Assembly: GCA_051047955.1 (NCBI GenBank)
Contig: JBPGPT010000002.1
Coordinates: 434,001 to 498,000 of the forward strand
Length of the DNA stretch: 64,000 nucleotides
Source of the DNA: Cystobasidiomycetes sp. EMM_F5
Taxonomy: Eukaryota
Reading direction: 5' to 3'
Shown: positions 1 through 64,000 of the stretch, in pieces
Layout: every line of letters starts with the position of its first letter
Position numbering within the stretch: the first letter of the stretch is position 1
Translations under genes and position numbers: made by a program
The notes under the pieces: model-generated
Seen by the model: the letters and a program-made list of their open reading frames with translations, nothing else
Database searches by the model: none
What the model was told of the DNA's origin: nothing

Positions 1-897
1 TAGATTGCTCTTCATGCTCTGCTTGAACTGCTCTAATCTGTGAGTGCTGACCATCCTAGACTTGACCATATGCAGACTGATTGTTCTGCTGCAGAATTGA
101 TCTCGACAAAGGAGAAGCGCCAATTCCGTAAGATCGTAGTTGTGCAGTAACGAAAATGTAAAATGTACCGGCTTGAAGGGCAGATCCAACAGGAGCATTT
201 GCACTCCGGGAGTATTGACGTTGGAAATATGCAAGTGCGTGAGTGTTTCTGGCATCTTTTGTGCCTCAATCGCTGCTACTGCGGGAAGCCCGTTGGCCAA
301 GGCATGTACTGTGGGGACGAATCCTTGTGTCTGATTGGTATTACCAAGATGGGCCGTTACCGGAGCAGGCGCTGCACTAGTAGCAGCTGCAAGAATGACC
401 AATCGTTGCAGAGCAGGCGTGGCCGTCTGTAGGTGAGCTAGATGCGTGTACAAGCTCTCTCCTGCTAAATGCAAATTGCGCAACCGAGGCATCAGTGGAA
501 AGTCTTGTAGAGTCACGCAATGTCCATCGAGGGTGAATTCCAAACTTGTCACGTTTCGAAAGACTCGTAGAAGGACTGGAACTATTGTATTGAGGGAATG
601 CACAGTTGGTAGGAAATTCGGCGCGTGGAATACCAGATTCTGTAGGTCCAGTGTGGTATTGAGTGATTGTGCAAGCGCCATCAAGCGCGTTGCGGCACGA
701 GTATCGCGAGGATTGAGTGCTATTGCGCAGCATCGAAAGATAGCCCGAGTGAAAATCTTGCTTAATCGGGGATGTATCAAGCGCAACTGAAATATCCCGC
801 ATATTGAAGAGGTGCTCCAGATAATCTTGTCAGATTGGACCGTTGCGCTTGCGATCTCATCGAGCAGCTCCGGTGGAAGGGATAAGAGGCCGACCAT
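1..897 (-). CDS. F-box protein with degenerate LRR-like repeats (3' end outside window)
   Basis: Manual translation from ATG 897 stays open to the window edge, so it is absent from the ORF track. MVGLLSLPPELLDEIASAT is an F-box-type start, followed by LxxLxL-like units (VTSLEF, LRNLHL, LQRLVI, LTHLHI). Confidence 0.65.
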   Translation of the reverse strand, partial: MVGLLSLPPELLDEIASATVQSDKIIWSTSSICGIFQLRLIHPRLSKIFTRAIFRCCAIALNPRDTRAATRLMALAQSLNTTLDLQNLVFHAPNFLPTVHSLNTIVPVLLRVFRNVTSLEFTLDGHCVTLQDFPLMPRLRNLHLAGESLYTHLAHLQTATPALQRLVILAAATSAAPAPVTAHLGNTNQTQGFVPTVHALANGLPAVAAIEAQKMPETLTHLHISNVNTPGVQMLLLDLPFKPVHFTFSLLHNYDLTELALLLCRDQFCSRTISLHMVKSRMVSTHRLEQFKQSMKSNL

Positions 898-1205
898 CGT
901 CGGCTAGGCCGCTTGCGCCAGGCAATGCTTGGAATGCTGTATATGTACCCTCGGACTGTCTTGAAGCCTTCTTCTGCCAGCGTCAAGACTACTAGTCTGC
1001 TTATCGGGATCAATGCATCGGCAATCACCGCAGCGGGACTGCCGGCGGAGCACGCCAACGAGGTCGAACAGATCAGCTCAGGAAGACTATCGGCTGCTGC
1101 GATGAAGACGGTGATGTAGCATCGATACGACTTCGTGTGCGCATTTCGCGATGAAGACGCTAAGAGCATTGATCGCGATAGCTTTCGGCTTCATTTGCGA
1201 TACGC

Positions 1206-1215
1206 ATCACGTGAC
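1206..1215. promoter_or_regulatory. Palindromic E-box ATCACGTGAC (Cbf1/bHLH-type)
   Basis: Matches RTCACGTGAY about 310 bp upstream of the F-box gene ATG; function is inferred. Confidence 0.3.
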
Positions 1216-1498
1216 AGACGTCGTCGCGTAAGAAACATCAGCAGAAGCCGTTTGCGCGAGGCTCAAAACATCCAAACCCATAGCATCGTCGAGATCACCC
1301 GTTGAAGATGTTTGCATTTGTCATTTAGCGCTACATGGTGGTGTAAGAATTCCCCCAAAAACTTCTGCAGAGTAAACGAAATGCCATGCAAGCACTGACT
1401 TGGTATACGAAAGCTACGGTTGAAGCAGCGCGTGAAGAGTATCACTTCGGTAGATGAAATTGTCGAGCCGCTCATGACCATCTTTTCTGCAAGCACGG

Positions 1499-3612
1499 CT
1501 AATGCCCGTTAGAGAAGCCATTTGTCCAGGGCTTGGACTGATTGGGCTTCCTTAGGAAAGGCTTGAAGATTGCATGAGGATCGGGGTGTCGGAAATCATT
1601 GTGGACAATGTTGATGAGGTAGTAGGAATCGAAAAGCTCGGTTAGGATTTTGTTGGATGGACTGTCGGTAGGGTACAGGTTTGCCCACTGCTGGCCCAAC
1701 TCGAAGGCTTCGTCCTTCCACGCTTCAAAGCTTGCCTGTTCAACAATCGTCGGCTGCAAGACTTCTTTGGCCGGGAAGATGCCCCATGTGACCGCATTGA
1801 TGGCGTCTTCGGTGCAGTTAGTGCGAAGTTGGCCAGCCTTCGTGACTGCATAGTAAGTAATGTCGGGATCTTCATCAAAAGCGGCCAGAAGCTTGTCGGC
1901 TCGCTCCGCCGAGCAGAAGAACTCGAGGTACGCCTGATACCAGATTCGTTAGATAGCATTCACCCCTGACTTTGCAATGAACATACCTTCTGATAAATAT
2001 AACCATTCCGCGGTCCCCAACCGTGGACTGGGTGACTGCTCTTGACGCCGTCCACAGCAGGTTGAGAATTGATAGTAAGGTAGCCGTTCTCGTTGATTTC
2101 GGCGAGTTGAGTAGAAATGAAGCTGGTCTCCTTTGCTGCTGGGCCTTCCGACCACGGCAGCATGGCAACTTTGCCTCTACAGAAGTCTGCAAAGATGGCT
2201 CCGACTTCTTCCAGGGTGGTCGGACTGCCCAACATCTGCTTGACCTCTTCGGGCTTCTGCTTTGTACCGAGACCAATACCAGGCCGCATCTCGCCATAAG
2301 CTGGTGAGCGAGAATCGCCCCACCGTCCATTTGGAAACTCGTCCCAAGCTTCCGTTCTAGCCAAGTACGACTTGGCACGGTTCGCCCAAAATATTGGCCT
2401 GATGGTTTCGCCACGTCGCTTATTGGTCAACGACTGTTCAAGATGGGGTAAGCTAAGTATTTCGACGCATTCCACGAATGGCTCGACTGACTGGTCTCCA
2501 TGGTAAAGGGCTGACAATATCACGGTCTGCAACAAAGCCGAGCTCGCTTAGAATGAGCTTGGTGCCCTTCTCCAGATTCATGGTGTAGAAGTGTAGACCA
2601 TGTATGCCCAGATTTCCGCCGAGAATCTGCCTACACAGCTGTGCAACGAGCTGAGTTCCAATCTGGCGAACCTTGTCGTCGTCGTCCTGTACGCTAGCCA
2701 GAGCTTCCTCCCAGGAATCCGGAACGATGGTTCCAAACCATTTTGTAGTCTTTTTAAATCCAGCATAGTTCTGTATCGGCATGATGCCCGGTATGATCGG
2801 AATATCAATTCCCGCAGCGCGTACATCGCGAACCCACTCTGCAAAAATGTCGAAATCGTAAAACATTTGTGTAAAGATGAAGGTTGCCCCGGCATCCACT
2901 TTGGCCTTCAGGTGGCGCAATTCAATCTCCTTCGTCTCGCGATCAGGGTGTCCTTCTGGGAAGCCAGCAATCGCAATATCGAAATGCCCTCCATACTTTT
3001 CGCGAATAAACTTGACGAGATCGATAGCGTGCCTAAAGCCGTTTTCTGGCGCTACCCACTGCGTCTGGCCTTTTGGTGGATCCCCTCTCAGAGCCAAGAT
3101 GTTGTGACAGCCAGACTCGTACGCATCCTACAGATCGTTGCATCATACTTAGTGTGAGCCTGTAATACCAACCGCCTGGCACAAACCTCTAAAGCCTTCT
3201 CAATCTTGTCTCTAGCCATATCGGTGCACGTCAAATGCATGCATGTTTCAAGACCAAACTCCTCGTGGGCTGCCTTTACGAATTGAGCTGTAGTATCGGC
3301 TCTCGTGCCACCTGCTCCCCAGGTGATGTCGATGAAGGTAGGGCCTAGCTCGCGCATTCGCTCAATTCGAGCATATAAATTTTGCACGCCCTCATGAGCT
3401 GTCGAAAAGGGGGAGGTATGCTTCAGTCTGTGCATCCTGAAGTCCCTCTGAAGTCGTTCTCGTTCAACGCACTTTTTGGTGGAAAATATTCAAAAGACCA
3501 CCTAAAGTACATTGTCAGTCTTGAGGCATTGCTGTCAGATACTCTCAGATGTGCTCATTCACCATGGACGCCCTTTGGTCTCGGCCGCAGCGAGCCTCTC
3601 TGATATCCGCAT
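1499..3612 (-). CDS. MET13: Methylenetetrahydrofolate reductase (catalytic + SAM-regulatory domain), spliced
   Basis: Spliced product contains MRISERL...WSFEYFPPK, FIDITWGAGG, CMHLTCT, ALRGDPP, GFPEGHP, IFTQMFYD, LHFYTMN, RPIFWANR, WDEFPNGRWGDSRSPAYG, TINSQP and NAVTWGIFP; 5 GT-AG introns. Confidence 0.95.
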
Positions 3613-4140
3613 CCTGACCCAGATCGAGGCGCTAGGTGGCCGTCAAGACGATGCTGTTTACGCGGGTTCACAGGGTACCAGTCGATAAGTATTATTGAAA
3701 TCCAGACGCAATGCAGTCTCAGCTTGCAGGTCTGACCAGGTGTTGGGAAATGCAGAGTAACAAGCCATCGTTCTTCGAAAAGTTGAAGTGGCTCGCACGT
3801 GCATATGCGCAAGAAGCGGCGGACGGTGCTGCATGCTGGCAGGAGGCCGACTGACGGGCTGCGATGGCAGTACAGCAATCAGATGGATATACGTTAGAGT
3901 CCCGCGGTGTCGATGGGACGCTTTCAAGATTTCTGACCGTCTGCCAGCTGTCTGCACGCCCCGGCTCAACCTATCAACCTGGAATGGTTGCGCGTGCTGC
4001 TAGTAAAACATTGGTTACGTGTATCGATACTGATGAACAAATCCCTGCGATTGCACTGCGCTACCCTGTGAAGCTCCCCTGCTACCCTAAATGCACTGAG
4101 ACTCGGAATGAAGAGCGAAAAGTCCAGGTGAATGCGTCGG

Positions 4141-4889
4141 TTACCTGATACTGGCCATCGCTTTGCGGAGGTTGGTGACATCGCTACTGTCCTTGCCAAT
4201 GTGGATGTAGCGGACCTTGTTGTCGGCATCGACGGCGAAGCCTCCGTTCGTTTGCCATCTGGTTCCCCTCGTGTAGCGATTCTTGATGCCATCCTTTCGC
4301 ATGTTCCACACGCCCGCCAGTACCTCTGGCTTGAAGATGGCGTACAGACCAATCTCTCCCAATCCCCACTCTGCATACGCCAGCCTCTCTTCGTCTCCAT
4401 AGCAGACGACGTTCGCAGGTATGGGCACGCCAAGCTCATTCTGCAGAAAGCTTTCGACGACTTGCGTTTGAACAGAGTGGATGACAATGTAGAAGGTGGT
4501 ATTTTCATTCTTGGGTTTCTGCGCTTCCTTGACAATCTGTCGTATCTCGAGCTGTTATGTCGGTATAATTAGCTACTGCATTGTATTCGTAAGCCTCTAC
4601 CCAGGCCTACTTCGCAGTATGGACACCCTAGATGCTGTATTGTGTAAGAGGACGCGGAATAACATCAGTACTGTACCTATGAGTTGTCTAGCACGGCTCT
4701 GCTGCTCACCCGCGTAAAGAGCAAAATCGAGGGACTGCCCTTTTTCAGCGATATAGGCGTCGTCGGGGCATCGTCTCCAACAGCCAGCGGTTTGACCTTG
4801 TCTGCGAACCCATAGCTAGGTGCGAGCGAGTAGAGGTCCGCTCCGATCCACCTCAACGAGTCCGTAAGGATGTTGCCAGAGGCGTCCAT
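4141..4889 (-). CDS. Thioredoxin-fold AhpC/TSA-2 (peroxiredoxin-like 2/FAM213) family protein, spliced
   Basis: Splicing joins ILLFTR to HLGCPYCE (CxxC). The C-terminal WQTNGGFAVDADNKVRYIHIG fits the family's QxGGxFxxD motif. Confidence 0.75.
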
Positions 4890-5329
4890 GATGGAATTGA
4901 GCACCAGAGGACGGGACAAGCGACAGCAATGCAGTTGTAAGTGTGACCGACGGAATGCGCTCGTGCTTCAGATTGGGTTGGGGGGAAAGGATGTGAGTCT
5001 CCGACAAGGAAAATGCAGCGCGCAGCGCAGTCGCCCCGGCCGGGAGCAAACGCGATCAGATGTAATTGTGGGCTCCTTCGGATATCCCGACAGCAGGCTG
5101 TAGGTCTGTCTCTTTCAATGCAATGGCTAAATGACCGTCCACCGTTTGTCCCCCTGCTGAAATTCACACGACTTGCTCGATACTGCGCATGTCCGGGCGA
5201 AAGGCTGTCAGCCGAGACAGATCTGAAACCAACTTATCCACAAAGGACGGCATGTACAACGCCAAACAGTACTGACATGTCGCTGATGGATCAGAGGGCG
5301 CCGACTGACGAGACACTCCATACTGATCG

Positions 5330-6499
5330 ATGACGGCGCATTCGACGATGAAAGCTGACCACCTCGAGTTTCGCTACGTTACTGATAACGAGGTCGCATC
5401 GCTGCCCATAATTTGGGATGAGTTCAAGCTGCTCCGTGTACTTGGAAAAGGCGGTGAGAGACATTGTTCACTTGCTCGTGAGAGGCGTCGCATCTAACCA
5501 TGCATATAGCCTTTGGCATCGTCTTTCTGGCCGAGCACATCGATTCTAATGTAGATACTAGACAGGTCGCCCTCAAGATACCGTACGATACCAGCCCAAT
5601 ATACGATTGGGTCAAGCCCGATACTATACCGCGTGCCTTTCGCTGCCAGCAGGAGTGTATAGAGCGCCTGACCGCAAGAGAGTCACAATATGGCCCTTGC
5701 CCATACATCGTCAAAAGTCATCCGCGACCATTTGCGACAATGACGGCACTGGCTTTCGAGATTGCGGCCGTCAGTATTACCGAATTGCAGATGCGTTCGT
5801 CACCGGAGAGATCCATCGATGCCAGCGAATTTGAAAATGCCATGCCTGCTGAATTTGTCCAGTATACGGCAGTGACAATGGTATCTGCTCTCGTCTTCAT
5901 GCATGCTGCAGGCGTGATGTGGAGAGACGGCAAGCAGACCAACGTATTGATCATGCCCGACTTCACTTTCAAGGCCGCTGATATAGGCGACGACCATCCC
6001 GACGCGACAGAGCAGAGTGATCGCATCAGGCTGGCGGCAATGCTGCTCAACATGGCTGTGAGCTTCAGGCTTCTGACGATTCCTTCCTTCATTCGGTCAA
6101 GCTGAATAGGTTTTTACGGCATTACCCCAGACAGGCCTAGCACGCAACTTTCCATTTCCTTGCTTGGACACGTTTAAACAAACGTTGTCTACTCATTGGT
6201 TTCGTCTGGAGTCGGGTTTACAGCAAGTCTTGGCAGACCTCATCGATGATACTATGACATTGGACCAGATCCTCAGATTGCCCTACATGCAGTCATCAGG
6301 AACGTCCCTCAATCCAGACGACGGCAAGCCCAGCATCCATAAACGGTCGAACTATGTAAGATCTCTGGCAGCCTTGGCGTACAAGAGCTTACCGAAGCAC
6401 ACACAAGTTTGGCTTTCTGAGCAAGGCGTGGCCACGCCATGCATTGACGAGAGTGCTAAGACGGTGCAGGACGGGCAGCGGGATGGAAATGCCTTATGA
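5330..6499 (+). CDS. Divergent protein kinase-like protein, 2 introns (5454-5509, 6058-6109)
   Basis: Spliced: LGKGAFGIVF (Gly loop), VALK, QECIE (alphaC), MWRDGKQTNVLI (catalytic loop), AADIG (DFG equivalent). Start is 5330 or 5348. Confidence 0.75.
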
Positions 6500-6554
6500 T
6501 CGTATACAATACGTCGTTAATATACAAAAGCAAAAAAAATTGCGCTTCAAGAGA

Positions 6555-9228
6555 CTAATAGTCTGTCACCGCAATCTTTGTGCCAACTATCGCAGCCCGC
6601 CTGCGCGCTGCTTCTTGCCTGAGGCGGTCGAGAGCATCTACAGTGGTGTCGTAGAAGTCGTACCCTCCAAACATCTGGTACCCATCATCTTGCTCCTCGG
6701 GCATGTCAATTGCATTTGCAGGTTTTGCATTCGCCTCACGATACAGCTGCGTTAGCATGCGCTGGACTTCTAAGAGGTACGATCTGAGAGTGTCCAGGTA
6801 ACGTTGTGTTTGTAAATGCTTGCTCGAGGCGCAGATAGACAGGCCGTCGTCCTTGATGATGTAGCCTATGCCAAACCCGTCTGGTACCACCGAGCCGAAG
6901 CCGAACAAACGGAGACACGGATTGCCGCAGTTACTGGTGGATAATGTGGAATGCCCTAAGGTGCTGTAGCCACCGTCGCGGAAGATTGCGGGCATGATAA
7001 TGTCTGTCGAGCTCGATGAGGCGGGAGAGGATCGACCACTTCCCTTTGGACTGGGCGGAACACCTTCCGCACCTAAAGACGGATTGCGAGCGAGGATAGC
7101 CATGGCGTAAAGTAGTCTGTCCTGACCAAGCCCTTTACTGCATTCTCGCGTGAGGTCGACATGTCGTTTGCATGCCGAACGGAGAGCATCAATCTTTTCG
7201 CGAACCGATGCATCCCCCGAGCAGAAAGTCTGCACAAACTTGACTGACTCCCTTTGAACACTCCTAATCGCTTCTGTTCGCCCGTGTAGGAACCCTTTCG
7301 TCATTGCAGGCTCGTACACGCATTCAGTCCGTCCATACAAGCTAAAGTATGCAGCTTGGAAAGCCATTTGAACGACTGAGCATGGAACACATGTCAGTGC
7401 CGGATCACTCCATGCTGTTTTAGATGACCTACATGCATCGGGAGAAAAGCCATGCCGCGTGATGAATGACTTCCCGTATGTTTGGAATTCCAATGCAACG
7501 ATATCATTCTGGCATATAAGGTCGGAAAGTCTCGTCTCTGCGAAGCGAATACCCGTACGCAGTTCGGGCGTCAAGTGCCAAGATAGACGTTTTGGGTCCG
7601 TTTCCAACTCCTCTGGACGTTCTTTATTGTCACTATCCGCTTTCTTGCCGCCGCCGATAGCCCAAGGTGATATCTTGGCTTTAAAAAGAGTTGTTGCATT
7701 CGAGTTGATGCTCTTGGCAAATCGGAGAATGAGCTCGGTGTAGACGTCGCCGGCATAGCGAAGTACTCTGCATGGCAAATAAGTCAGTCATATCCACGCA
7801 GTCCTGTGTATTCTACGCACGTATGACCATCAACGCCAGAATGCTCGAAATTGATACCAGCTGTACCGTTCTCAGTGATGATTATCTGTAGCTTCTCATA
7901 CCACCGGTTTGTGCAGGTTCCCACTTGAACGCCTCGATCCAGCTTGTACGTGCCGGACAGCATGTTTGCGCAGGTCTCGTTGATGTGCTCAGGCGTCGAA
8001 TCATCCAAGCAGACAACAAACAGAGCGCTGTCGACGACGTCCACTGCCACAGCGCTTTAGCTCAGAGTTGGAAAGATCGCGTAGCTTACTCACGGCAATT
8101 GCGATTGTCAGGATCTTCGCGCAGTCTATTGCGCAAATTGGCCCAGAGCTTCCGATTTTCTGTCGACAAGACACCGACGGCTCCTTGAGCCACTTGCGAC
8201 GGAGGTGTCTTGTCCGCATCAGCGACGATGGCTTCCAAATTTTTGAGGAGAGCCCGTTCGGTTAACGCTGGCCGATGTTTTGAATCCAAGACGTCAAACC
8301 AGTAAAATTGCCCGCGGCGAATGACGATGATGTGCTTTGAATGCGGATCAGACTGCATTTTGCAGCCGGTTCTGGAGCGAGGCTTGGTTAGGGTGATCAC
8401 ATATGCACATCCGTATCAATACTTACGAGGTCGGTATCCGAGCAGTGCCAAACAGTCTTGCGTATTGGTACATGTCTAGAGGATTTCCGCGTACACTATC
8501 TGGTTCGAGCTGACCTGTCCGAAGATCATGCACGAAGCCAAGCGATGCCATGATAAGGCCTACGGCTCGGCCCATCTGGGATCCACGAGACGGCGTAGGA
8601 TCGTCTTCGAGGATAAAGAATGGGTTAAGATTGAGCACGACTGACTCTGTAGTGTCAAGATATGCGGCATCCCAGAACTCTTCTATGTACGAATCGCGGG
8701 TGGAAGCGTAGCGGCGTAGTCGTGTGTCTAACTCTGGACCATCTTTCTTGAGAAACTCGGCAACCACTCGCTTGGTATGTTCGTGGTCATCCGGAGCCTG
8801 TCGAACCGATGTTGAGTATAGCGCACACAAATGGCTGTGAGGACTGGCCAACATGCACTCACCTGGAGACCTTCTAAAGCCCGTAAGTAGCGCTGGCATG
8901 TATCTTGCAGAGGTGGTATCGGAAGTTTGGGCAGCTTGTTCTGGTAGCGGAGAGCTTCAATCAGAAGCAGTGCTCCGACGTCAGTGAGCGCCACAAAACG
9001 CGAAGAAGCAACATACTCAGACCGCCGTCTGTTATGGAAACACGATAAGCTGGCTGTTCTCGACTTCCACACCATTTCCGATTACTTACCGCTTCCATTG
9101 GCTGCTACGGCACCGCCCTTGTCGTCGTTTACGACCCGTTGCTTGTCGTCCTTTGGCGCATTCTGGTCGAGCTTTCCGTCAGCCGGCTGCGACTGAGTCC
9201 CTTCGGAGTCCTTGAGAGCTGCCGGCAT
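6555..9228 (-). CDS. YAT1: Carnitine O-acetyltransferase (Yat1/FacC type), spliced
   Basis: LPKLPIPPLQDTCQRYL, SVVLNLNPFFILEDDPTP, NRWYEKLQIII, GINFEHSGVDGHT (catalytic His), YEPAMTKGFLHGRTEAIR, LSTSNCGNP, GFGIGYII. Confidence 0.92.
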
Positions 9229-9566
9229 TGCGACCATAGTACGTGTAGATAGTTAAAAGCAAAAGCAGTCTGACTGAAATCGCAAAGTCGCATACGCAAA
9301 TAGCAGCCTCGGAGTAGCCGCTCGACAGTCCCGGTCGGGCTTCGCGACGGACCCCGCGCGCGGCCTGGCGCCCCGGAATTATCAGGAAGGCAATACAAGC
9401 TCTGTAATAGCTACACATAGTCAACGATGTACCGCATATTCGTCATCCTATTGGCGCAAGACATCATACGCATTGAGCGGTTAACAGTTCACAGCATGCC
9501 TGGCATGAGCCTTGTTTGCTAAGTAACGTTCTCGAAAAGGCCTCCGCAAGTACGCGCTCGACAGTC

Positions 9567-10775
9567 TCAATCTCGATGCTCAAGGATGGCAATCCAGCTC
9601 GTTCCATTCCCAGCGTGCACGCTGTTAACGCTTCCAGTAAAGTCGCCAGCCGTCCACAGCTTGATTGGTCGAAGCTGGTTGAGCAGGTTTGCATCTCCCA
9701 ACCCCAAATTGCCATGCTCATTCCAGCCCCAACCCCAAACTTGACTTTCTTCGTTTCCGTCAATAAGCGCAAGCACATGTTCGGATCCGGCAGCGACACC
9801 TCGTATATTCTTGTGCAGGTCAAGGCCGATCTCGACTTGCCCTGCATCTCCGATGACTTTGCTGTCTCGACCTAGTTGACCAAAGGCATTGTCGCCGAAG
9901 CTGAAGAGACAGGTACCTTCGTCGTCGTCGCCGAGCACAAACGTGGATTTCCAAGTGGCATAAACACTTTTGAGCGCTACGGTTCCGGACTCGGCTGATA
10001 CTAAACCGCTCAACGTATTGTAGGATACGGCCGTATCCAGATGCCCTAGCTGGCCCTTCTTGTTACTTCCGTAAAGCATGCATGTCGCATCGTCGGTGAG
10101 GACCACACTGTGCAGACTGCCGACAGCTACCTGCTGCACTTGCCCGCTTGAGACTCGGGCGGGATGAGAGCAGCTGACTTGACCAGCCGCCGAGCCGAGT
10201 TGACCATACTTTGCTGCTCCGATGCCGTATGTGTGAGATTCGATGTCGACGAACAGACAATGCCTTGGTCCAGCGTACACGCTTTTGAGCACTATGTTGT
10301 TAGGAGAAGTAATCAACTCTGCAGACACACTGCTTTCTTGTGTAGAAGCGCCAGTGACTACTTGCGTGCGCCCCGCAATGCAGATAAGAATGCTTTCCTT
10401 AGGCTTGTCGCGCGGAGCCACGATGATGTACGTTGATTCCCATCCGGCAGCGACGTCAACGATGACCGGGTTCTCTTGCTCAAACGGCAATTCAAGCTGC
10501 CCGACCAGGTCCCGAATCGATAGTGGTCTGAATGCTAGGCTGGAACGGTGATTAGGCTGAAGACCAGCGCCTAGCAGGGTACATCTGGGTCCATCACGTA
10601 TGAGCAGCAGTGTATGGTGTGCTCCAGCCGCTATCTTGATGCGGCAATCTTGGTCATTTTCGACGACATGGTCTATCGGGCACCGCGTAAACGAGTGCGC
10701 ATCGTCAGTCGAGCCAATGCCTAGCTGTCCGTGCGAGTTTGATCCGGCAGCATAGAGTACGAGGCTGGATGGCAT
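9567..10775 (-). CDS. ATS1: RCC1-repeat protein, Ats1/Kti13-like, intronless
   Basis: LYAAGSNSHGQLGIG, AAGWEST, FGDNAFGQLG, AAGSEHVLAL, GWGWNEHGNLGLG, AGNGTSWI. Start placed at MPSSL because the longer ORF runs into the start of MRF1. Confidence 0.75.
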   Translation of the reverse strand: MPSSLVLYAAGSNSHGQLGIGSTDDAHSFTRCPIDHVVENDQDCRIKIAAGAHHTLLLIRDGPRCTLLGAGLQPNHRSSLAFRPLSIRDLVGQLELPFEQENPVIVDVAAGWESTYIIVAPRDKPKESILICIAGRTQVVTGASTQESSVSAELITSPNNIVLKSVYAGPRHCLFVDIESHTYGIGAAKYGQLGSAAGQVSCSHPARVSSGQVQQVAVGSLHSVVLTDDATCMLYGSNKKGQLGHLDTAVSYNTLSGLVSAESGTVALKSVYATWKSTFVLGDDDEGTCLFSFGDNAFGQLGRDSKVIGDAGQVEIGLDLHKNIRGVAAGSEHVLALIDGNEESQVWGWGWNEHGNLGLGDANLLNQLRPIKLWTAGDFTGSVNSVHAGNGTSWIAILEHRD

Positions 10776-10878
10776 ATGATGGGGATACACATGGTCAAAA
10801 GCCAAGTTGCGGCAATGGACTGCAACAACGTCGAAGTTGTTCACCTGCAGCATTATCGTCCCGCCCAACTGCAACTGC

Positions 10879-12261
10879 ATGGTCTGTGTTCAAAGATGTT
10901 TCTGCCAAATCACCAGGCGGGCTGCTAGCCGACTATGTCCTGCTCCCGCTTACGCTAGAAGGGCTTCCACTGCTTCAGCTGAAGTCACTATCGAAGAAAA
11001 GCTCGTCCGGCTCGCAAGGCAAACGCTGTCACAGGCTGCGGCGGACGCTGGAAGCAGCACAAGCTATGCCAGTGATGTCGAAGTAGCAAAGAGGACAAAA
11101 CAGCTCGAAAGCTTGAGAGACGCGCTGCGACAATGGCAGCAGAGTTCGGATGTGCGGCTTGTTTGACGAAATGGACAGTATCCAACAGCTAATGCATCCT
11201 TGCAGGTGTGCAAAAGTCTACAAGACATGATTGACCAGGATCCAGACGAGGAAATGCGAGAAATGGCAAATTTGGACCTCGCAGATGCAAAGGAGGCGTT
11301 GACGTCTGCAAATAACCGCTTACAATCGGCACTACTGCCCGCAGACCCGACCTCTGCGTTAGGATGTCTGATGGAAATCAAAGCGGGCGTCGGCGGATCA
11401 GAGGCCAGTATCTTTGCAGGCGATCTGATGCGGATGTACACACGTCTAGCAGCGGGTAAGCGGTGGAAGATGGACATTGTAAACACCTCGGCAATCTCTG
11501 CAGGTTCGGGAGGAAGCACCGATGCGTATCGAGAAGTCATACTCGAGATTGATGCAAGCGGCGCCTATCAGCTGCTCAAACATGAAGCCGGTGTACATCG
11601 AGTGCAGCGCGTTCCTCAGACGGAATCTTCGGGCAGAGTGCACACAAGTACAGCGTCGGTTATTGTGCGTTACCCCCTCTGCGACGAAGTTGCGGAAGAT
11701 TGAAAAAGGTATCTACAGGTCTTGCCTTCCGCACCAGAAAATCAGGCATCCGACGACGTGCTGGACGAGAAGGACGTCAAAGTGGAGGTGATGAGATCAG
11801 GTGGCGCTGGAGGACAGGTGCGATCATGGCGAGCCATGTGTCTCAAGCATACTGAAACCTTCGATTGATAGCACGTCAATCGGACAGAGTCGGCCGTCCG
11901 GTTGACGCACCTTCCCACTGGCATTACAGTATCGATGCAAGATACGCGCTCTCAGCACAAGAATCGCGTCAAGGCTTTTCAGATCTTGAGATCCCGCCTG
12001 CTGGCGGTGCAAGTGGCAGAACGACAAGCAGCAGGCCGCGCGGAGCGTCGTGCTCAAGTACGGGGGACTGACAGGAGCGAGAAGATTCGAACGTACAACT
12101 ATGCTCAGGACAGAGTCACAGACCACCGACTTCCTATCACTCTCAATGGTGTGCTTGGGTTTCTCGATGGGGACGATGGTAAATTGGAAATGATGGCGGA
12201 CGAGATAGATCGATGGGCGATCAAGCAGCAGGTGAACGATCTGCTCGACGCGGCGACCTGA
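10879..12261 (+). CDS. MRF1: Mitochondrial peptide chain release factor 1, spliced
   Basis: [25 protein letters not shown] (PxT motif), [19 protein letters not shown] (GGQ), [16 protein letters not shown]; Arg/Ser-rich presequence. Confidence 0.93.
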
Positions 12262-12539
12262 TACATCTAGGTAAGAATCGGTGGGGTATGCCAGTAGATA
12301 CAGCGGTCACCTCGTCCAAATGTCATCACTAATATACTTCACCGGTGCAGACCGAAGCCTATTGCGAAGCAGCTCATTTGACATGACTACAGGGAGTTAA
12401 CGTAGAGTGCTGCTCTCATGCTCAGCACTATCACTCACCCATTACAATGTATCGGTACTAAGCTAATGCTGATGTTCACTGTTACAAATTGTTAATAAAA
12501 TGTCCTAATAAGGCTGCTAATCGGATCCCTATTATTCTA

Positions 12540-14687
12540 TTACATCAAGATACACTTCGAATTGAGATTCATATCCTCGGCATATTCGCTTTCGATTTCC
12601 TTCAGATTTGCCTTCTCCCTCATTTTGACTTCCCGCGGGAACCATCGTTTCTCGAATGCCACTAGTGCTGCATTTAAATTATCTGATGGAACGAAGTCAG
12701 TAGATGTGCTTCGGAGGCCGGCTGAATATTAGCGCACCCTTATTTGCTTTCATTACTACGGGTGCACGACATGAGGGGCAAGCATCTTGACCGCGCCTCT
12801 GCATCTTGACCAAGCAGCGAATACAAAACATATGCTTGCAATCAAGAGTGATAGGTCGCCAGGCAATCTCGCCGCATATAAGACAGCTATAATCGTCAAT
12901 TGACGGAATGACTGGCAGTAATATTTCGGTGATCGTTGACAGAAGGACGTGGGGCAGTGTTGTGATACCCGCAAAGACGAGCGATGTCATCTCCTCCGAT
13001 GAAATTCTGCTTGCAATAGCAGTACGGCTTGCAGTCATGGCACCAGTGCTTCCCTGAGCTTCTTGCTGAATACGTTGCTTTTGCACGAAATCAGGAAAGT
13101 CAGATGAGGCAGACAGGCCTAACCTCTTGTCGTGCTTCTTCAGGATCTTCCGAGCTGCCTCACGATTGGCGTATCCGATCCTGCGGGTATCAGGCCAGTA
13201 AGTCATTGTAAGCTTTATCAGTTGATGTCTTAAACACACCGCTTGAGCTGCAAAAGCTGTTGATTCAAGTGTACGAATTGCTCGAGTGCAGCTCGGCTTT
13301 CCTTGCTCTTCATTTGTTTGGCCAACTTACGTCGGCCCACTTGATCGACAAACCAGTCGAGGCGCTTCTCCACCTCCTCGATAGACCGTTCCCCTCGTGT
13401 GCGCTCGGTTGCGCCCTCAAAAATTTGTGCTTCTACCCATAGAGAGAAGACCTCTCTCCATGCGTATAGATTGTCCTTGCTCTTGCTGGAGGAGGAAGCG
13501 GCCGAAACCATTCTGGCGAGTTCGCGCACTGCAAGGGTGAACGCCCGCTTCTCGCTCGTCATGAGCGACGACAACGATTGCAGGGCTTGATTTAGGAGGA
13601 TGAAGAATTCGGAATCATACTCTAGATTGATGATGACTTCCTTCCGTCGCCTCTTCTGCCTGTGCTTAGTCGTCCTACATTTAGCATTTCGTTCACTCTC
13701 GCGAAAGTCGTTGTCCCTGATGTCGATGTCTGCTTCGTCACCGGTATCTGTCGAGCTCTCGCCCTTCTCTTTATCCATAATGTATGCAGGTCCAAGCAAT
13801 GCTAGCCCGTCTTCAGCTTTCCGTGCAATCTCGGCATGAGAGCCATTTATTGGTGCTGTATTATCTGCTGGCAGCACAGGGCTACCGGGAGGAGTCACCT
13901 TCGATGCTGGAGAGATATTGAGGCCGTATAGCTTGTCGAGGAGAGCCTTTCTTTCCAACTGGTCGGGACTAGGCGGAGTTGTACCGTATCCTCTCAAGCT
14001 CCCAGGCCTAGATAGTGCTCTCAAAGTTGCACGATCCTCCTCCTCGTCATCTTCGTCTGATACTTCGTCCAACTTCACAATCTGTGCGGAGTCGGCGAGT
14101 GCTATGCGGTTGTACAAATCTCGATGCTTCTCGTCGTCAGCAGTAGAAGTCTCGGTTTCTGAACTGTCTGATAGGAACACCAGCTTGATGCGGGGAATGG
14201 GGTTATCCACCGTTCCTACGATGAACATCAAACGTCAATTACTTCAGAAGTGAGGATAGGCCAATAATAGCAATATTCACCTGCGAGTTCGTACTCCGCA
14301 TGAGCGCGCTGTTGACGAGGCTTCCGTCTTCTTGGGCTTGTTTTCGCCTGAGAATAGACAGACTTGCGCAAAGAAGCCGGCCTACTGCTCGAAGGTGATA
14401 TCAGGGCACCATCCGCTGTGACATCTGCCGTTTCTGCAGTATTGCCATTGGTCGATCCAGCTTCAAGCAGCTCCTTCAGGACCTCCGCGTCCAGACCAAG
14501 ACTGTTGAGCTCATTCTGTACACGTTTGATGCTCTTCTTCAATTCGCGGTCTATCGTTTCGATGCAATTTGGATTTGTTATTGCAGCCGAAAATAGAAGC
14601 CTTGCAGCACTCACAATTTATGCTGGCTTTCTGGACTTCATCGCTCGTCCCGCTGAGCGTGCTCGCAAACTGCTGACCATACTTCAT
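12540..14687 (-). CDS. SPX-RING E3 ubiquitin ligase (Pqr1/NLA-like), spliced
   Basis: MKYGQQF...INYRELKKSIKR and ANREAARKILKKHDKR (split SPX); C3HC4 RING CLIC...CKHMFCIRC...CPSCR; ends NSKCILM*. Confidence 0.88.
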
Positions 14688-14989
14688 AACAAGGGGCTAC
14701 ATGTAATGGTCGGATGACAAAGGCGTGACAAGCTGTCTCGCGAACAGAGCGGCGTGATCGGACAGAATGTACGCACGTTCTGCGGAGTTGGCGGGGATGT
14801 GCAAGGTTGCAGCTGGACAATACATGCAAGTTAAAAAATGCTTTGCACTGCTTACATCTACAATGCCTGCGTAGAAATATCTAGAACTATGGCTACATTC
14901 TGCTGCACAAGACATCGTTACGCTTATGATCATATAAATTGGTGCCACTGCTAAAGACTGCGGATGCTGATAAACTGAACGATGAGCGC

Positions 14990-17091
14990 CTATGGATCAT
15001 CTTCTTGTGCTTGAAGATCCCTCCATCCTCGGCTTTTGGTCGTCTTTTGCGCAAGCACTGCCGTAAGTGCCGTGAAGATGATGAGGGCAATCCAGATGAA
15101 CTTGCCGCCCAAAAGATGATACTCTGCCGTCCATGCGAAGCCGACTGAACCCTGTTGAAGTAAACAAACGAACAAAACTCAGTGTCTGCTTATGTCTGTA
15201 TTGAAGCCGACCAGCTTACCAGTTCAGCTCCAATACCGATACCTGCTTGCTGTACTAGCTCGCTCCATGCGTTCAATTGTGATAGATGGTGTCGCGTTGG
15301 CGCTCGTGCGTTGAAAAGCACGTTGAGCGTGAGCCACATTGGATTTGAGACGGTTTGCAGCACTAGCGACGAGCCAAGAAGGAGTGTAGTGACTGTACTT
15401 GATGGGGTCCCGTGACTGACGACAATCGAGAGGAGAAGATATACGGAGATTGATATAGGCGGGACGCATATGAACACACGTAGAAGAGCTTCCGATGAAT
15501 ATCGCCCGAAGAGCTTTGGACATACGACGAGCGAAAAGCATGTAACGAGGATAGGTCGAGCCGACAGAAACATGCTCATTTGCTGTTTCGTCAGCCCGAG
15601 TCCTCCGATAGCTGGAGACGAGAAAAAGAGCAATAGTTCGGCAGTGCCTACTGCCAGGGCGCCAACGAGCACCAAGAACCGGAGAAGGAGGATGAAAGAA
15701 GCTCCACAAGCCCATTTGCTGATGTTCTCCTGCGCATCGGAATAAGACCTATCTGGCGATGGGGGATACTCCAACTGATTGGTCTCGTTGTTATCGACGA
15801 GCGTCATCTCGGACGAGAACGACGGTTTTCCACCGAAATCTTTCGGGTACGCATCGTCATCCTCTGTATCGGCATTGAAGACCGGTTGTATCTTGGTATA
15901 TTGCGTTTTCGGCTTGTTGCCAGCTCTCAGACCAGGATGCGTTTCTTCTGCAAAGGGTATCGCAAAAAGTAGAGTGACGGCAGGTATTGCCGCTGCCATT
16001 ACGCATGGTAGTGCGTAGGGAAAGGTATCAAAAATGGTGTCCTTGAACAGCCAAGGAAGGCTTTCTGCTGGCTTGGAGAGTATAGCACCAAGCATGGGAG
16101 CTATCGTAGCTCCCAGCTGCCACCCTGTCCCCATGAGCACGAAGGACTGCGCCTCGTTTGTAGTATCTGTCAATTCGGAGATCATGACTTTTGACGTGCT
16201 GTAGAAATACACTGGATCAGCAAACGGCAAGTAAAAAAGTAAAGCTGAGAATTATGCCCTCACGCAGATTGAGCACTATTCGCAAAGCCCATCGCGAAGC
16301 GGAGCAGCAATAATTGAGAGAAGGTACGTCCGAATCCAAACAGTACGCAAAACACGCTGGCCAAGCCAACGCCTAGGATATGGGGTGAGTATTGTGCTGC
16401 ATTGCGAAACCAAGATCTCGACTGCTCACCGATGATTGTTATCCACTTTCGCCCATACATGTCGCTCAATCTTGCAAATATGAATACCCCAATAATCATG
16501 CCCGCTGCTGCCGTCGTTTCTACGAGTCCTGAATACTTGCCCACATGAACCTGCAGGTATATGAGGGAGATGCAGGTAATGGACACAAAGCTGATGAGCA
16601 TTAGACGTGTAGTGCTATTTTTGTCCGCCCACCTCGTCTGCGACCTTTAGGTCTTCCACGAGCATCTGATTTACGAATGGCATTATCACAAGAAAGAACA
16701 GACTCTGTAGAGCATCGCGTTAGTATGTTACATGCCGTTTGTTTGGCCATCGATTGACCTGACTCATTCGCCAGATGCCAATAAAGAAGACTGGATCCAA
16801 GCGCGAAGAGCAATGAGCACTTCACCCCATATTGCGGTATGACAGTCACTCACCCTGTAGATACGGTATCGGAGTCATTACCGTCGCAATTCTCGACGAT
16901 TCGATGTCTATCGGTGCAGCCAGTGGCTGCTGCTTTGACGAGATCATCGCCTTGCCGTCCATCTGTCTGAAGGCCGTCTGCTCTGCCTTGAAGCTCATCG
17001 GGGAATCTGACGCCAGGCCAGTCCCATCTTCGAGCAGCCCTTCCAGCTCGAGGCTGTCTGCCGTACGCTTTGGCTTGCTGATGTCAACCAT
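14990..17091 (-). CDS. MFS transporter (YCR023C/ZIFL-like), spliced
   Basis: IMPFVNQML, VGKYSGLVE, motif A ARLSDMYGRK, KVMISELTD, FPYALPC; multiple hydrophobic helices; last exon ends AQEDDP*. Confidence 0.82.
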
Positions 17092-17886
17092 GACGCCCGC
17101 TCCGATAGAGGACTACGGTACTTCGACAATTGCGTTACCTTCAGATGTGGTTGGTTGGAAGAAGCAAGCATAGCATTCGAAGACTGCGATTTCACACAAC
17201 CGCGTGCAGCCTTCTGCCAGATCGTCTAAAAAGCAATATGATGATTCGGCAAGCAAGACCGAGCTCGAGGTGTTCCGAAAAGTGCAGGAATTTGGACACG
17301 AGTGCTGCTTCGAGAGAACTGGACGTTCACTACTGGCTTGTCAGTCTATGGGACACTTGTGCACGCTCAGAATGTTGTCCCTTGCATGGATGCTGCCCAA
17401 TCACATCGATGCTCGCTTGCATCCAACCGAACCCTTCGGCAAAAATGTCGCCGTCTTAGAAATTATTGGAAGTTGCAGAGGAGTGTTGCTCTGCAGCATG
17501 CCAACGTGGTTCATATAGCAGCCTACGTGACTCTGCGGTGTAAATCTATTTCATTCCCGCGTTCATTTTGAAGAAGCTCAAGGTCACGGTGTCTCATTGC
17601 TCACTCTGCATGAAATCGACATTGATATAGATCCAAGCCTGTCCCAGTGACTGCAGATGACGCTGTGATTGGAGAGATGCGCTATACCACACTGTCAACG
17701 TAACGCTCGCTCGTGCAATGCTGCCTCGAGACGGCTCGTCACTCGAGAATCGCAACTCACTCTCACTGAAGAGAGCACCTGGATATACTCTTTGGCGATA
17801 CCGCAGACAACAAGCTCACTAGCTATAACTCACCTCTAGTCTCGCAGTCCGAAACTGGCTAGAGCTCCACATTTGCGCCTTCCGAC

Positions 17887-19110
17887 ATGGTCAAGCAGAC
17901 CGCAGCTTCAGCAGCTGCATTGAGCAAGCCCGGAGCAGACTTCTTCCTGACAAAGTGGGCAGGCCTCATACATAGTCCATCCTACAACCGCTAACGATCT
18001 GCGGTTATTGCTTCGGTCAATCGCTCCAACCACAGATTCTGGACGCAGATACTCGAAAATCCAGAATGTAAACACATCATTTCGTGGGACCCTTCTGGCG
18101 TCTATCTCATCGTGTACGACAGCGAGGCACTCATGTCGGAGATCAAGGATAAGGGCGTGTGCAAGCAGAAGGACTATGACAGTTTTGCAAGGCAATTGAG
18201 AGTGGGTGTATTCTCGCATCCACTTCACTCGCGGAAGGTCGCGGCGGCTGATGTGCTTTTGCAAAATAGATATACCGCTGGAGCAGAGTACGGATAGCCG
18301 ATGACGGCACTACGCCCTGGCCGTCCGATGCAAGAGTGTGGAGGCACGAGACTCTGGTAAGGCTGTACTTTATCATGCATGGTGGACTACCAGCCTGACA
18401 CCTGCCCTTTTCTGCAGACACGAGATTCAGACATCGAAGAAGTTGCGGTCATTACGAGAAATGCTCCTCCAAAGCTGAACAGAGCGCAAAAGGAGGCAGC
18501 AGCAGCAGCTGAAGCAGCAGCTCGAGAGGCTGGTGAATCGAGTGGGAACGCTTCCAATACTGGAGATCAGCGATCAAACGACATTGCGGTGATCGACCCG
18601 ACTTTACAGTCTGGCGATATCCCTGTCACAGGGGACACAGCGGGACGAGCTCATGATGCAAAGGACAATCATCCACCCTATCCAAACAGTCAGCATGGAG
18701 CAAGGGCGGCAATCAAGTCGAATGCTGCACCACTCGCCAAGCTGATTCCCTACTCCCGCCATCAGGCTCCTCGGACATATAACAAGGCGAATGCTATGCC
18801 AAGCGTACCTTCGGTACTTCCACCTATGCCGCAATATGTCGTCAATCCGCCCGATTTTAAGGAAGATATATACATGCCCACAGCCGCGGCACTGAGGGCA
18901 GCCGCTCTTGATCCGGACACGTTTGATAGACTGCCTTGGGAACAATTTGTGATCGTCTCGACCGTACCGAACAAAACTATTCTGTCACCTCAGCCTAATC
19001 CTGCATCGGCACTCTCGCAAAATGTAGAGGTACCCGTTCCTTCTGCGGCGCAAAATGAGCCGAGTATCGCCGCAGAGGTCTCGCTCTTCGACCCCGCACT
19101 CCCAACTTAG
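17887..19110 (+). CDS. HSF-type DNA-binding-domain protein (divergent), introns 17955-18035, 18202-18269, 18357-18417
   Basis: Spliced N-terminus DFFLTKFWTQILENPECKHIISWDPSGVYLIVYD...QKDYDSFARQLRIYRWSRV...WRHETL aligns by eye to the HSF DBD (FLxKL..IxW..SFVRQLNMYGF..FxH); Pro/Ala-rich tail. Confidence 0.75.
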
Positions 19111-19326
19111 GGGTGAGGAGACATTCATCAATTATCGCGTCAAGAAGTGTAGCATTTGGGACTTGTTTCATTGCTTTCGGTAGGTTCTACTCGTAGTTGC
19201 TGGTATCGTTGTAGCATCATTGTAGTCTGTCAAAGTCGATTCGCATGTGCATCTTGCGCAGCAGCCGGTGCGGAGTGCACACTTGCATCCTGTTTAAATG
19301 CAAACATACCCTGACATGAGCATTCG

Positions 19327-21677
19327 ATGGCAGAGCCGTCTAGCAGGCAGCTCGAGCTCGTCGCTGGACCGAGTCGCGTTCACCCGCTGCTGGCTGCCAT
19401 AAACACGGCATCATCGTCCGATGAGATCAAGACTCACGTGAACCCATCGGATGACTGGCAGATTGTATTGCGAAATAAGCAGGGTGTGGTCGTGCTCTAC
19501 AACTCCCAAGAGCGGACCATCTCAGTCCAAGGCCGGTCTGGTCTCGTCGTACATGATGGTGCCGATGACGATGAAGCTGGCTTCCATACAGAAACACCTA
19601 TGCCATCAATCACATGCTGTCCTCTATGCAAGAGACCTCTGAACAATATCAACGTCCGCAGATCCCGAAGTCCTGCTCAGAGGCCCCTCGTCTTAGCAGC
19701 CGATAATCAAGCAGAACATCTGAGCAGCAATTACTTTCATCTCCTGTCAGAATCATACCAATCCACACCTGCGTTCGTATCGCCTGTCTCTTCTCGACCC
19801 GGAACGCCGATATTTGAGAGAAAGAATACTGCCCTCGACAGTTCTGCATTTAGCGATGGATACTACAAACGCTTCTTCAAAGAATTGGCTACGCTAGGCC
19901 GTGGCATGTCGGGCTCAGTCTATCTCTGCCAGCATGTACTCAATGGCAACTCTTTAGGCTTCTTTGCCTGCAAAAAGATTCCCGTAGGCCACAACGAAAC
20001 AAGGCATCTTGTCAGCGCTGACTTTGATATCAGGTTGGAAACAACTCGTCCTCCCTCGTCAAAGCGTTGAAGGAAATTACACACCTCGAATCATTACGTC
20101 ACCACAATATCGTTGCGGTACACCATGTATGGCTCGAGATGGCATCGCTTTCGCACGGTCCCCCAGTACCTTGCTTGTTCGCACTGATGGATTATGCGAA
20201 TAGCGGGAGGTAGGTCGTCTGCGACTGGTCGGGTGTTCTAAACTTTTCTCACACATCCTGCCAGTCTTGAAAAGTACATCACGTTTCGTGGGGGATTGAA
20301 AGCGGCAAATGAGGAGTCTTTCAGGTCGGCCAACGAGCGCAAGGCGCAGCATCTCCAGCGCAGGCGGAGCCGTTTATCCTCAACAGCTAGAGCGCCCGGA
20401 ATGGGACGAGCCGTTCATCTTTTCAGCCTGGAAGAGATTCTCTCCCTAGCTACAGATATCGTGTCTGGCCTGGCATTTCTACATTCTCACAACATGCTGC
20501 ATCTAGACCTGAAGGCGGAAAATATCCTCTTGCACAGATCCGAAGATGACGATGTCTTGATGTAGGCCACAATTCAACGACGCTCGGTGTCTATAGCTAA
20601 TCAATGGAGTTGGCTTGATTTTGTCAGACCGACAGCAATGCTGAGTGACTTTGGATCCAGCGAGGCTCGAAACAGTCGCTTTCAACGCAGTAAAGTCGGA
20701 ACGACAGGCACTCTGGATTACCTCGCGCCGGAATCCTTCACCCCGTTGCCGAATGGGCTTGTTCGCCCTTACAGCGCTGAATTAGATCTCTGGGCTCTTG
20801 GTACGAGTGGAATTGTACCATCATTCGAAACATTCATCTCATGTTCTCTTCCGCAAAAGGTCTCATACTTCACTTGCTGGCATTTTTCGAATTGCCCTAC
20901 GAGAGCATTGACATTGATGGTAAGTCTTGCATTGTATGGCACACTCATAGCCGAATGTGATCTATTGCTCTTAAGACCTCACCAACGAGATTAAAGGATA
21001 CGAAGGATTCCATGAGCGTACGTCAAAGCATCGGCGACGCGACCTCCCGTCCAAATACTCTCGCCTGCTGGAGCGCTTGATCCATCTTGATCCCGCCAAG
21101 CGGCCGCGGGCGAGTGATGTGCTGCGGATGCTGGAGGATGTCCGCTTGGCAGACGTGTATGTACGAGACGAATTCTCACCCGAGCGCTCAATGAATGCCA
21201 CACTGGTCACAACAAGACGCAACAGTATTGTGCTTGCACCAAAGACTGAGCGGCACATATTACCGAGAGTCAGTATTTTCTTTCTGTACAACGAGGACAC
21301 TGCTGATTGATCACAATCAGCTACCTTCGCCGCCACTGGATGTGATTACTCTTCAGCAGGAAACGCGCAAAGAAGCGAACCTGGCGCAGACAAATGCATT
21401 AAGCATGCTAGGCTGGCTGGCTATCCGGGTAAGTTTACCCTTCATCGAGCTCACGAGTCGGCTTTCAAAGTCTCACTGCGTTCCGCAGGCGTTGTTAACT
21501 GCGTATATATCGTGCTGGAAGGCTACTAGCTCCTGTCGTTACGCATCTGTGTCTCTGCCAAATCTCGTAATGTTACTGGGGACAAGTGCTGCCGAGCATA
21601 AGCTTAACATTGGCAGTCGGGGCAGTGGTATGGTGACTATAGCAATGCTCAGTGTTGTCATCATATCTTGGACGTAA
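19327..21677 (+). CDS. IKS1: Iks1-family Ser/Thr protein kinase, spliced (3' end approximate)
   Basis: WQIVLR..VVLYN, CPLCKRP, YFHLL, YYKRFFKELATLGRG, CQHVLNGNSLGFFACKKIPVG, HLDLKAENILL, SDFG, GTTGTLDYLAPE; hydrophobic C-terminus. Confidence 0.88.
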
Positions 21678-21781
21678 GAGACTTTGTTTTCCCACGTGCT
21701 GCTCCTGCCTTAACGACTGTCCCAAAATCGATGAAAGATATGACGAGGGACAACAAGACTCCTCTACAATAATGAAGCATC

Positions 21782-23290
21782 CTACTTTCCAAGATCCCAC
21801 TCCCTGACAGACTTTGACGAAGGGTAATCGAAACCGCCGATGTTGACTGTGGCTGGCTGTTGCGGTGACGGGGACCGTAATTTTCGTCGTGGCCCGACAC
21901 TCGTGTCACTGCTATCACCCTCGCTGCCGCTTTCCTGCCCACGTTTCCGCTTCTTGTGCTTCCGATCTGAGCCTTTGACTTTCCTTGCGATTCGTCTGGC
22001 TTCCCTTTCTTCTCTTCGCTGCTTGCGCTCCAATTTGCGAAGTTGCTTTTCCCTGTCCTCCTCCCTTGCGCGGGTTACGCCAAAGGCTTTATCCTCCTTT
22101 CGTTTCTTGAGTACCGCCAGCATCTGATCCCATCCTGCAAAATTTCCTTCGGCAATCAGTCCTGTCTTCTCATCCTCAAGATCTTGAAAAGATACATCCA
22201 GAGCGGGATTATATGTTTGAGAAAAGTATTTGTCCATTTTCGAAGGCGCAACACTTCCGCCATCGTTTTGCCCGGTGTAGTCTACAAAGGTCTCGTCCTC
22301 CGTGTCGCTGCTAGAGCTACTGTAGCTGTCTGACCGTGAGCGTCGTCTCAACCGTCGAGTATCATCATGATCGCGGTTTGAGCGTAACGATCTGCTTGTT
22401 TCAATGCCATTGAGATCATTACGTTGGGATTCTCTATGCAATGGCGAAGCGGAGCGGTCGCGGCTCGATACAGTATCTGCTGCTCGTGACCGCCTGTTGA
22501 TGGAGGCGCTTGAACGATCACGGACACTGTTTCGACCATGGTCATCAAAGCGTTCGCGTTCCTTGCCCTTGTCAACAGATCGGACGGCCTCCTGATCTTT
22601 CGAATGAGAATTGGATGATGCCCTGCGTCGAGCATCTTGGATCGCGTCCTGTACATCTTGACGCTTCTGGTCTTCCACCCGTCGGACCTGACGGGCGTCG
22701 CTGAGGCCCATCGCCAGCGCTTTGGCAGCAAAACCTAGAGGTCGTTCTCGGGCTGCTGGTGCCCGGGCAGAGGATGTCGATGCAATAGGAGGATCGTCAA
22801 GACGAGATGCCTCAGTACGAGGAGATCTGTCTCGCGCAGTACTATCCCCTTTACGTTTCTCCCTCTGCTCTCTGTCCCGCTGTCGAATGGCATCCAGTTC
22901 GGCTTGAGTCTTCCGAGGAGCTTTCCCGTTGACAAGAAGTACGTCTTCCCGCCTTCTCAGAGGCTCGTTGTAGTCCTCGACGCCCTTGATGAGTTTGTTC
23001 AGGAATCGCTTGTTGGTCTTACTCTGGTACTGCTGTTGTTTACCCGCTGCATCCTCGTCATCGCTCCACCGCCAGGAAGAGTACGATGCATCCCGTTTAG
23101 CTCGGTCCTCGCGGTCCTTGGCTTCTTGCAAGAGCAGGTCAGCTACGTGACGGTCCAAGTCGGTGGATGCGTCGTTGTCTGGAGTCGTGCTGCCTGCCAA
23201 TCCATACTGCGCGCGGACGAGAGACGACACGACCTTGGACAGAGAGCCATTTGGAGGCGCAGCTCCGGTGCGCGTAGTTGAGGATGGCAT
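21782..23290 (-). CDS. Conserved fungal Arg/Ser/Asp-rich, probably nuclear protein, intronless
   Basis: 502-aa ORF. Blocks DLDRHVADLLLQEAK, TNKRFLNKLIKGVEDYN, SKMDKYF..YNPALDV and VREWDLGK resemble fungal proteins loosely labelled 'splicing factor 38B'; function unknown. Confidence 0.7.
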   Translation of the reverse strand: MPSSTTRTGAAPPNGSLSKVVSSLVRAQYGLAGSTTPDNDASTDLDRHVADLLLQEAKDREDRAKRDASYSSWRWSDDEDAAGKQQQYQSKTNKRFLNKLIKGVEDYNEPLRRREDVLLVNGKAPRKTQAELDAIRQRDREQREKRKGDSTARDRSPRTEASRLDDPPIASTSSARAPAARERPLGFAAKALAMGLSDARQVRRVEDQKRQDVQDAIQDARRRASSNSHSKDQEAVRSVDKGKERERFDDHGRNSVRDRSSASINRRSRAADTVSSRDRSASPLHRESQRNDLNGIETSRSLRSNRDHDDTRRLRRRSRSDSYSSSSSDTEDETFVDYTGQNDGGSVAPSKMDKYFSQTYNPALDVSFQDLEDEKTGLIAEGNFAGWDQMLAVLKKRKEDKAFGVTRAREEDREKQLRKLERKQRREEREARRIARKVKGSDRKHKKRKRGQESGSEGDSSDTSVGPRRKLRSPSPQQPATVNIGGFDYPSSKSVREWDLGK

Positions 23291-23556
23291 CGATCATTGT
23301 GCTGGCATGGTTGCTTATGACGTGCCAGTGCGCCTGGAGTCAAGCCGTGAGGTGGTAAAAGCAACATCCGACACACCCAATATGTAAAACCACCAGGACT
23401 TACGTTATGCATTATAAGGTATACAATGGATCTATGCAGGAGAATGCTAATGTAACGGACGGTGAAGAACGACGAAATTTTTATCTGCTTTGTTGATGAC
23501 ATACAAAAAAACTGCCACTGCCAAATCCGCCAGCAGCCATAAGAGACGGGTATACA

Positions 23557-24711
23557 TCACGCCTTCGTGTATGGTAAAGTCGTGCCAAATACATGATCCC
23601 AAAGTTTGCTCGTCACGCCAAAACCGAGGTCGTAGTTCTGCGAGTCGGACCCAGATCAGCTTCTGTCAATGCATCAGTCCTTGACGGGACAGCTCACCTT
23701 CCAGTGATGCTGGAGATGATAAACTTTCATCTGCTTCATGTACTCGGGCATGCGTGTATGGTGAAGGGCATAGTGCATGCAGTCATAAGCCATGTACATG
23801 GTATAACTTCCCGCAATAACCGCTTTCGCCATGGGAGCCGGGAAGAGAAGATGTGCAAGCTTGAGGAAGGGTGCAGACAGTGCTGCAAAGAGGAGAGGCG
23901 GCATGACGAGACGCAGCCTGTCCATGGGGAGGTAGTGGTGGATACCGTGTAGCAGAAAGTGGAGGAGTAAGGCTAGTTGGTGATCCGGGAGATGGTCATC
24001 GATGTGGAAGAGGAAGCGATGCATAAAGTATTCAATAAACGTCCAGAAGAGCAGACCGAATGCGTAGCAAGGCAGGAAGATAGCGGTAGATTGCGCGGCG
24101 GTGTATCCCCATCCAAAAAGGCCTTGGAAGGCGCGATAGGCGAGGAACGCGGTGATGGGGCCCCATATTAGCGGCACGACATACCACTGCGTCCGTGTGA
24201 ACACTTCGAGGTATGCAGGACCAAAGAGGCGGGCGGGTTCGGGCAAGTGCCTGGGTTGATGAACCTGTTGTAGGTAGTAATCCTTTGACCAGTTCGAGTA
24301 CCATACTTGCATTATGAGTGGCTTTGACAGGTCGAGAAACTCGTTCTTTTGGAAATCCGATGCTGCGTCCGTATCGAGTGGATGGAAATTCTCGTCGATT
24401 TCAGCTTCATCGTCGACGATGGCTTCGCCCGTTCTGATAACTCCGATAGCGTACTCTGACAGCAAATCGTATGCGCTGTCTGAGTGCGAGTGCTCCTTCG
24501 GGTCTGCCATGACTTGCTTGATATCCTTGCCTGCCCAGTCGAGGATGAGGTCGTCGCCACCAGGATGGTCGCCGACAAAGGCAGTCACATCGTAGACTGT
24601 GCTGTCGACGGTGACCCAGCAGGACGCCTTTGAATTGTGTTTGCTGACATCTGCGGCAGTGTAGATGCGCTTGCCCCTCGGCGCCCGTTTCGTCGTTGTT
24701 GAGATTACCAT
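23557..24711 (-). CDS. SCS7: Sphingolipid fatty-acid 2-hydroxylase (cytochrome b5 fusion), 1 intron
   Basis: b5 domain VYDVTAFVGDHPGG; His boxes HRFLFH, HGIHH, HYALHH, HLQHH; final exon NYDLGFGVTSKLWDHVFGT. Confidence 0.95.
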
Positions 24712-25051
24712 GCTAGGATGCAAACTAGGGAACGTGGGGAGGTCCTTGGCGAGGACTTGCGGTGTACAGGCTGTCGCAGTGTACGCTGAGCTGAAGTTTG
24801 AGCTTTTCCAGATATGCTTCGCAGTCGTCTCAATGTTGACCTCGTCGCAAAACAAGTTGCAAAAGTTGAAGTCGGTCAATCGAGTGGCGTCAGGAACGTC
24901 AGACCTTTTGCGTCAAGACCGATGCTGCTACTATGCCTCAGTATGCAGACCTAGACCATATATTTCATGTCATGCGTGATATGGCCTAGTCAGCTTACCT
25001 TCCAAGCAATGGCTGCGAGTTTGAACCGGCTTCGTGGGACGTAATCTGGAC

Positions 25052-25884
25052 ATGGCACCCAAGAAAGATGTCAAGGGCAAGGGAAAGCAAAAGGAAGGGG
25101 GGCATAGTGATGGAGAGGACGAGAAGGAAGTCTACGACACCGTCTCGGAATTTATTGACGCGCAGATAGCCCGCTTTGAGGCACCGCTGCAATGGCCTGA
25201 CCTCGACAAGCAGGATCCTGCATACAAAGAATTGAAAAAGACGCTTTCTTACATCGAGTACGCTGGAATTACGCTGCGCTCGGATTTGATTCACGACTGA
25301 CTGTAGGCATTGTTAGCCAGACACTCGCCGGCCGAAGAGCTTTGAAATTACACGATGCAGCGATACAAGCTATAGTCGAACAGGTCGAATACCTAAGAGC
25401 GACCAAGGCGAGCGAGGAGATTGTCACGAGGTATTCGGTCAATTCGGATGACATTCTCATAGACAAGTAAGCATGCACACCTCAGTGCGTCTACATGATA
25501 ATGGCTAACATGAATACAGAGACTATTGGCTTCAAGACCTGCCAAAAGAGTGGCCGAAGGAATGTACGGCTTCAGGTGTATCGGATGTCAAACTTCAGCG
25601 GTAGGCTACAATTCAATTGTTACTACATCGTGACACTGACGAGGTTATATAGCTACAAGAAGCTGTTGAAGAGCGTAAGGAGCCTTGACGAACAGTATGC
25701 AATGCTAGAAGAGAAGGAGGCTTTCTACTCGAGTCTTGTAGCTTTCGTAAAAGACGATGACGATAATCCAAGGCCGGCTGTTAAGAATGCGACCAGCAAG
25801 AAGGACAAAAGTGTGGAGAAAAATGGCAAACAAGGCGAGCCGGCTCAGCAAAAGAAGAAAAAGCAAAAACAAATCGACCAGTAG
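25052..25884 (+). CDS. Small spliced protein resembling kinetochore Fta4/Nkp1
   Basis: Reconstructed with 3 introns: SEFIDAQIARFEAPL...AAIQAIVEQVEYL...WLQDLPKEWP...RYKKLLKSVRSLDEQ...; Lys-rich termini. Family call from recalled motif order only. Confidence 0.5.
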
Positions 25885-26138
25885 CTCCACTGTGTGGGGT
25901 TCCCTTGCGCTGGACGCAGTAGTGCGGAACGGCAAGACAACATGAGCACAAAACGGGCACGCTTCAAAGAGGACGCGATCGCGAAGCAAAAAGCGAGTGT
26001 TTGTCACTGAAACCGTATTCCAACCCTCTTGTACTCCACCTAACGACTTCCAACATCTCTCGACATAGATTGCAAGATTTCGCAAATCAACAGTGCCGAC
26101 GTAATAACCACAACAGCCCTGCATTTGCCTCTGGATGC

Positions 26139-26828
26139 TTATGAAGGCCGATACAGCATTGGTGTCATATCCTTTAGCTTGTCATTGTACTCCGGTGCGT
26201 TGGGATCGTACTCGGCTCTGTCATCAGTCACGAATCCGAATCTGCGGAAAAAGCCGATGGCGTTGTTAACTGCTCGAACTTCGAGATCAAAATTCGCGCC
26301 TCGTCTTTGTCGTTCGCCTTTCCATACTGCAATGAGATGCCTGACGAGGAGGGATCCATGACCTCTGCCATTTACTCCGGGGTGGACGAATAAGCGGTTC
26401 ATGAAGAGGCGGTCTGGCAGAATTTCGTATCGAATGTAGCCGACAATGGTACCGCTACTCGTCTGCGCGACCATGACGATGTTGCGTGCTGGATCATTGA
26501 GCTGCCTAGAGACATCCTTCGTTTGTCTTTTTCGAACTTTGTCATGTGTCGTTTGATCCACTCCACGGCATGCCAGTATCTGATCCAGATCAGCAATGGT
26601 GGCATGTCTCATAACGATAGAAGCACTCCGACGGCGCTGCGCTGTTACACTGGACGTTACCCTATTCGTGGTGCCAGAGGAACTTTGTGACAAACGTCGG
26701 TGTGACTGCGTAGATCTGCCATTGGTGCCCCGGTCCTCTCCGATGGCCTGTCTTGGGGCGCGCTCAGCTCGATGTCTACGATCCCCACGTCCACTGGCCC
26801 CTTGCTGTGTTGACTGTTTGTTGCCCAT
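26139..26828 (-). CDS. GNAT-family N-acetyltransferase with basic N-terminal extension, intronless
   Basis: MRHATIADL, IVGYI, acetyl-CoA motif A LFVHPGVNGRGHGSLLV, motif B LEVRAVNNAIGFFRRFGF. Confidence 0.85.
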   Translation of the reverse strand: MGNKQSTQQGASGRGDRRHRAERAPRQAIGEDRGTNGRSTQSHRRLSQSSSGTTNRVTSSVTAQRRRSASIVMRHATIADLDQILACRGVDQTTHDKVRKRQTKDVSRQLNDPARNIVMVAQTSSGTIVGYIRYEILPDRLFMNRLFVHPGVNGRGHGSLLVRHLIAVWKGERQRRGANFDLEVRAVNNAIGFFRRFGFVTDDRAEYDPNAPEYNDKLKDMTPMLYRPS

Positions 26829-27260
26829 TTTCCGACCCAGTATGGGCCAAGTGAGTCCGCGATGAATTGCGGAGACGCAGCGGAAAGAGCTAGTTCAGCA
26901 CACTGCGAAACAAAGCTAGCAGTTCTTTAAGAGTCAGGACGATCATGGTACAGTAGAGTGGGGCAGTGCCGATTGTTGCGCATGCAGCGTATGTATACAG
27001 AGATTTGCGCTATCGGTGCACAGCTTCTCAGAGGAGACATGAGAATTTTCACATAGTTGAGAGAGCAATTTTCAGCGGGGATGCGTTAGCAGACTATCCA
27101 TCACACTCAACCTGTCTTTTAATGCAAGCTGGTCTATATGTCTTCCAGTGACATCATCGGCCAACTTTGTTGTGCGAGACTGTCCGTAGTCATCAAAGAC
27201 TTTGTATCTCTTTATTTCCATACACCCTGTTGCTGTAACGTGGTGTGAGCGCTGCACACA

Positions 27261-30099
27261 ATGTCGAGTGCTGCAGACCTGCCGCCAGTGGTGCTGGGCG
27301 ACAGTCACGGCCACAACGTGCCAGCAGCTGGAGGCGTCCATACAGCGACACCGCCAGAGCCAGCTACGACTCTTCACGCAGCAGTGGTAGCAACGACATC
27401 AGCTGGAGTCAGTGAAAACAATGGCCTGCTGCCGTCAGTCCAGGCAGCCAAAGAGCAAGCTGCGAATCCAAATGTTGAGGGCGTTGGAGACGTGTCGCAC
27501 GTTGACGTCGCAAACGAGCTGGGCCTGCAGACAGTGACACGAGAGCAGCTGGACGCGCACCACGAGCTCCAGCAACGGTCACTGCCTGCAAAACCTCAGG
27601 ATCACTCGACGGGTGGACTGGTCAAGCAGCACGATACGGCTGACAGCGAGGCACTCGATAAAGACACCTTCAATGTCTGGAGCAATCCAGATGAAGTGCC
27701 AAAAGAAGTCGGTGCGTGTATTTCAATCGAGGAGGCCATTATCACTGCCTAACATCGTTCCTGTCCACAGTCGAGGGCCTCGACAATGAGGAGCTATGGA
27801 AGCTGGTGCGCCGATTCGACAAACAAATGTACCATGTCAAGGCGACAAAGGACGGAAGACTGCGGGGGATGTACCCTGAGGAAGAGCTGGACCTTCTCAA
27901 CGCCGCAGACGAGGAATTCAGCCCAGACAGGCTACGTTCAAACATTGAAAGATTGTACATCACGTTTGTGAGTGTGTATGAGGAACGATGTGCTCGGATA
28001 TTCTCATCTAAACACCTCGTAATGTCTGTCTTTCAGATCATTGGCTCAGCTGGCTTCTTCAAACATATTGCTAGACTGCGATCGTGGAACGAGTACAATC
28101 GTACCGCGACGTGGTGTGCTGTAGGCTGAACAATGAGGCTTGGACTCGCTCAATGACTCACTTCTGCGCCCATGCAGACATACTTTACATTCTGGCTGTT
28201 TGGACAATCTGGATCGCTCATCATTTGCCTGATCATCACACTCATGGTCTATCCCCCTTCAAGACACTATCTCTTCCCACCTGCACCCCTGTCAATGGTT
28301 TCGGCATTTTCAGGTGGCCTCCAGAAACCGAAAGCTGGAAACAAGCTTGGATCGCATGACAGGTTAGCCAAAGCCACCCCACTTAACCGAGCTGTGTTTC
28401 TTCTAAGTTGAGCTCTTGGTTCTCTCTTACACGTATACTCTGTATGCACTTCACACTGGATTTGATTCTACACCAATCTGCGGAGATAGCTTGACTGGAG
28501 CTGCAGAAGCGCACAAGGGAGAAGCGGTAGAGAACGAAGCATCAAACTTTGTGAATGGTCTAGCTGGCGCAGTCATGGCAACAAGTATTGGTAAAGTCAA
28601 CGAGTCGACCGAGGAGGAGACTGGGAAAAAGACAAAGCTCGATTCGGCTTTACCTGATCCCACAGCCATTGCCATGTCCGGCGGAGAGGCTCTCAAGAGG
28701 ACTGCAGGTAAATTGCCTTCAGAAGATCACAACAAGGCCAAAGACCCGGTAGTGGATGCCATCTGGAAGGGGATGAGACCACTTATGCATGGCCTCGAGG
28801 ATTTCTGCGATAATTATGAAAGAGTCGCAAAGTAAGTAACTCGTGCAAATTCGGCATTATCAGTTCTCTAACCTGCATGCGTCGACTACAGCGCATTATC
28901 GCCCACGCATCCGTATCCACAACATCTCCCGCGGATACGTCTAGCAGCTTTGCTTCTACCGGTACTACTCATTGCAGCAGTCGTTCCGGTTGCATGGCTT
29001 TCACGTGGCGCGTCTTTTGGTGCTGGCGCAGCTTTTTTCAGTCAGCCGTACATGACGCGGGGTCTCAACTGGTTCCTTACGAAGTACCCCGATTGGCAAG
29101 ACTATCTCAAAGTCGAGGAGTACGTTTTCCGAGCTGGCATTACATGCAGTATCGACGCTGACGTATTGTTTGCGTGCAGGACGATTCTGAAAGGTGTCCC
29201 ATCCAACAATCAGCTCACCTTGACTCTGCTTCGTATTGGTGAAGACCACAATGTTCCGCTACCACCGCCACCTAAATACACTGGTGCCCCACCAGAACGT
29301 TCGCCGTCACCAATTGCCGAAGAGGATCTGCCTTCCATCAATCCAGATACTGCTGACCGAGACTTGTCGCATGATGATGAGTACCACTATGCCGGCATCG
29401 ATTTGAACGATGATGGAGATACCGCCGTCGAAGATGATTCGAGTCACGACGCATTGGGCGTCAAGAAAACCAAGAAGCGTCGACTCGTCAATTTCGTCAA
29501 GGGTTCGGCCAAGACTGCAGTCACGGCCATCATGGGCGCAGACCGTGTCAAGGCTACCGTTGGGAGCGAGAAGAGCAAAGAACGTCAAGGCGTGCTCAGG
29601 AGTAGAAAATATGTCGATGGTCCGTCCATGTTTCGATGTCGACATTCCGGCAAGAAGGGTTGGGCTATCATTGTGAGCGGCGTGAGCTGAAGAGCAGCAT
29701 GTCGTGTATTTGGTCGATTAGCTAACATGTGTACCGTTCCCAGTCGACATCTGCAACTACGCCATGCATAGCCTGGGTTCCCGACAAAAAGCTTCCTGGC
29801 AGTGTAGAGTTTGCCCCGAAGTTCTCTGTTCAATTACAGGATATCACCCAACTGCAGAAGCTCGGGGGTCTGGGTTGGAAGACCAAGTTGGTCGTCGGAG
29901 GAATGCTCGGAATGGAAGTCATCGACGCACTCAAGATTGTCACTGGTACAGACGAAACAATTGTTCTGACTGCTTTGCCGCGCCGTGATGAGCTGTTCAA
30001 CCGGCTGATAGCTTTGAGTAACAATGTGAGTGATCCTCAAAAGACCGCGCTAGCTGTCATGGCTGACTAGTCTGTGCGCAGAGATGGGATTCGTATTAG
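27261..30099 (+). CDS. DUF3292-family fungal membrane protein, spliced
   Basis: GLDNEELWKLVRRFDKQMYHVK, DEEFSPDRLRSNIERLY, KHIARLRSWNE, LFPPAP, ILKGVPSNNQLTLTLLRIGE, KLGGLGWKTKLVVG, RRDELFNRLIA; ends RWDSY*. Confidence 0.8.
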
Positions 30100-30355
30100 G
30101 CGAGCCCGCATTCAGTATAAGTCTGCATGTCTGTCCATGATTGAAGTTTGTTGTACCGCAGTATAGACCCTGTTAGTCTGTAAGGAAAGTTAGGCAACCA
30201 TAGTTGCTGTAGACAAAAAAAGCTGAGCACATATAGCCAAAATACATGTCGTGGCCTGACTCTTCACGTCTGTGCCCAAATACTTGCCTAAACTTGCCGC
30301 TTCAGCTTATAATAACGATGCCTGTTCGCACACGTATTTCTGCAGGTTGACACTT

Positions 30356-31151
30356 ATGGACACTCCAAAAGCATCTACTATGCGATGGCGCGGAGCAGTT
30401 GTGGATGATATGCAGCTTCCAGCGGCTTTCGCACTGCCCAGCACCGAGTCGGTCAAATTGGCTTCACATTATATCGGCGAACTGCTGAAACACTACTGCC
30501 AAGCAGAACCATAGGGAGAGCTATTGAGCGTCCGTCTAATCCCTCTTCTTTTCCTCGCCAGTCGTTTGAGCACGAGAAGCTGATGTCCATACAAAACAAA
30601 GTCGCGACGCAGCGGGAATTCGACACGCTGCCAGTATTATCCCCGACCAATCGCAAGCCAATAGGCTACGTTACTATTCAAGACTTGCTCAGATCACTAG
30701 AAGGTGGAGCACTACGCCCGGAAGATTCGCTGGCATCAAGCATGCGCAGGTTTGCCGTAAAGAGAGACTATAAAGGTGGGATTCTGTGGGAGAGCGGGTA
30801 AGCAAGCTGAAGACTGATATCTGATGCAGTAATTACGCCCGATACCGGTGATTACACCTGATTCTCTTGTCCTTACAATTTGCGCAGACTGACCCCTTAG
30901 ATACAGACTTGGCAGTGTTGGAGACATTCTTTGCAAGTAATAGCTTCGCAATAGTGACAGGTATGGCTTTCGACACTAGCTTCGCCTTTCCGCTCATCAT
31001 GCGTGCTCCCTGTAGACCCTCAACGGAAATTCGTCCTTGCTTTATGTACAAAGGAAGATCTGGACAAGTGCGCATGAACCGCGCGCTATGTAAAGGACAA
31101 GCGCTAATTCTCGAAAGCATCAACAGATTTGCGGAAAGACGGTGTCTATGA
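30356..31151 (+). CDS. Small stand-alone CBS-domain (Bateman) protein, spliced
   Basis: WRGAVVDDMQLPAA...RAIELATQREFDTLPVL...IGYV...MRRF...YKVITPDTDLAVLETFF...FAIVTDPQRKFVL; no PLP catalytic domain. Confidence 0.75.
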
Positions 31152-31299
31152 CGTACACCGCAAGATTTTGATATGTGCTTGGCCGGATGATGCAGTATCA
31201 CTGTTGTTTGTACACCAATATCCACGTTCCATGGTTCGACCATAAGCTATAGACGAGTCGCGGATGCATAATCCGCTCTGACGAGTGTGCTTTGGCGCC

Positions 31300-34200
31300 T
31301 CAAAATGCATTGCGATCCCGCTCAACATTCTCCTTCCACGCTTGCATCAGCTCTTGCACAATCTGCGTAATCTCGGTTGACGTCCTGACGTTCGCAGCTT
31401 CGAAATCATACCGTTTCACGTCCCTATCCTTGTCGCGCCAGACAATCAACTTGAAATTACTTGGGATTCTCTTGGTGATCTTGCACATGGCGATTTGCGA
31501 GATGTGGTATGACGCCGTCCTGACTGCATTGCTCGTAAGTTTCGTGTCTGAAGGCATAATGTGGATGTAGTCGTTGTCGATCGAGAAGATGCGCTCGTGT
31601 CTGCCCAAAGGCATTGGCATCTTGCGCTGAACTATGTATGTCTGTATGCCAATACAGTCAGCAGTCTTTGATGCAGTACTCCGACCGGTCTAACGTACCC
31701 TGTAATTGGAGTCTAGATCTGCTGCAGATACGTACCGGGGTTGTGGTACTTCAGATAGGCGCTTGAAAATGGAGGCTATACCGGGGATGACAAAATTAGC
31801 CCAAACTCCAAGACACATGGAGGCATCAGCTAAACACACCATTCGGATTCGTATTCTGTAGACCGTTAGTTCTTGCTGCAGAAGCCGAAGCTGTCGCCGC
31901 GCTTGTCGAGGTCCCTCGCTTGGCCAAGGCCAAGTGGTGTACTCCTTGCAGACTTTCGACTGTTCTATCCAAGGGCACAACTAGGCCTCGATCGGGGACC
32001 ATCAATATCCACTCTTTCGAGCTTTCAAGGTTCTTCTTCCTGCAGATGAGGTCCAGTACATCGGCGAGATACATGTCGCGAGGCACCTGCACAGTCGTCG
32101 TGATAGCCTCAACGCCTTTGAGCGGAATGCGCACTCTCAGGTAAACAAGTGGCACATTTGTCCCTGCAGCGGTGGCAAACGACGCTTTCGACGGTGTTGT
32201 CGCGTTGTACGATGCAGCTATGGTATTTGCTGCCCCATTGATGCTGTTTGGTGGGATCGCAAGGCTGGGCAGCGCAAGGGTACTCTGGTTGTCAATAAGC
32301 GGTGCCATTCGTTTGATACGCTTAATGACTCGTGATGGGCGACGCTCAATTTGGCCATCGCTAGCCTGATTAGCGCGAGCTGTGTAAAGCCGTCAGTGTA
32401 TGTCATATAGCGACTGGAAAAAGATAGGCTTCATTACCTTGAGAATCAGTAGCTTTGACCAAGGCAAAACAGGTACCGAAGCCTTTCGCAGTCCGTGAGC
32501 GATCCGGCGCTGTCGTGAAGAAATATGAGTATAAAGTGCTTGTGAAGCAGGTCAGTACACCACCTACCGGGGAAGTCATCATCTACTGCACCATCCTCCT
32601 CCTCTTCGGCGATACGGAGGACCCAGTTAGTTACTTTCAACAACTTGCAGTCATCATCGGATCTCTCGTCCCACTTCGCATCGTTTGCACCTTCTGTATC
32701 GGGACATATACTGGGCTGGCGTCGTTCCTCCCAATACTTCCATAGAGCGCAACCTATGATCTCTTCGACGATCAGGTCCGGCTTGACGTGCATCTTGACA
32801 GGCTTCGCAGGATCGCGACTGAAAGGATAGTATACGGATAACGACAAGCTGGAGTTGCTGGCAGGAGCGGCAGCCCCTCTTCTAGCATAGCGACCAGTTG
32901 CTACGGCGACAGGAGCTGCGGTGAACAGTGCACCATAAAACTCATTGAATGGATTGTCGACCTTCGTGTCGCTTCCCGCGTCAGCGCTCTTGAGCATGGC
33001 ACTCAATGCAGAAGTCTTTGGCGGTATGAATGGAACTACTTCTTGCCGAGTGATTGGAAAGGCAATGTACGGATCGTACTCTTTCTTGTGGGAATGCTTG
33101 GTAGACGACTTTGGTCTAGACAGTTCCGGACTTGGCGCGATGTAAGAGGAAGCCACAGTCGTTTGTCTAGCCTGACGAGGATCAGCGCTTGTATTTATTG
33201 TGAGGCTATCCACAGCCTCTGGCGCTGAGACCGTCCGCAACGCCGTTAAGGATCCTGCATTGGGACCAGTAGACTGCGAGCGGACTAGGTGACGCTTGAC
33301 TGGCTCAGTCAGGTAGCCATCCTCCTCTTCGGCGGGGATAATTGCCGTATCTATCTCACTGGCAGGCGATGCCATTTCCGGACTACCTACAATCGAAGTA
33401 GCGCTGTGTACAGGATTGCGCAAAGCAGATTTTGGCCCTCGTACCGGAAAGCCCGTACTCGTCGGCGTGGTAGGCTGAGATAGAGCATGAATGGATAGCG
33501 GAGCGGGATCCGTTTTGCTACGTTGTCGAGTACGAACTCCGGTGCTCGGGCGGGATCGTAAGAGCTGATTGTGCAAGTTGGAAGCGGGAGATAGTGGTCG
33601 TGGTCCAGTAGCATTGGAAAGGGATGCGGTCGGTGAGACGGGCTTTATGTTCTGCAGTGGCGACAGGGGTGGACGGACAGGGAAAATGTTTCCAGGTGAA
33701 GGAGGAGCACTTCTATGTACAAGACTTGGGCTAGACGATCCGTTTCGCATTACCGATCTAGCTGACACTGGCGTACCGGGAGTTTGTGGACCGTTTGGTA
33801 GCGAACCCTCAGGCGGAGACGCAGGAAGAGATAGCGGTAAGGCGACCCTGCCTGATATATTGACTCGTCGTCTAGCTCGTCTTCTAGCCATTTGTGCTGC
33901 CCTCAGGGCTGCGTCTTCAGCATCGACAGGTGGTCCAGGGTGTCCAGATGTATCGTCTCGTTGTTCATCTGTGCTCAAGACTTGTCCGGCTTCGTGGATC
34001 TCGCTGGCTTCTGCGATAGCCGGAAGTTTAGCGTGATTGGGCGGAGAAACCAAAGTCGACTGCCCGTATAGATCGCTGACCGCGTCTTGCAATGCATCGG
34101 CACGTGTAGCAGAGGGGGCAAAAGATGTAGCTTCGAGTGAAGAACTCGATCCACCATGTCTACCGTGAAGAGAAAATTGGAAGAGATCGTCATCCTGCGG

Positions 34201-35618
34201 CGTCTCTTCGCCTTCACTCAGTGACTCAAGCAGGCTACCCGACCTCAAGCGAGCTCCCTGTTTTGCTCCATTTTGTACTTGTTGATGTTGTTGGGATTGC
34301 CTCCGCTCGTGCCACCGTTGACGAATCTCCTCTTCGTCTGAATCAATATCGCCGAGCGCAGCATCACTAGATGCTCCGGTATCCTTGCGAGATCGAGGTC
34401 GTACCAGTACGTCACTCGGCGAAGGATGCAGAGACAAGTCGGGTATTCCTACTGCTGTATCCGGTCTGCTAGCAGTAGCTCTCGCATCTTGCAGATAGCT
34501 GCGCGACGGATGCTCATCATCCCGGATAGGTTCAGCGGCTTGTGTAAGCGAGGTGTCCTGATCTGCAGCATCGGCGCCGTGTAAATCCGGGGAAGAGGCG
34601 GGATACGCTGATACCGTGGGTGAGTAAGGCTGTGGCGAAAGCTGATTCGCTAGAGCTCTATCTAGTGGAGCCATGAGCCCGCTGGCGGAGCTAGCCTCGC
34701 TATCGCCTCTGGGACGAGATTGATTTCGATAAGACGGCCGTGATTGCAAGGGGCTGCTGGCAAAGTTATCAAACGTTCGCTCCGGATTGTACGCCTCCTC
34801 CTCCTCGGAGTTGTCGTACTCGGAATCAGAATCTTCTTGCATGCTCTGACGCGAGTCACTACGAGGCACAGGCTGCCATTGTTGTTGCCCAGGTTGAGGT
34901 GTTCCGTCCGGAGAATCGATTGTGAGATGCGGGGTAGTGATGCCGTTGGCCGAGGCGGGTTGTCTCGTAGAGTAGTCTCCTGCTTCATCATTAAGTTCTC
35001 CACTAGCATACGGGGAACCTGCTGCTTTAGCAAGCTGATGCGGTTTTGGCTTCCAGCTTGATCGCTTGCCCTTGGGCTTTGGATGAGCCGGCCCGTCTAC
35101 TGCACCAAGGGAATTGTCATGGCGCCCCACAATAGTTTGAGAGTAGTTTAATCCAGCTACTCGCCTGTCGGCGTCTCCCCGACCATCTGACTGACGTCGG
35201 CGCAACCTGTTGGGTCGGCCAGGGGCACCTGATCCGCCATTGCTGGGTGTATTGTAACCGGTCGAGCGACCGAGCGGAGTAGCAGACGACGTGAGGGGAA
35301 TAGGACCTGGCGACCTCGCGAGTCCAAAGTCGGCCACGCCTGTTCCCTGACGATGTGGGCCGGCATGATGCGATTGACCAATGTTGCCGCTGTGGGGATG
35401 CAACCCTGCAGTTATGGCATGCTGGGACAGAGCGTGGAAGGGGGCAGACTGGATCAGCGATGTAGGCTGACTCCCGTAAGCTCCTAGAGGTGCTTCGACT
35501 CGGAGGAAAGCGAGCCGGAGAGCCTGGAGAAAGTAGCTGCGGCGTATCGAGGATTCAGCATTTGGAGCTCAAGTTGAAAGTCAGCTCCTGCTCACTCTTG
35601 GTCAGTAATCAGCGACAT
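31300..35618 (-). CDS. SIN1: TORC2 subunit Sin1/Avo1, spliced
   Basis: MSLITD..YFLQALRLAFL; SALSAML..NPF; CRIM (IVEEIIGCALWKY, WVLRIAEE..VDDDFP); RBD-like (YLADVLDLICRK, VPLDRTVESL); PH (HERIFSIDNDYIHIMP, KRYDFEA). Confidence 0.9.
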
Positions 35619-35941
35619 GTTAGTATTAGAACCATTGCAGCTTTACGACATGTTGGTCATTTCCAAATCGACGCGGCTCCCGGGGCTTGGTGCAACTCCA
35701 ACACCTGCAAGTCGGGCAGTTCTGGGCTAGACTGCGAGTAATGTGCTAGTCACATCGACAGCCCGTACAAGTGAACGCTGCGCTGGTCAGCTCAGTATCG
35801 ATATCGTTTCCACGCTCATTTTCCTGGTCGAATAGTCAGCCTAGTCTGGGCGTTCCCAGCACATCTCCCGGTCAAGCGATTAAGAGATACACCATCCAAG
35901 CTGTGAATCTAGGCCACACGCCACACACACCCTGTGCAATA

Positions 35942-37318
35942 ATGGCCATGTTTGCCAGCGCAGCCGACCGTCGCGCTCTGCACGTTCCAAACGGCAAGGG
36001 AGGTGCAACCCGCCCACCGATAAAGAGGACAGCCAGTACAGCCGACATCAGTGCGGATGATGACCTGAATACTGTGGCCTTCATCGACCAGCATCGGGTC
36101 ATCAACGCCGGCGACATCTCCTCCGACGACGAGGGGCACTTTGGGGTCGGGAAACTCGGTGTTCGTGAAGACTGGGAGAGCGATTCAGAAGACGACAGCA
36201 GCGAGGTAGAGATGGACGTGTCTGGAAGACCGCAACGTACGGCGCGCAGGCGCGTCGGCAAACAAGACGATGACCCATTCATGCTCACAAACTCAGCTGC
36301 CACTACGACCCCAACTACATCCTCGCCCACCGAACCTGCTAGCAGGATGCTCGTTGATGGCTCTCCGCCTTCTTCACCTACCTACGCAGCTGCTGGACGG
36401 CAGCAGGCACAACAACGCGGTGTGAAGCGCAAGCTGCCCGCTTCGACGGAAGGATCAGCTGATACCGGATATAAAATGAGCGAGAAAGCGCGAAAACAAT
36501 TCGATGACGAAGAAAGCAATCCATTTCTAGTCCGACCGCAGACTTCCGCAGCCGGTTCTGCAAAGTCTGACGGCCCGCGCAAGACGCAGGACGGAAATCA
36601 CAAGATGTCATACGTATTGTACGTGCAATGTAGTATGTCTCTAACGGAATACAGTTCTGATCTTTGTCCTACACTGTGCAGCCGTGGAAAGCGTATCACG
36701 TATGAAGCGGACATATCCTCGCTCCACCCTGATCTAGATAGCGACGAAGAGGAACTGAATCGCAAACTTGGTGTCAAGTCTGGTCCACGCGTCTTGTTTC
36801 CTGCACCGCCAACTCCTGTTGCGTCCACTTCCAAACGGACTACAGCAAATGTTTCTCCACCTTGCGCAACGTCTGCTGCCGCCAATGCACACCTCATGCA
36901 GACACCCCGCAGGCCGGGCAAGAAAGGGGTAGTCTCTTTCGTCGAGAGCTCGCCTGTTGATACGAGATTTCCTGCTGCAACTCCTGCTACCACATCTCGA
37001 GCGCGGTCTTCTGCCGTTGAGCTAGACGTGAGCAGGGCCGGAAGTCAGAAGAGAAAAGTGGAGCAAGATGACGGCCTTTCAAGGGGTATCCCACCCACTC
37101 CAGCTTCACTTCCCCAGCCAAGACTGTCGGAAATGGACAAGCACGTCATCAACCCCGAGCAAGCGCAGTCTATGCGGGAGAGCTTCATCAACACTATGAA
37201 TGCTATGCATCAATCTTCTGTCAACCAGCACCGGAGGCGAATGAGTGGCATGATGAGCAATCCCGCCTCGGATGCTGCTCGTCTCGCCCGAAGACACGCT
37301 CCCTACCATCCGCGGTGA
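35942..37318 (+). CDS. Disordered protein with a Rum1/Sic1-type CDK-inhibitor core; intron 36619-36681
   Basis: After splicing: ESNPFL...SYVFRGKRITY...GPRVLFP; many S/T-P sites; C-terminal RHAPY (PY-NLS-like). Confidence 0.65.
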   Translation: MAMFASAADRRALHVPNGKGGATRPPIKRTASTADISADDDLNTVAFIDQHRVINAGDISSDDEGHFGVGKLGVREDWESDSEDDSSEVEMDVSGRPQRTARRRVGKQDDDPFMLTNSAATTTPTTSSPTEPASRMLVDGSPPSSPTYAAAGRQQAQQRGVKRKLPASTEGSADTGYKMSEKARKQFDDEESNPFLVRPQTSAAGSAKSDGPRKTQDGNHKMSYVLYVQCSMSLTEYSSDLCPTLCSRGKRITYEADISSLHPDLDSDEEELNRKLGVKSGPRVLFPAPPTPVASTSKRTTANVSPPCATSAAANAHLMQTPRRPGKKGVVSFVESSPVDTRFPAATPATTSRARSSAVELDVSRAGSQKRKVEQDDGLSRGIPPTPASLPQPRLSEMDKHVINPEQAQSMRESFINTMNAMHQSSVNQHRRRMSGMMSNPASDAARLARRHAPYHPR

Positions 37319-37737
37319 AGCATGGGACGACAGTCTAGTCTTGGCGTCGCGGTTCATCCAGTCCACACTACTGACACGACATGCTCCGAATATCATCTTT
37401 CTATTTCAACGTGTACATTACAGCACTCCCTAGCGCGTAATCCCATTGCAGATCTTGGGCCTTCTTAGCTCATCGTTGTATCTTAGTCTTGCAAAGCACA
37501 ATCTTGGCTCAGACATATGCAATGAAAGAAGACAAGCGGTGATATTCAATTCTGACGTTGAATGTTGGACGAGTCTCGCAGGGAATACGTATGTTTGGAC
37601 TTTTAGCAAGCCTATTTATGGAACATTACGTCGATCCGTACGCGGACACAACGTGTTGGAATGTCGAAAGTGCAGCTTTACTTTGCCCAGAGCAGCATCC
37701 CGAATTCTGAACTCTACGGCCATCACTCGTCGACAAC

Positions 37738-39801
37738 ATGCACCTCGTCGTAGGAGGAAAGGATACCGACAGCGTGCGTGTCTTGCCAGGTCCCCGGGCA
37801 GGTTACAAGCGAAAAGTTGTAGGCTAACTTGCAGCTTACTCTGCACTGACACGACAGTCAGACTTCCATTCCACTTCCGTGTACGGCTCATCAGCAGCCA
37901 GTAAAGAGATTCCACGCTATGAACTCCAAGACGAGGAATTGGACCCTAGGATCGCCTCGAGACTTATTCAGGACGAATTGCAGCTGGATGGCATACCCGC
38001 GCTGAACCTCGCGAGTTTTGTGACGACGTACATGGAGAAGGAGTGCGAAGAGCTTATGCGAGATAGTGAGCCTTCCAGTCGTTGTCTCTGCAAAGTGACG
38101 TAGACTAATGATATACGTCCAGACTTGAACAAGAACTTCATTGACGTGTAAGCAAATACTTTAGGCACGTTTCATCAGACTGACGTGTGAATTGCATAAA
38201 TTACAGCGAAGAATATCCTTCCCTAGGCGAGATTGAAGCCCGCTGTGTCAATATTGTCGCCAAACTGTTCAATGCCCCTCTTGAAGGCGAGCACAATGCG
38301 CTCGGCGTCAGCACCGTGGGAAGTTCCGAAGCAATCATCCTCGCCGTCCTCGCTGCCAAGCGGAGATGGCAAAAGATGCGAAGAGCTCAGGGCAAGTCGA
38401 CTGAAAAGCCAAACTTAGTGATGAATGCAGCTGTGCAGGTATGTCTATGTGCTTTTGTTGATTGTTGAGCAGGCATACTCAAGGTCTGCCCGCGTCACTC
38501 TCTCGTGGTCACTATAGGTCTGCTGGGAAAAGGCAGCACGCTACATGGAGTAAGCAAAGCGATTGTAAAACAATCGCAACCCATACTGACTATATCCACG
38601 TCATCAGAGTAGAAGAACGCTACTGGAATACCAGACCCGGAACATATGCTGCTGACCCGAAAGAGCTGGTGGACCTTGTCGACGAAAACACCGTCCTCGT
38701 CTGTGCCATCCTAGGCACCACTTACACTGGAGAATACGAGGACGTAGCCGAGATCAACAAACTACTCGAGGAGAAGAACAAGGCCCAAGGTCTGGATGTG
38801 CACATCCACGTCGATGCCGCTTCGGGTGGTTTCGTAGCGCCATTCGTCAACCCTGATCTTGTCTGGGATTTCAGAAATTCCCTCGTCTGCTCCATCAACA
38901 CCTCTGGACACAAGTATGGACTGGCGTACGCTGGCGTCGGCTATCTGGTGCTACGAGACAAGTCTTTCTTGCCAGAGGTATGCATCCATCTCAAGCGAGG
39001 CGGACTTGTTCTTACTTTACAATAACGTTTATAGGAAATTGTGTTTACTGTCAATTATCTAGGAAGTCCTCAAATGTCGTTTGTAAGTCATTATTTCTGC
39101 GAGGACAGCCTTCAAGCATTGACATGTCTCGCCGCACAGACCCTCAATTTCTCCAAGAGTGCAGTCCAAGTCATCGGATCATACTACCAGCTGATCCGAC
39201 TCGGCAAGAACGGGTATCGCGCAATCATGGGTAATCTGACCGACACTGCCGACTACCTGACCAAAGTGGTAGCGGAGATTCACGACGGCAAGTACTTCAG
39301 GATCATCTCTGCTACGGGGGGAGCGGGTCTCCCGCTCGTTGCTTGGCAGCTGAAGGAGGGCGTGGTCGAATGGGACGAGTTTGCATTGGCGCGTACCCTT
39401 CGCCGCCGTGGCTGGATCGTACCTGCGTACAGTGAGTCCAACGCAAGGTTTGTGCGGAGCATTTTCGCTTACGAACGACGTTTCCAGCCATGGCACCCAG
39501 CTGCGACGGAATGAAGTTACTTCGCGTCGTTGTCCGTGAAGACTTTTCACGTTCCCGCTGCGAAAACTTTATTCGCGATCTCAAGGCTGCGATACAGGAG
39601 CTCGATGAGACGCCCAAGCACGTCCTCGAGCACGAAGATAAGAAAAGCGCAACGAGTGCAGAGGGTAATTCAGATCAGGCTGGCAAGGATGGTAAATCGT
39701 CTTCGTCGCATGCTGCACGACACCAGTCGCGCACGCACGTTCATCACCACGACAAGCACAGTCTGCAGGGTAAACACGGCAAGACGCACGCAGTGTGCTA
39801 G
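37738..39801 (+). CDS. GAD1: Glutamate decarboxylase, spliced
   Basis: LNLASFVTTYME, STVGSSEAIIL, VQVCWEKAARY, ILGTTYTG, IHVDAASGGFVAPF, SINTSGHKYGL (PLP Lys), GWIVPAY, LRVVVREDFS. Confidence 0.95.
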
Positions 39802-40075
39802 ATGAGGGTACAATTCGACGACTAGACGAGTGGGGAAGTCTTGATTGTTGGATTCTGTAGGCAAATATTCAAGCTTGTCTGCAGCTATACAGCCCATTCG
39901 TCATTTTTTGTCATGCGAGTCCCGTCAGGGCGATCAGGCCATTTACTTGGCAGCCGGCTCGTTTGGACGCCAACAAGCGCAGAGTCTGGCTACTTGACTG
40001 GCGCTGCATTGCAGACTGACGGCAGCGAACTGAAGACTGCCTCACACTGCGAGAAGTCGGCATTTAACAAAAGTC

Positions 40076-42541
40076 ATGTCGCACGAAAACAGCTACGACG
40101 CTGGACAGACTACAGATGAGCCAGCAGAAATGGCAACAGGCAACAGTGGGCCAGCAATGCACGTAATTGGCGACGATATTGCTCGGAGCGGCTCAGCTGG
40201 GCGTGGCAGTCCAGCAGCCGAGGTGCCACGGGCTGCGCGACGCCAAAACACCGTCACCATCGACGATGGAACGGGCAACCTGCACAGTCCTGGCATGCAG
40301 CACACAAAGAACGGACACTTGAACACCATCGAGAGCAACGACCGCGCACTGACTGAAAACAGCGAGCGGGACAGCAGTGACGGCACAGCCCAGGACGAAT
40401 CTCACGGGCACGCCCACCGGGGACTCAGCGAGAAGGCTCACGATCTGCGACAACGCGTCGCTGGAAAGCGTCACTCTAGCCATCGAAATAGCAGAGACGC
40501 CAATGGTCCAGCCAGACGGAGCACAGACCGGTCATCTTCGAGCGCACCAGGTCAAGGGTTCCTGCAGCGAATCAAGACGGTAATCTATGCAGATGCATAC
40601 TATTACATGCATATCCACTGATGACTTCTCATGTAAATTGCAGGGCTTGTCTGAACCGCGACCAAAGTGTGAGTTTACGAGGCATTGGAGCAAGCTAGCA
40701 TCAGTGCACAAACTGAAGCATACCTTTGCAACGCGTGCTTCACAGTCAAAAAAGAGCCTACCTGGCGTGCTAGTGGATTCGCTATCCTAAAAGCTTCGTG
40801 GTTGAATGTCCTCCTCGTCTTCATCCCGGTGTCTTGGGCTCTGCATTTTGCAAATGTAAACGATACAATCGTCTTTGTGATGGCTTTCCTCGCCATCATT
40901 CCGCTGTGAGTTTATGACAATTTTGAAGCGTCTTGAAGGTCGCTAAGGCGTACGCTTCGACAGTGCCAAACTCTTGGGATTTGCCACCGAAGAGCTATCT
41001 CTGCGTGTTGGACAAACCATTGGCGGTATGTGAGACTAAATTGCGATAGATATACAAGACGCTGATCGTACATGTACAGGTCTGCTGAATGCGACTCTTG
41101 GAAATGCTGTCGAGTCCGTCCATCGTTTGCCTGCCTTGACAATCTCCTGACCCTGCTTTTGTCACTCAGATTGATCGTTGCCATTCTCGCACTCATCAAG
41201 TGCGAGCTGCAGATCGGTATGCGTTCGAGGCATCTCATATAGTAACAATGCTTACCGTAGCTGAACTCCACAGTGCAATCCTCTCTACTCGGATCAATCC
41301 TGTCAAATCTGCTTCTCGTGCTTGGAATGTGCTTCTTTGTGGGCGGTCTCAAGTTTTCTGAGCAGTCCTTTGGCGAGACTGGCGCTCAGATCAACTCTTC
41401 GCTGCTCGTCATCTCCGTCATTGCCATTCTCATTCCCGCCGGTTTCTTTGCCGCATTCAGCAGCACTCTGGACGTTCAAACGCAAAAGACAGACGTGCTT
41501 GCCATGTCGAGAGGTGCCGCCGTTATCGTTATCGTCATCTATTTCGCCTACATGATTTTCCAGCTCTGGTCGCACCCCCACTTGTTCGCCGACGAGGGTG
41601 CACACGCAAAACAGCTCAGAGAGCGTAAGGTTGGCAAACATCGCATGTTTAGACAGACAAATAGCGATAAACGTGCAGCTGCTGTTACCGCTGCTGGTCA
41701 TGCCAACCTGGAGAATGGCGAGGGTGACGAAGAGGAGGAAGAGGAGGAAGTGCCTTCCATCAACCTGTGGGCTACCATTGTCCTGCTCCTCGCTGTTACA
41801 GTGCTCGTTGGTGTGACTGCCGAATGGTGCGATTCAGATCTTCCTCTCACCGTGATGCGATCCGACTGACAATCACTCCGGAACCTCGCAGGCTCGTTGA
41901 CAGCATTAATGGTCTTACCGAAGGAGGGTCTGGTATCTCGCAGCAATGGGTCGGACTCATCTTGCTGCCCATCGTTGGCAACGCTGCGGAGCATGTCAGT
42001 CTAGATGGAGAGCTGAAGGAATGTTTCTTCGTTGACGCGCTGACGTACTCTTATCAGGTAACGGCCGTCACTGTTGCATACAAGAACAAGTTGGACTTGT
42101 CACTGTCTGTGGCTGTGGGATCTTCTATACAGGTACGCTTGGCCCTGTGAAGTTACTCTGTACATGCTGACGTCTGCAATCAGATTGCTCTGTTTGTCAT
42201 TCCACTCCTGGTCATCCTAGCTTGGATTCTGGGCAAGCCGTTGAGCTTACTGTTTGACCCCTTCGAAAGCATCACCTTGTTCCTCTCCGTACTGCTTGCG
42301 TAAGTCACGTATGAATCAATCAACGCATTAACTTACGTGTCAAGCACAGTAACTATACAATGCAAGACTCGAGGTCAAATTGGCTTGAGGGATGGCTGCT
42401 TATGAACATCTACCTGCTTATTGCGGTCGCATTCTGGTGAGACATTCCCGCAGTTTAGCAGTGTACAGTGAAGCTGACTTTCGAGAATTCAGGTATTATC
42501 CCGCTGCCGACACACCGGAGCAACGGTTACTCGTTTGCTGA
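40076..42541 (+). CDS. VCX1: Vacuolar Ca2+/H+ exchanger (CAX), spliced
   Basis: LLNATLGNAVEL, SLLGSILSNLLLVLG, acidic loop DEEEEEEE, LLPIVGNAAEH, AVGSSIQIALFV, SNWLEG. Confidence 0.93.
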
Positions 42542-42782
42542 AGAATGGTTGCATCTATAACATCTGGTATTGCTTCAGATCTGCCTAATCTAAGCTCAGT
42601 ACATTGCTTGTAATGTATAATCTAACGCAGTGCACCCTATACGGTCAGCCCGACCATCACAGAAAACACTATCTCATTGTGATCTTATCTGTTGTGAACA
42701 CATCTGCGTTGTACGCCTGTCTTTGCGGCTCATACATACACGGCAGGCGGTAGCATCTGAGCAGACGTTGCTTCTTGACCTT

Positions 42783-44336
42783 ATGACCAATCTGCAAATA
42801 TTGCTCCAGCGAATCAGATCTGATGTAACGCAAAATGTCCATTGTCGACATGTCGCCGTCAGATTATCCCGACTCTTAGCTGCCAGCATCACAAGCCGGA
42901 ATATACTGTCCCTGAAATATCTCTGCGAAGACCTGCTGGACTCCGTTTTCAACAGCCAATGCTACTCCAATCTACCGGCAGAGATTGCGGAAGCTATTCA
43001 ACGCGCTTCCATTGCAGAAGCAGCTTCTGCACAGGCAAAGCCGGCTGCCTCTGCTGATTCCGAAAAGCAAGCGCAAGCCAGTCGAAAGCGAAAGCGCGAA
43101 GATCGGTTGGAAGATGTCCAGCTGCTGTTTGAGTATCTACATCCTTTCCGACAGGATGTGGACGTTCCCTCAATCAAAACCCTCGTCCGTTCTAATGCAT
43201 CTTCGGAAAGTCTGGAAATGCCAGACGAAACGCCTATCGGAATCGTCAAAATCTGGGAATGCTTGAAGCCGCTCATGCCCGCTAGAGGCTCCTTTATTGC
43301 TAAATCGCTTCGCATGGAAGAGCTTGTGGACAGTCACGACGGTTCGCTAACCAGCTTGATTACAACGTTGGACGCTTTACTCGACCTTATGGCACAGCTT
43401 TGCGCGCCAGCGCGTGACGAACAAGTGATAGAAGCACAAGATGCGCTTTCGTCTCTTCGTGAATTTCGGTCATCATCGAAACCGCCCAACATAGTACAAA
43501 TGGCCACGGAGAAAGCTCTTCGACTTGCACGGACCCTGGCAGCGGAGATGCAGGCCGACATGCGCCGCTTCTCGCTTGGAGTCACGACTGAGACAAATAC
43601 CGAAGCGACTCTACGGAATTCGATGCGAACAGAAGCGATGAACCGTGAACGAGATGCAGTATGCGAGTTGGGGATCGCAGAGCCCGTCGAGCAAAGCCTG
43701 GACTGGGCCCAGAAAGTGCTAAACAAGCCGGATGCAAAACTGAATAAAGCGAACGTGAGGGAAGCATTCATAAAAGCCATGTTCTCGGCGTCACCAGTGT
43801 CAATGCTCGATACTGCAGACAACCAGCTTCCTCCAATCTTTTATGTCTCTGCTCGCCGCATACACCGACTTCAGAACCAGCTCCAAGCGTGTACCATAGT
43901 GGCAACCCTTTCGACACTTGTAAAAGCGGAGGCGGAACCTCCTTCGATGCCCTGGTCAGAGCGGGTCTGGACCTTGTTGCAATCCGAACTCGACGAATCT
44001 CCTACATCAAAATCTCGTACTGAGGACGGCATCAGAATCGCAAACATCTCGGACGAGATTATTCGTGTGGTTTCTAGCAGTGGTCCTCTTGGGAAGGAGC
44101 GGAAAGATGCAATTCGCACTCAAGTCAACTCGATGCTGCGTCTTGATGACCCGGTATATGCGTTACTCAGTCGACGGCTCAAAGAGGATATCTTGCAGGC
44201 TCTGTCATTGCCGCCGAAAGAGGAGATGCCAATGGGGTTTCGTGTCAGTCCTCTACCCCGCGAGATCAGGTCATGCATGTTGCACATCGCGAATGTTCTG
44301 GAGTGGGCGTACACGAGCTGGAAGATCAATCTGTAG
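42783..44336 (+). CDS. T-complex 11 (Tcp11/Sok1)-like protein
   Basis: LMAQLCAPARDEQV, EMQADMRRFSL and LPPIFYVSARRIHRLQ match recalled Tcp11 blocks; long uninterrupted ORF. Confidence 0.65.
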   Translation: MTNLQILLQRIRSDVTQNVHCRHVAVRLSRLLAASITSRNILSLKYLCEDLLDSVFNSQCYSNLPAEIAEAIQRASIAEAASAQAKPAASADSEKQAQASRKRKREDRLEDVQLLFEYLHPFRQDVDVPSIKTLVRSNASSESLEMPDETPIGIVKIWECLKPLMPARGSFIAKSLRMEELVDSHDGSLTSLITTLDALLDLMAQLCAPARDEQVIEAQDALSSLREFRSSSKPPNIVQMATEKALRLARTLAAEMQADMRRFSLGVTTETNTEATLRNSMRTEAMNRERDAVCELGIAEPVEQSLDWAQKVLNKPDAKLNKANVREAFIKAMFSASPVSMLDTADNQLPPIFYVSARRIHRLQNQLQACTIVATLSTLVKAEAEPPSMPWSERVWTLLQSELDESPTSKSRTEDGIRIANISDEIIRVVSSSGPLGKERKDAIRTQVNSMLRLDDPVYALLSRRLKEDILQALSLPPKEEMPMGFRVSPLPREIRSCMLHIANVLEWAYTSWKINL

Positions 44337-44459
44337 CATACCATTTCATAATATCGAGGTTGTGGTCTCAGACTCTACTCGGCACATGCAGTGACGCCTC
44401 ACTGTCCATGAGCTACTTCTGGACTTTTATTGCTGAATGATACAGTCCGTTCTACCGTC

Positions 44460-46158
44460 TCAGTTTTTCTCCTTCATCATACGGGTATATGCCCGCTCAT
44501 ACTGATGCGGCGTTCTCACCACTACATTCAGTTCTAATGGCTCATATCGTCAGCAGGGGAATCAGCGATAGCACAAGTCCATAAGCTCACCCTGCGCAGC
44601 ATTGAAAACAAAGTCTGCTTGTCGTAGGAACTCTCTAGCTAGAAGTACGGCATCCGCTTTGCCAGTCTCCACAATCTCGTTTGCCTGAGCTCCACTGGTG
44701 ATTAGGCCCACCGACCCGACCAGGAGGCCTGGCACAGCTTTTCTGATAGCGTCTGCAAAAGGAACCTGATAGCCAGGTCTTAGATCGAACGTCTGTTTTT
44801 CGTAATTTCCCCCCGACGAAACATCCAAGAAATCAATCTTCAATTCTTGTAGGCGTTTTGCAAGAATGATCGACTGCTCGATCCCCCAGCTTGCATAGCT
44901 GCCATCCTCATTTTTCTCGCTAGGACCGTAGTCTGTTGCGCTTATGCGCACAAATACGGGTTTCTCTGCTGGCCAGTAGGTTCGGGTCATTTCCGCCACT
45001 TCGAGGAGCAGTCGCATGCGGTTTTCAAGCGAGCCGCCATAATTGTCAGTACGATGGTTACTGAGCGGGCTGAGGTAGTTATGCAGCGCATAACCGTGAG
45101 CCGCATGAACTTCAACTACGTCGAATCCAGCTTCGTTCGCTCGAACAAGTGATTGTTTCCAGGCGTCCTTGAAGTCAGCGATGTCTTGCGTAGCCATCTC
45201 GATAGGTGTAGCGCTACACGGAGATCAGCTTGCTGCCGTCTGCTGGATGAAATAGCTCTGAAGACATACTAGCCCTCTGCAAATGGAATCGCGCTCGGCC
45301 CCCATACGTTCTTCCACCCGTGCTCTGTTGAAGCAATCAGGCTGATTCCTTTGACTGAGGGCATTAATGAAGTAGAGGCTCACCATTCTCTGGCACATAA
45401 TGTGACGCTCCACGACGCCAGGGAGAGTAGGTACTAGCCTTTCGTCCTGCATGTGCCAGCTGAATTCCGGCGAGCGCACTGTGTGAATGGATAATGTCGA
45501 CGATGCGCTTGAATGGCGTAATCTGCTCGTCGTTCCACAATCCCAAATCTTCGGGCGAAATCATGCCGTTGTGAAGGACGCTCGTGGCCTCTGCCACAAT
45601 AAACCGTCAGCTATTATTGCAAGCACTTAGTATCAAAGCAAAGTAATCCAATTTACCTGTGAAGACGAGTGCGGGACCACGCATAGCAAACGCCGACAGA
45701 TGCGCTAGATGGTAATCGGAAGGCATGCCTGTCCCTGATTCCGCAGAGTATTCTGTGATTAATGGTCAGCCAATTGATGCTTATGTATTGTGCGAGTTGC
45801 ACTACTAACGGCACATCTGAGGATTGTAGCGGTCTAGTCAGCCTTCTAAAGTTTGTGCGACTATGGATATGTACGTACAGGAGACACAATGATACGATTC
45901 TTGAGTTCAGTCTCCCGGATCTTGAGCGGTTTAAACAAAGCTGGCTGAGCAGTGTTCGGGTGGTCTACATGCGGACGTAGGTATGTTCCAATCTACACGA
46001 CACGATGAGAATCTAGCGTCAAACGGACATAAAGCGACCTCTATACTCACTGCAGGCTTTGTGACTGGCGCGTGGCTCGTATGAGTCTTGCAGCTGTACC
46101 CATGATGCGCCGGGAAGTCTGACGTATCGGGTTTGCGTTCTCTCTCATCGTGAGCCAT
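44460..46158 (-). CDS. Old yellow enzyme / NADH:flavin oxidoreductase (YqjM-like class), spliced
   Basis: LKNRIIVSPMCQYS, GIQLAHAGRKAS, EVHAAHGYALHNYLSPLSNHRTDNYGGSLENRMR, FVRISATD, DVSSGG, PGYQVPFA. Confidence 0.92.
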
Positions 46159-46494
46159 ATTAGGTTCAGTGTCAGTTGATTTATTGGACGAAATGCAACA
46201 CAGAGTAAAGCGGCTGCCCGTCAGCAGGCTACGAAGATGATTTGGAAATGCGGCATGTGGATGACTAAGTTGCTAAGTATCCGGCTAGGCACGTCACATC
46301 GACGGTATGGCTATGGCCTTGTTGGGAGGTAGCTTTCTCAGACTTGTACATTGCTGGAGTTGCAAAGAGCTCTGTAGGCTGCCTTTGAGCTTTGCTTCAG
46401 AATCCAAGCGGCCGCCATGATGTGCCCCATCAACTATTGCTGCTCTGGCTTGACTTGCAACGCACTCAGTAGAATAACATCCTAACATCTGCCA

Positions 46495-47018
46495 ATGAAT
46501 CTCTACACCCTCTCGTGTATCGGCCTGGTCCTGCTGGTCCTGCTCGCAGGCTACACGTTCCGCTTTCGAGTCGCGCAATACCTGCCAGTCTGGATGGCAG
46601 CCAGGCTAAACCTACGCGAGTACCAAGCTCTGAATACGTTCGATAACGCTGCCGCCGCGGGATTCAATACGTCCACATTTGACCTGAGTCAGAACCTCGA
46701 GGATGGGGAAACGAGGTCCGGCTTGGACGAGGATAGTTTACGCGAAGTCAGGAGGATAATGGACAGGTGGGTAGCAGACATGGCCACGCTGGCGCAGGCA
46801 TTACATCAGACTAACTGGAGTTGCTCGGACTATCACAGTCATCGCGTGGGATTCGACGAAGCTCGTCTGATCCGGCAACAAAGGATAATGCGTCAGAACG
46901 GCATAGGTGAATGAAGCTCGCAGCCAATCTGCAGCAATTCTCTAATGACATATTGCTCAATTTAGACCCAGCAACCGGACTTCCTCTGGACAAGAAGGCA
47001 ATCACGCGCTTGTCGTAG
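46495..47018 (+). CDS. DUF2015-family small membrane protein, spliced
   Basis: N-terminal TM helix; GFNTSTFDLSQN, RSGLD..EVRRIM, FDEARL, NGIDPATGLPLDKKA. Confidence 0.82.
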
Positions 47019-47227
47019 TGTCCTCCATTGTGTTCTTCAATGCGGGACGCGGAGACAATATTGTTCCATCATTACATTCATCGTGTCGTTGTTTCACATC
47101 TTACTCAGTGCTCTGACGTGATGCTGTATGGCATATCTGCGTCCTTCTTCCGCAACCCTGATCTGACAGGACTAGATGCTACGATTGACCGTTAACTGCA
47201 CCGATGCTGCTAATTCACTGCAGATTA

Positions 47228-48677
47228 CTACGCAGCTAAAGCCAACTCGCTGTTCACAATGTCGACACCGCTGCTGAGACCAGTCGGCTGATACATTAAG
47301 CCAGACGGCCGGACAGGCCAATCAAGCTTTGTATCCCCTTCTTGTCCACCCCGCTGCTTCGCAACTCTGACTTCCCTCTTCCGAATCCCGTCGTCCAGCT
47401 CGTCAATATATGGTGTACGGGGATCATGTAAAAAATCATCCTGGAGATGATCCTTTTTCTGCAAGGTTTGAGGATTTGTTGTCTTCTTCGATACTGTGGT
47501 AGTGACCATCTTCGCCTTTTTAGTCTTCGGATCCAGTCTCAACACTTTTCGTTCACCGCGAGCAGCGTCTGCAGCTTCTCTCGCCTGGTGAGCCTTGTAT
47601 GCGTTATCTATTTGTCGATAGTGGTCAACCCCTGCCGCCTTGCTGGCATACCCGGCAGCAGCGGTCGGGTGTGTCACACCAAACGCATTGGCTCCTTCGA
47701 GTGTAGGAAACTGGATAGATCGCCTGATACGCTCTTCTTCTTCAGACTCGAGTCGGAGCCGCTCAATTTCCCCGCGAATAATCTGATCTCGCTCAACCTC
47801 TTGTGCATGCGCGTAGCCATCCAGAACGCTTTGATTAGCCAACGGCGTGAGCGAGCAGCTTGGACATGAAGAATTGTATGGAACGTTGAGATCGCATAAT
47901 ATCAGTAGACACCTTGGACAGATCGAAGTAGTAGGCGAGAGAGGGTGTAAATTGCCTTTGATTGATGCGCAGTCAAGCATCAGCAGAAGCTTGCTGGCAA
48001 TATTTTGGATCGCACTCACCCTGACAGAAGCAAGCAATGCGCTTCCCTTGTCCCCTTGCTGAACGTATCCGCCTTTCGATGACCAGTAAAGCGGCTTGAA
48101 CTGTTTCCGAGCTGCCTGACGGAGGTTTACTCAACAAAGGACCAGGAGAGGGCGGTAAGGGTGATGAAGCTCGCGATGTACTGGCGGATGCGCATGCTAT
48201 ATTGACTGATGGTGCAGGTATCGGTTGTAACGGCTTGACGGGTTTATTGCTGGTAGCCGATAATTGTGTAGCGCTCGAAGGCGGGCCGGGTCGACGTGTA
48301 GAAGCCGAAGCAGTTGACGTGGAAGGAGAGCCTTTAGATGGAGCAGCTTTCGCTGCAGGTGGAAAGCGAGATTCGGCGTATGCGCGTATGAAGCTTGTTT
48401 GTGCCATATCATTGCCTATCAAGTTCTGCATCGGCCTTGGTCAGTGTACAAATGCGAGCACAGCAGCATCCAAATTCAGCAGTACAGTCAGTTGTTCTTG
48501 CAGCTCCGCGCGAGATTTCAGGTTGGCCAACATAGGCACAATCTGCTGGTCAATCGTTTCGTCATCTGCGTGCAAAGGGCAGCCATAAGCTGTGTCTGTG
48601 ATCACCGCCATTGCCATTGCACGCATACCGAGGCCCAGAAAGTAAGAAAGCTGCTTCCGAACCTCGTTTGCATCCAT
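47228..48677 (-). CDS. C2HC5 zinc-finger protein, Rqt4/TRIP4-like, spliced
   Basis: CFCQGNLHPL...CPRCLLILC...CPSC; helical N-terminus (LGLDDETIDQQIVPML...NLIG); RKVLRLD. Confidence 0.72.
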
Positions 48678-48828
48678 TGTTGCGCAGTGTCTTCAAGTTG
48701 GCAACTGGTCAATAACGGCACGATGCACGACAATGGAGATGGTCTCTTCTCATACCCTCATACCCCAAGACAGCTTTTGATACTGAAGACAACAAAATAG
48801 GTAGATTACGGATACACCAACGAGACCC

Positions 48829-51757
48829 TTACAGCCCTCTTGTCCATCGACCGCCGCAAAACAGGCAGCAGCGTGAGACGAATAGGAGTTCCTGCGCTGC
48901 TGCTTCATTCGCAGGGATGTCGCCATCTCCTTCGTTGGCATGAGCCGGTACTCTTGACTTTCTACTGCAGACGATACACGTTCGCACGGCAGGTGTTGAA
49001 AGGACTGCCAAGGTAACGCTGCATCTTACTGAAGAGAATGTCTTCTCAGTGAAGAGATCTACTTGGTGTAGAACGAGAACGTACACCATTCATGTCCGTT
49101 GCGACACGCACTTTTCCCTAAACGATCAAGGGCGATAACTTCCCCGCAAGCAGCGCATGCTTCGGCCCCTTCCGTTTGCATTCCCAGCATATCAGCATCG
49201 CTGTAGGCCTCGTCGGTTTGCATGGCTTCAATGTTCTGCGAAGCGCTATGAGAATGCAGAACCTCTGACACTGCCCTCAACACATTCGCCTGGGGCGTGG
49301 TAGCTGCAACATAACAGAAGGTAAGCAGTCAGGAATTCCGGAACGTGATAGGACTAACAGAGGCTTTGTAGGTCAAGTATGCGGAGTAGCGCAGAGAAGA
49401 CCACTGTGTAGACCTGACGCTTGAGACGCTCTTCCATCAAGGCAAATTGCGATTGTATGCTAGAGTCTTCGGATGATGTCTGCCCACGCAAACTCGTTTT
49501 AGCTTGCGAATGATGGTGCGCTCTAGGTGCGAGGTATACGTACTGCCCAATATCTGCATACAAGCATAGCCAGCCTTGCAGATTGTAAGGCCTTATCGCT
49601 TAGTAGGTACGACGCATAGTCGTTCTTCGACATGAGCGAGTCCGGTATGTGGGTATGCAGACCTACAGCGTTATCGATGATAGTAAGAACATGCGTTGCG
49701 ACAGCATTGTCCGCCAGATAGTGACGCATAGCGAGTAAGACGGGTAAGAGCGCCCGAGAGCTGGACTCGATGATTGCTTTCACATACCCTCATCAGCTGC
49801 TGTGTTATCAGAAGGAACAGGAGTGCGCACCTGGTTTTGACGCAACTAACAGGTTGTGCAAGGCGTGCGTGGAGCGTGGAGCCAGATCGTTCCCAAATGT
49901 CCTCCCTATTGCAAAAGAAGTTCTATGCATGACCGTGGCGCGAAATATCTTGACGTCCTTGGTATATCTTTCGTAAGCCCAGATGGCGCTTCCATTATGG
50001 TCAATCGGACAGAAGCCAGTTAGATTCATGTATGCTTGTTTGGGAACCGTCGGAGTTTTGGATACCCAAGCCGCTTCCTCGATGGCCCTGAAAGCTCGAT
50101 GGATACTGTCATTGAGCTCGAGCGAAGGCAGATTGTTATAGCTCTCGAGCGTATGCGCCGTCGGAACACTGGACAGATTTGACACGATGCGGAATGTCCC
50201 ATCCGTCAGCGCTACCACCAGTGTGTCTTCTGTTCTTATATGAACAACGTCAATAGGCGGTGAACAGCTTGTCCAGCCCCTATAGCTTTCGATTGGTAGT
50301 AACAATGTAGTGCTGGCTGTTTGCGACCAGACTGTCACTTCGCCGAGGCGTCCAACGACAAGCTGCCCTGTAGAAAGCCATTTCATCACAGTCGTACCTT
50401 TTTTACTAGTGAGAATGGATTGCTCTTGCTGAACAAACAGCTCTCCATCGGCCGTAAGGGATATGCGGAGAATTTTGACCGGACCTGTAGCGCATGCAAC
50501 TGCAAGCTGTATTGAGTACTCAACTGTGCATAAGAGCTCGGTGAGTGAATGGAGAAAGACGCACTTGACTACAGTACTCACTTTGGGCTGTAACCGGATT
50601 GAAGCAAGTGGTCCAGTCTGACCACGCCATTACCAGTGGCCAGGTCTCGCAGACAGGATGACAGCTTTTTCTTATCATTGCACTCTTTCCATCGAATCTG
50701 GTGGATTGTTGGTGCTGGCGTCAGCCGATCTTTCCGAGCGATATTGCAAGCACCCTAAAGGCATACCGCCAGCAACTGATTTCTCCACTCTTGTGACCGA
50801 TGGCGAGCAGGCTCTCATCTTGTACAGCATGTGACGGAGCAGCAGGTGACCACGCAATGGCTTCATCACAAACGTGCACATTAGCTTGGCGGGCGTCACT
50901 TATGAAGAGTCCGCACTTGTTGCCTGAGCATGCATGACTATTGCTTCCTTTGCCTGTCGCTGCTCTTGGGTGAAGTTATTGCTGTTCGTGTTGTAGAGAT
51001 CCGTATTCTGGGTAGACAGCTCTTCTAGTAGATGGTTGGTCAGGTCATACGCCTGAATATTGACTGGAAATCAATGAGGGCAGACATCAGACTGAAAGGA
51101 CGACGTACCATTAACCACGTAGACTTGATAGGATTGTTTCCTGGCGTCCAGATGCAGACTTCCCTATTGACGTTGAGTGAAGCCAGAACGCATCTTTGTG
51201 CACGAATGTCAGCGAGTCACTATAAGTACAAACAATCTTATCTACCCTCCCAGCTCGCTTAGACCACTTGGACTCCAGCAAGCCATTCGGAAGCCATTAT
51301 CTAGGCCACCGGGAGTTGCTTGCCGCGAGTCTTTGCAATATGTCAATATGGGACGCGCGATACGGTTCCGCATGTAAGGGCCAGCCTTACCATTTGTCCA
51401 GTCCTCCCAGTCAACAGCACGTACGGAGATCTCAATAACATTCTTGATCATAGGAAGGCCTTGACATTCTCCGCCGACAAAGTGCTCGTATCCCCTGTCT
51501 GAAGCCCACTGGTCTCTGGTCTTATTGCCGGGATATCCAGGCAGAGCTGAGCGGTCGGGGCGGATGGCCAATCCGATTGCAGGTGTCTGAGCAGATGTCA
51601 GCTTTCGAATGGAACGCTAGAAGCTGTCTTGACCGACCAGGATGTGTAAGGCTGCATGGGTCAATATAACAATCTGGCCGTCGGAGGATACGGAGACACC
51701 CGAAGAGTACCCGCTACGGTCTGACGAAGTCAGGATGCCGGCTGCTTCGACAATCAT
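48829..51757 (-). CDS. TFIIIC subunit (Sfc9/Tfc8/GTF3C4-like: propeller + C-terminal Zn finger), spliced
   Basis: SVSSDGQIVIL, ACWSPSGL; C-terminal CAAC...CRNGHEW.RCSVT...RTCIVC...CLFCGGRW. Confidence 0.75.
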
Positions 51758-51999
51758 CGTGTTCTCTTGGACGTGTGATTCGTTGACAGCAATCACGTAT
51801 CTAGATTATGATGAATGCACGTAGGTCACGTAGAAGGCATCGTCGCGTGGAAGCTTGAAGGTCATCAATGCTACATGCTAAGCATAGACGACATATTGGG
51901 CATTGTGCATACATTGAAAAGCTACAGTACTCTGCTTGAGGCATCGCTACAGACGGCAATCGAAAAAGCCACAGCGCACTAGAAGAGACGGCCTCCATA

Positions 52000-52545
52000 T
52001 CACATTGTCCCGTACGCTGGAGGCGGTCCCTTGGGTGGATCTACTGGAGCGTGCTGCTGCTGCTGTTGGTGGTATGTGTCCTGTTGCGGCTGAATGACAG
52101 CCTGCTGCTGCTGATGGCGGTGTTGCGGCAGAGGAGCTCCGATAGGCTGGTATACACCTTGCGAGACGTACACACTTCCGTTTGCACCGTATCGCTCGTC
52201 TGCTTGGATCTGTAGAGCGAGCGGCTGTTAATATAAGGCCCACGCGCACAGTGACGCTTACGAACCTTCTTGTAAATGAGCCAGAAAGCATACAGGCTGT
52301 AAGTAGGAAGTTAGCGAAAGCTTTATGCAGTCAGGCATATGGGTGCATACTGTCCAGGTATGTCTACAAATCAGGAAATTAGGGATACGCTGGCCAATGA
52401 CGAAAAAGCTACACCTACATCCAAGGACGGTGAGCAGTATACTCAGCAACAGAGCGCACGAGCAGCCAGTCAGAATGGCAGCAGCGGCTGGCGGGAATAG
52501 GATCGCAATGACGACGAGCAGGATGTCTGCAGTGTGGACGGTCAT
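52000..52545 (-). CDS. Pmp3/Sna3-family proteolipid with Gln-rich tail and PPAY motif, spliced
   Basis: DILLVVIAILFPPAAA...LLSILLTVLGYIPGHLYAFWLI; tail ends GPPPAYGTM*. Confidence 0.88.
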
Positions 52546-52880
52546 GGCTTGCGGGATGTTTTGAGACGTGCGCAGTTTGGTCGGTAGTGACGAAACCGGC
52601 TTGAAAAGGCTGCAACTCGAAAACGCCTTGTTCATGGGTCAGATCGAGACACCAAACCTGCAACGATCACAAGAGCAAGGAGAAGCTGGTGCTGTTACCC
52701 AAAGCTGTATGAACTGATTGACCAGCTGCTTTCGTATATCAACGACGCCACGAAGGCAGGACATTGGCTTATAGGTATGTCAGGCTAATATATAAGCTAA
52801 TCAGACATTGAATCTTCTTCCTCTTCTAATAAGAAATTGCTGCACATTGACATTCTGGTTGTACGCCTCCATCGTTTCGT

Positions 52881-54282
52881 CTACAGAGTAGGCTGCTCGG
52901 CCTGGGGGGTGATGCGGGCACCGTGACGGCGGTAAGGAGTGTCGGCGAAATCGACGATAGCTGTGTGGGCCGTGACTATTAAGCAGAAAGGATCATGGGT
53001 CAGTCAGCGTTCTTGTTTGATCTGAGAAAACTGGACCTACTTCGATTGTCCCAAAGCACTACGGTCTTTGGCCTGAGGGACAGAAGGTAGTCAGAGAATA
53101 CACAGAGCGGAGTGGAGTGCGCAAGCCATACCTCCAGCGCAGGCGGATCTGGAAGTCCGCGCCCTTCTCGATGTGGTCATAGAGGACGCCGAGAATGGCA
53201 TCAGATTCCTCCTTCTTCAGGCCGACGATGTAGCGAGTGAATTGTCGATTGACGAAAAGAGCTTTTTCTCCAGTCACGGGGTGTTTACGGATGATTGGAT
53301 GGACGTTCTCTACTGGATCGCGCTTGACGATACCGCCACGTCCGCCCTTCTTGGCAAACTCTGCTTGCTCCACTCCGCTGTGAACGGCAGTGAGAGTCTC
53401 GAGGTATTCGCGGAAGGATGGCGACAGACGCTTATAAGCTCCGCGCTGGTCGGCATATCCAGTATCTCCGCCCGCCGGTGGGGAGTCAAACAGGAAGAGA
53501 GCAGTCAAGCCAGGCGGCTGCTTCTCGTAGGTGACGTCCGAGTGCCATGCAGACGTGGAGAATCGCTCGGCGCGCTCATAGTTGAAATTCTTCTGTGGGT
53601 CGCGGCTAGAATACGTGCAATGTTAGGTCTACATCGATACTGCGTCAAGAATGCTCACTAGACTAGATGGAACTCCGGGTAGTCCTTTGGTGCACCAGAC
53701 ACAGGATGGATGTGGTTCTGTAGAGCCCATGAGTCAGCAATAATTCAGTCTCGACATGATCACCTCATTTACGCGTCCAAAGAACGTTCCCCAGTCATTA
53801 AGAAGCCATTCGGGGTCTTGATCAATGAAGTCTTGGTTGCGGAACGCTACAGCTCCTCTTTGTGCGATGTACAGAGCTGCGACAAAGCATTGTTAGCTGT
53901 GTTCTCCGCTTTCATCTTGTGCCTTACCGAGTTGCTGGCGACCTTGGGTATCGAGCTTGCTCAGCTGGATACCATCAACCTCGGACCCGAATGATGGGGT
54001 GACGTCTTCCACTTCTGCACCGTCCAGGAATGCTCGAGGGTTGACAAGCTTGAGTGCTTCATGGCCCGGGTCAACATGGCGGAACAGCTCGAGCGGTGGC
54101 AGCTTCAGCGACGGATCAAAAGTTGGCAGATACTTTGCATAGGGATACTCGGAGTCGGGCTTGCCAGTCTGACTGAACCAAACGGGCTTGCTGACTGCTG
54201 ACTGTTCTTGCTGACGTTCTGCGACCTTCTGAGCTGGGCGAAGCGTGATGGAGCCGATGGTCTCTTCGAGAGTTCTGCTCAT
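52881..54282 (-). CDS. JLP1: TauD/TfdA alpha-ketoglutarate-dependent sulfonate dioxygenase, spliced
   Basis: WHSDVTYEKQPPG (HxD), GGDT, HPIIRKHPVTGEKALFVN, WDNR.TAH, RRHGARITPQAEQP. Confidence 0.9.
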
Positions 54283-55058
54283 CGTGGAGATTCTTCGTTT
54301 CTTGGATTGCAATGCAAACGTTACGAGGAAGAAGACAGCACAACAGCAAGAGCTTCACACCTTTATATGTCGCTCTCGGCACGGTATGGCGACACTCGAC
54401 TTGGCCTTGCCGCTGCCAGGAGCACGCCATGCTGCAGCACCATCCGAAACTGTAAACACCGGCTGACTGTGCAGCTTTCCTAAGAGGAAGCACACATGTC
54501 GCAACTCGTCACCTCGGAAGGCGGCATAGCGGTAATTTCGCACATCGACCTAGCACAAAAGTCGGATAATTGGCCGGATACTTGTCGAATGTGGCGTGCC
54601 CATTGCGCCATCCTAAAGCGACCCCAGTATTCAAACCATACCAAGGCTCGGTAAATGCTCACCTTTATGTCCTCTGATAACAGCGTGTGTGCATCCTGAA
54701 AAGCGGATAATTGGTTTTGCTCGTGATACTCATCGGCGCGCGGCGGAGACCTTTCGGTTTCAAGAGCTCCGCTTGGCGCCTTGCATTGAACGCCTGGCGC
54801 CTGCGGCTCTTCTATGTCGCTATCTTGAGCGTCGCATCATTCATGCGATATGGAAAAGTCTGCTTGTCACGCCTGTCGCACACCATACTACACGGTCTTG
54901 ATGCAATCTACAATTTTGATCCTTATAGCTGATCAACGAGAAGCGACAGTCGTTGTTCATAAGCAGCTGTGCTCACTCTTGCATCTGCACTCTTGCTTAG
55001 AACACACTCTCACCCTCCCCACCTCGCTCGGCGTTCCTGACTGACGTCCGCTGCAATA

Positions 55059-57298
55059 ATGTCTCGACCAGCTCCAGTTGCACACAGCGATACAAGCGGG
55101 TCAAATCCGTCGCCAACTGAATCCCTCAAGTCCTTTGAGGCCGATGGTACTCTGGTCACTTCGCCTGATCAAGAAAAGATCAAAGAGTTTGACAGTCTCA
55201 ACAGTAGTATCTACGATGTCCGGTCAGCGGGTCCTCTGGCTCCCGCAGATGTCCAGACTTCCACGCCAGGCTTCGCGCTGCTTTGCCTCCTGGGCATAAA
55301 AAAGAGGAGTACTCTGCCAGACCAAGACGCGATAGCCACTCCAGAGAGTGTTTACGACACGCCGCATGCGCATCATTACGTTCCTTCCGAATCCTGGGAG
55401 AATATCGCTGCCTTCGACCCCTCCTTCCGGTGGACCTATCGCGAGCAGAAGAAGCTGTTGCGCAAAACCGACCTCAAGATCTTGCTGTGGACAATGACGA
55501 TGTGGCAAGTTTCAATTGCCAGCATTCAAAACCAGTATTAGACTAATGCTCTGTTTGCCGACTTCATTTTTCAGGTTTGCGGTCAATGTCATTCGCGGCA
55601 ACCTCGGCAACGCTACTGCAGACAACTTCCTCAAGGATGCTGGCATATCTCAATCTGATTACAATCTTGGGCTGACACTACAACGTGTTGGCTTCTTGGC
55701 GGCAGAACTACCAAGTCAGATTATCGGCAAGAAACTGGGAGTCGACATCTGGCTCCCAATCCAGCTCGTAATCTTCTCAGTGTTGGGCATGGCACAATTT
55801 GCCATCAACGGGCCGGCTTCGTACATCTGCTTGCGCTTCTTCATTGCGCTGTTTCAAGGCGGGTATGTTGCAGCGCGCCTAGGAGTATAGGCAAAGTCAC
55901 TGACTGGACGCCTTTATCAGGTTTGTTCCGGACTGCCTTCTCTATATTTCTTACTACTACGATAAAAGGGAATACCCCATCCGTCTCGCTCTCTTCTGGA
56001 CCATCAATTCCTTTGCAAGCATCTTTACAGGCTTTACTAGCGTTGGTCTAATCCAGATGCGAGGCGTACTAGGCTACAGCGGCTGGCGGTGGATGTTCCT
56101 CATTCACGGTCTACTGGCTCTGCTCATAGGCATAGCTTCGTTCTTTATGCTGGCCGCTTCACCATCCCAGACTAAGAACCGCTTACGTCCGAATGGCTTC
56201 TTCACCGACAAAGAAGTCAAGATCATTGTCAACAAGGTAAGCTACCAATTTCTAATACACCGTAAGTTGTAACTAACGTTAGGTGTGCTCAGATTATTCG
56301 CGATGATCCAGGCAAAGCCACAATGCACAATCGTCAAGCGCTTACACCTCGTCTTCTGTGGAAAAGTTTCAAGGACTTTGATCTATGGCCACTGTATATC
56401 GTTGGACTCATGTTTGGTATCCCAGCTTATCCCATCTCGAATTACCTCCAGCTTAGTTACAGTAAGTCCGGCCCCCTTCGACAATTTCTATGCTTACATT
56501 CCGCTTCAGAACAACTCGGCTTCTCGACCGTTGTCACCAATCTGTTATCCGTTCCGTACAACGTTCTCACAATCATCTTCCTGTTGGCACTCACCGTCGC
56601 CTCCGAGCTCTTCAACAGCCGTACATGGGTCTCTTCGGTAGAAAACTGGTGGTTTCTGATCGGCTTCATTCCGCTCGTGGCCTTGAAAACACCGTCTGCG
56701 TGGTCATACTTTGCCATGTCGTGAGTCTGCGTCTTGCCGACAACGAAATTCGAGTATCTGATCTCGGATCGTCTCACCTGCACCCGCAGCACTTTCATCC
56801 TATCTTACCCGTACGCACATGCCATCCAAGCAGCTTGGTGCTCTAGAAATGCAGGCACTGTTCGCACGAGAACCGTGGCTGCTGCACTGTACAATATGGC
56901 CGTGCAAACCTCTGGTATAATAGGTGCAAATCGTAAGTGAGGTCAAGCATAGGCGGCCATGCTAGCTCAACCTGTCTGATCGCCTCTCCTTGTCATTTTC
57001 GCAACAGTCTATCAAGCTTCGGATGCGCCTCGTTACACAAAAGCCAACGCTGCCATCCTCGCCATTATCGTCTTCAATGTCATCATCATGTACCCTGGTG
57101 TCTGGCTCTACTATCGCACACGTAACGCTCACAAAGCCAAGATTTGGGATGCTATGAGCAAAGAACAGAAAGAACATTGTGAGCAACGACACTGTTGAGG
57201 CCGCAATGCGCGATCGTGCTGATGTTGGTCCGGTGACAGACTTTGCGACGACCAAGGACGAAGGTGCTCGACGATTGGATTTCCGTTTCGCGTACTGA
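55059..57298 (+). CDS. Dal5/ACS-family MFS transporter, Soa1/AstA (sulfonate/sulfate)-like, spliced
   Basis: WENIAAFDPSFRWTYREQKKLLRKTD, FLAAELPSQ, GWRWMFL, IIRDDPGKATMHNRQ, DFDLWPLY, AWCSRNAG, LDFRFAY*. First intron is GC-AG. Confidence 0.87.
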
Positions 57299-57615
57299 AT
57301 TATGTGCATTAACGTCCTGCAAGCGAACGGGGTGTACGGTTAGCAGTAATGTCCAGACAGCTTGCTGTCAATCAAGAAACTAAGATGTTGATCGAGTCAA
57401 TAGAGGTAGATAGTGGAATTGTGCTTGGACATAGAGTAGCTTGTCAATATAATCGAAGAATACGCCTTGGGCATTTGTCACAAATTCCCCGCGCGGCTGT
57501 GTTTCCGGCTTCTCGAGCGCTGAGATCTGTGCCTGGAGCGCATCATTGCCTGACGCTGTGCTTTTTGCCTGTTGACGACCTACACCCAGAGCAACCCACT
57601 GAACCTTCTGAAGCC

Positions 57616-59964
57616 ATGTTCAAGGCGACAGTCAACCCGTACGATGAGGTTGTCGGTGCGTGGCTTTACCTGACCGCAGCGCCATGCACAGGCTGACGGA
57701 GACTTGGTCGCGGTCAACAGCCAAAGCAACAGACGAGAACCAGTGCGCTTTCAAGATATCAGCGCAGTGACGTTCTGCACTTGTACTGACGGCTGGTCTG
57801 GCAATTGTGTTTGCAGAACAAGCGAAGACTGGGGTATCCTAGCCACAGGTGCGCACTATCGACGTCAAAGCAGCTATGTGGCATTTCTGACAGAGAATAC
57901 CGCAGTCTGGGACAAAGTCAACGACGATGGAGCCACAGGGTTTGTCCTGAGGCCGCAGACGACGTTGGTATGACGTTGCTGACATGTTTCACCCTGAAGG
58001 TCGCGCAATTGCATCGCAGCGATACAGAAACGATTGCAACATCGAAATGCAAACGTGCAGTTATACGCGCTTACAGTAAGCTTGCTGCAGCATCTGTCCG
58101 CTAGTTGCCACCACTGACCCAGCAGGTAACCAGCTATCAGACGCTCTGGTCAATAACTGCGGTATCAACCTGCACAGGGAGATATCCAGTAGAGCTTTTA
58201 CGCAAACGCTGAGCCGTATCGTCCAGGATAGGGTGCGTGTGCAAGACAGGTGCTGAACGCACATCACTGAGACACGATCTCACCACTAGACTACGCACGA
58301 CAAAGTACGGCGTCGCATAATGCAGCTCCTCAAGAGCTGGACAGAAACGTTCAAAAAGGATGAAACCCTCGGTATTGTCGAAGAAACGTATGAACAGCTT
58401 AAAAAGTCTCGTAAGAATCGTCTGCATTGTCGCACGGCGGGCGTGTCACCATCCTGATGTATATTGCTACAGATCGTGCTGAGGAGTCATCGAGTGCACC
58501 AGTGCCAGATACAAGAGCTTCGCACCAGCTCATGAAGCAGGAAGAGGAGGACATGCAGCGTGCGATAGCAGAGTCCGAAGCGTTAGCGCGTCAACAGAAT
58601 ACACGGCAAGGTTACGTGCCTTCAGCCGCACCTGCCACGAACTACGCGAGCGCTCCGTCTGGCCCATTCTTCACTTCTGCAGACGGAAAGGCATTGCCGG
58701 AGGTACAGCCTCAGGCTTCCACCTCTGCTCAGCAGCCGTACGAACGAACGGCGTCGAATCAGCCGCCCTCTGCACCGTCTAGGGTCAGAGCATTGTACGA
58801 CTTTGAGCCTCAAGAAGAAGGCGAACTCGCTTTTCGACGCGGAGACGTCATCCGCGTCGTAAATTCAGCATACGAAGGCTGGTGGAAGGGCGAACTGGAT
58901 GGAAGAGTCGGCATCTTCCCGTTAACATATATTGTTTGTGGTGGCTCTGCTGAGCGTGGTATGTGAAATCTCAGGTCTGACGAGATTGCTCCGTAGGAAA
59001 TTATACCGGATCCAACGCCGGAGAGCGTACTGCGGGATGCAGAGATTGAGTCTCAAGTTTTCGCTCAGGCTGGCAGCGTTGACAGACTGCTCTCAATGCT
59101 GTCGGCCGCTGATGCTCAGGGTAGCAACATCAGCGAGGACGATGAGCTGATGGTCAGTCTTGGAGCCAAATCTAGAATGAGCTTAGCGTTGACTTTGCAT
59201 CCTTCTTTTTCTACAGGATTTATATCAGCAATGCATCCTCCTCCGGCCAAAGATCGTCAACCTACTTTCCAAATATAATCAAAAACAGAGTCAGTCTTGA
59301 CATTGTTCATAGCTACGAGACTCTCTGCTTACTGACGATTTTGTTCAGAGGATCTTTCTAGTTTACATGAAAAATGGAAAGTCGCCAAGACTGCCTACGA
59401 CTCCATGCTTGACGAGAGCGAGCAGAAGAGGCAAGCGCAATCTACAAGTCGGTTTGCCGGATACGGCGCGCAGCAGCCGCCATATCAGCCTCAGGTGGTG
59501 CCACAGCAGCAAACTTTCCCGCAGCAACAATTACATCCTGTCGGTCGAGAACAGTCATAGTGAGCCATGGCATCGAGGGACGTAGAGTCTACAGTACTGA
59601 ATGAGCATGAGCGCTTTGCAGTTACCCTGGACAGCACCTACCTCCGCAGCAGCACCTGCCTCAACCCGGTTCCGGAGGACCAATACACGAGAATGGACCG
59701 CATGTTCAGCAGCCAGCTCTGCGCCACTCCTCAAATTCGTATGCAGGTAGCGGAGGACCTCAAGGTCCTGGGATACCGCCGACTGCACAATCACAAGCGG
59801 TCGTACCTCCGTTACATCAGTTGCAGCATCAGCCACCGTTCAGTTATGGAAGTGGGCCAGGGCCTAACGCAGGTCCGGGTCCTGCGTACCACGGGGCACA
59901 TCAGCCGCAGGGCATGCAGCAGCAGCAATTTCAGCACGCTCCGACGACGAATGGCTATGCTTAA
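57616..59964 (+). CDS. HSE1: ESCRT-0 subunit Hse1/STAM (VHS-UIM-SH3-GAT), spliced
   Basis: [31 protein letters not shown] (VHS); [12 protein letters not shown] (UIM); VRALYDF...WWKGE..GIFP (SH3); [12 protein letters not shown]-rich tail. Confidence 0.92.
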
Positions 59965-60468
59965 GTTTTGGCAGGATTGCAGGATTGTTGGCGTTTCTGG
60001 ACTGGACTAACGTTATATCTGTTGTCGGCTCTTGTGTTGTATGCAAACAGTAAACACGCTTGCTCAGGCTTTTATACGCAGAGAAGGTGATAAACTCGCC
60101 GACAACCAGACAATATGAAGTCAGTCACGGCGGGCGGCGTTAGCCATGACAGGTCGGGTGTTACATAATTTTGCATGACATCATCTGGGAGAAATTAGAA
60201 AACGGGTCCTCGGCCCTGCTGGTTCGGCAGGCTGACAGGATTTAATTTGTTGAGGCAATTCCAAGTTGCAGGTTATGTCATCCTGCAGCCTTTGCTACTG
60301 ACCACCATCTACCTTCACAAAGCTGACCATCTTTGCAACTCGAAAGGCGTTCCTTTCTTGAAGAAAGACTCCGACCTATCGCGCCACCGCCTGGATCAGC
60401 AGGTCTGAGGGCCTTATCTTTAGAACCCTCATCGACTTAATCAGCCTGTACGGCTCACATTATTCAAG

Positions 60469-62783
60469 ATGCCGCTAGAAGGGTCGGCCATAGCCAGAAG
60501 CTACTCGGCAGAGTTTATACATGCTGCCCGCGTTCGCAGCCAGAGTGCTTCCAGTCAGCGAGACCTAAATGGGGCACCGACACCAGCCCCAAGCACCTAC
60601 TACACACCGGCGGACACATACGATACCTCAGCGACGCCGAATCTCTTCACTGTCCCGAGCCCCATTTACGCCGTGCCCCGCAGAAATGAAGAGTTCGATA
60701 ATCAAGGTCGCGCTAGATCCCCACCAACTTCCCCCGGTGCCATACCAAGGCGTCCTCGGGGTGTAACAGCAACGAGTAGACGAGGTGTCCAGCCGCCCGC
60801 AGAGGTCATTCCGGAAGAGGATGACCCAAACAATGGAGAGCCTCTCGAGGAAGAAGCTCGGTCATCGAGTAGCGATAGCGCCCAGACACTGGCAAACAGG
60901 GACGTCGAGCGAGGTGACGGTTCACAAGGCAAGAAAGCGGACAAGCAAGGAGAGAAGAAAGGAGAGAAGCCTGCAGAAGGCGGGCAAGAAGCCGAAAAGA
61001 AGAAGGAAAAGGATCCCTTCCTCGTGACTTTGGAAGGTCGCGAGCACATCAACCCACATACCTGGAAAGAGTCTTATCGATGGTTCCTTACGGGCCTGGC
61101 AGGACTTTTTGTGCGCTAAGCGGCACCATCATGCACTATACGCAAGCGGCTGATGTATACACTCTTAGGTCTTAAATGCAACATTCGCTTCTTCAGCACC
61201 TTCACAGCTACTCGTATCCATCATTCCTTACTTTGGCATCTCCGAGGAAGTTGGCATCCTCACTATTTCTCTATTTGTTGCTGGTAGGTTTGCTTCCCAA
61301 GCGTCTGAAGGCTTCAGCTTATAAAATGCTCGTACAGGTTACTGTGTCGGCCCACTTCTATGGGGACCACTGAGTGAACGCTACGGACGCAAGCTAGTAT
61401 TCATCGTTGCCTTCATTCCCTATACTGCCTTTCAAGTAGGCGCCGCACTATCTCCCAACATCGGCGCACTGCTTGTATTCCGATTCCTTGGTGGAACATT
61501 TGCAGCCTCGCCTCTCACCAACTCAGGTGGTGTAAGTTGCTTGGCCCTTGTCCACAATGTTCATCCCTGACTTTCTTCCCTCCCCGAATACGCAGCTCAT
61601 CGCGGATCTGTGGCCGGCTGACAAGAGAGGCATCGCATTGTCCATATTCTCGCTAGCTCCCTTCGCTGGTCCTGCCATAGCTCCTATCGTTTCCGGTGCG
61701 ATGGCTGTTACTAGCACCGATTGGAGATGGATTTTCTGGGTGAGGAGATCAGGTCTTTGGGGCTATACAGGAGTGCCACGCGTACTAAGTACAATCCAAC
61801 CCATCTAGGTACTTACTATCTTTGCTGGCTTCTGTTTGGTCATCATTGTTGTCCTGCTGCCAGAAACATACGTGCCATACCTGCTGCACAAGGAGGCCAA
61901 GCGCTTACGCAAGACGACTGGAGATAGCAGATGGCACTCGCAGACTGAGCACCCTGATCACAAGGTATCCCTGCGAGAAACTTTGGATCACACCCTCCTC
62001 AAGCCGTTCATCATGATTGCTCAAGAACCGATGCTACTCGCACTCACGCTGTACCTTTCGTTCGTCTACGGTATCGTCTACCTGCTCTTCGAGGCTGTTC
62101 CTCTGGTATTCCAAGACAACCACGGCTGGAACTCGCTTCAAGGCGGATTGGCCTTCCTCGGCTTACCCTTGGGCGGAACGATTGCGACTGTCATTTACGC
62201 GCTATATTTCAACAAGATCTACATGGCGAAGCATCAGGCTCGCAAAGGAAAGATGGTACCACCTGAGGAACGTCTGAAGCCACTCATGGTGGCTGCACCG
62301 TTGTTTGCCATTGCATTCTTCTGGATCGGCTGGACGGCATATCCCAGCATCAACCCGGTCTCTCCTCTATTGGCAATCTGCTTGCTTGGACTGACCATCC
62401 TTTGGATGTTCTTGTCCATTTTTAATTACCTTATCGATGCTTGTGAGTCTATTGCATGATCACACGCTGAGAAGGCCGGTGTTAAGATCGTGAATGCAGA
62501 CCTCGTGAACGCAGCCTCCGCATTGGCTATCAATACTGTAGTCCGATCTGGTGAGTGGCGTTACCGTGGCAGTTGTCCAAGACAACGAATCTAACAATCT
62601 TCCGCAGCTTTCGGCGCTGGCTTCCCGCTCTTCGCTGGCCAGATGTACTCGAAGCTGACTATTCCAGGCGCTAGTAGTCTTCTTGGAGGCCTAGCTCTGG
62701 TCTTTACGCCAATTCCCTTCGTTCTTTACAAGTACGGCAAGGCAATCCGTGGACATTCAAAGAACGCACTGGTCTTGGACTAA
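60469..62783 (+). CDS. DHA1-family MFS drug/polyamine:H+ antiporter (Tpo1/Flr1-like), spliced
   Basis: NPHTW, GPLLWGPLSERYGRK, FRFLGG, PFAGPAIAP, WRWIFW, LPETY, PPEERL, NYLIDAY. Confidence 0.9.
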
Positions 62784-63103
62784 AGACGAGCTTATCTTAC
62801 AAAAGTCAAGCTGAATGGTTACGGAGCTTTTACGTCGGTCGACATGTTGGCATACAGTATATCAGCATGAGCCGGATGGTCTCAATTTTAGAGTTTTAAC
62901 ATAGAACGCCCAGCGAAGGCCTAATTGTCAATGTCAAGCAATATGTGTAGCGCTCTGTTAGAAACCGAAGCTTGTTGAATTAGCTGGCTCGCCGTAGACT
63001 GCAAGAAGCGCGTCCTTGCTGTGATCACGTGCGAAAATCGCAAGCCTACCCAGCTGCGAATGGTTCCCTTCTCAGCCAAACCACTACTCTAATACTGTTG
63101 ACA

Positions 63104-64000
63104 ATGCCGGACACGTATGCCGTTGTTGGCGGAGAAGGGTTCCTCGGTCATGCCTTAGTCTTAGCGCTGCGGCAGCGGTATCCCTCCGCCAAAGTCGTAT
63201 CGCTCGATATCGTGCAGCGCCACTTTCCCGAGAAGGATCAATGGGCGTTCGCCAATTGTGACCTGACAATCCTGGAAGACGTCACGAGGGTATTCAACGA
63301 ACACAAAGTCTCCACCGTCCTCCATACAGCATCGCCGTGGATAGGAGCCAGCAAGGCTGTTTGCGAAAAGGTCAATGTTGGCGGAACTACAAACGTTGTA
63401 GAGGCTTGCAAAGCGACTGGCGTTCGAAAGCTTGTATACACCAGCTCCGGCGGAGTCGTCTTTGATGGACGCGATGTGATCAACGTCGACGAACGGTGTA
63501 CCGCGCCCGAAAGCTCAGGGCAAGACGATGTATATGCATACAATATAAGCAAGGTAGGCCGCACTGGTATTAGTGCGCGGATCTCTACACTCTAACAAGT
63601 ATCTACAGGCTCGTGCCGAGGCTGTGGTGCTGGCAGCCAACGATAAAGACGGATTGTTGACGTGTGCACTGCGAGCTGCTGGTATCTTCGGGTACGCTAG
63701 GCTCTACGCGTCAAATTCGGACATGAACTAATGTTGTACGACTGTGCGTCCGTCACCACCTTCGCAATCCTGTGTTATCCTCTAGTATTGGAGACCGCCA
63801 AAACGTTCCCGGCTGGCTGGCAGCATATAAGGCTGGAAAGACAAAGTTTCAGATGGGCGACAATACGAACCTTTGCGATTGGACATACATTGACAACATT
63901 GTTTATGCTCATCTTTTGGCTGCGGAGAAGCTGGGAACGAGTGTCCCCGTAACTGTCTTTGCAGAGCGGATAGCACCCGTCAGTGCGAGCTTGCCCAGGA
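63104..64000 (+). CDS. ERG26: Sterol-4-alpha-carboxylate 3-dehydrogenase (3-beta-HSD family), 3' end outside window
   Basis: GGEGFLG, HTASP, VNVGGT, LVYTSSGGVVFDG, YNISK (YxxxK), TCALRAAGIFG, FQMGDNTNLCDWTYIDN..AHLLAA. Confidence 0.9.

Follow-up and report, generated by a model that had tools for sequence, protein, structure and literature searches.

The gene at positions 35942-37318 of the window (the whole 64,000-nucleotide stretch analysed here, from Cystobasidiomycetes sp. EMM_F5) is probably an unannotated basidiomycete (Pucciniomycotina) orthologue of the Rum1/Sic1 stoichiometric inhibitors of Cdk1-B-cyclin, a reading to which we assign a probability of about 65% and in which homology is judged from the likeness of short motifs. 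How long G1 lasts is set by stoichiometric inhibitors of B-cyclin-CDK, which also let cells arrest when starved or exposed to mating signals and prevent re-replication. The evidence comes from a core of three short motifs in an otherwise poorly conserved, predicted disordered protein, and this core is interrupted by an intron in the genomic DNA.

Gene structure and splicing

The locus consists of two exons on the forward strand (Table 1), and its spliced translation is identical to a deposited 437-aa "hypothetical protein" (P0002) of the same organism. The open frame begins with an ATG at 35942 and closes with a TGA (37316-37318), and upstream of 35942 there is no in-frame ATG back to a stop at 35747-35749. 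According to the original prediction, a hidden core appears once the intron at 36619-36681 is removed, and this proved correct for the deposited 437-aa model, which reads ...EESNPFL...MSYVFRGKRITY...GPRVLFP... The predicted order of NPFL, YVF region and PRVLFP is present in the spliced protein. However, the predicted spacings of 22 and 24 residues were each 3 too small; 25 residues separate NPFL from MSYVF and 27 separate RITY from PRVLFP.

Removal of the intron agrees across the deposited model, one bridging contig and intron-less contigs of relatives. In the bridging contig (241 nt, public run X2), position 36615 is joined to 36682 with GTT in between, which corresponds to exact removal of the intron, and the same contig carries a synonymous A>G change at 36616. 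Within the lineage of this species, splicing is supported by this one contig of low depth, and the RNA label of its run is a guess. Contigs from runs X6, X7 and X1, whose 'RNA?' labels are also guesses, span only 35716-36343 and stop short of the intron. In the relatives' contigs L001 and L002 the frame is uninterrupted (...VSYVFRGKRITY...). The intron also leaves a trace in fragmentary gene models, 19 of which break at the intron codon. Eight N-terminal models of relatives end there in [ST]YVL and one continues into the intron, while 10 C-terminal models begin a few residues ahead of RGKR. The near-identical proteins P0016 (143/158 identical) and P0010 (167/168) start with unrelated residues placed directly before RGKR.

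Table 1. Features of the gene and of its spliced protein (coordinates in the window).
Feature	Coordinates	Strand	Details
Whole gene, start to stop codon	35942..37318	+	Two exons, 437 aa; exon join by coordinates equals P0002
Exon 1	35942..36618	+	Ends in phase 2, within the Phe226 codon (TT/C)
Intron, 63 nt, in frame and stop-free	36619..36681	+	GTACGT at 5' end; CTAAC at 36641; CAG at 3' end
Exon 2	36682..37318	+	Includes stop codon 37316-37318
RPPIKRTASTA, residues 24-34, basophilic RxxS-type site followed by acidic Ser clusters (ISSDDE)	36011..36043	+	K28, R29, T30, S32 and T33 invariant in 5 full-length close relatives
SSPT, residues 144-147, S-P site upstream of core	36371..36382	+	S145 and P146 invariant, T147 nearly so, in 16 sequences
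NPFL, residues 193-196, first core motif	36518..36529	+	P194 and F195 invariant; N193 nearly so
MSYVF/RGKRITY, residues 222-233, predicted beta-hairpin, split by intron in DNA	36605..36703	+	Y224, V225, F226, R227 and G228 invariant; K229, R230 and Y233 nearly so
PRVLFP-APPTP, residues 261-271, candidate RxLF-type cyclin docking motif with PPTP	36785..36817	+	P261, L264 and P266 invariant; 262 R/K, 263 V/L, 265 F/Y/W
QTPRR, residues 299-303, sole full [ST]Px[KR] CDK consensus	36899..36913	+	All five residues invariant in 5 close relatives
IPPTPASLPQ, residues 362-371, TP site in [IL]-P-(P)-T-P context	37088..37117	+	T365 and P366 invariant in 16/16; decapeptide invariant in close relatives
C-terminal helices, residues 384-416 and 420-430, consensus EQRQLERERLxxAMxG	37154..37294	+	AlphaFold2 block pLDDT 84-93
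C-terminal RHAPYHPR, subgroup consensus RRYAPYPPR	37292..37315	+	R430, P433, Y434, P436 and R437 invariant in 5 close relatives

Upstream, a minus-strand gene (32449..35568) encodes a Sin1 CRIM domain (E 2e-19), as anticipated for a divergent SIN1 gene. Its open frame is separated by 373 nt from the ATG at 35942, and the gap of about 320 bp originally given for the two genes is plausible. In the 373-nt intergenic region ACGCG and ACCAGC occur once each and full MCB, SCB or forkhead sites are absent, which is uninformative. Neither a CDK nor a cyclin is encoded in the 64-kb window. The N-terminal RxxS-type site might be a target of a basophilic kinase, and its presence in a gene located beside divergent SIN1 (TORC2) invites the speculation that the protein is under nutrient control via an AGC kinase. 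KRxxS also occurs in subgroup B, one of the three subgroups described below.

The conserved core and its family

When 1.84 billion representative sequences were searched with a profile, 34 matched at E<=1e-3, 33 of which are credible; the remaining one (P0041) was discarded as a spurious repeat protein. Fourteen matches are more distant (P0026, P0027 and P0029-P0040; 244-367 aa), and 13 of these 14 have essentially the core alone in common with the window protein, P0027 being a group-A-type fragment that stops at the intron. Each of the 18 full-length relatives has the triad in the form [ND]PF, 19-27 residues, YVFRG, 18-30 residues and P[RK]xL[FYW], and in the window protein it spans residues 193-266. 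YVFRGKR is found in 17 of the 18, and the first motif is NPF in 17 and DPF in one. Across three otherwise unalignable subgroups the core is the sole part that aligns (hhalign probability 99.0, E 4.1e-18 and 99.15, E 3.9e-19). Because order and spacing are kept in every full-length relative and no other part aligns across the subgroups, the triad is more than chance. Conservation of the motifs had been proposed as a check, and in every relative found the three motifs are indeed the most conserved part.

The invariant L264 together with V or L at position 263 indicates that the third motif fits RxLF and not RVxF, and it might serve in cyclin docking. The family does not show the constraint of PP1 regulators of the RVxF type, in which motif position 3 is V/I, position 5 is F/W and position 4 is free: across the 16 aligned sequences position 3 is V or L, and position 4 is the invariant Leu. 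The NPF/DPF and [RK][VL]xF strings of the family also resemble ligands of EH domains, AP-2 and PP1.

AlphaFold2 predicts disorder for most of the window protein (mean pLDDT 54.1; 245 of the 437 residues score less than 50), and the mean pLDDT for a subgroup C protein (P0035) is 50.4. The YVF-RG-KRI hairpin is the only regular element common to the models from these two subgroups, with strands 222-226 and 229-233 in the window protein (block pLDDT 87) and a matching hairpin at 189-192 and 195-198 in P0035. Both models fit an intrinsically disordered protein with a short module that would fold on binding. The C-terminal helices are kept in the close (Pucciniomycotina-type) subgroup and are absent in subgroups B and C.

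The sites named in the original prediction, namely TPRR, two PPTP and a C-terminal RHAPY, are all present (QTPRR; PPTP at 268-271 and 363-366; RRHAPYHPR). It had also spoken of many S/T-P sites, and there are 10 in the window protein; 'many' is however generous, as about 6.9 are expected from composition and the sites are not clearly enriched. Only one of the ten fits [ST]Px[KR]. Two sites (SSPT and PTP) are conserved in 16/16 aligned sequences and two more within subgroups. Subgroup C proteins have 10-17 S/T-P sites and a QTPKR counterpart of QTPRR. The decapeptide IPPTPASLPQ is a candidate phosphodegron.

Known families and structures gave no match to the protein. Pfam searches with the unspliced ORF, both exon pieces and 16 aligned members returned sub-threshold noise only (TetR_C_14 at E 0.13, DUF3391 at E 3.2), none of the 16 members matches the CDI (PF02234) profile even at E<=10, and two profiles found no match among PDB sequences at E<=10. 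In the ESM Atlas the top score of 0.82 ('SLD2' and hypothetical proteins) is noise, since shuffled sequences reach it a third of the time.

Likeness to Rum1 and Sic1 and alternative readings

Rum1 of S. pombe has HNPFL, YYVFRGKRI and KPKLLF in the same order as the window protein and with similar spacing, and the C-terminal inhibitory domain of Sic1, of about 70 aa, has NPF, then TYV, then KPKALF. The window protein contains the ordered triad NPF, YV(F) and [KR]P[KR]xLF within about 70-80 residues. This match is a lead and not proof of membership. The strings of subgroup C are closer to those of Rum1 and Sic1 than the strings of the window protein are (for example KPKLLF in P0033). Rum1 and Sic1 themselves were not recovered from libraries of 1.8-5.8 billion proteins by a profile search at E<=1 (185-765 aa), a core-only search at E<=10 (35 candidates) or a profile search at E<=1e-3, and three short motifs are estimated at near 25-30 bits, which is below the thresholds in libraries of that size. 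The likeness therefore rests on the short motif strings given in the original prediction. The retrieved passages of PMC7195536 bear out the Rum1 positions 39-44, 80-86 and T58/T62 and do not contain the three core motifs. Taken together, the proposal of a G1 CDK inhibitor has gained from intron removal and motif conservation, and its Rum1/Sic1 component consists of the likeness between motif strings.

If the protein is such an inhibitor, its activity would reside in a module of about 75 residues. P-[RK]-x-L-F-P (261-266) would serve as an RxL/Cy motif and attach to a B-type cyclin at its hydrophobic patch, while the hairpin SYVF-RG-KRITY (222-233) and the upstream NPFL (193-196) would pack on the kinase subunit and block the kinase, giving tight 1:1 inhibition in G1. 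As CDK activity rises, S/T-P sites in the flanks (SSPT 144-147, PPTP 268-271, QTPRR 299-303 and IPPTP 362-366) might be phosphorylated, and once phosphorylated the flanks might direct the protein to SCF-type ubiquitylation, so that it is cleared at G1/S. Docking to cyclin, inhibition of the kinase and phosphodegradation are all putative.

The low-complexity composition (S 11.7%, A 11.0%, R 9.2%, P 8.5%) and the lack of a Pfam domain would be expected of a chance open frame in GC-rich DNA that is no real gene. However, conserved blocks in 33 credible relatives, the conserved intron position, spliced or intron-less contigs and near-identical contigs that differ at 6 sites (4 synonymous and 2 conservative) lead us to count this reading as already refuted. 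We consider it very unlikely that the family has nothing to do with CDK inhibitors and resembles Rum1/Sic1 by coincidence, the protein being a disordered scaffold of short linear motifs with NPF/DPF for EH domains or AP-2 and [RK][VL]xF for PP1. Such a scaffold would agree with the nearly invariant NPF, with the additional upstream DPF/NPF of many members (the window protein has DDDPFM, and P0040 three such motifs), with PRVLF of the close subgroup, which literally matches RVxF, and with the fact that no database ties the family to Rum1/Sic1. However, a variable 'V' position and an invariant Leu at the 'x' position are the reverse of the RVxF constraint, and YVFRGKR, the most conserved element, has no role in either the EH/AP-2 or the PP1 alternative. 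Moreover, if the Rum1 strings are as given above, chance is a very unlikely source of three motifs in the order and spacing of Rum1, one of them identical over 8 residues.

A less remote alternative, which we nevertheless regard as unlikely, grants the core homology to the Rum1/Sic1 module, or at least docking on cyclin-CDK, and takes the protein to be a cyclin-docking CDK substrate or adaptor and not a stoichiometric inhibitor. RxLF or LLFP would then recruit cyclin-CDK, and the function of the protein would reside in another part, such as the C-terminal helix that is specific to one subgroup. In line with this, the flanks differ completely between subgroups, the confidently predicted C-terminal helix and the APYPPR tail are confined to the close subgroup, and LLFP of subgroups B and C includes the LxxP core of the LP docking motifs which, in the retrieved passages of one source, are used by G1 cyclins across Dikarya (bioRxiv 10.1101/2020.03.02.973354). 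However, the strongest constraint falls on the hairpin and the docking motif at fixed spacing, which suits an inhibitor that clamps two subunits, whereas for a substrate a docking motif together with phosphosites would suffice. In addition, the stretch identical to the hairpin string of Rum1 lies in the inhibitory domain. We give even odds to the broader proposal that the protein and its 33 unnamed relatives are a sequence family outside Pfam in which the YVFRGKR hairpin at a fixed distance from P[RK]xLF is the ancestral Rum1/Sic1 inhibitory module.

Significance and comparison with known systems

Sic1, Rum1 and p27 evolve so fast that they are barely or not at all alignable. Sic1 and p27 are described as lacking sequence identity in the retrieved passages of Medina 2016 (PMC4862756). 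The original prediction knew of no characterised basidiomycete member, and our search of the literature for Rum1/Sic1-type inhibitors in basidiomycetes found none either. PMC2895642, which contains the terms Rum1, Sic1 and basidiomycete, merely cites the yeast proteins, the retrieved passages of PMC8670703, PMC7349709 and bioRxiv 10.1101/2025.05.01.651613 mention no basidiomycete member of this type, and the supplements of PMC5161751 contain 'rum1' solely as a strain name. The core motif strings occur in no relevant paper of the literature searched.

If the protein is of Rum1 type, it would be the first candidate for a Rum1/Sic1 brake in basidiomycetes, for none of which has one been described in the literature searched. 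With a core so easily recognised, the gene could be located and knocked out in basidiomycete yeasts and further experimentally tractable species, and the core would be a short peptide with which to study structurally the way the Rum1/Sic1-type class blocks its kinase. As Pfam has no model for the family, the conserved core could seed a curated one. Should the Rum1/Sic1 link fail, the family remains a conserved, unannotated fungal protein.

The 'rum1' of Ustilago has no known relation to the Rum1 CDK inhibitor. The proteins called 'Rum1' in Ustilago, Aspergillus and Cryptococcus are PHD/JmjC-type transcription regulators with the name alone in common, as the title of PMC6070901 ('The PHD Transcription Factor Rum1...') indicates for its subject.

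Like the window protein, Rum1 (p25rum1, the S. pombe stoichiometric inhibitor of Cdc2-Cdc13) is disordered and has CDK-type TP sites, including PPTP. Unlike Rum1, the window protein carries KRTAS near its N-terminus and, towards its C-terminus, a helix and an APYxPR tail. At 437 aa it is about twice as long as Rum1 (about 230 aa), and its best conserved PPTP sites are C-terminal to the core, whereas those of Rum1 are N-terminal; length and site position both speak against orthology. T58 and T62 are the main CDK sites of Rum1 in the retrieved passages of PMC7195536.

The candidate resembles Sic1, the S. cerevisiae inhibitor of Clb-Cdk1, in the order of NPF, TYV and KPKALF in the C-terminal domain of the latter, the core being central in the window protein and C-terminal in Sic1. 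Sic1 is not known to have the FRGKR turn. According to the retrieved passages of PMC8670703 and bioRxiv 10.1101/2020.03.02.973354, Sic1 is disordered and is destroyed after a multisite CDK phosphorylation cascade. Nothing in the window protein clearly corresponds to VLLPP, the LP-docking motif that the retrieved passages give for Sic1.

In the complex of p27 with cyclin A-Cdk2, a disordered inhibitor places an RxL motif on the cyclin and a beta-hairpin on the kinase. The Cip/Kip and plant KRP proteins (CDI, PF02234) are alike in principle to the arrangement proposed here, being disordered, with RxL on the cyclin and a hairpin on the kinase. However, the order of the elements is reversed, as the hairpin of the window protein precedes RxLF. 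If the ancestral-module proposal is true, basidiomycetes have the brake of the model yeasts, with its elements in reverse order to those of p27.

Gene structure and removal of the intron

Inspection of 35400..37900 reveals one open frame from an ATG at 35942 to a TGA at 37316-37318, within which lies a 63-nt intron (36619..36681) with GTACGT at its start, CTAAC at 36641 and CAG at its end. Because this intron is in frame and free of stop codons, a plain ORF list gives a 458-aa read-through. Its excision joins TT|C into a Phe codon, yielding ...HKMSYVFRGKRITYEAD..., and translation of the coordinate-joined exons is exactly the deposited 437-aa protein found by word-index search, 'hypothetical protein EMMF5_000618 [Cystobasidiomycetes sp. 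EMM_F5]', from a member of the Pucciniomycotina. This protein contains the three core motifs named in the original prediction as well as TPRR, the pair of PPTP sites and the terminal RHAPY; the gaps between the motifs, predicted as 22 and 24, are actually 25 and 27 residues.

Four concordant lines of evidence bear out the predicted removal of the intron, beginning with the deposited gene model, which splices out 36619..36681. A 241-nt contig from one public sequencing run (X2) spans 36486-36615 and 36682-36789 with GTT in between, which amounts to exact loss of 36619-36681 together with a synonymous A>G at 36616; the run is labelled 'RNA?' by guess, and one contig from one run at depth 2.6 is thin support. 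Four public runs were compared with the gene, three of which stop short of the intron. Two metagenome contigs (L001 and L002) carry a full-length relative in a single unbroken frame, including VSYVFRGKRITY. From RGKR on, the database relatives P0016 and P0010 are identical to the L001/L002 proteins at 143/158 and 167/168 positions, and their residues just ahead of RGKR are unrelated to those proteins, a pattern to be expected had the databases taken in both a gene with the intron and the spliced transcript of that gene. Among fragmentary gene models of relatives, eight terminate in [ST]YVL, one continues beyond YVL and ten begin a few residues upstream of RGKR. As these models break at YVL/RGKR, the phase-2 intron within the Phe codon is old and shared.

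The family and its conserved core

Three word-index searches yielded 2, 11 and 4 matches. When 1.84 billion representatives were searched exhaustively with a profile, 34 matches reached E<=1e-3, of which 19 lay at E<=1e-10 and 10 at E<=1e-30. P0041, a highly repetitive 2115-aa protein with six stretches matching the acidic part of the profile (E 7.9e-4), was judged spurious and indicates that low-complexity profile columns can attract such matches near threshold. Near relatives (the close set) and the window protein have ten common blocks (see table). A basophilic KRTAS site (RxxS type), of the kind used by AGC kinases, is conserved in the N-terminal region. Thirteen more distant proteins (244-367 aa), which we divided into subgroup B (n=6), subgroup C (n=6) and P0040 alone, have essentially the centre alone in common with the window protein. 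When profiles were compared, the close set aligned with subgroup C at probability 99.0 (E 4.1e-18) and with subgroup B at 99.15 (E 3.9e-19), over columns confined to window residues 141-278 and 186-269, respectively.

The predicted motifs are kept, in the order [ND]PF, YVFRG and P[RK]xL[FYW], in 18/18 full-length sequences, with gaps of 19-27 and 18-30 residues. The first motif is NPF in 17 and DPF in one; YVFRGKR is present in all except P0040, which has YVFRGTKR. Invariant in a 16-sequence alignment are S145, P146, P194, F195, Y224, V225, F226, R227, G228, P261, L264, P266, T365 and P366. AlphaFold2 with the family alignment predicts a mostly disordered window protein (mean pLDDT 54.1) with a beta-hairpin of strands 222-226 and 229-233 (block pLDDT 87). 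The hairpin recurs, on VYVF-RG-KRIP, when a subgroup C protein is modelled from an alignment of its own. The C-terminal helices are conserved in the close subgroup only (EQRQLERERLxxAMxG), and subgroups B and C lack an equivalent.

In other cell-cycle proteins, a C-terminal MR, IR or LR tail serves as a signal for APC/C binding. All six subgroup C proteins (P0032, P0033, P0034, P0035, P0038, P0039) end in M-R (e.g. ...AKVMR, ...SKSMR), whereas the close subgroup ends in APYPPR; by analogy, this tail suggests a possible second regulatory handle. A conserved Leu/Pro-rich SP site in the N-terminal region (alignment columns ~75-90) reads SLPSPP in subgroup B and IPLPPSPP in subgroup C, and is not in the window protein in this alignment. 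This site may serve for CDK phosphorylation or for LP-type docking of a G1 cyclin, and is comparable to the LLPP motif described for Sic1 in bioRxiv 10.1101/2020.03.02.973354.

Neighbouring genes

The divergent neighbour contains a Sin1 CRIM domain, in agreement with the predicted head-to-head arrangement with SIN1, and 373 nt separate the end of its open frame from the ATG of the inhibitor-like gene. A link between the inhibitor-like protein and TORC2 would be pure speculation. The downstream neighbour is probably a glutamate-decarboxylase-like enzyme. A Pfam scan of long frames found no CDK or cyclin genes within the 64-kb window.

Features of the window and of the inhibitor-like protein
Feature	Position	Strand	Basis
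MTHFR	1502..3489	-	Pfam scan of long frames; intron-split
Carnitine/choline acyltransferase	6558..8956	-	Pfam scan of long frames; intron-split
RCC1-repeat protein	9570..10889	-	Pfam scan of long frames; intron-split
SPX + RING protein	12700..14234	-	Pfam scan of long frames; intron-split
DUF3292 protein	27695..29687	+	Pfam scan of long frames; intron-split
SIN1 (TORC2 subunit)	32449..35568	-	Sin1 CRIM domain, E 2e-19
Long C-terminal helices (predicted)	37154..37294, residues 384-430	+	AlphaFold2 pLDDT 84-93
Pyridoxal-dependent decarboxylase exons	38184..39025	+	PF00282, E 6e-16 and 9e-26
Common blocks 1-5			RPPIKRTASTA, SSDDE, DPF, SSPT, NPFL
Common blocks 6-10			SYVFRGKRITY, KSGPRVLFPxPPTP, LMQTPRR, IPPTPASLPQ, ERERL...RRYAPYPPR

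Proposed relationship to Rum1 and Sic1

We assign a probability of about 0.65 to the reading of the window protein as a CDK inhibitor of the Rum1/Sic1 type. Neither Rum1 nor Sic1 was among the matches of the word-index searches (E<=1 and E<=10) or the profile search (1.84 billion, E<=1e-3), which is weak evidence against it because three short motifs are estimated to fall below the thresholds at those library sizes. Pfam (including CDI), PDB and the ESM Atlas gave no informative match for the family. NPF/DPF and [RK][VL]xF strings could also serve partners other than cyclin-CDK, and LxxP, the core of the LP motifs that dock on G1 cyclins (bioRxiv 10.1101/2020.03.02.973354), is also contained in the LLFP of subgroups B and C. 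The third motif tolerates either V or L at its second position and has Leu without exception at its third; judged from the alignment, this is the RxLF cyclin-docking pattern and not the RVxF of PP1. On this RxLF-type conservation builds the mechanism proposed for an inhibitor, in which RxLF would bind the hydrophobic patch of B-cyclin, the hairpin together with NPF would bind the kinase, and conserved flanking S/T-P sites might act as CDK-dependent degrons. The window protein has 10 S/T-P sites where ~6.9 would be expected, hardly an enrichment.

What is called 'Rum1' in Ustilago-type fungi is an unrelated regulator of the PHD type, and, as originally stated, no basidiomycete Rum1/Sic1-type inhibitor was described in the literature searched, which consisted of papers outside subscription journals. 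The window protein is deposited as hypothetical and has no Pfam model. A candidate basidiomycete inhibitor is useful and directly testable, and unsurprising in principle.

The inhibitory region of S. pombe Rum1 presumably contains HNPFL, YYVFRGKRI and KPKLLF, in the same order and with similar spacing as the window core, and we take the C-terminal inhibitory domain of Sic1 to contain NPF, TYV and KPKALF. These are the strings given in the original prediction and do not confirm it independently. PMC7195536 gives 39-IDEIPE-44, 80-LERCMEE-86 and T58/T62 for Rum1, in agreement with the Rum1 sequence assumed here for the stretch immediately before the motifs; this lends more trust to the strings and is no substitute for a direct comparison. 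If these strings hold, eight identical residues flanked by two in-register motifs could not have arisen by chance, and the family would represent Rum1/Sic1 in basidiomycetes. The presumed Rum1 strings are matched still more closely by subgroup C than by the window protein, with NPFL and VYVFRGKRI and, in P0033, KPKLLF.
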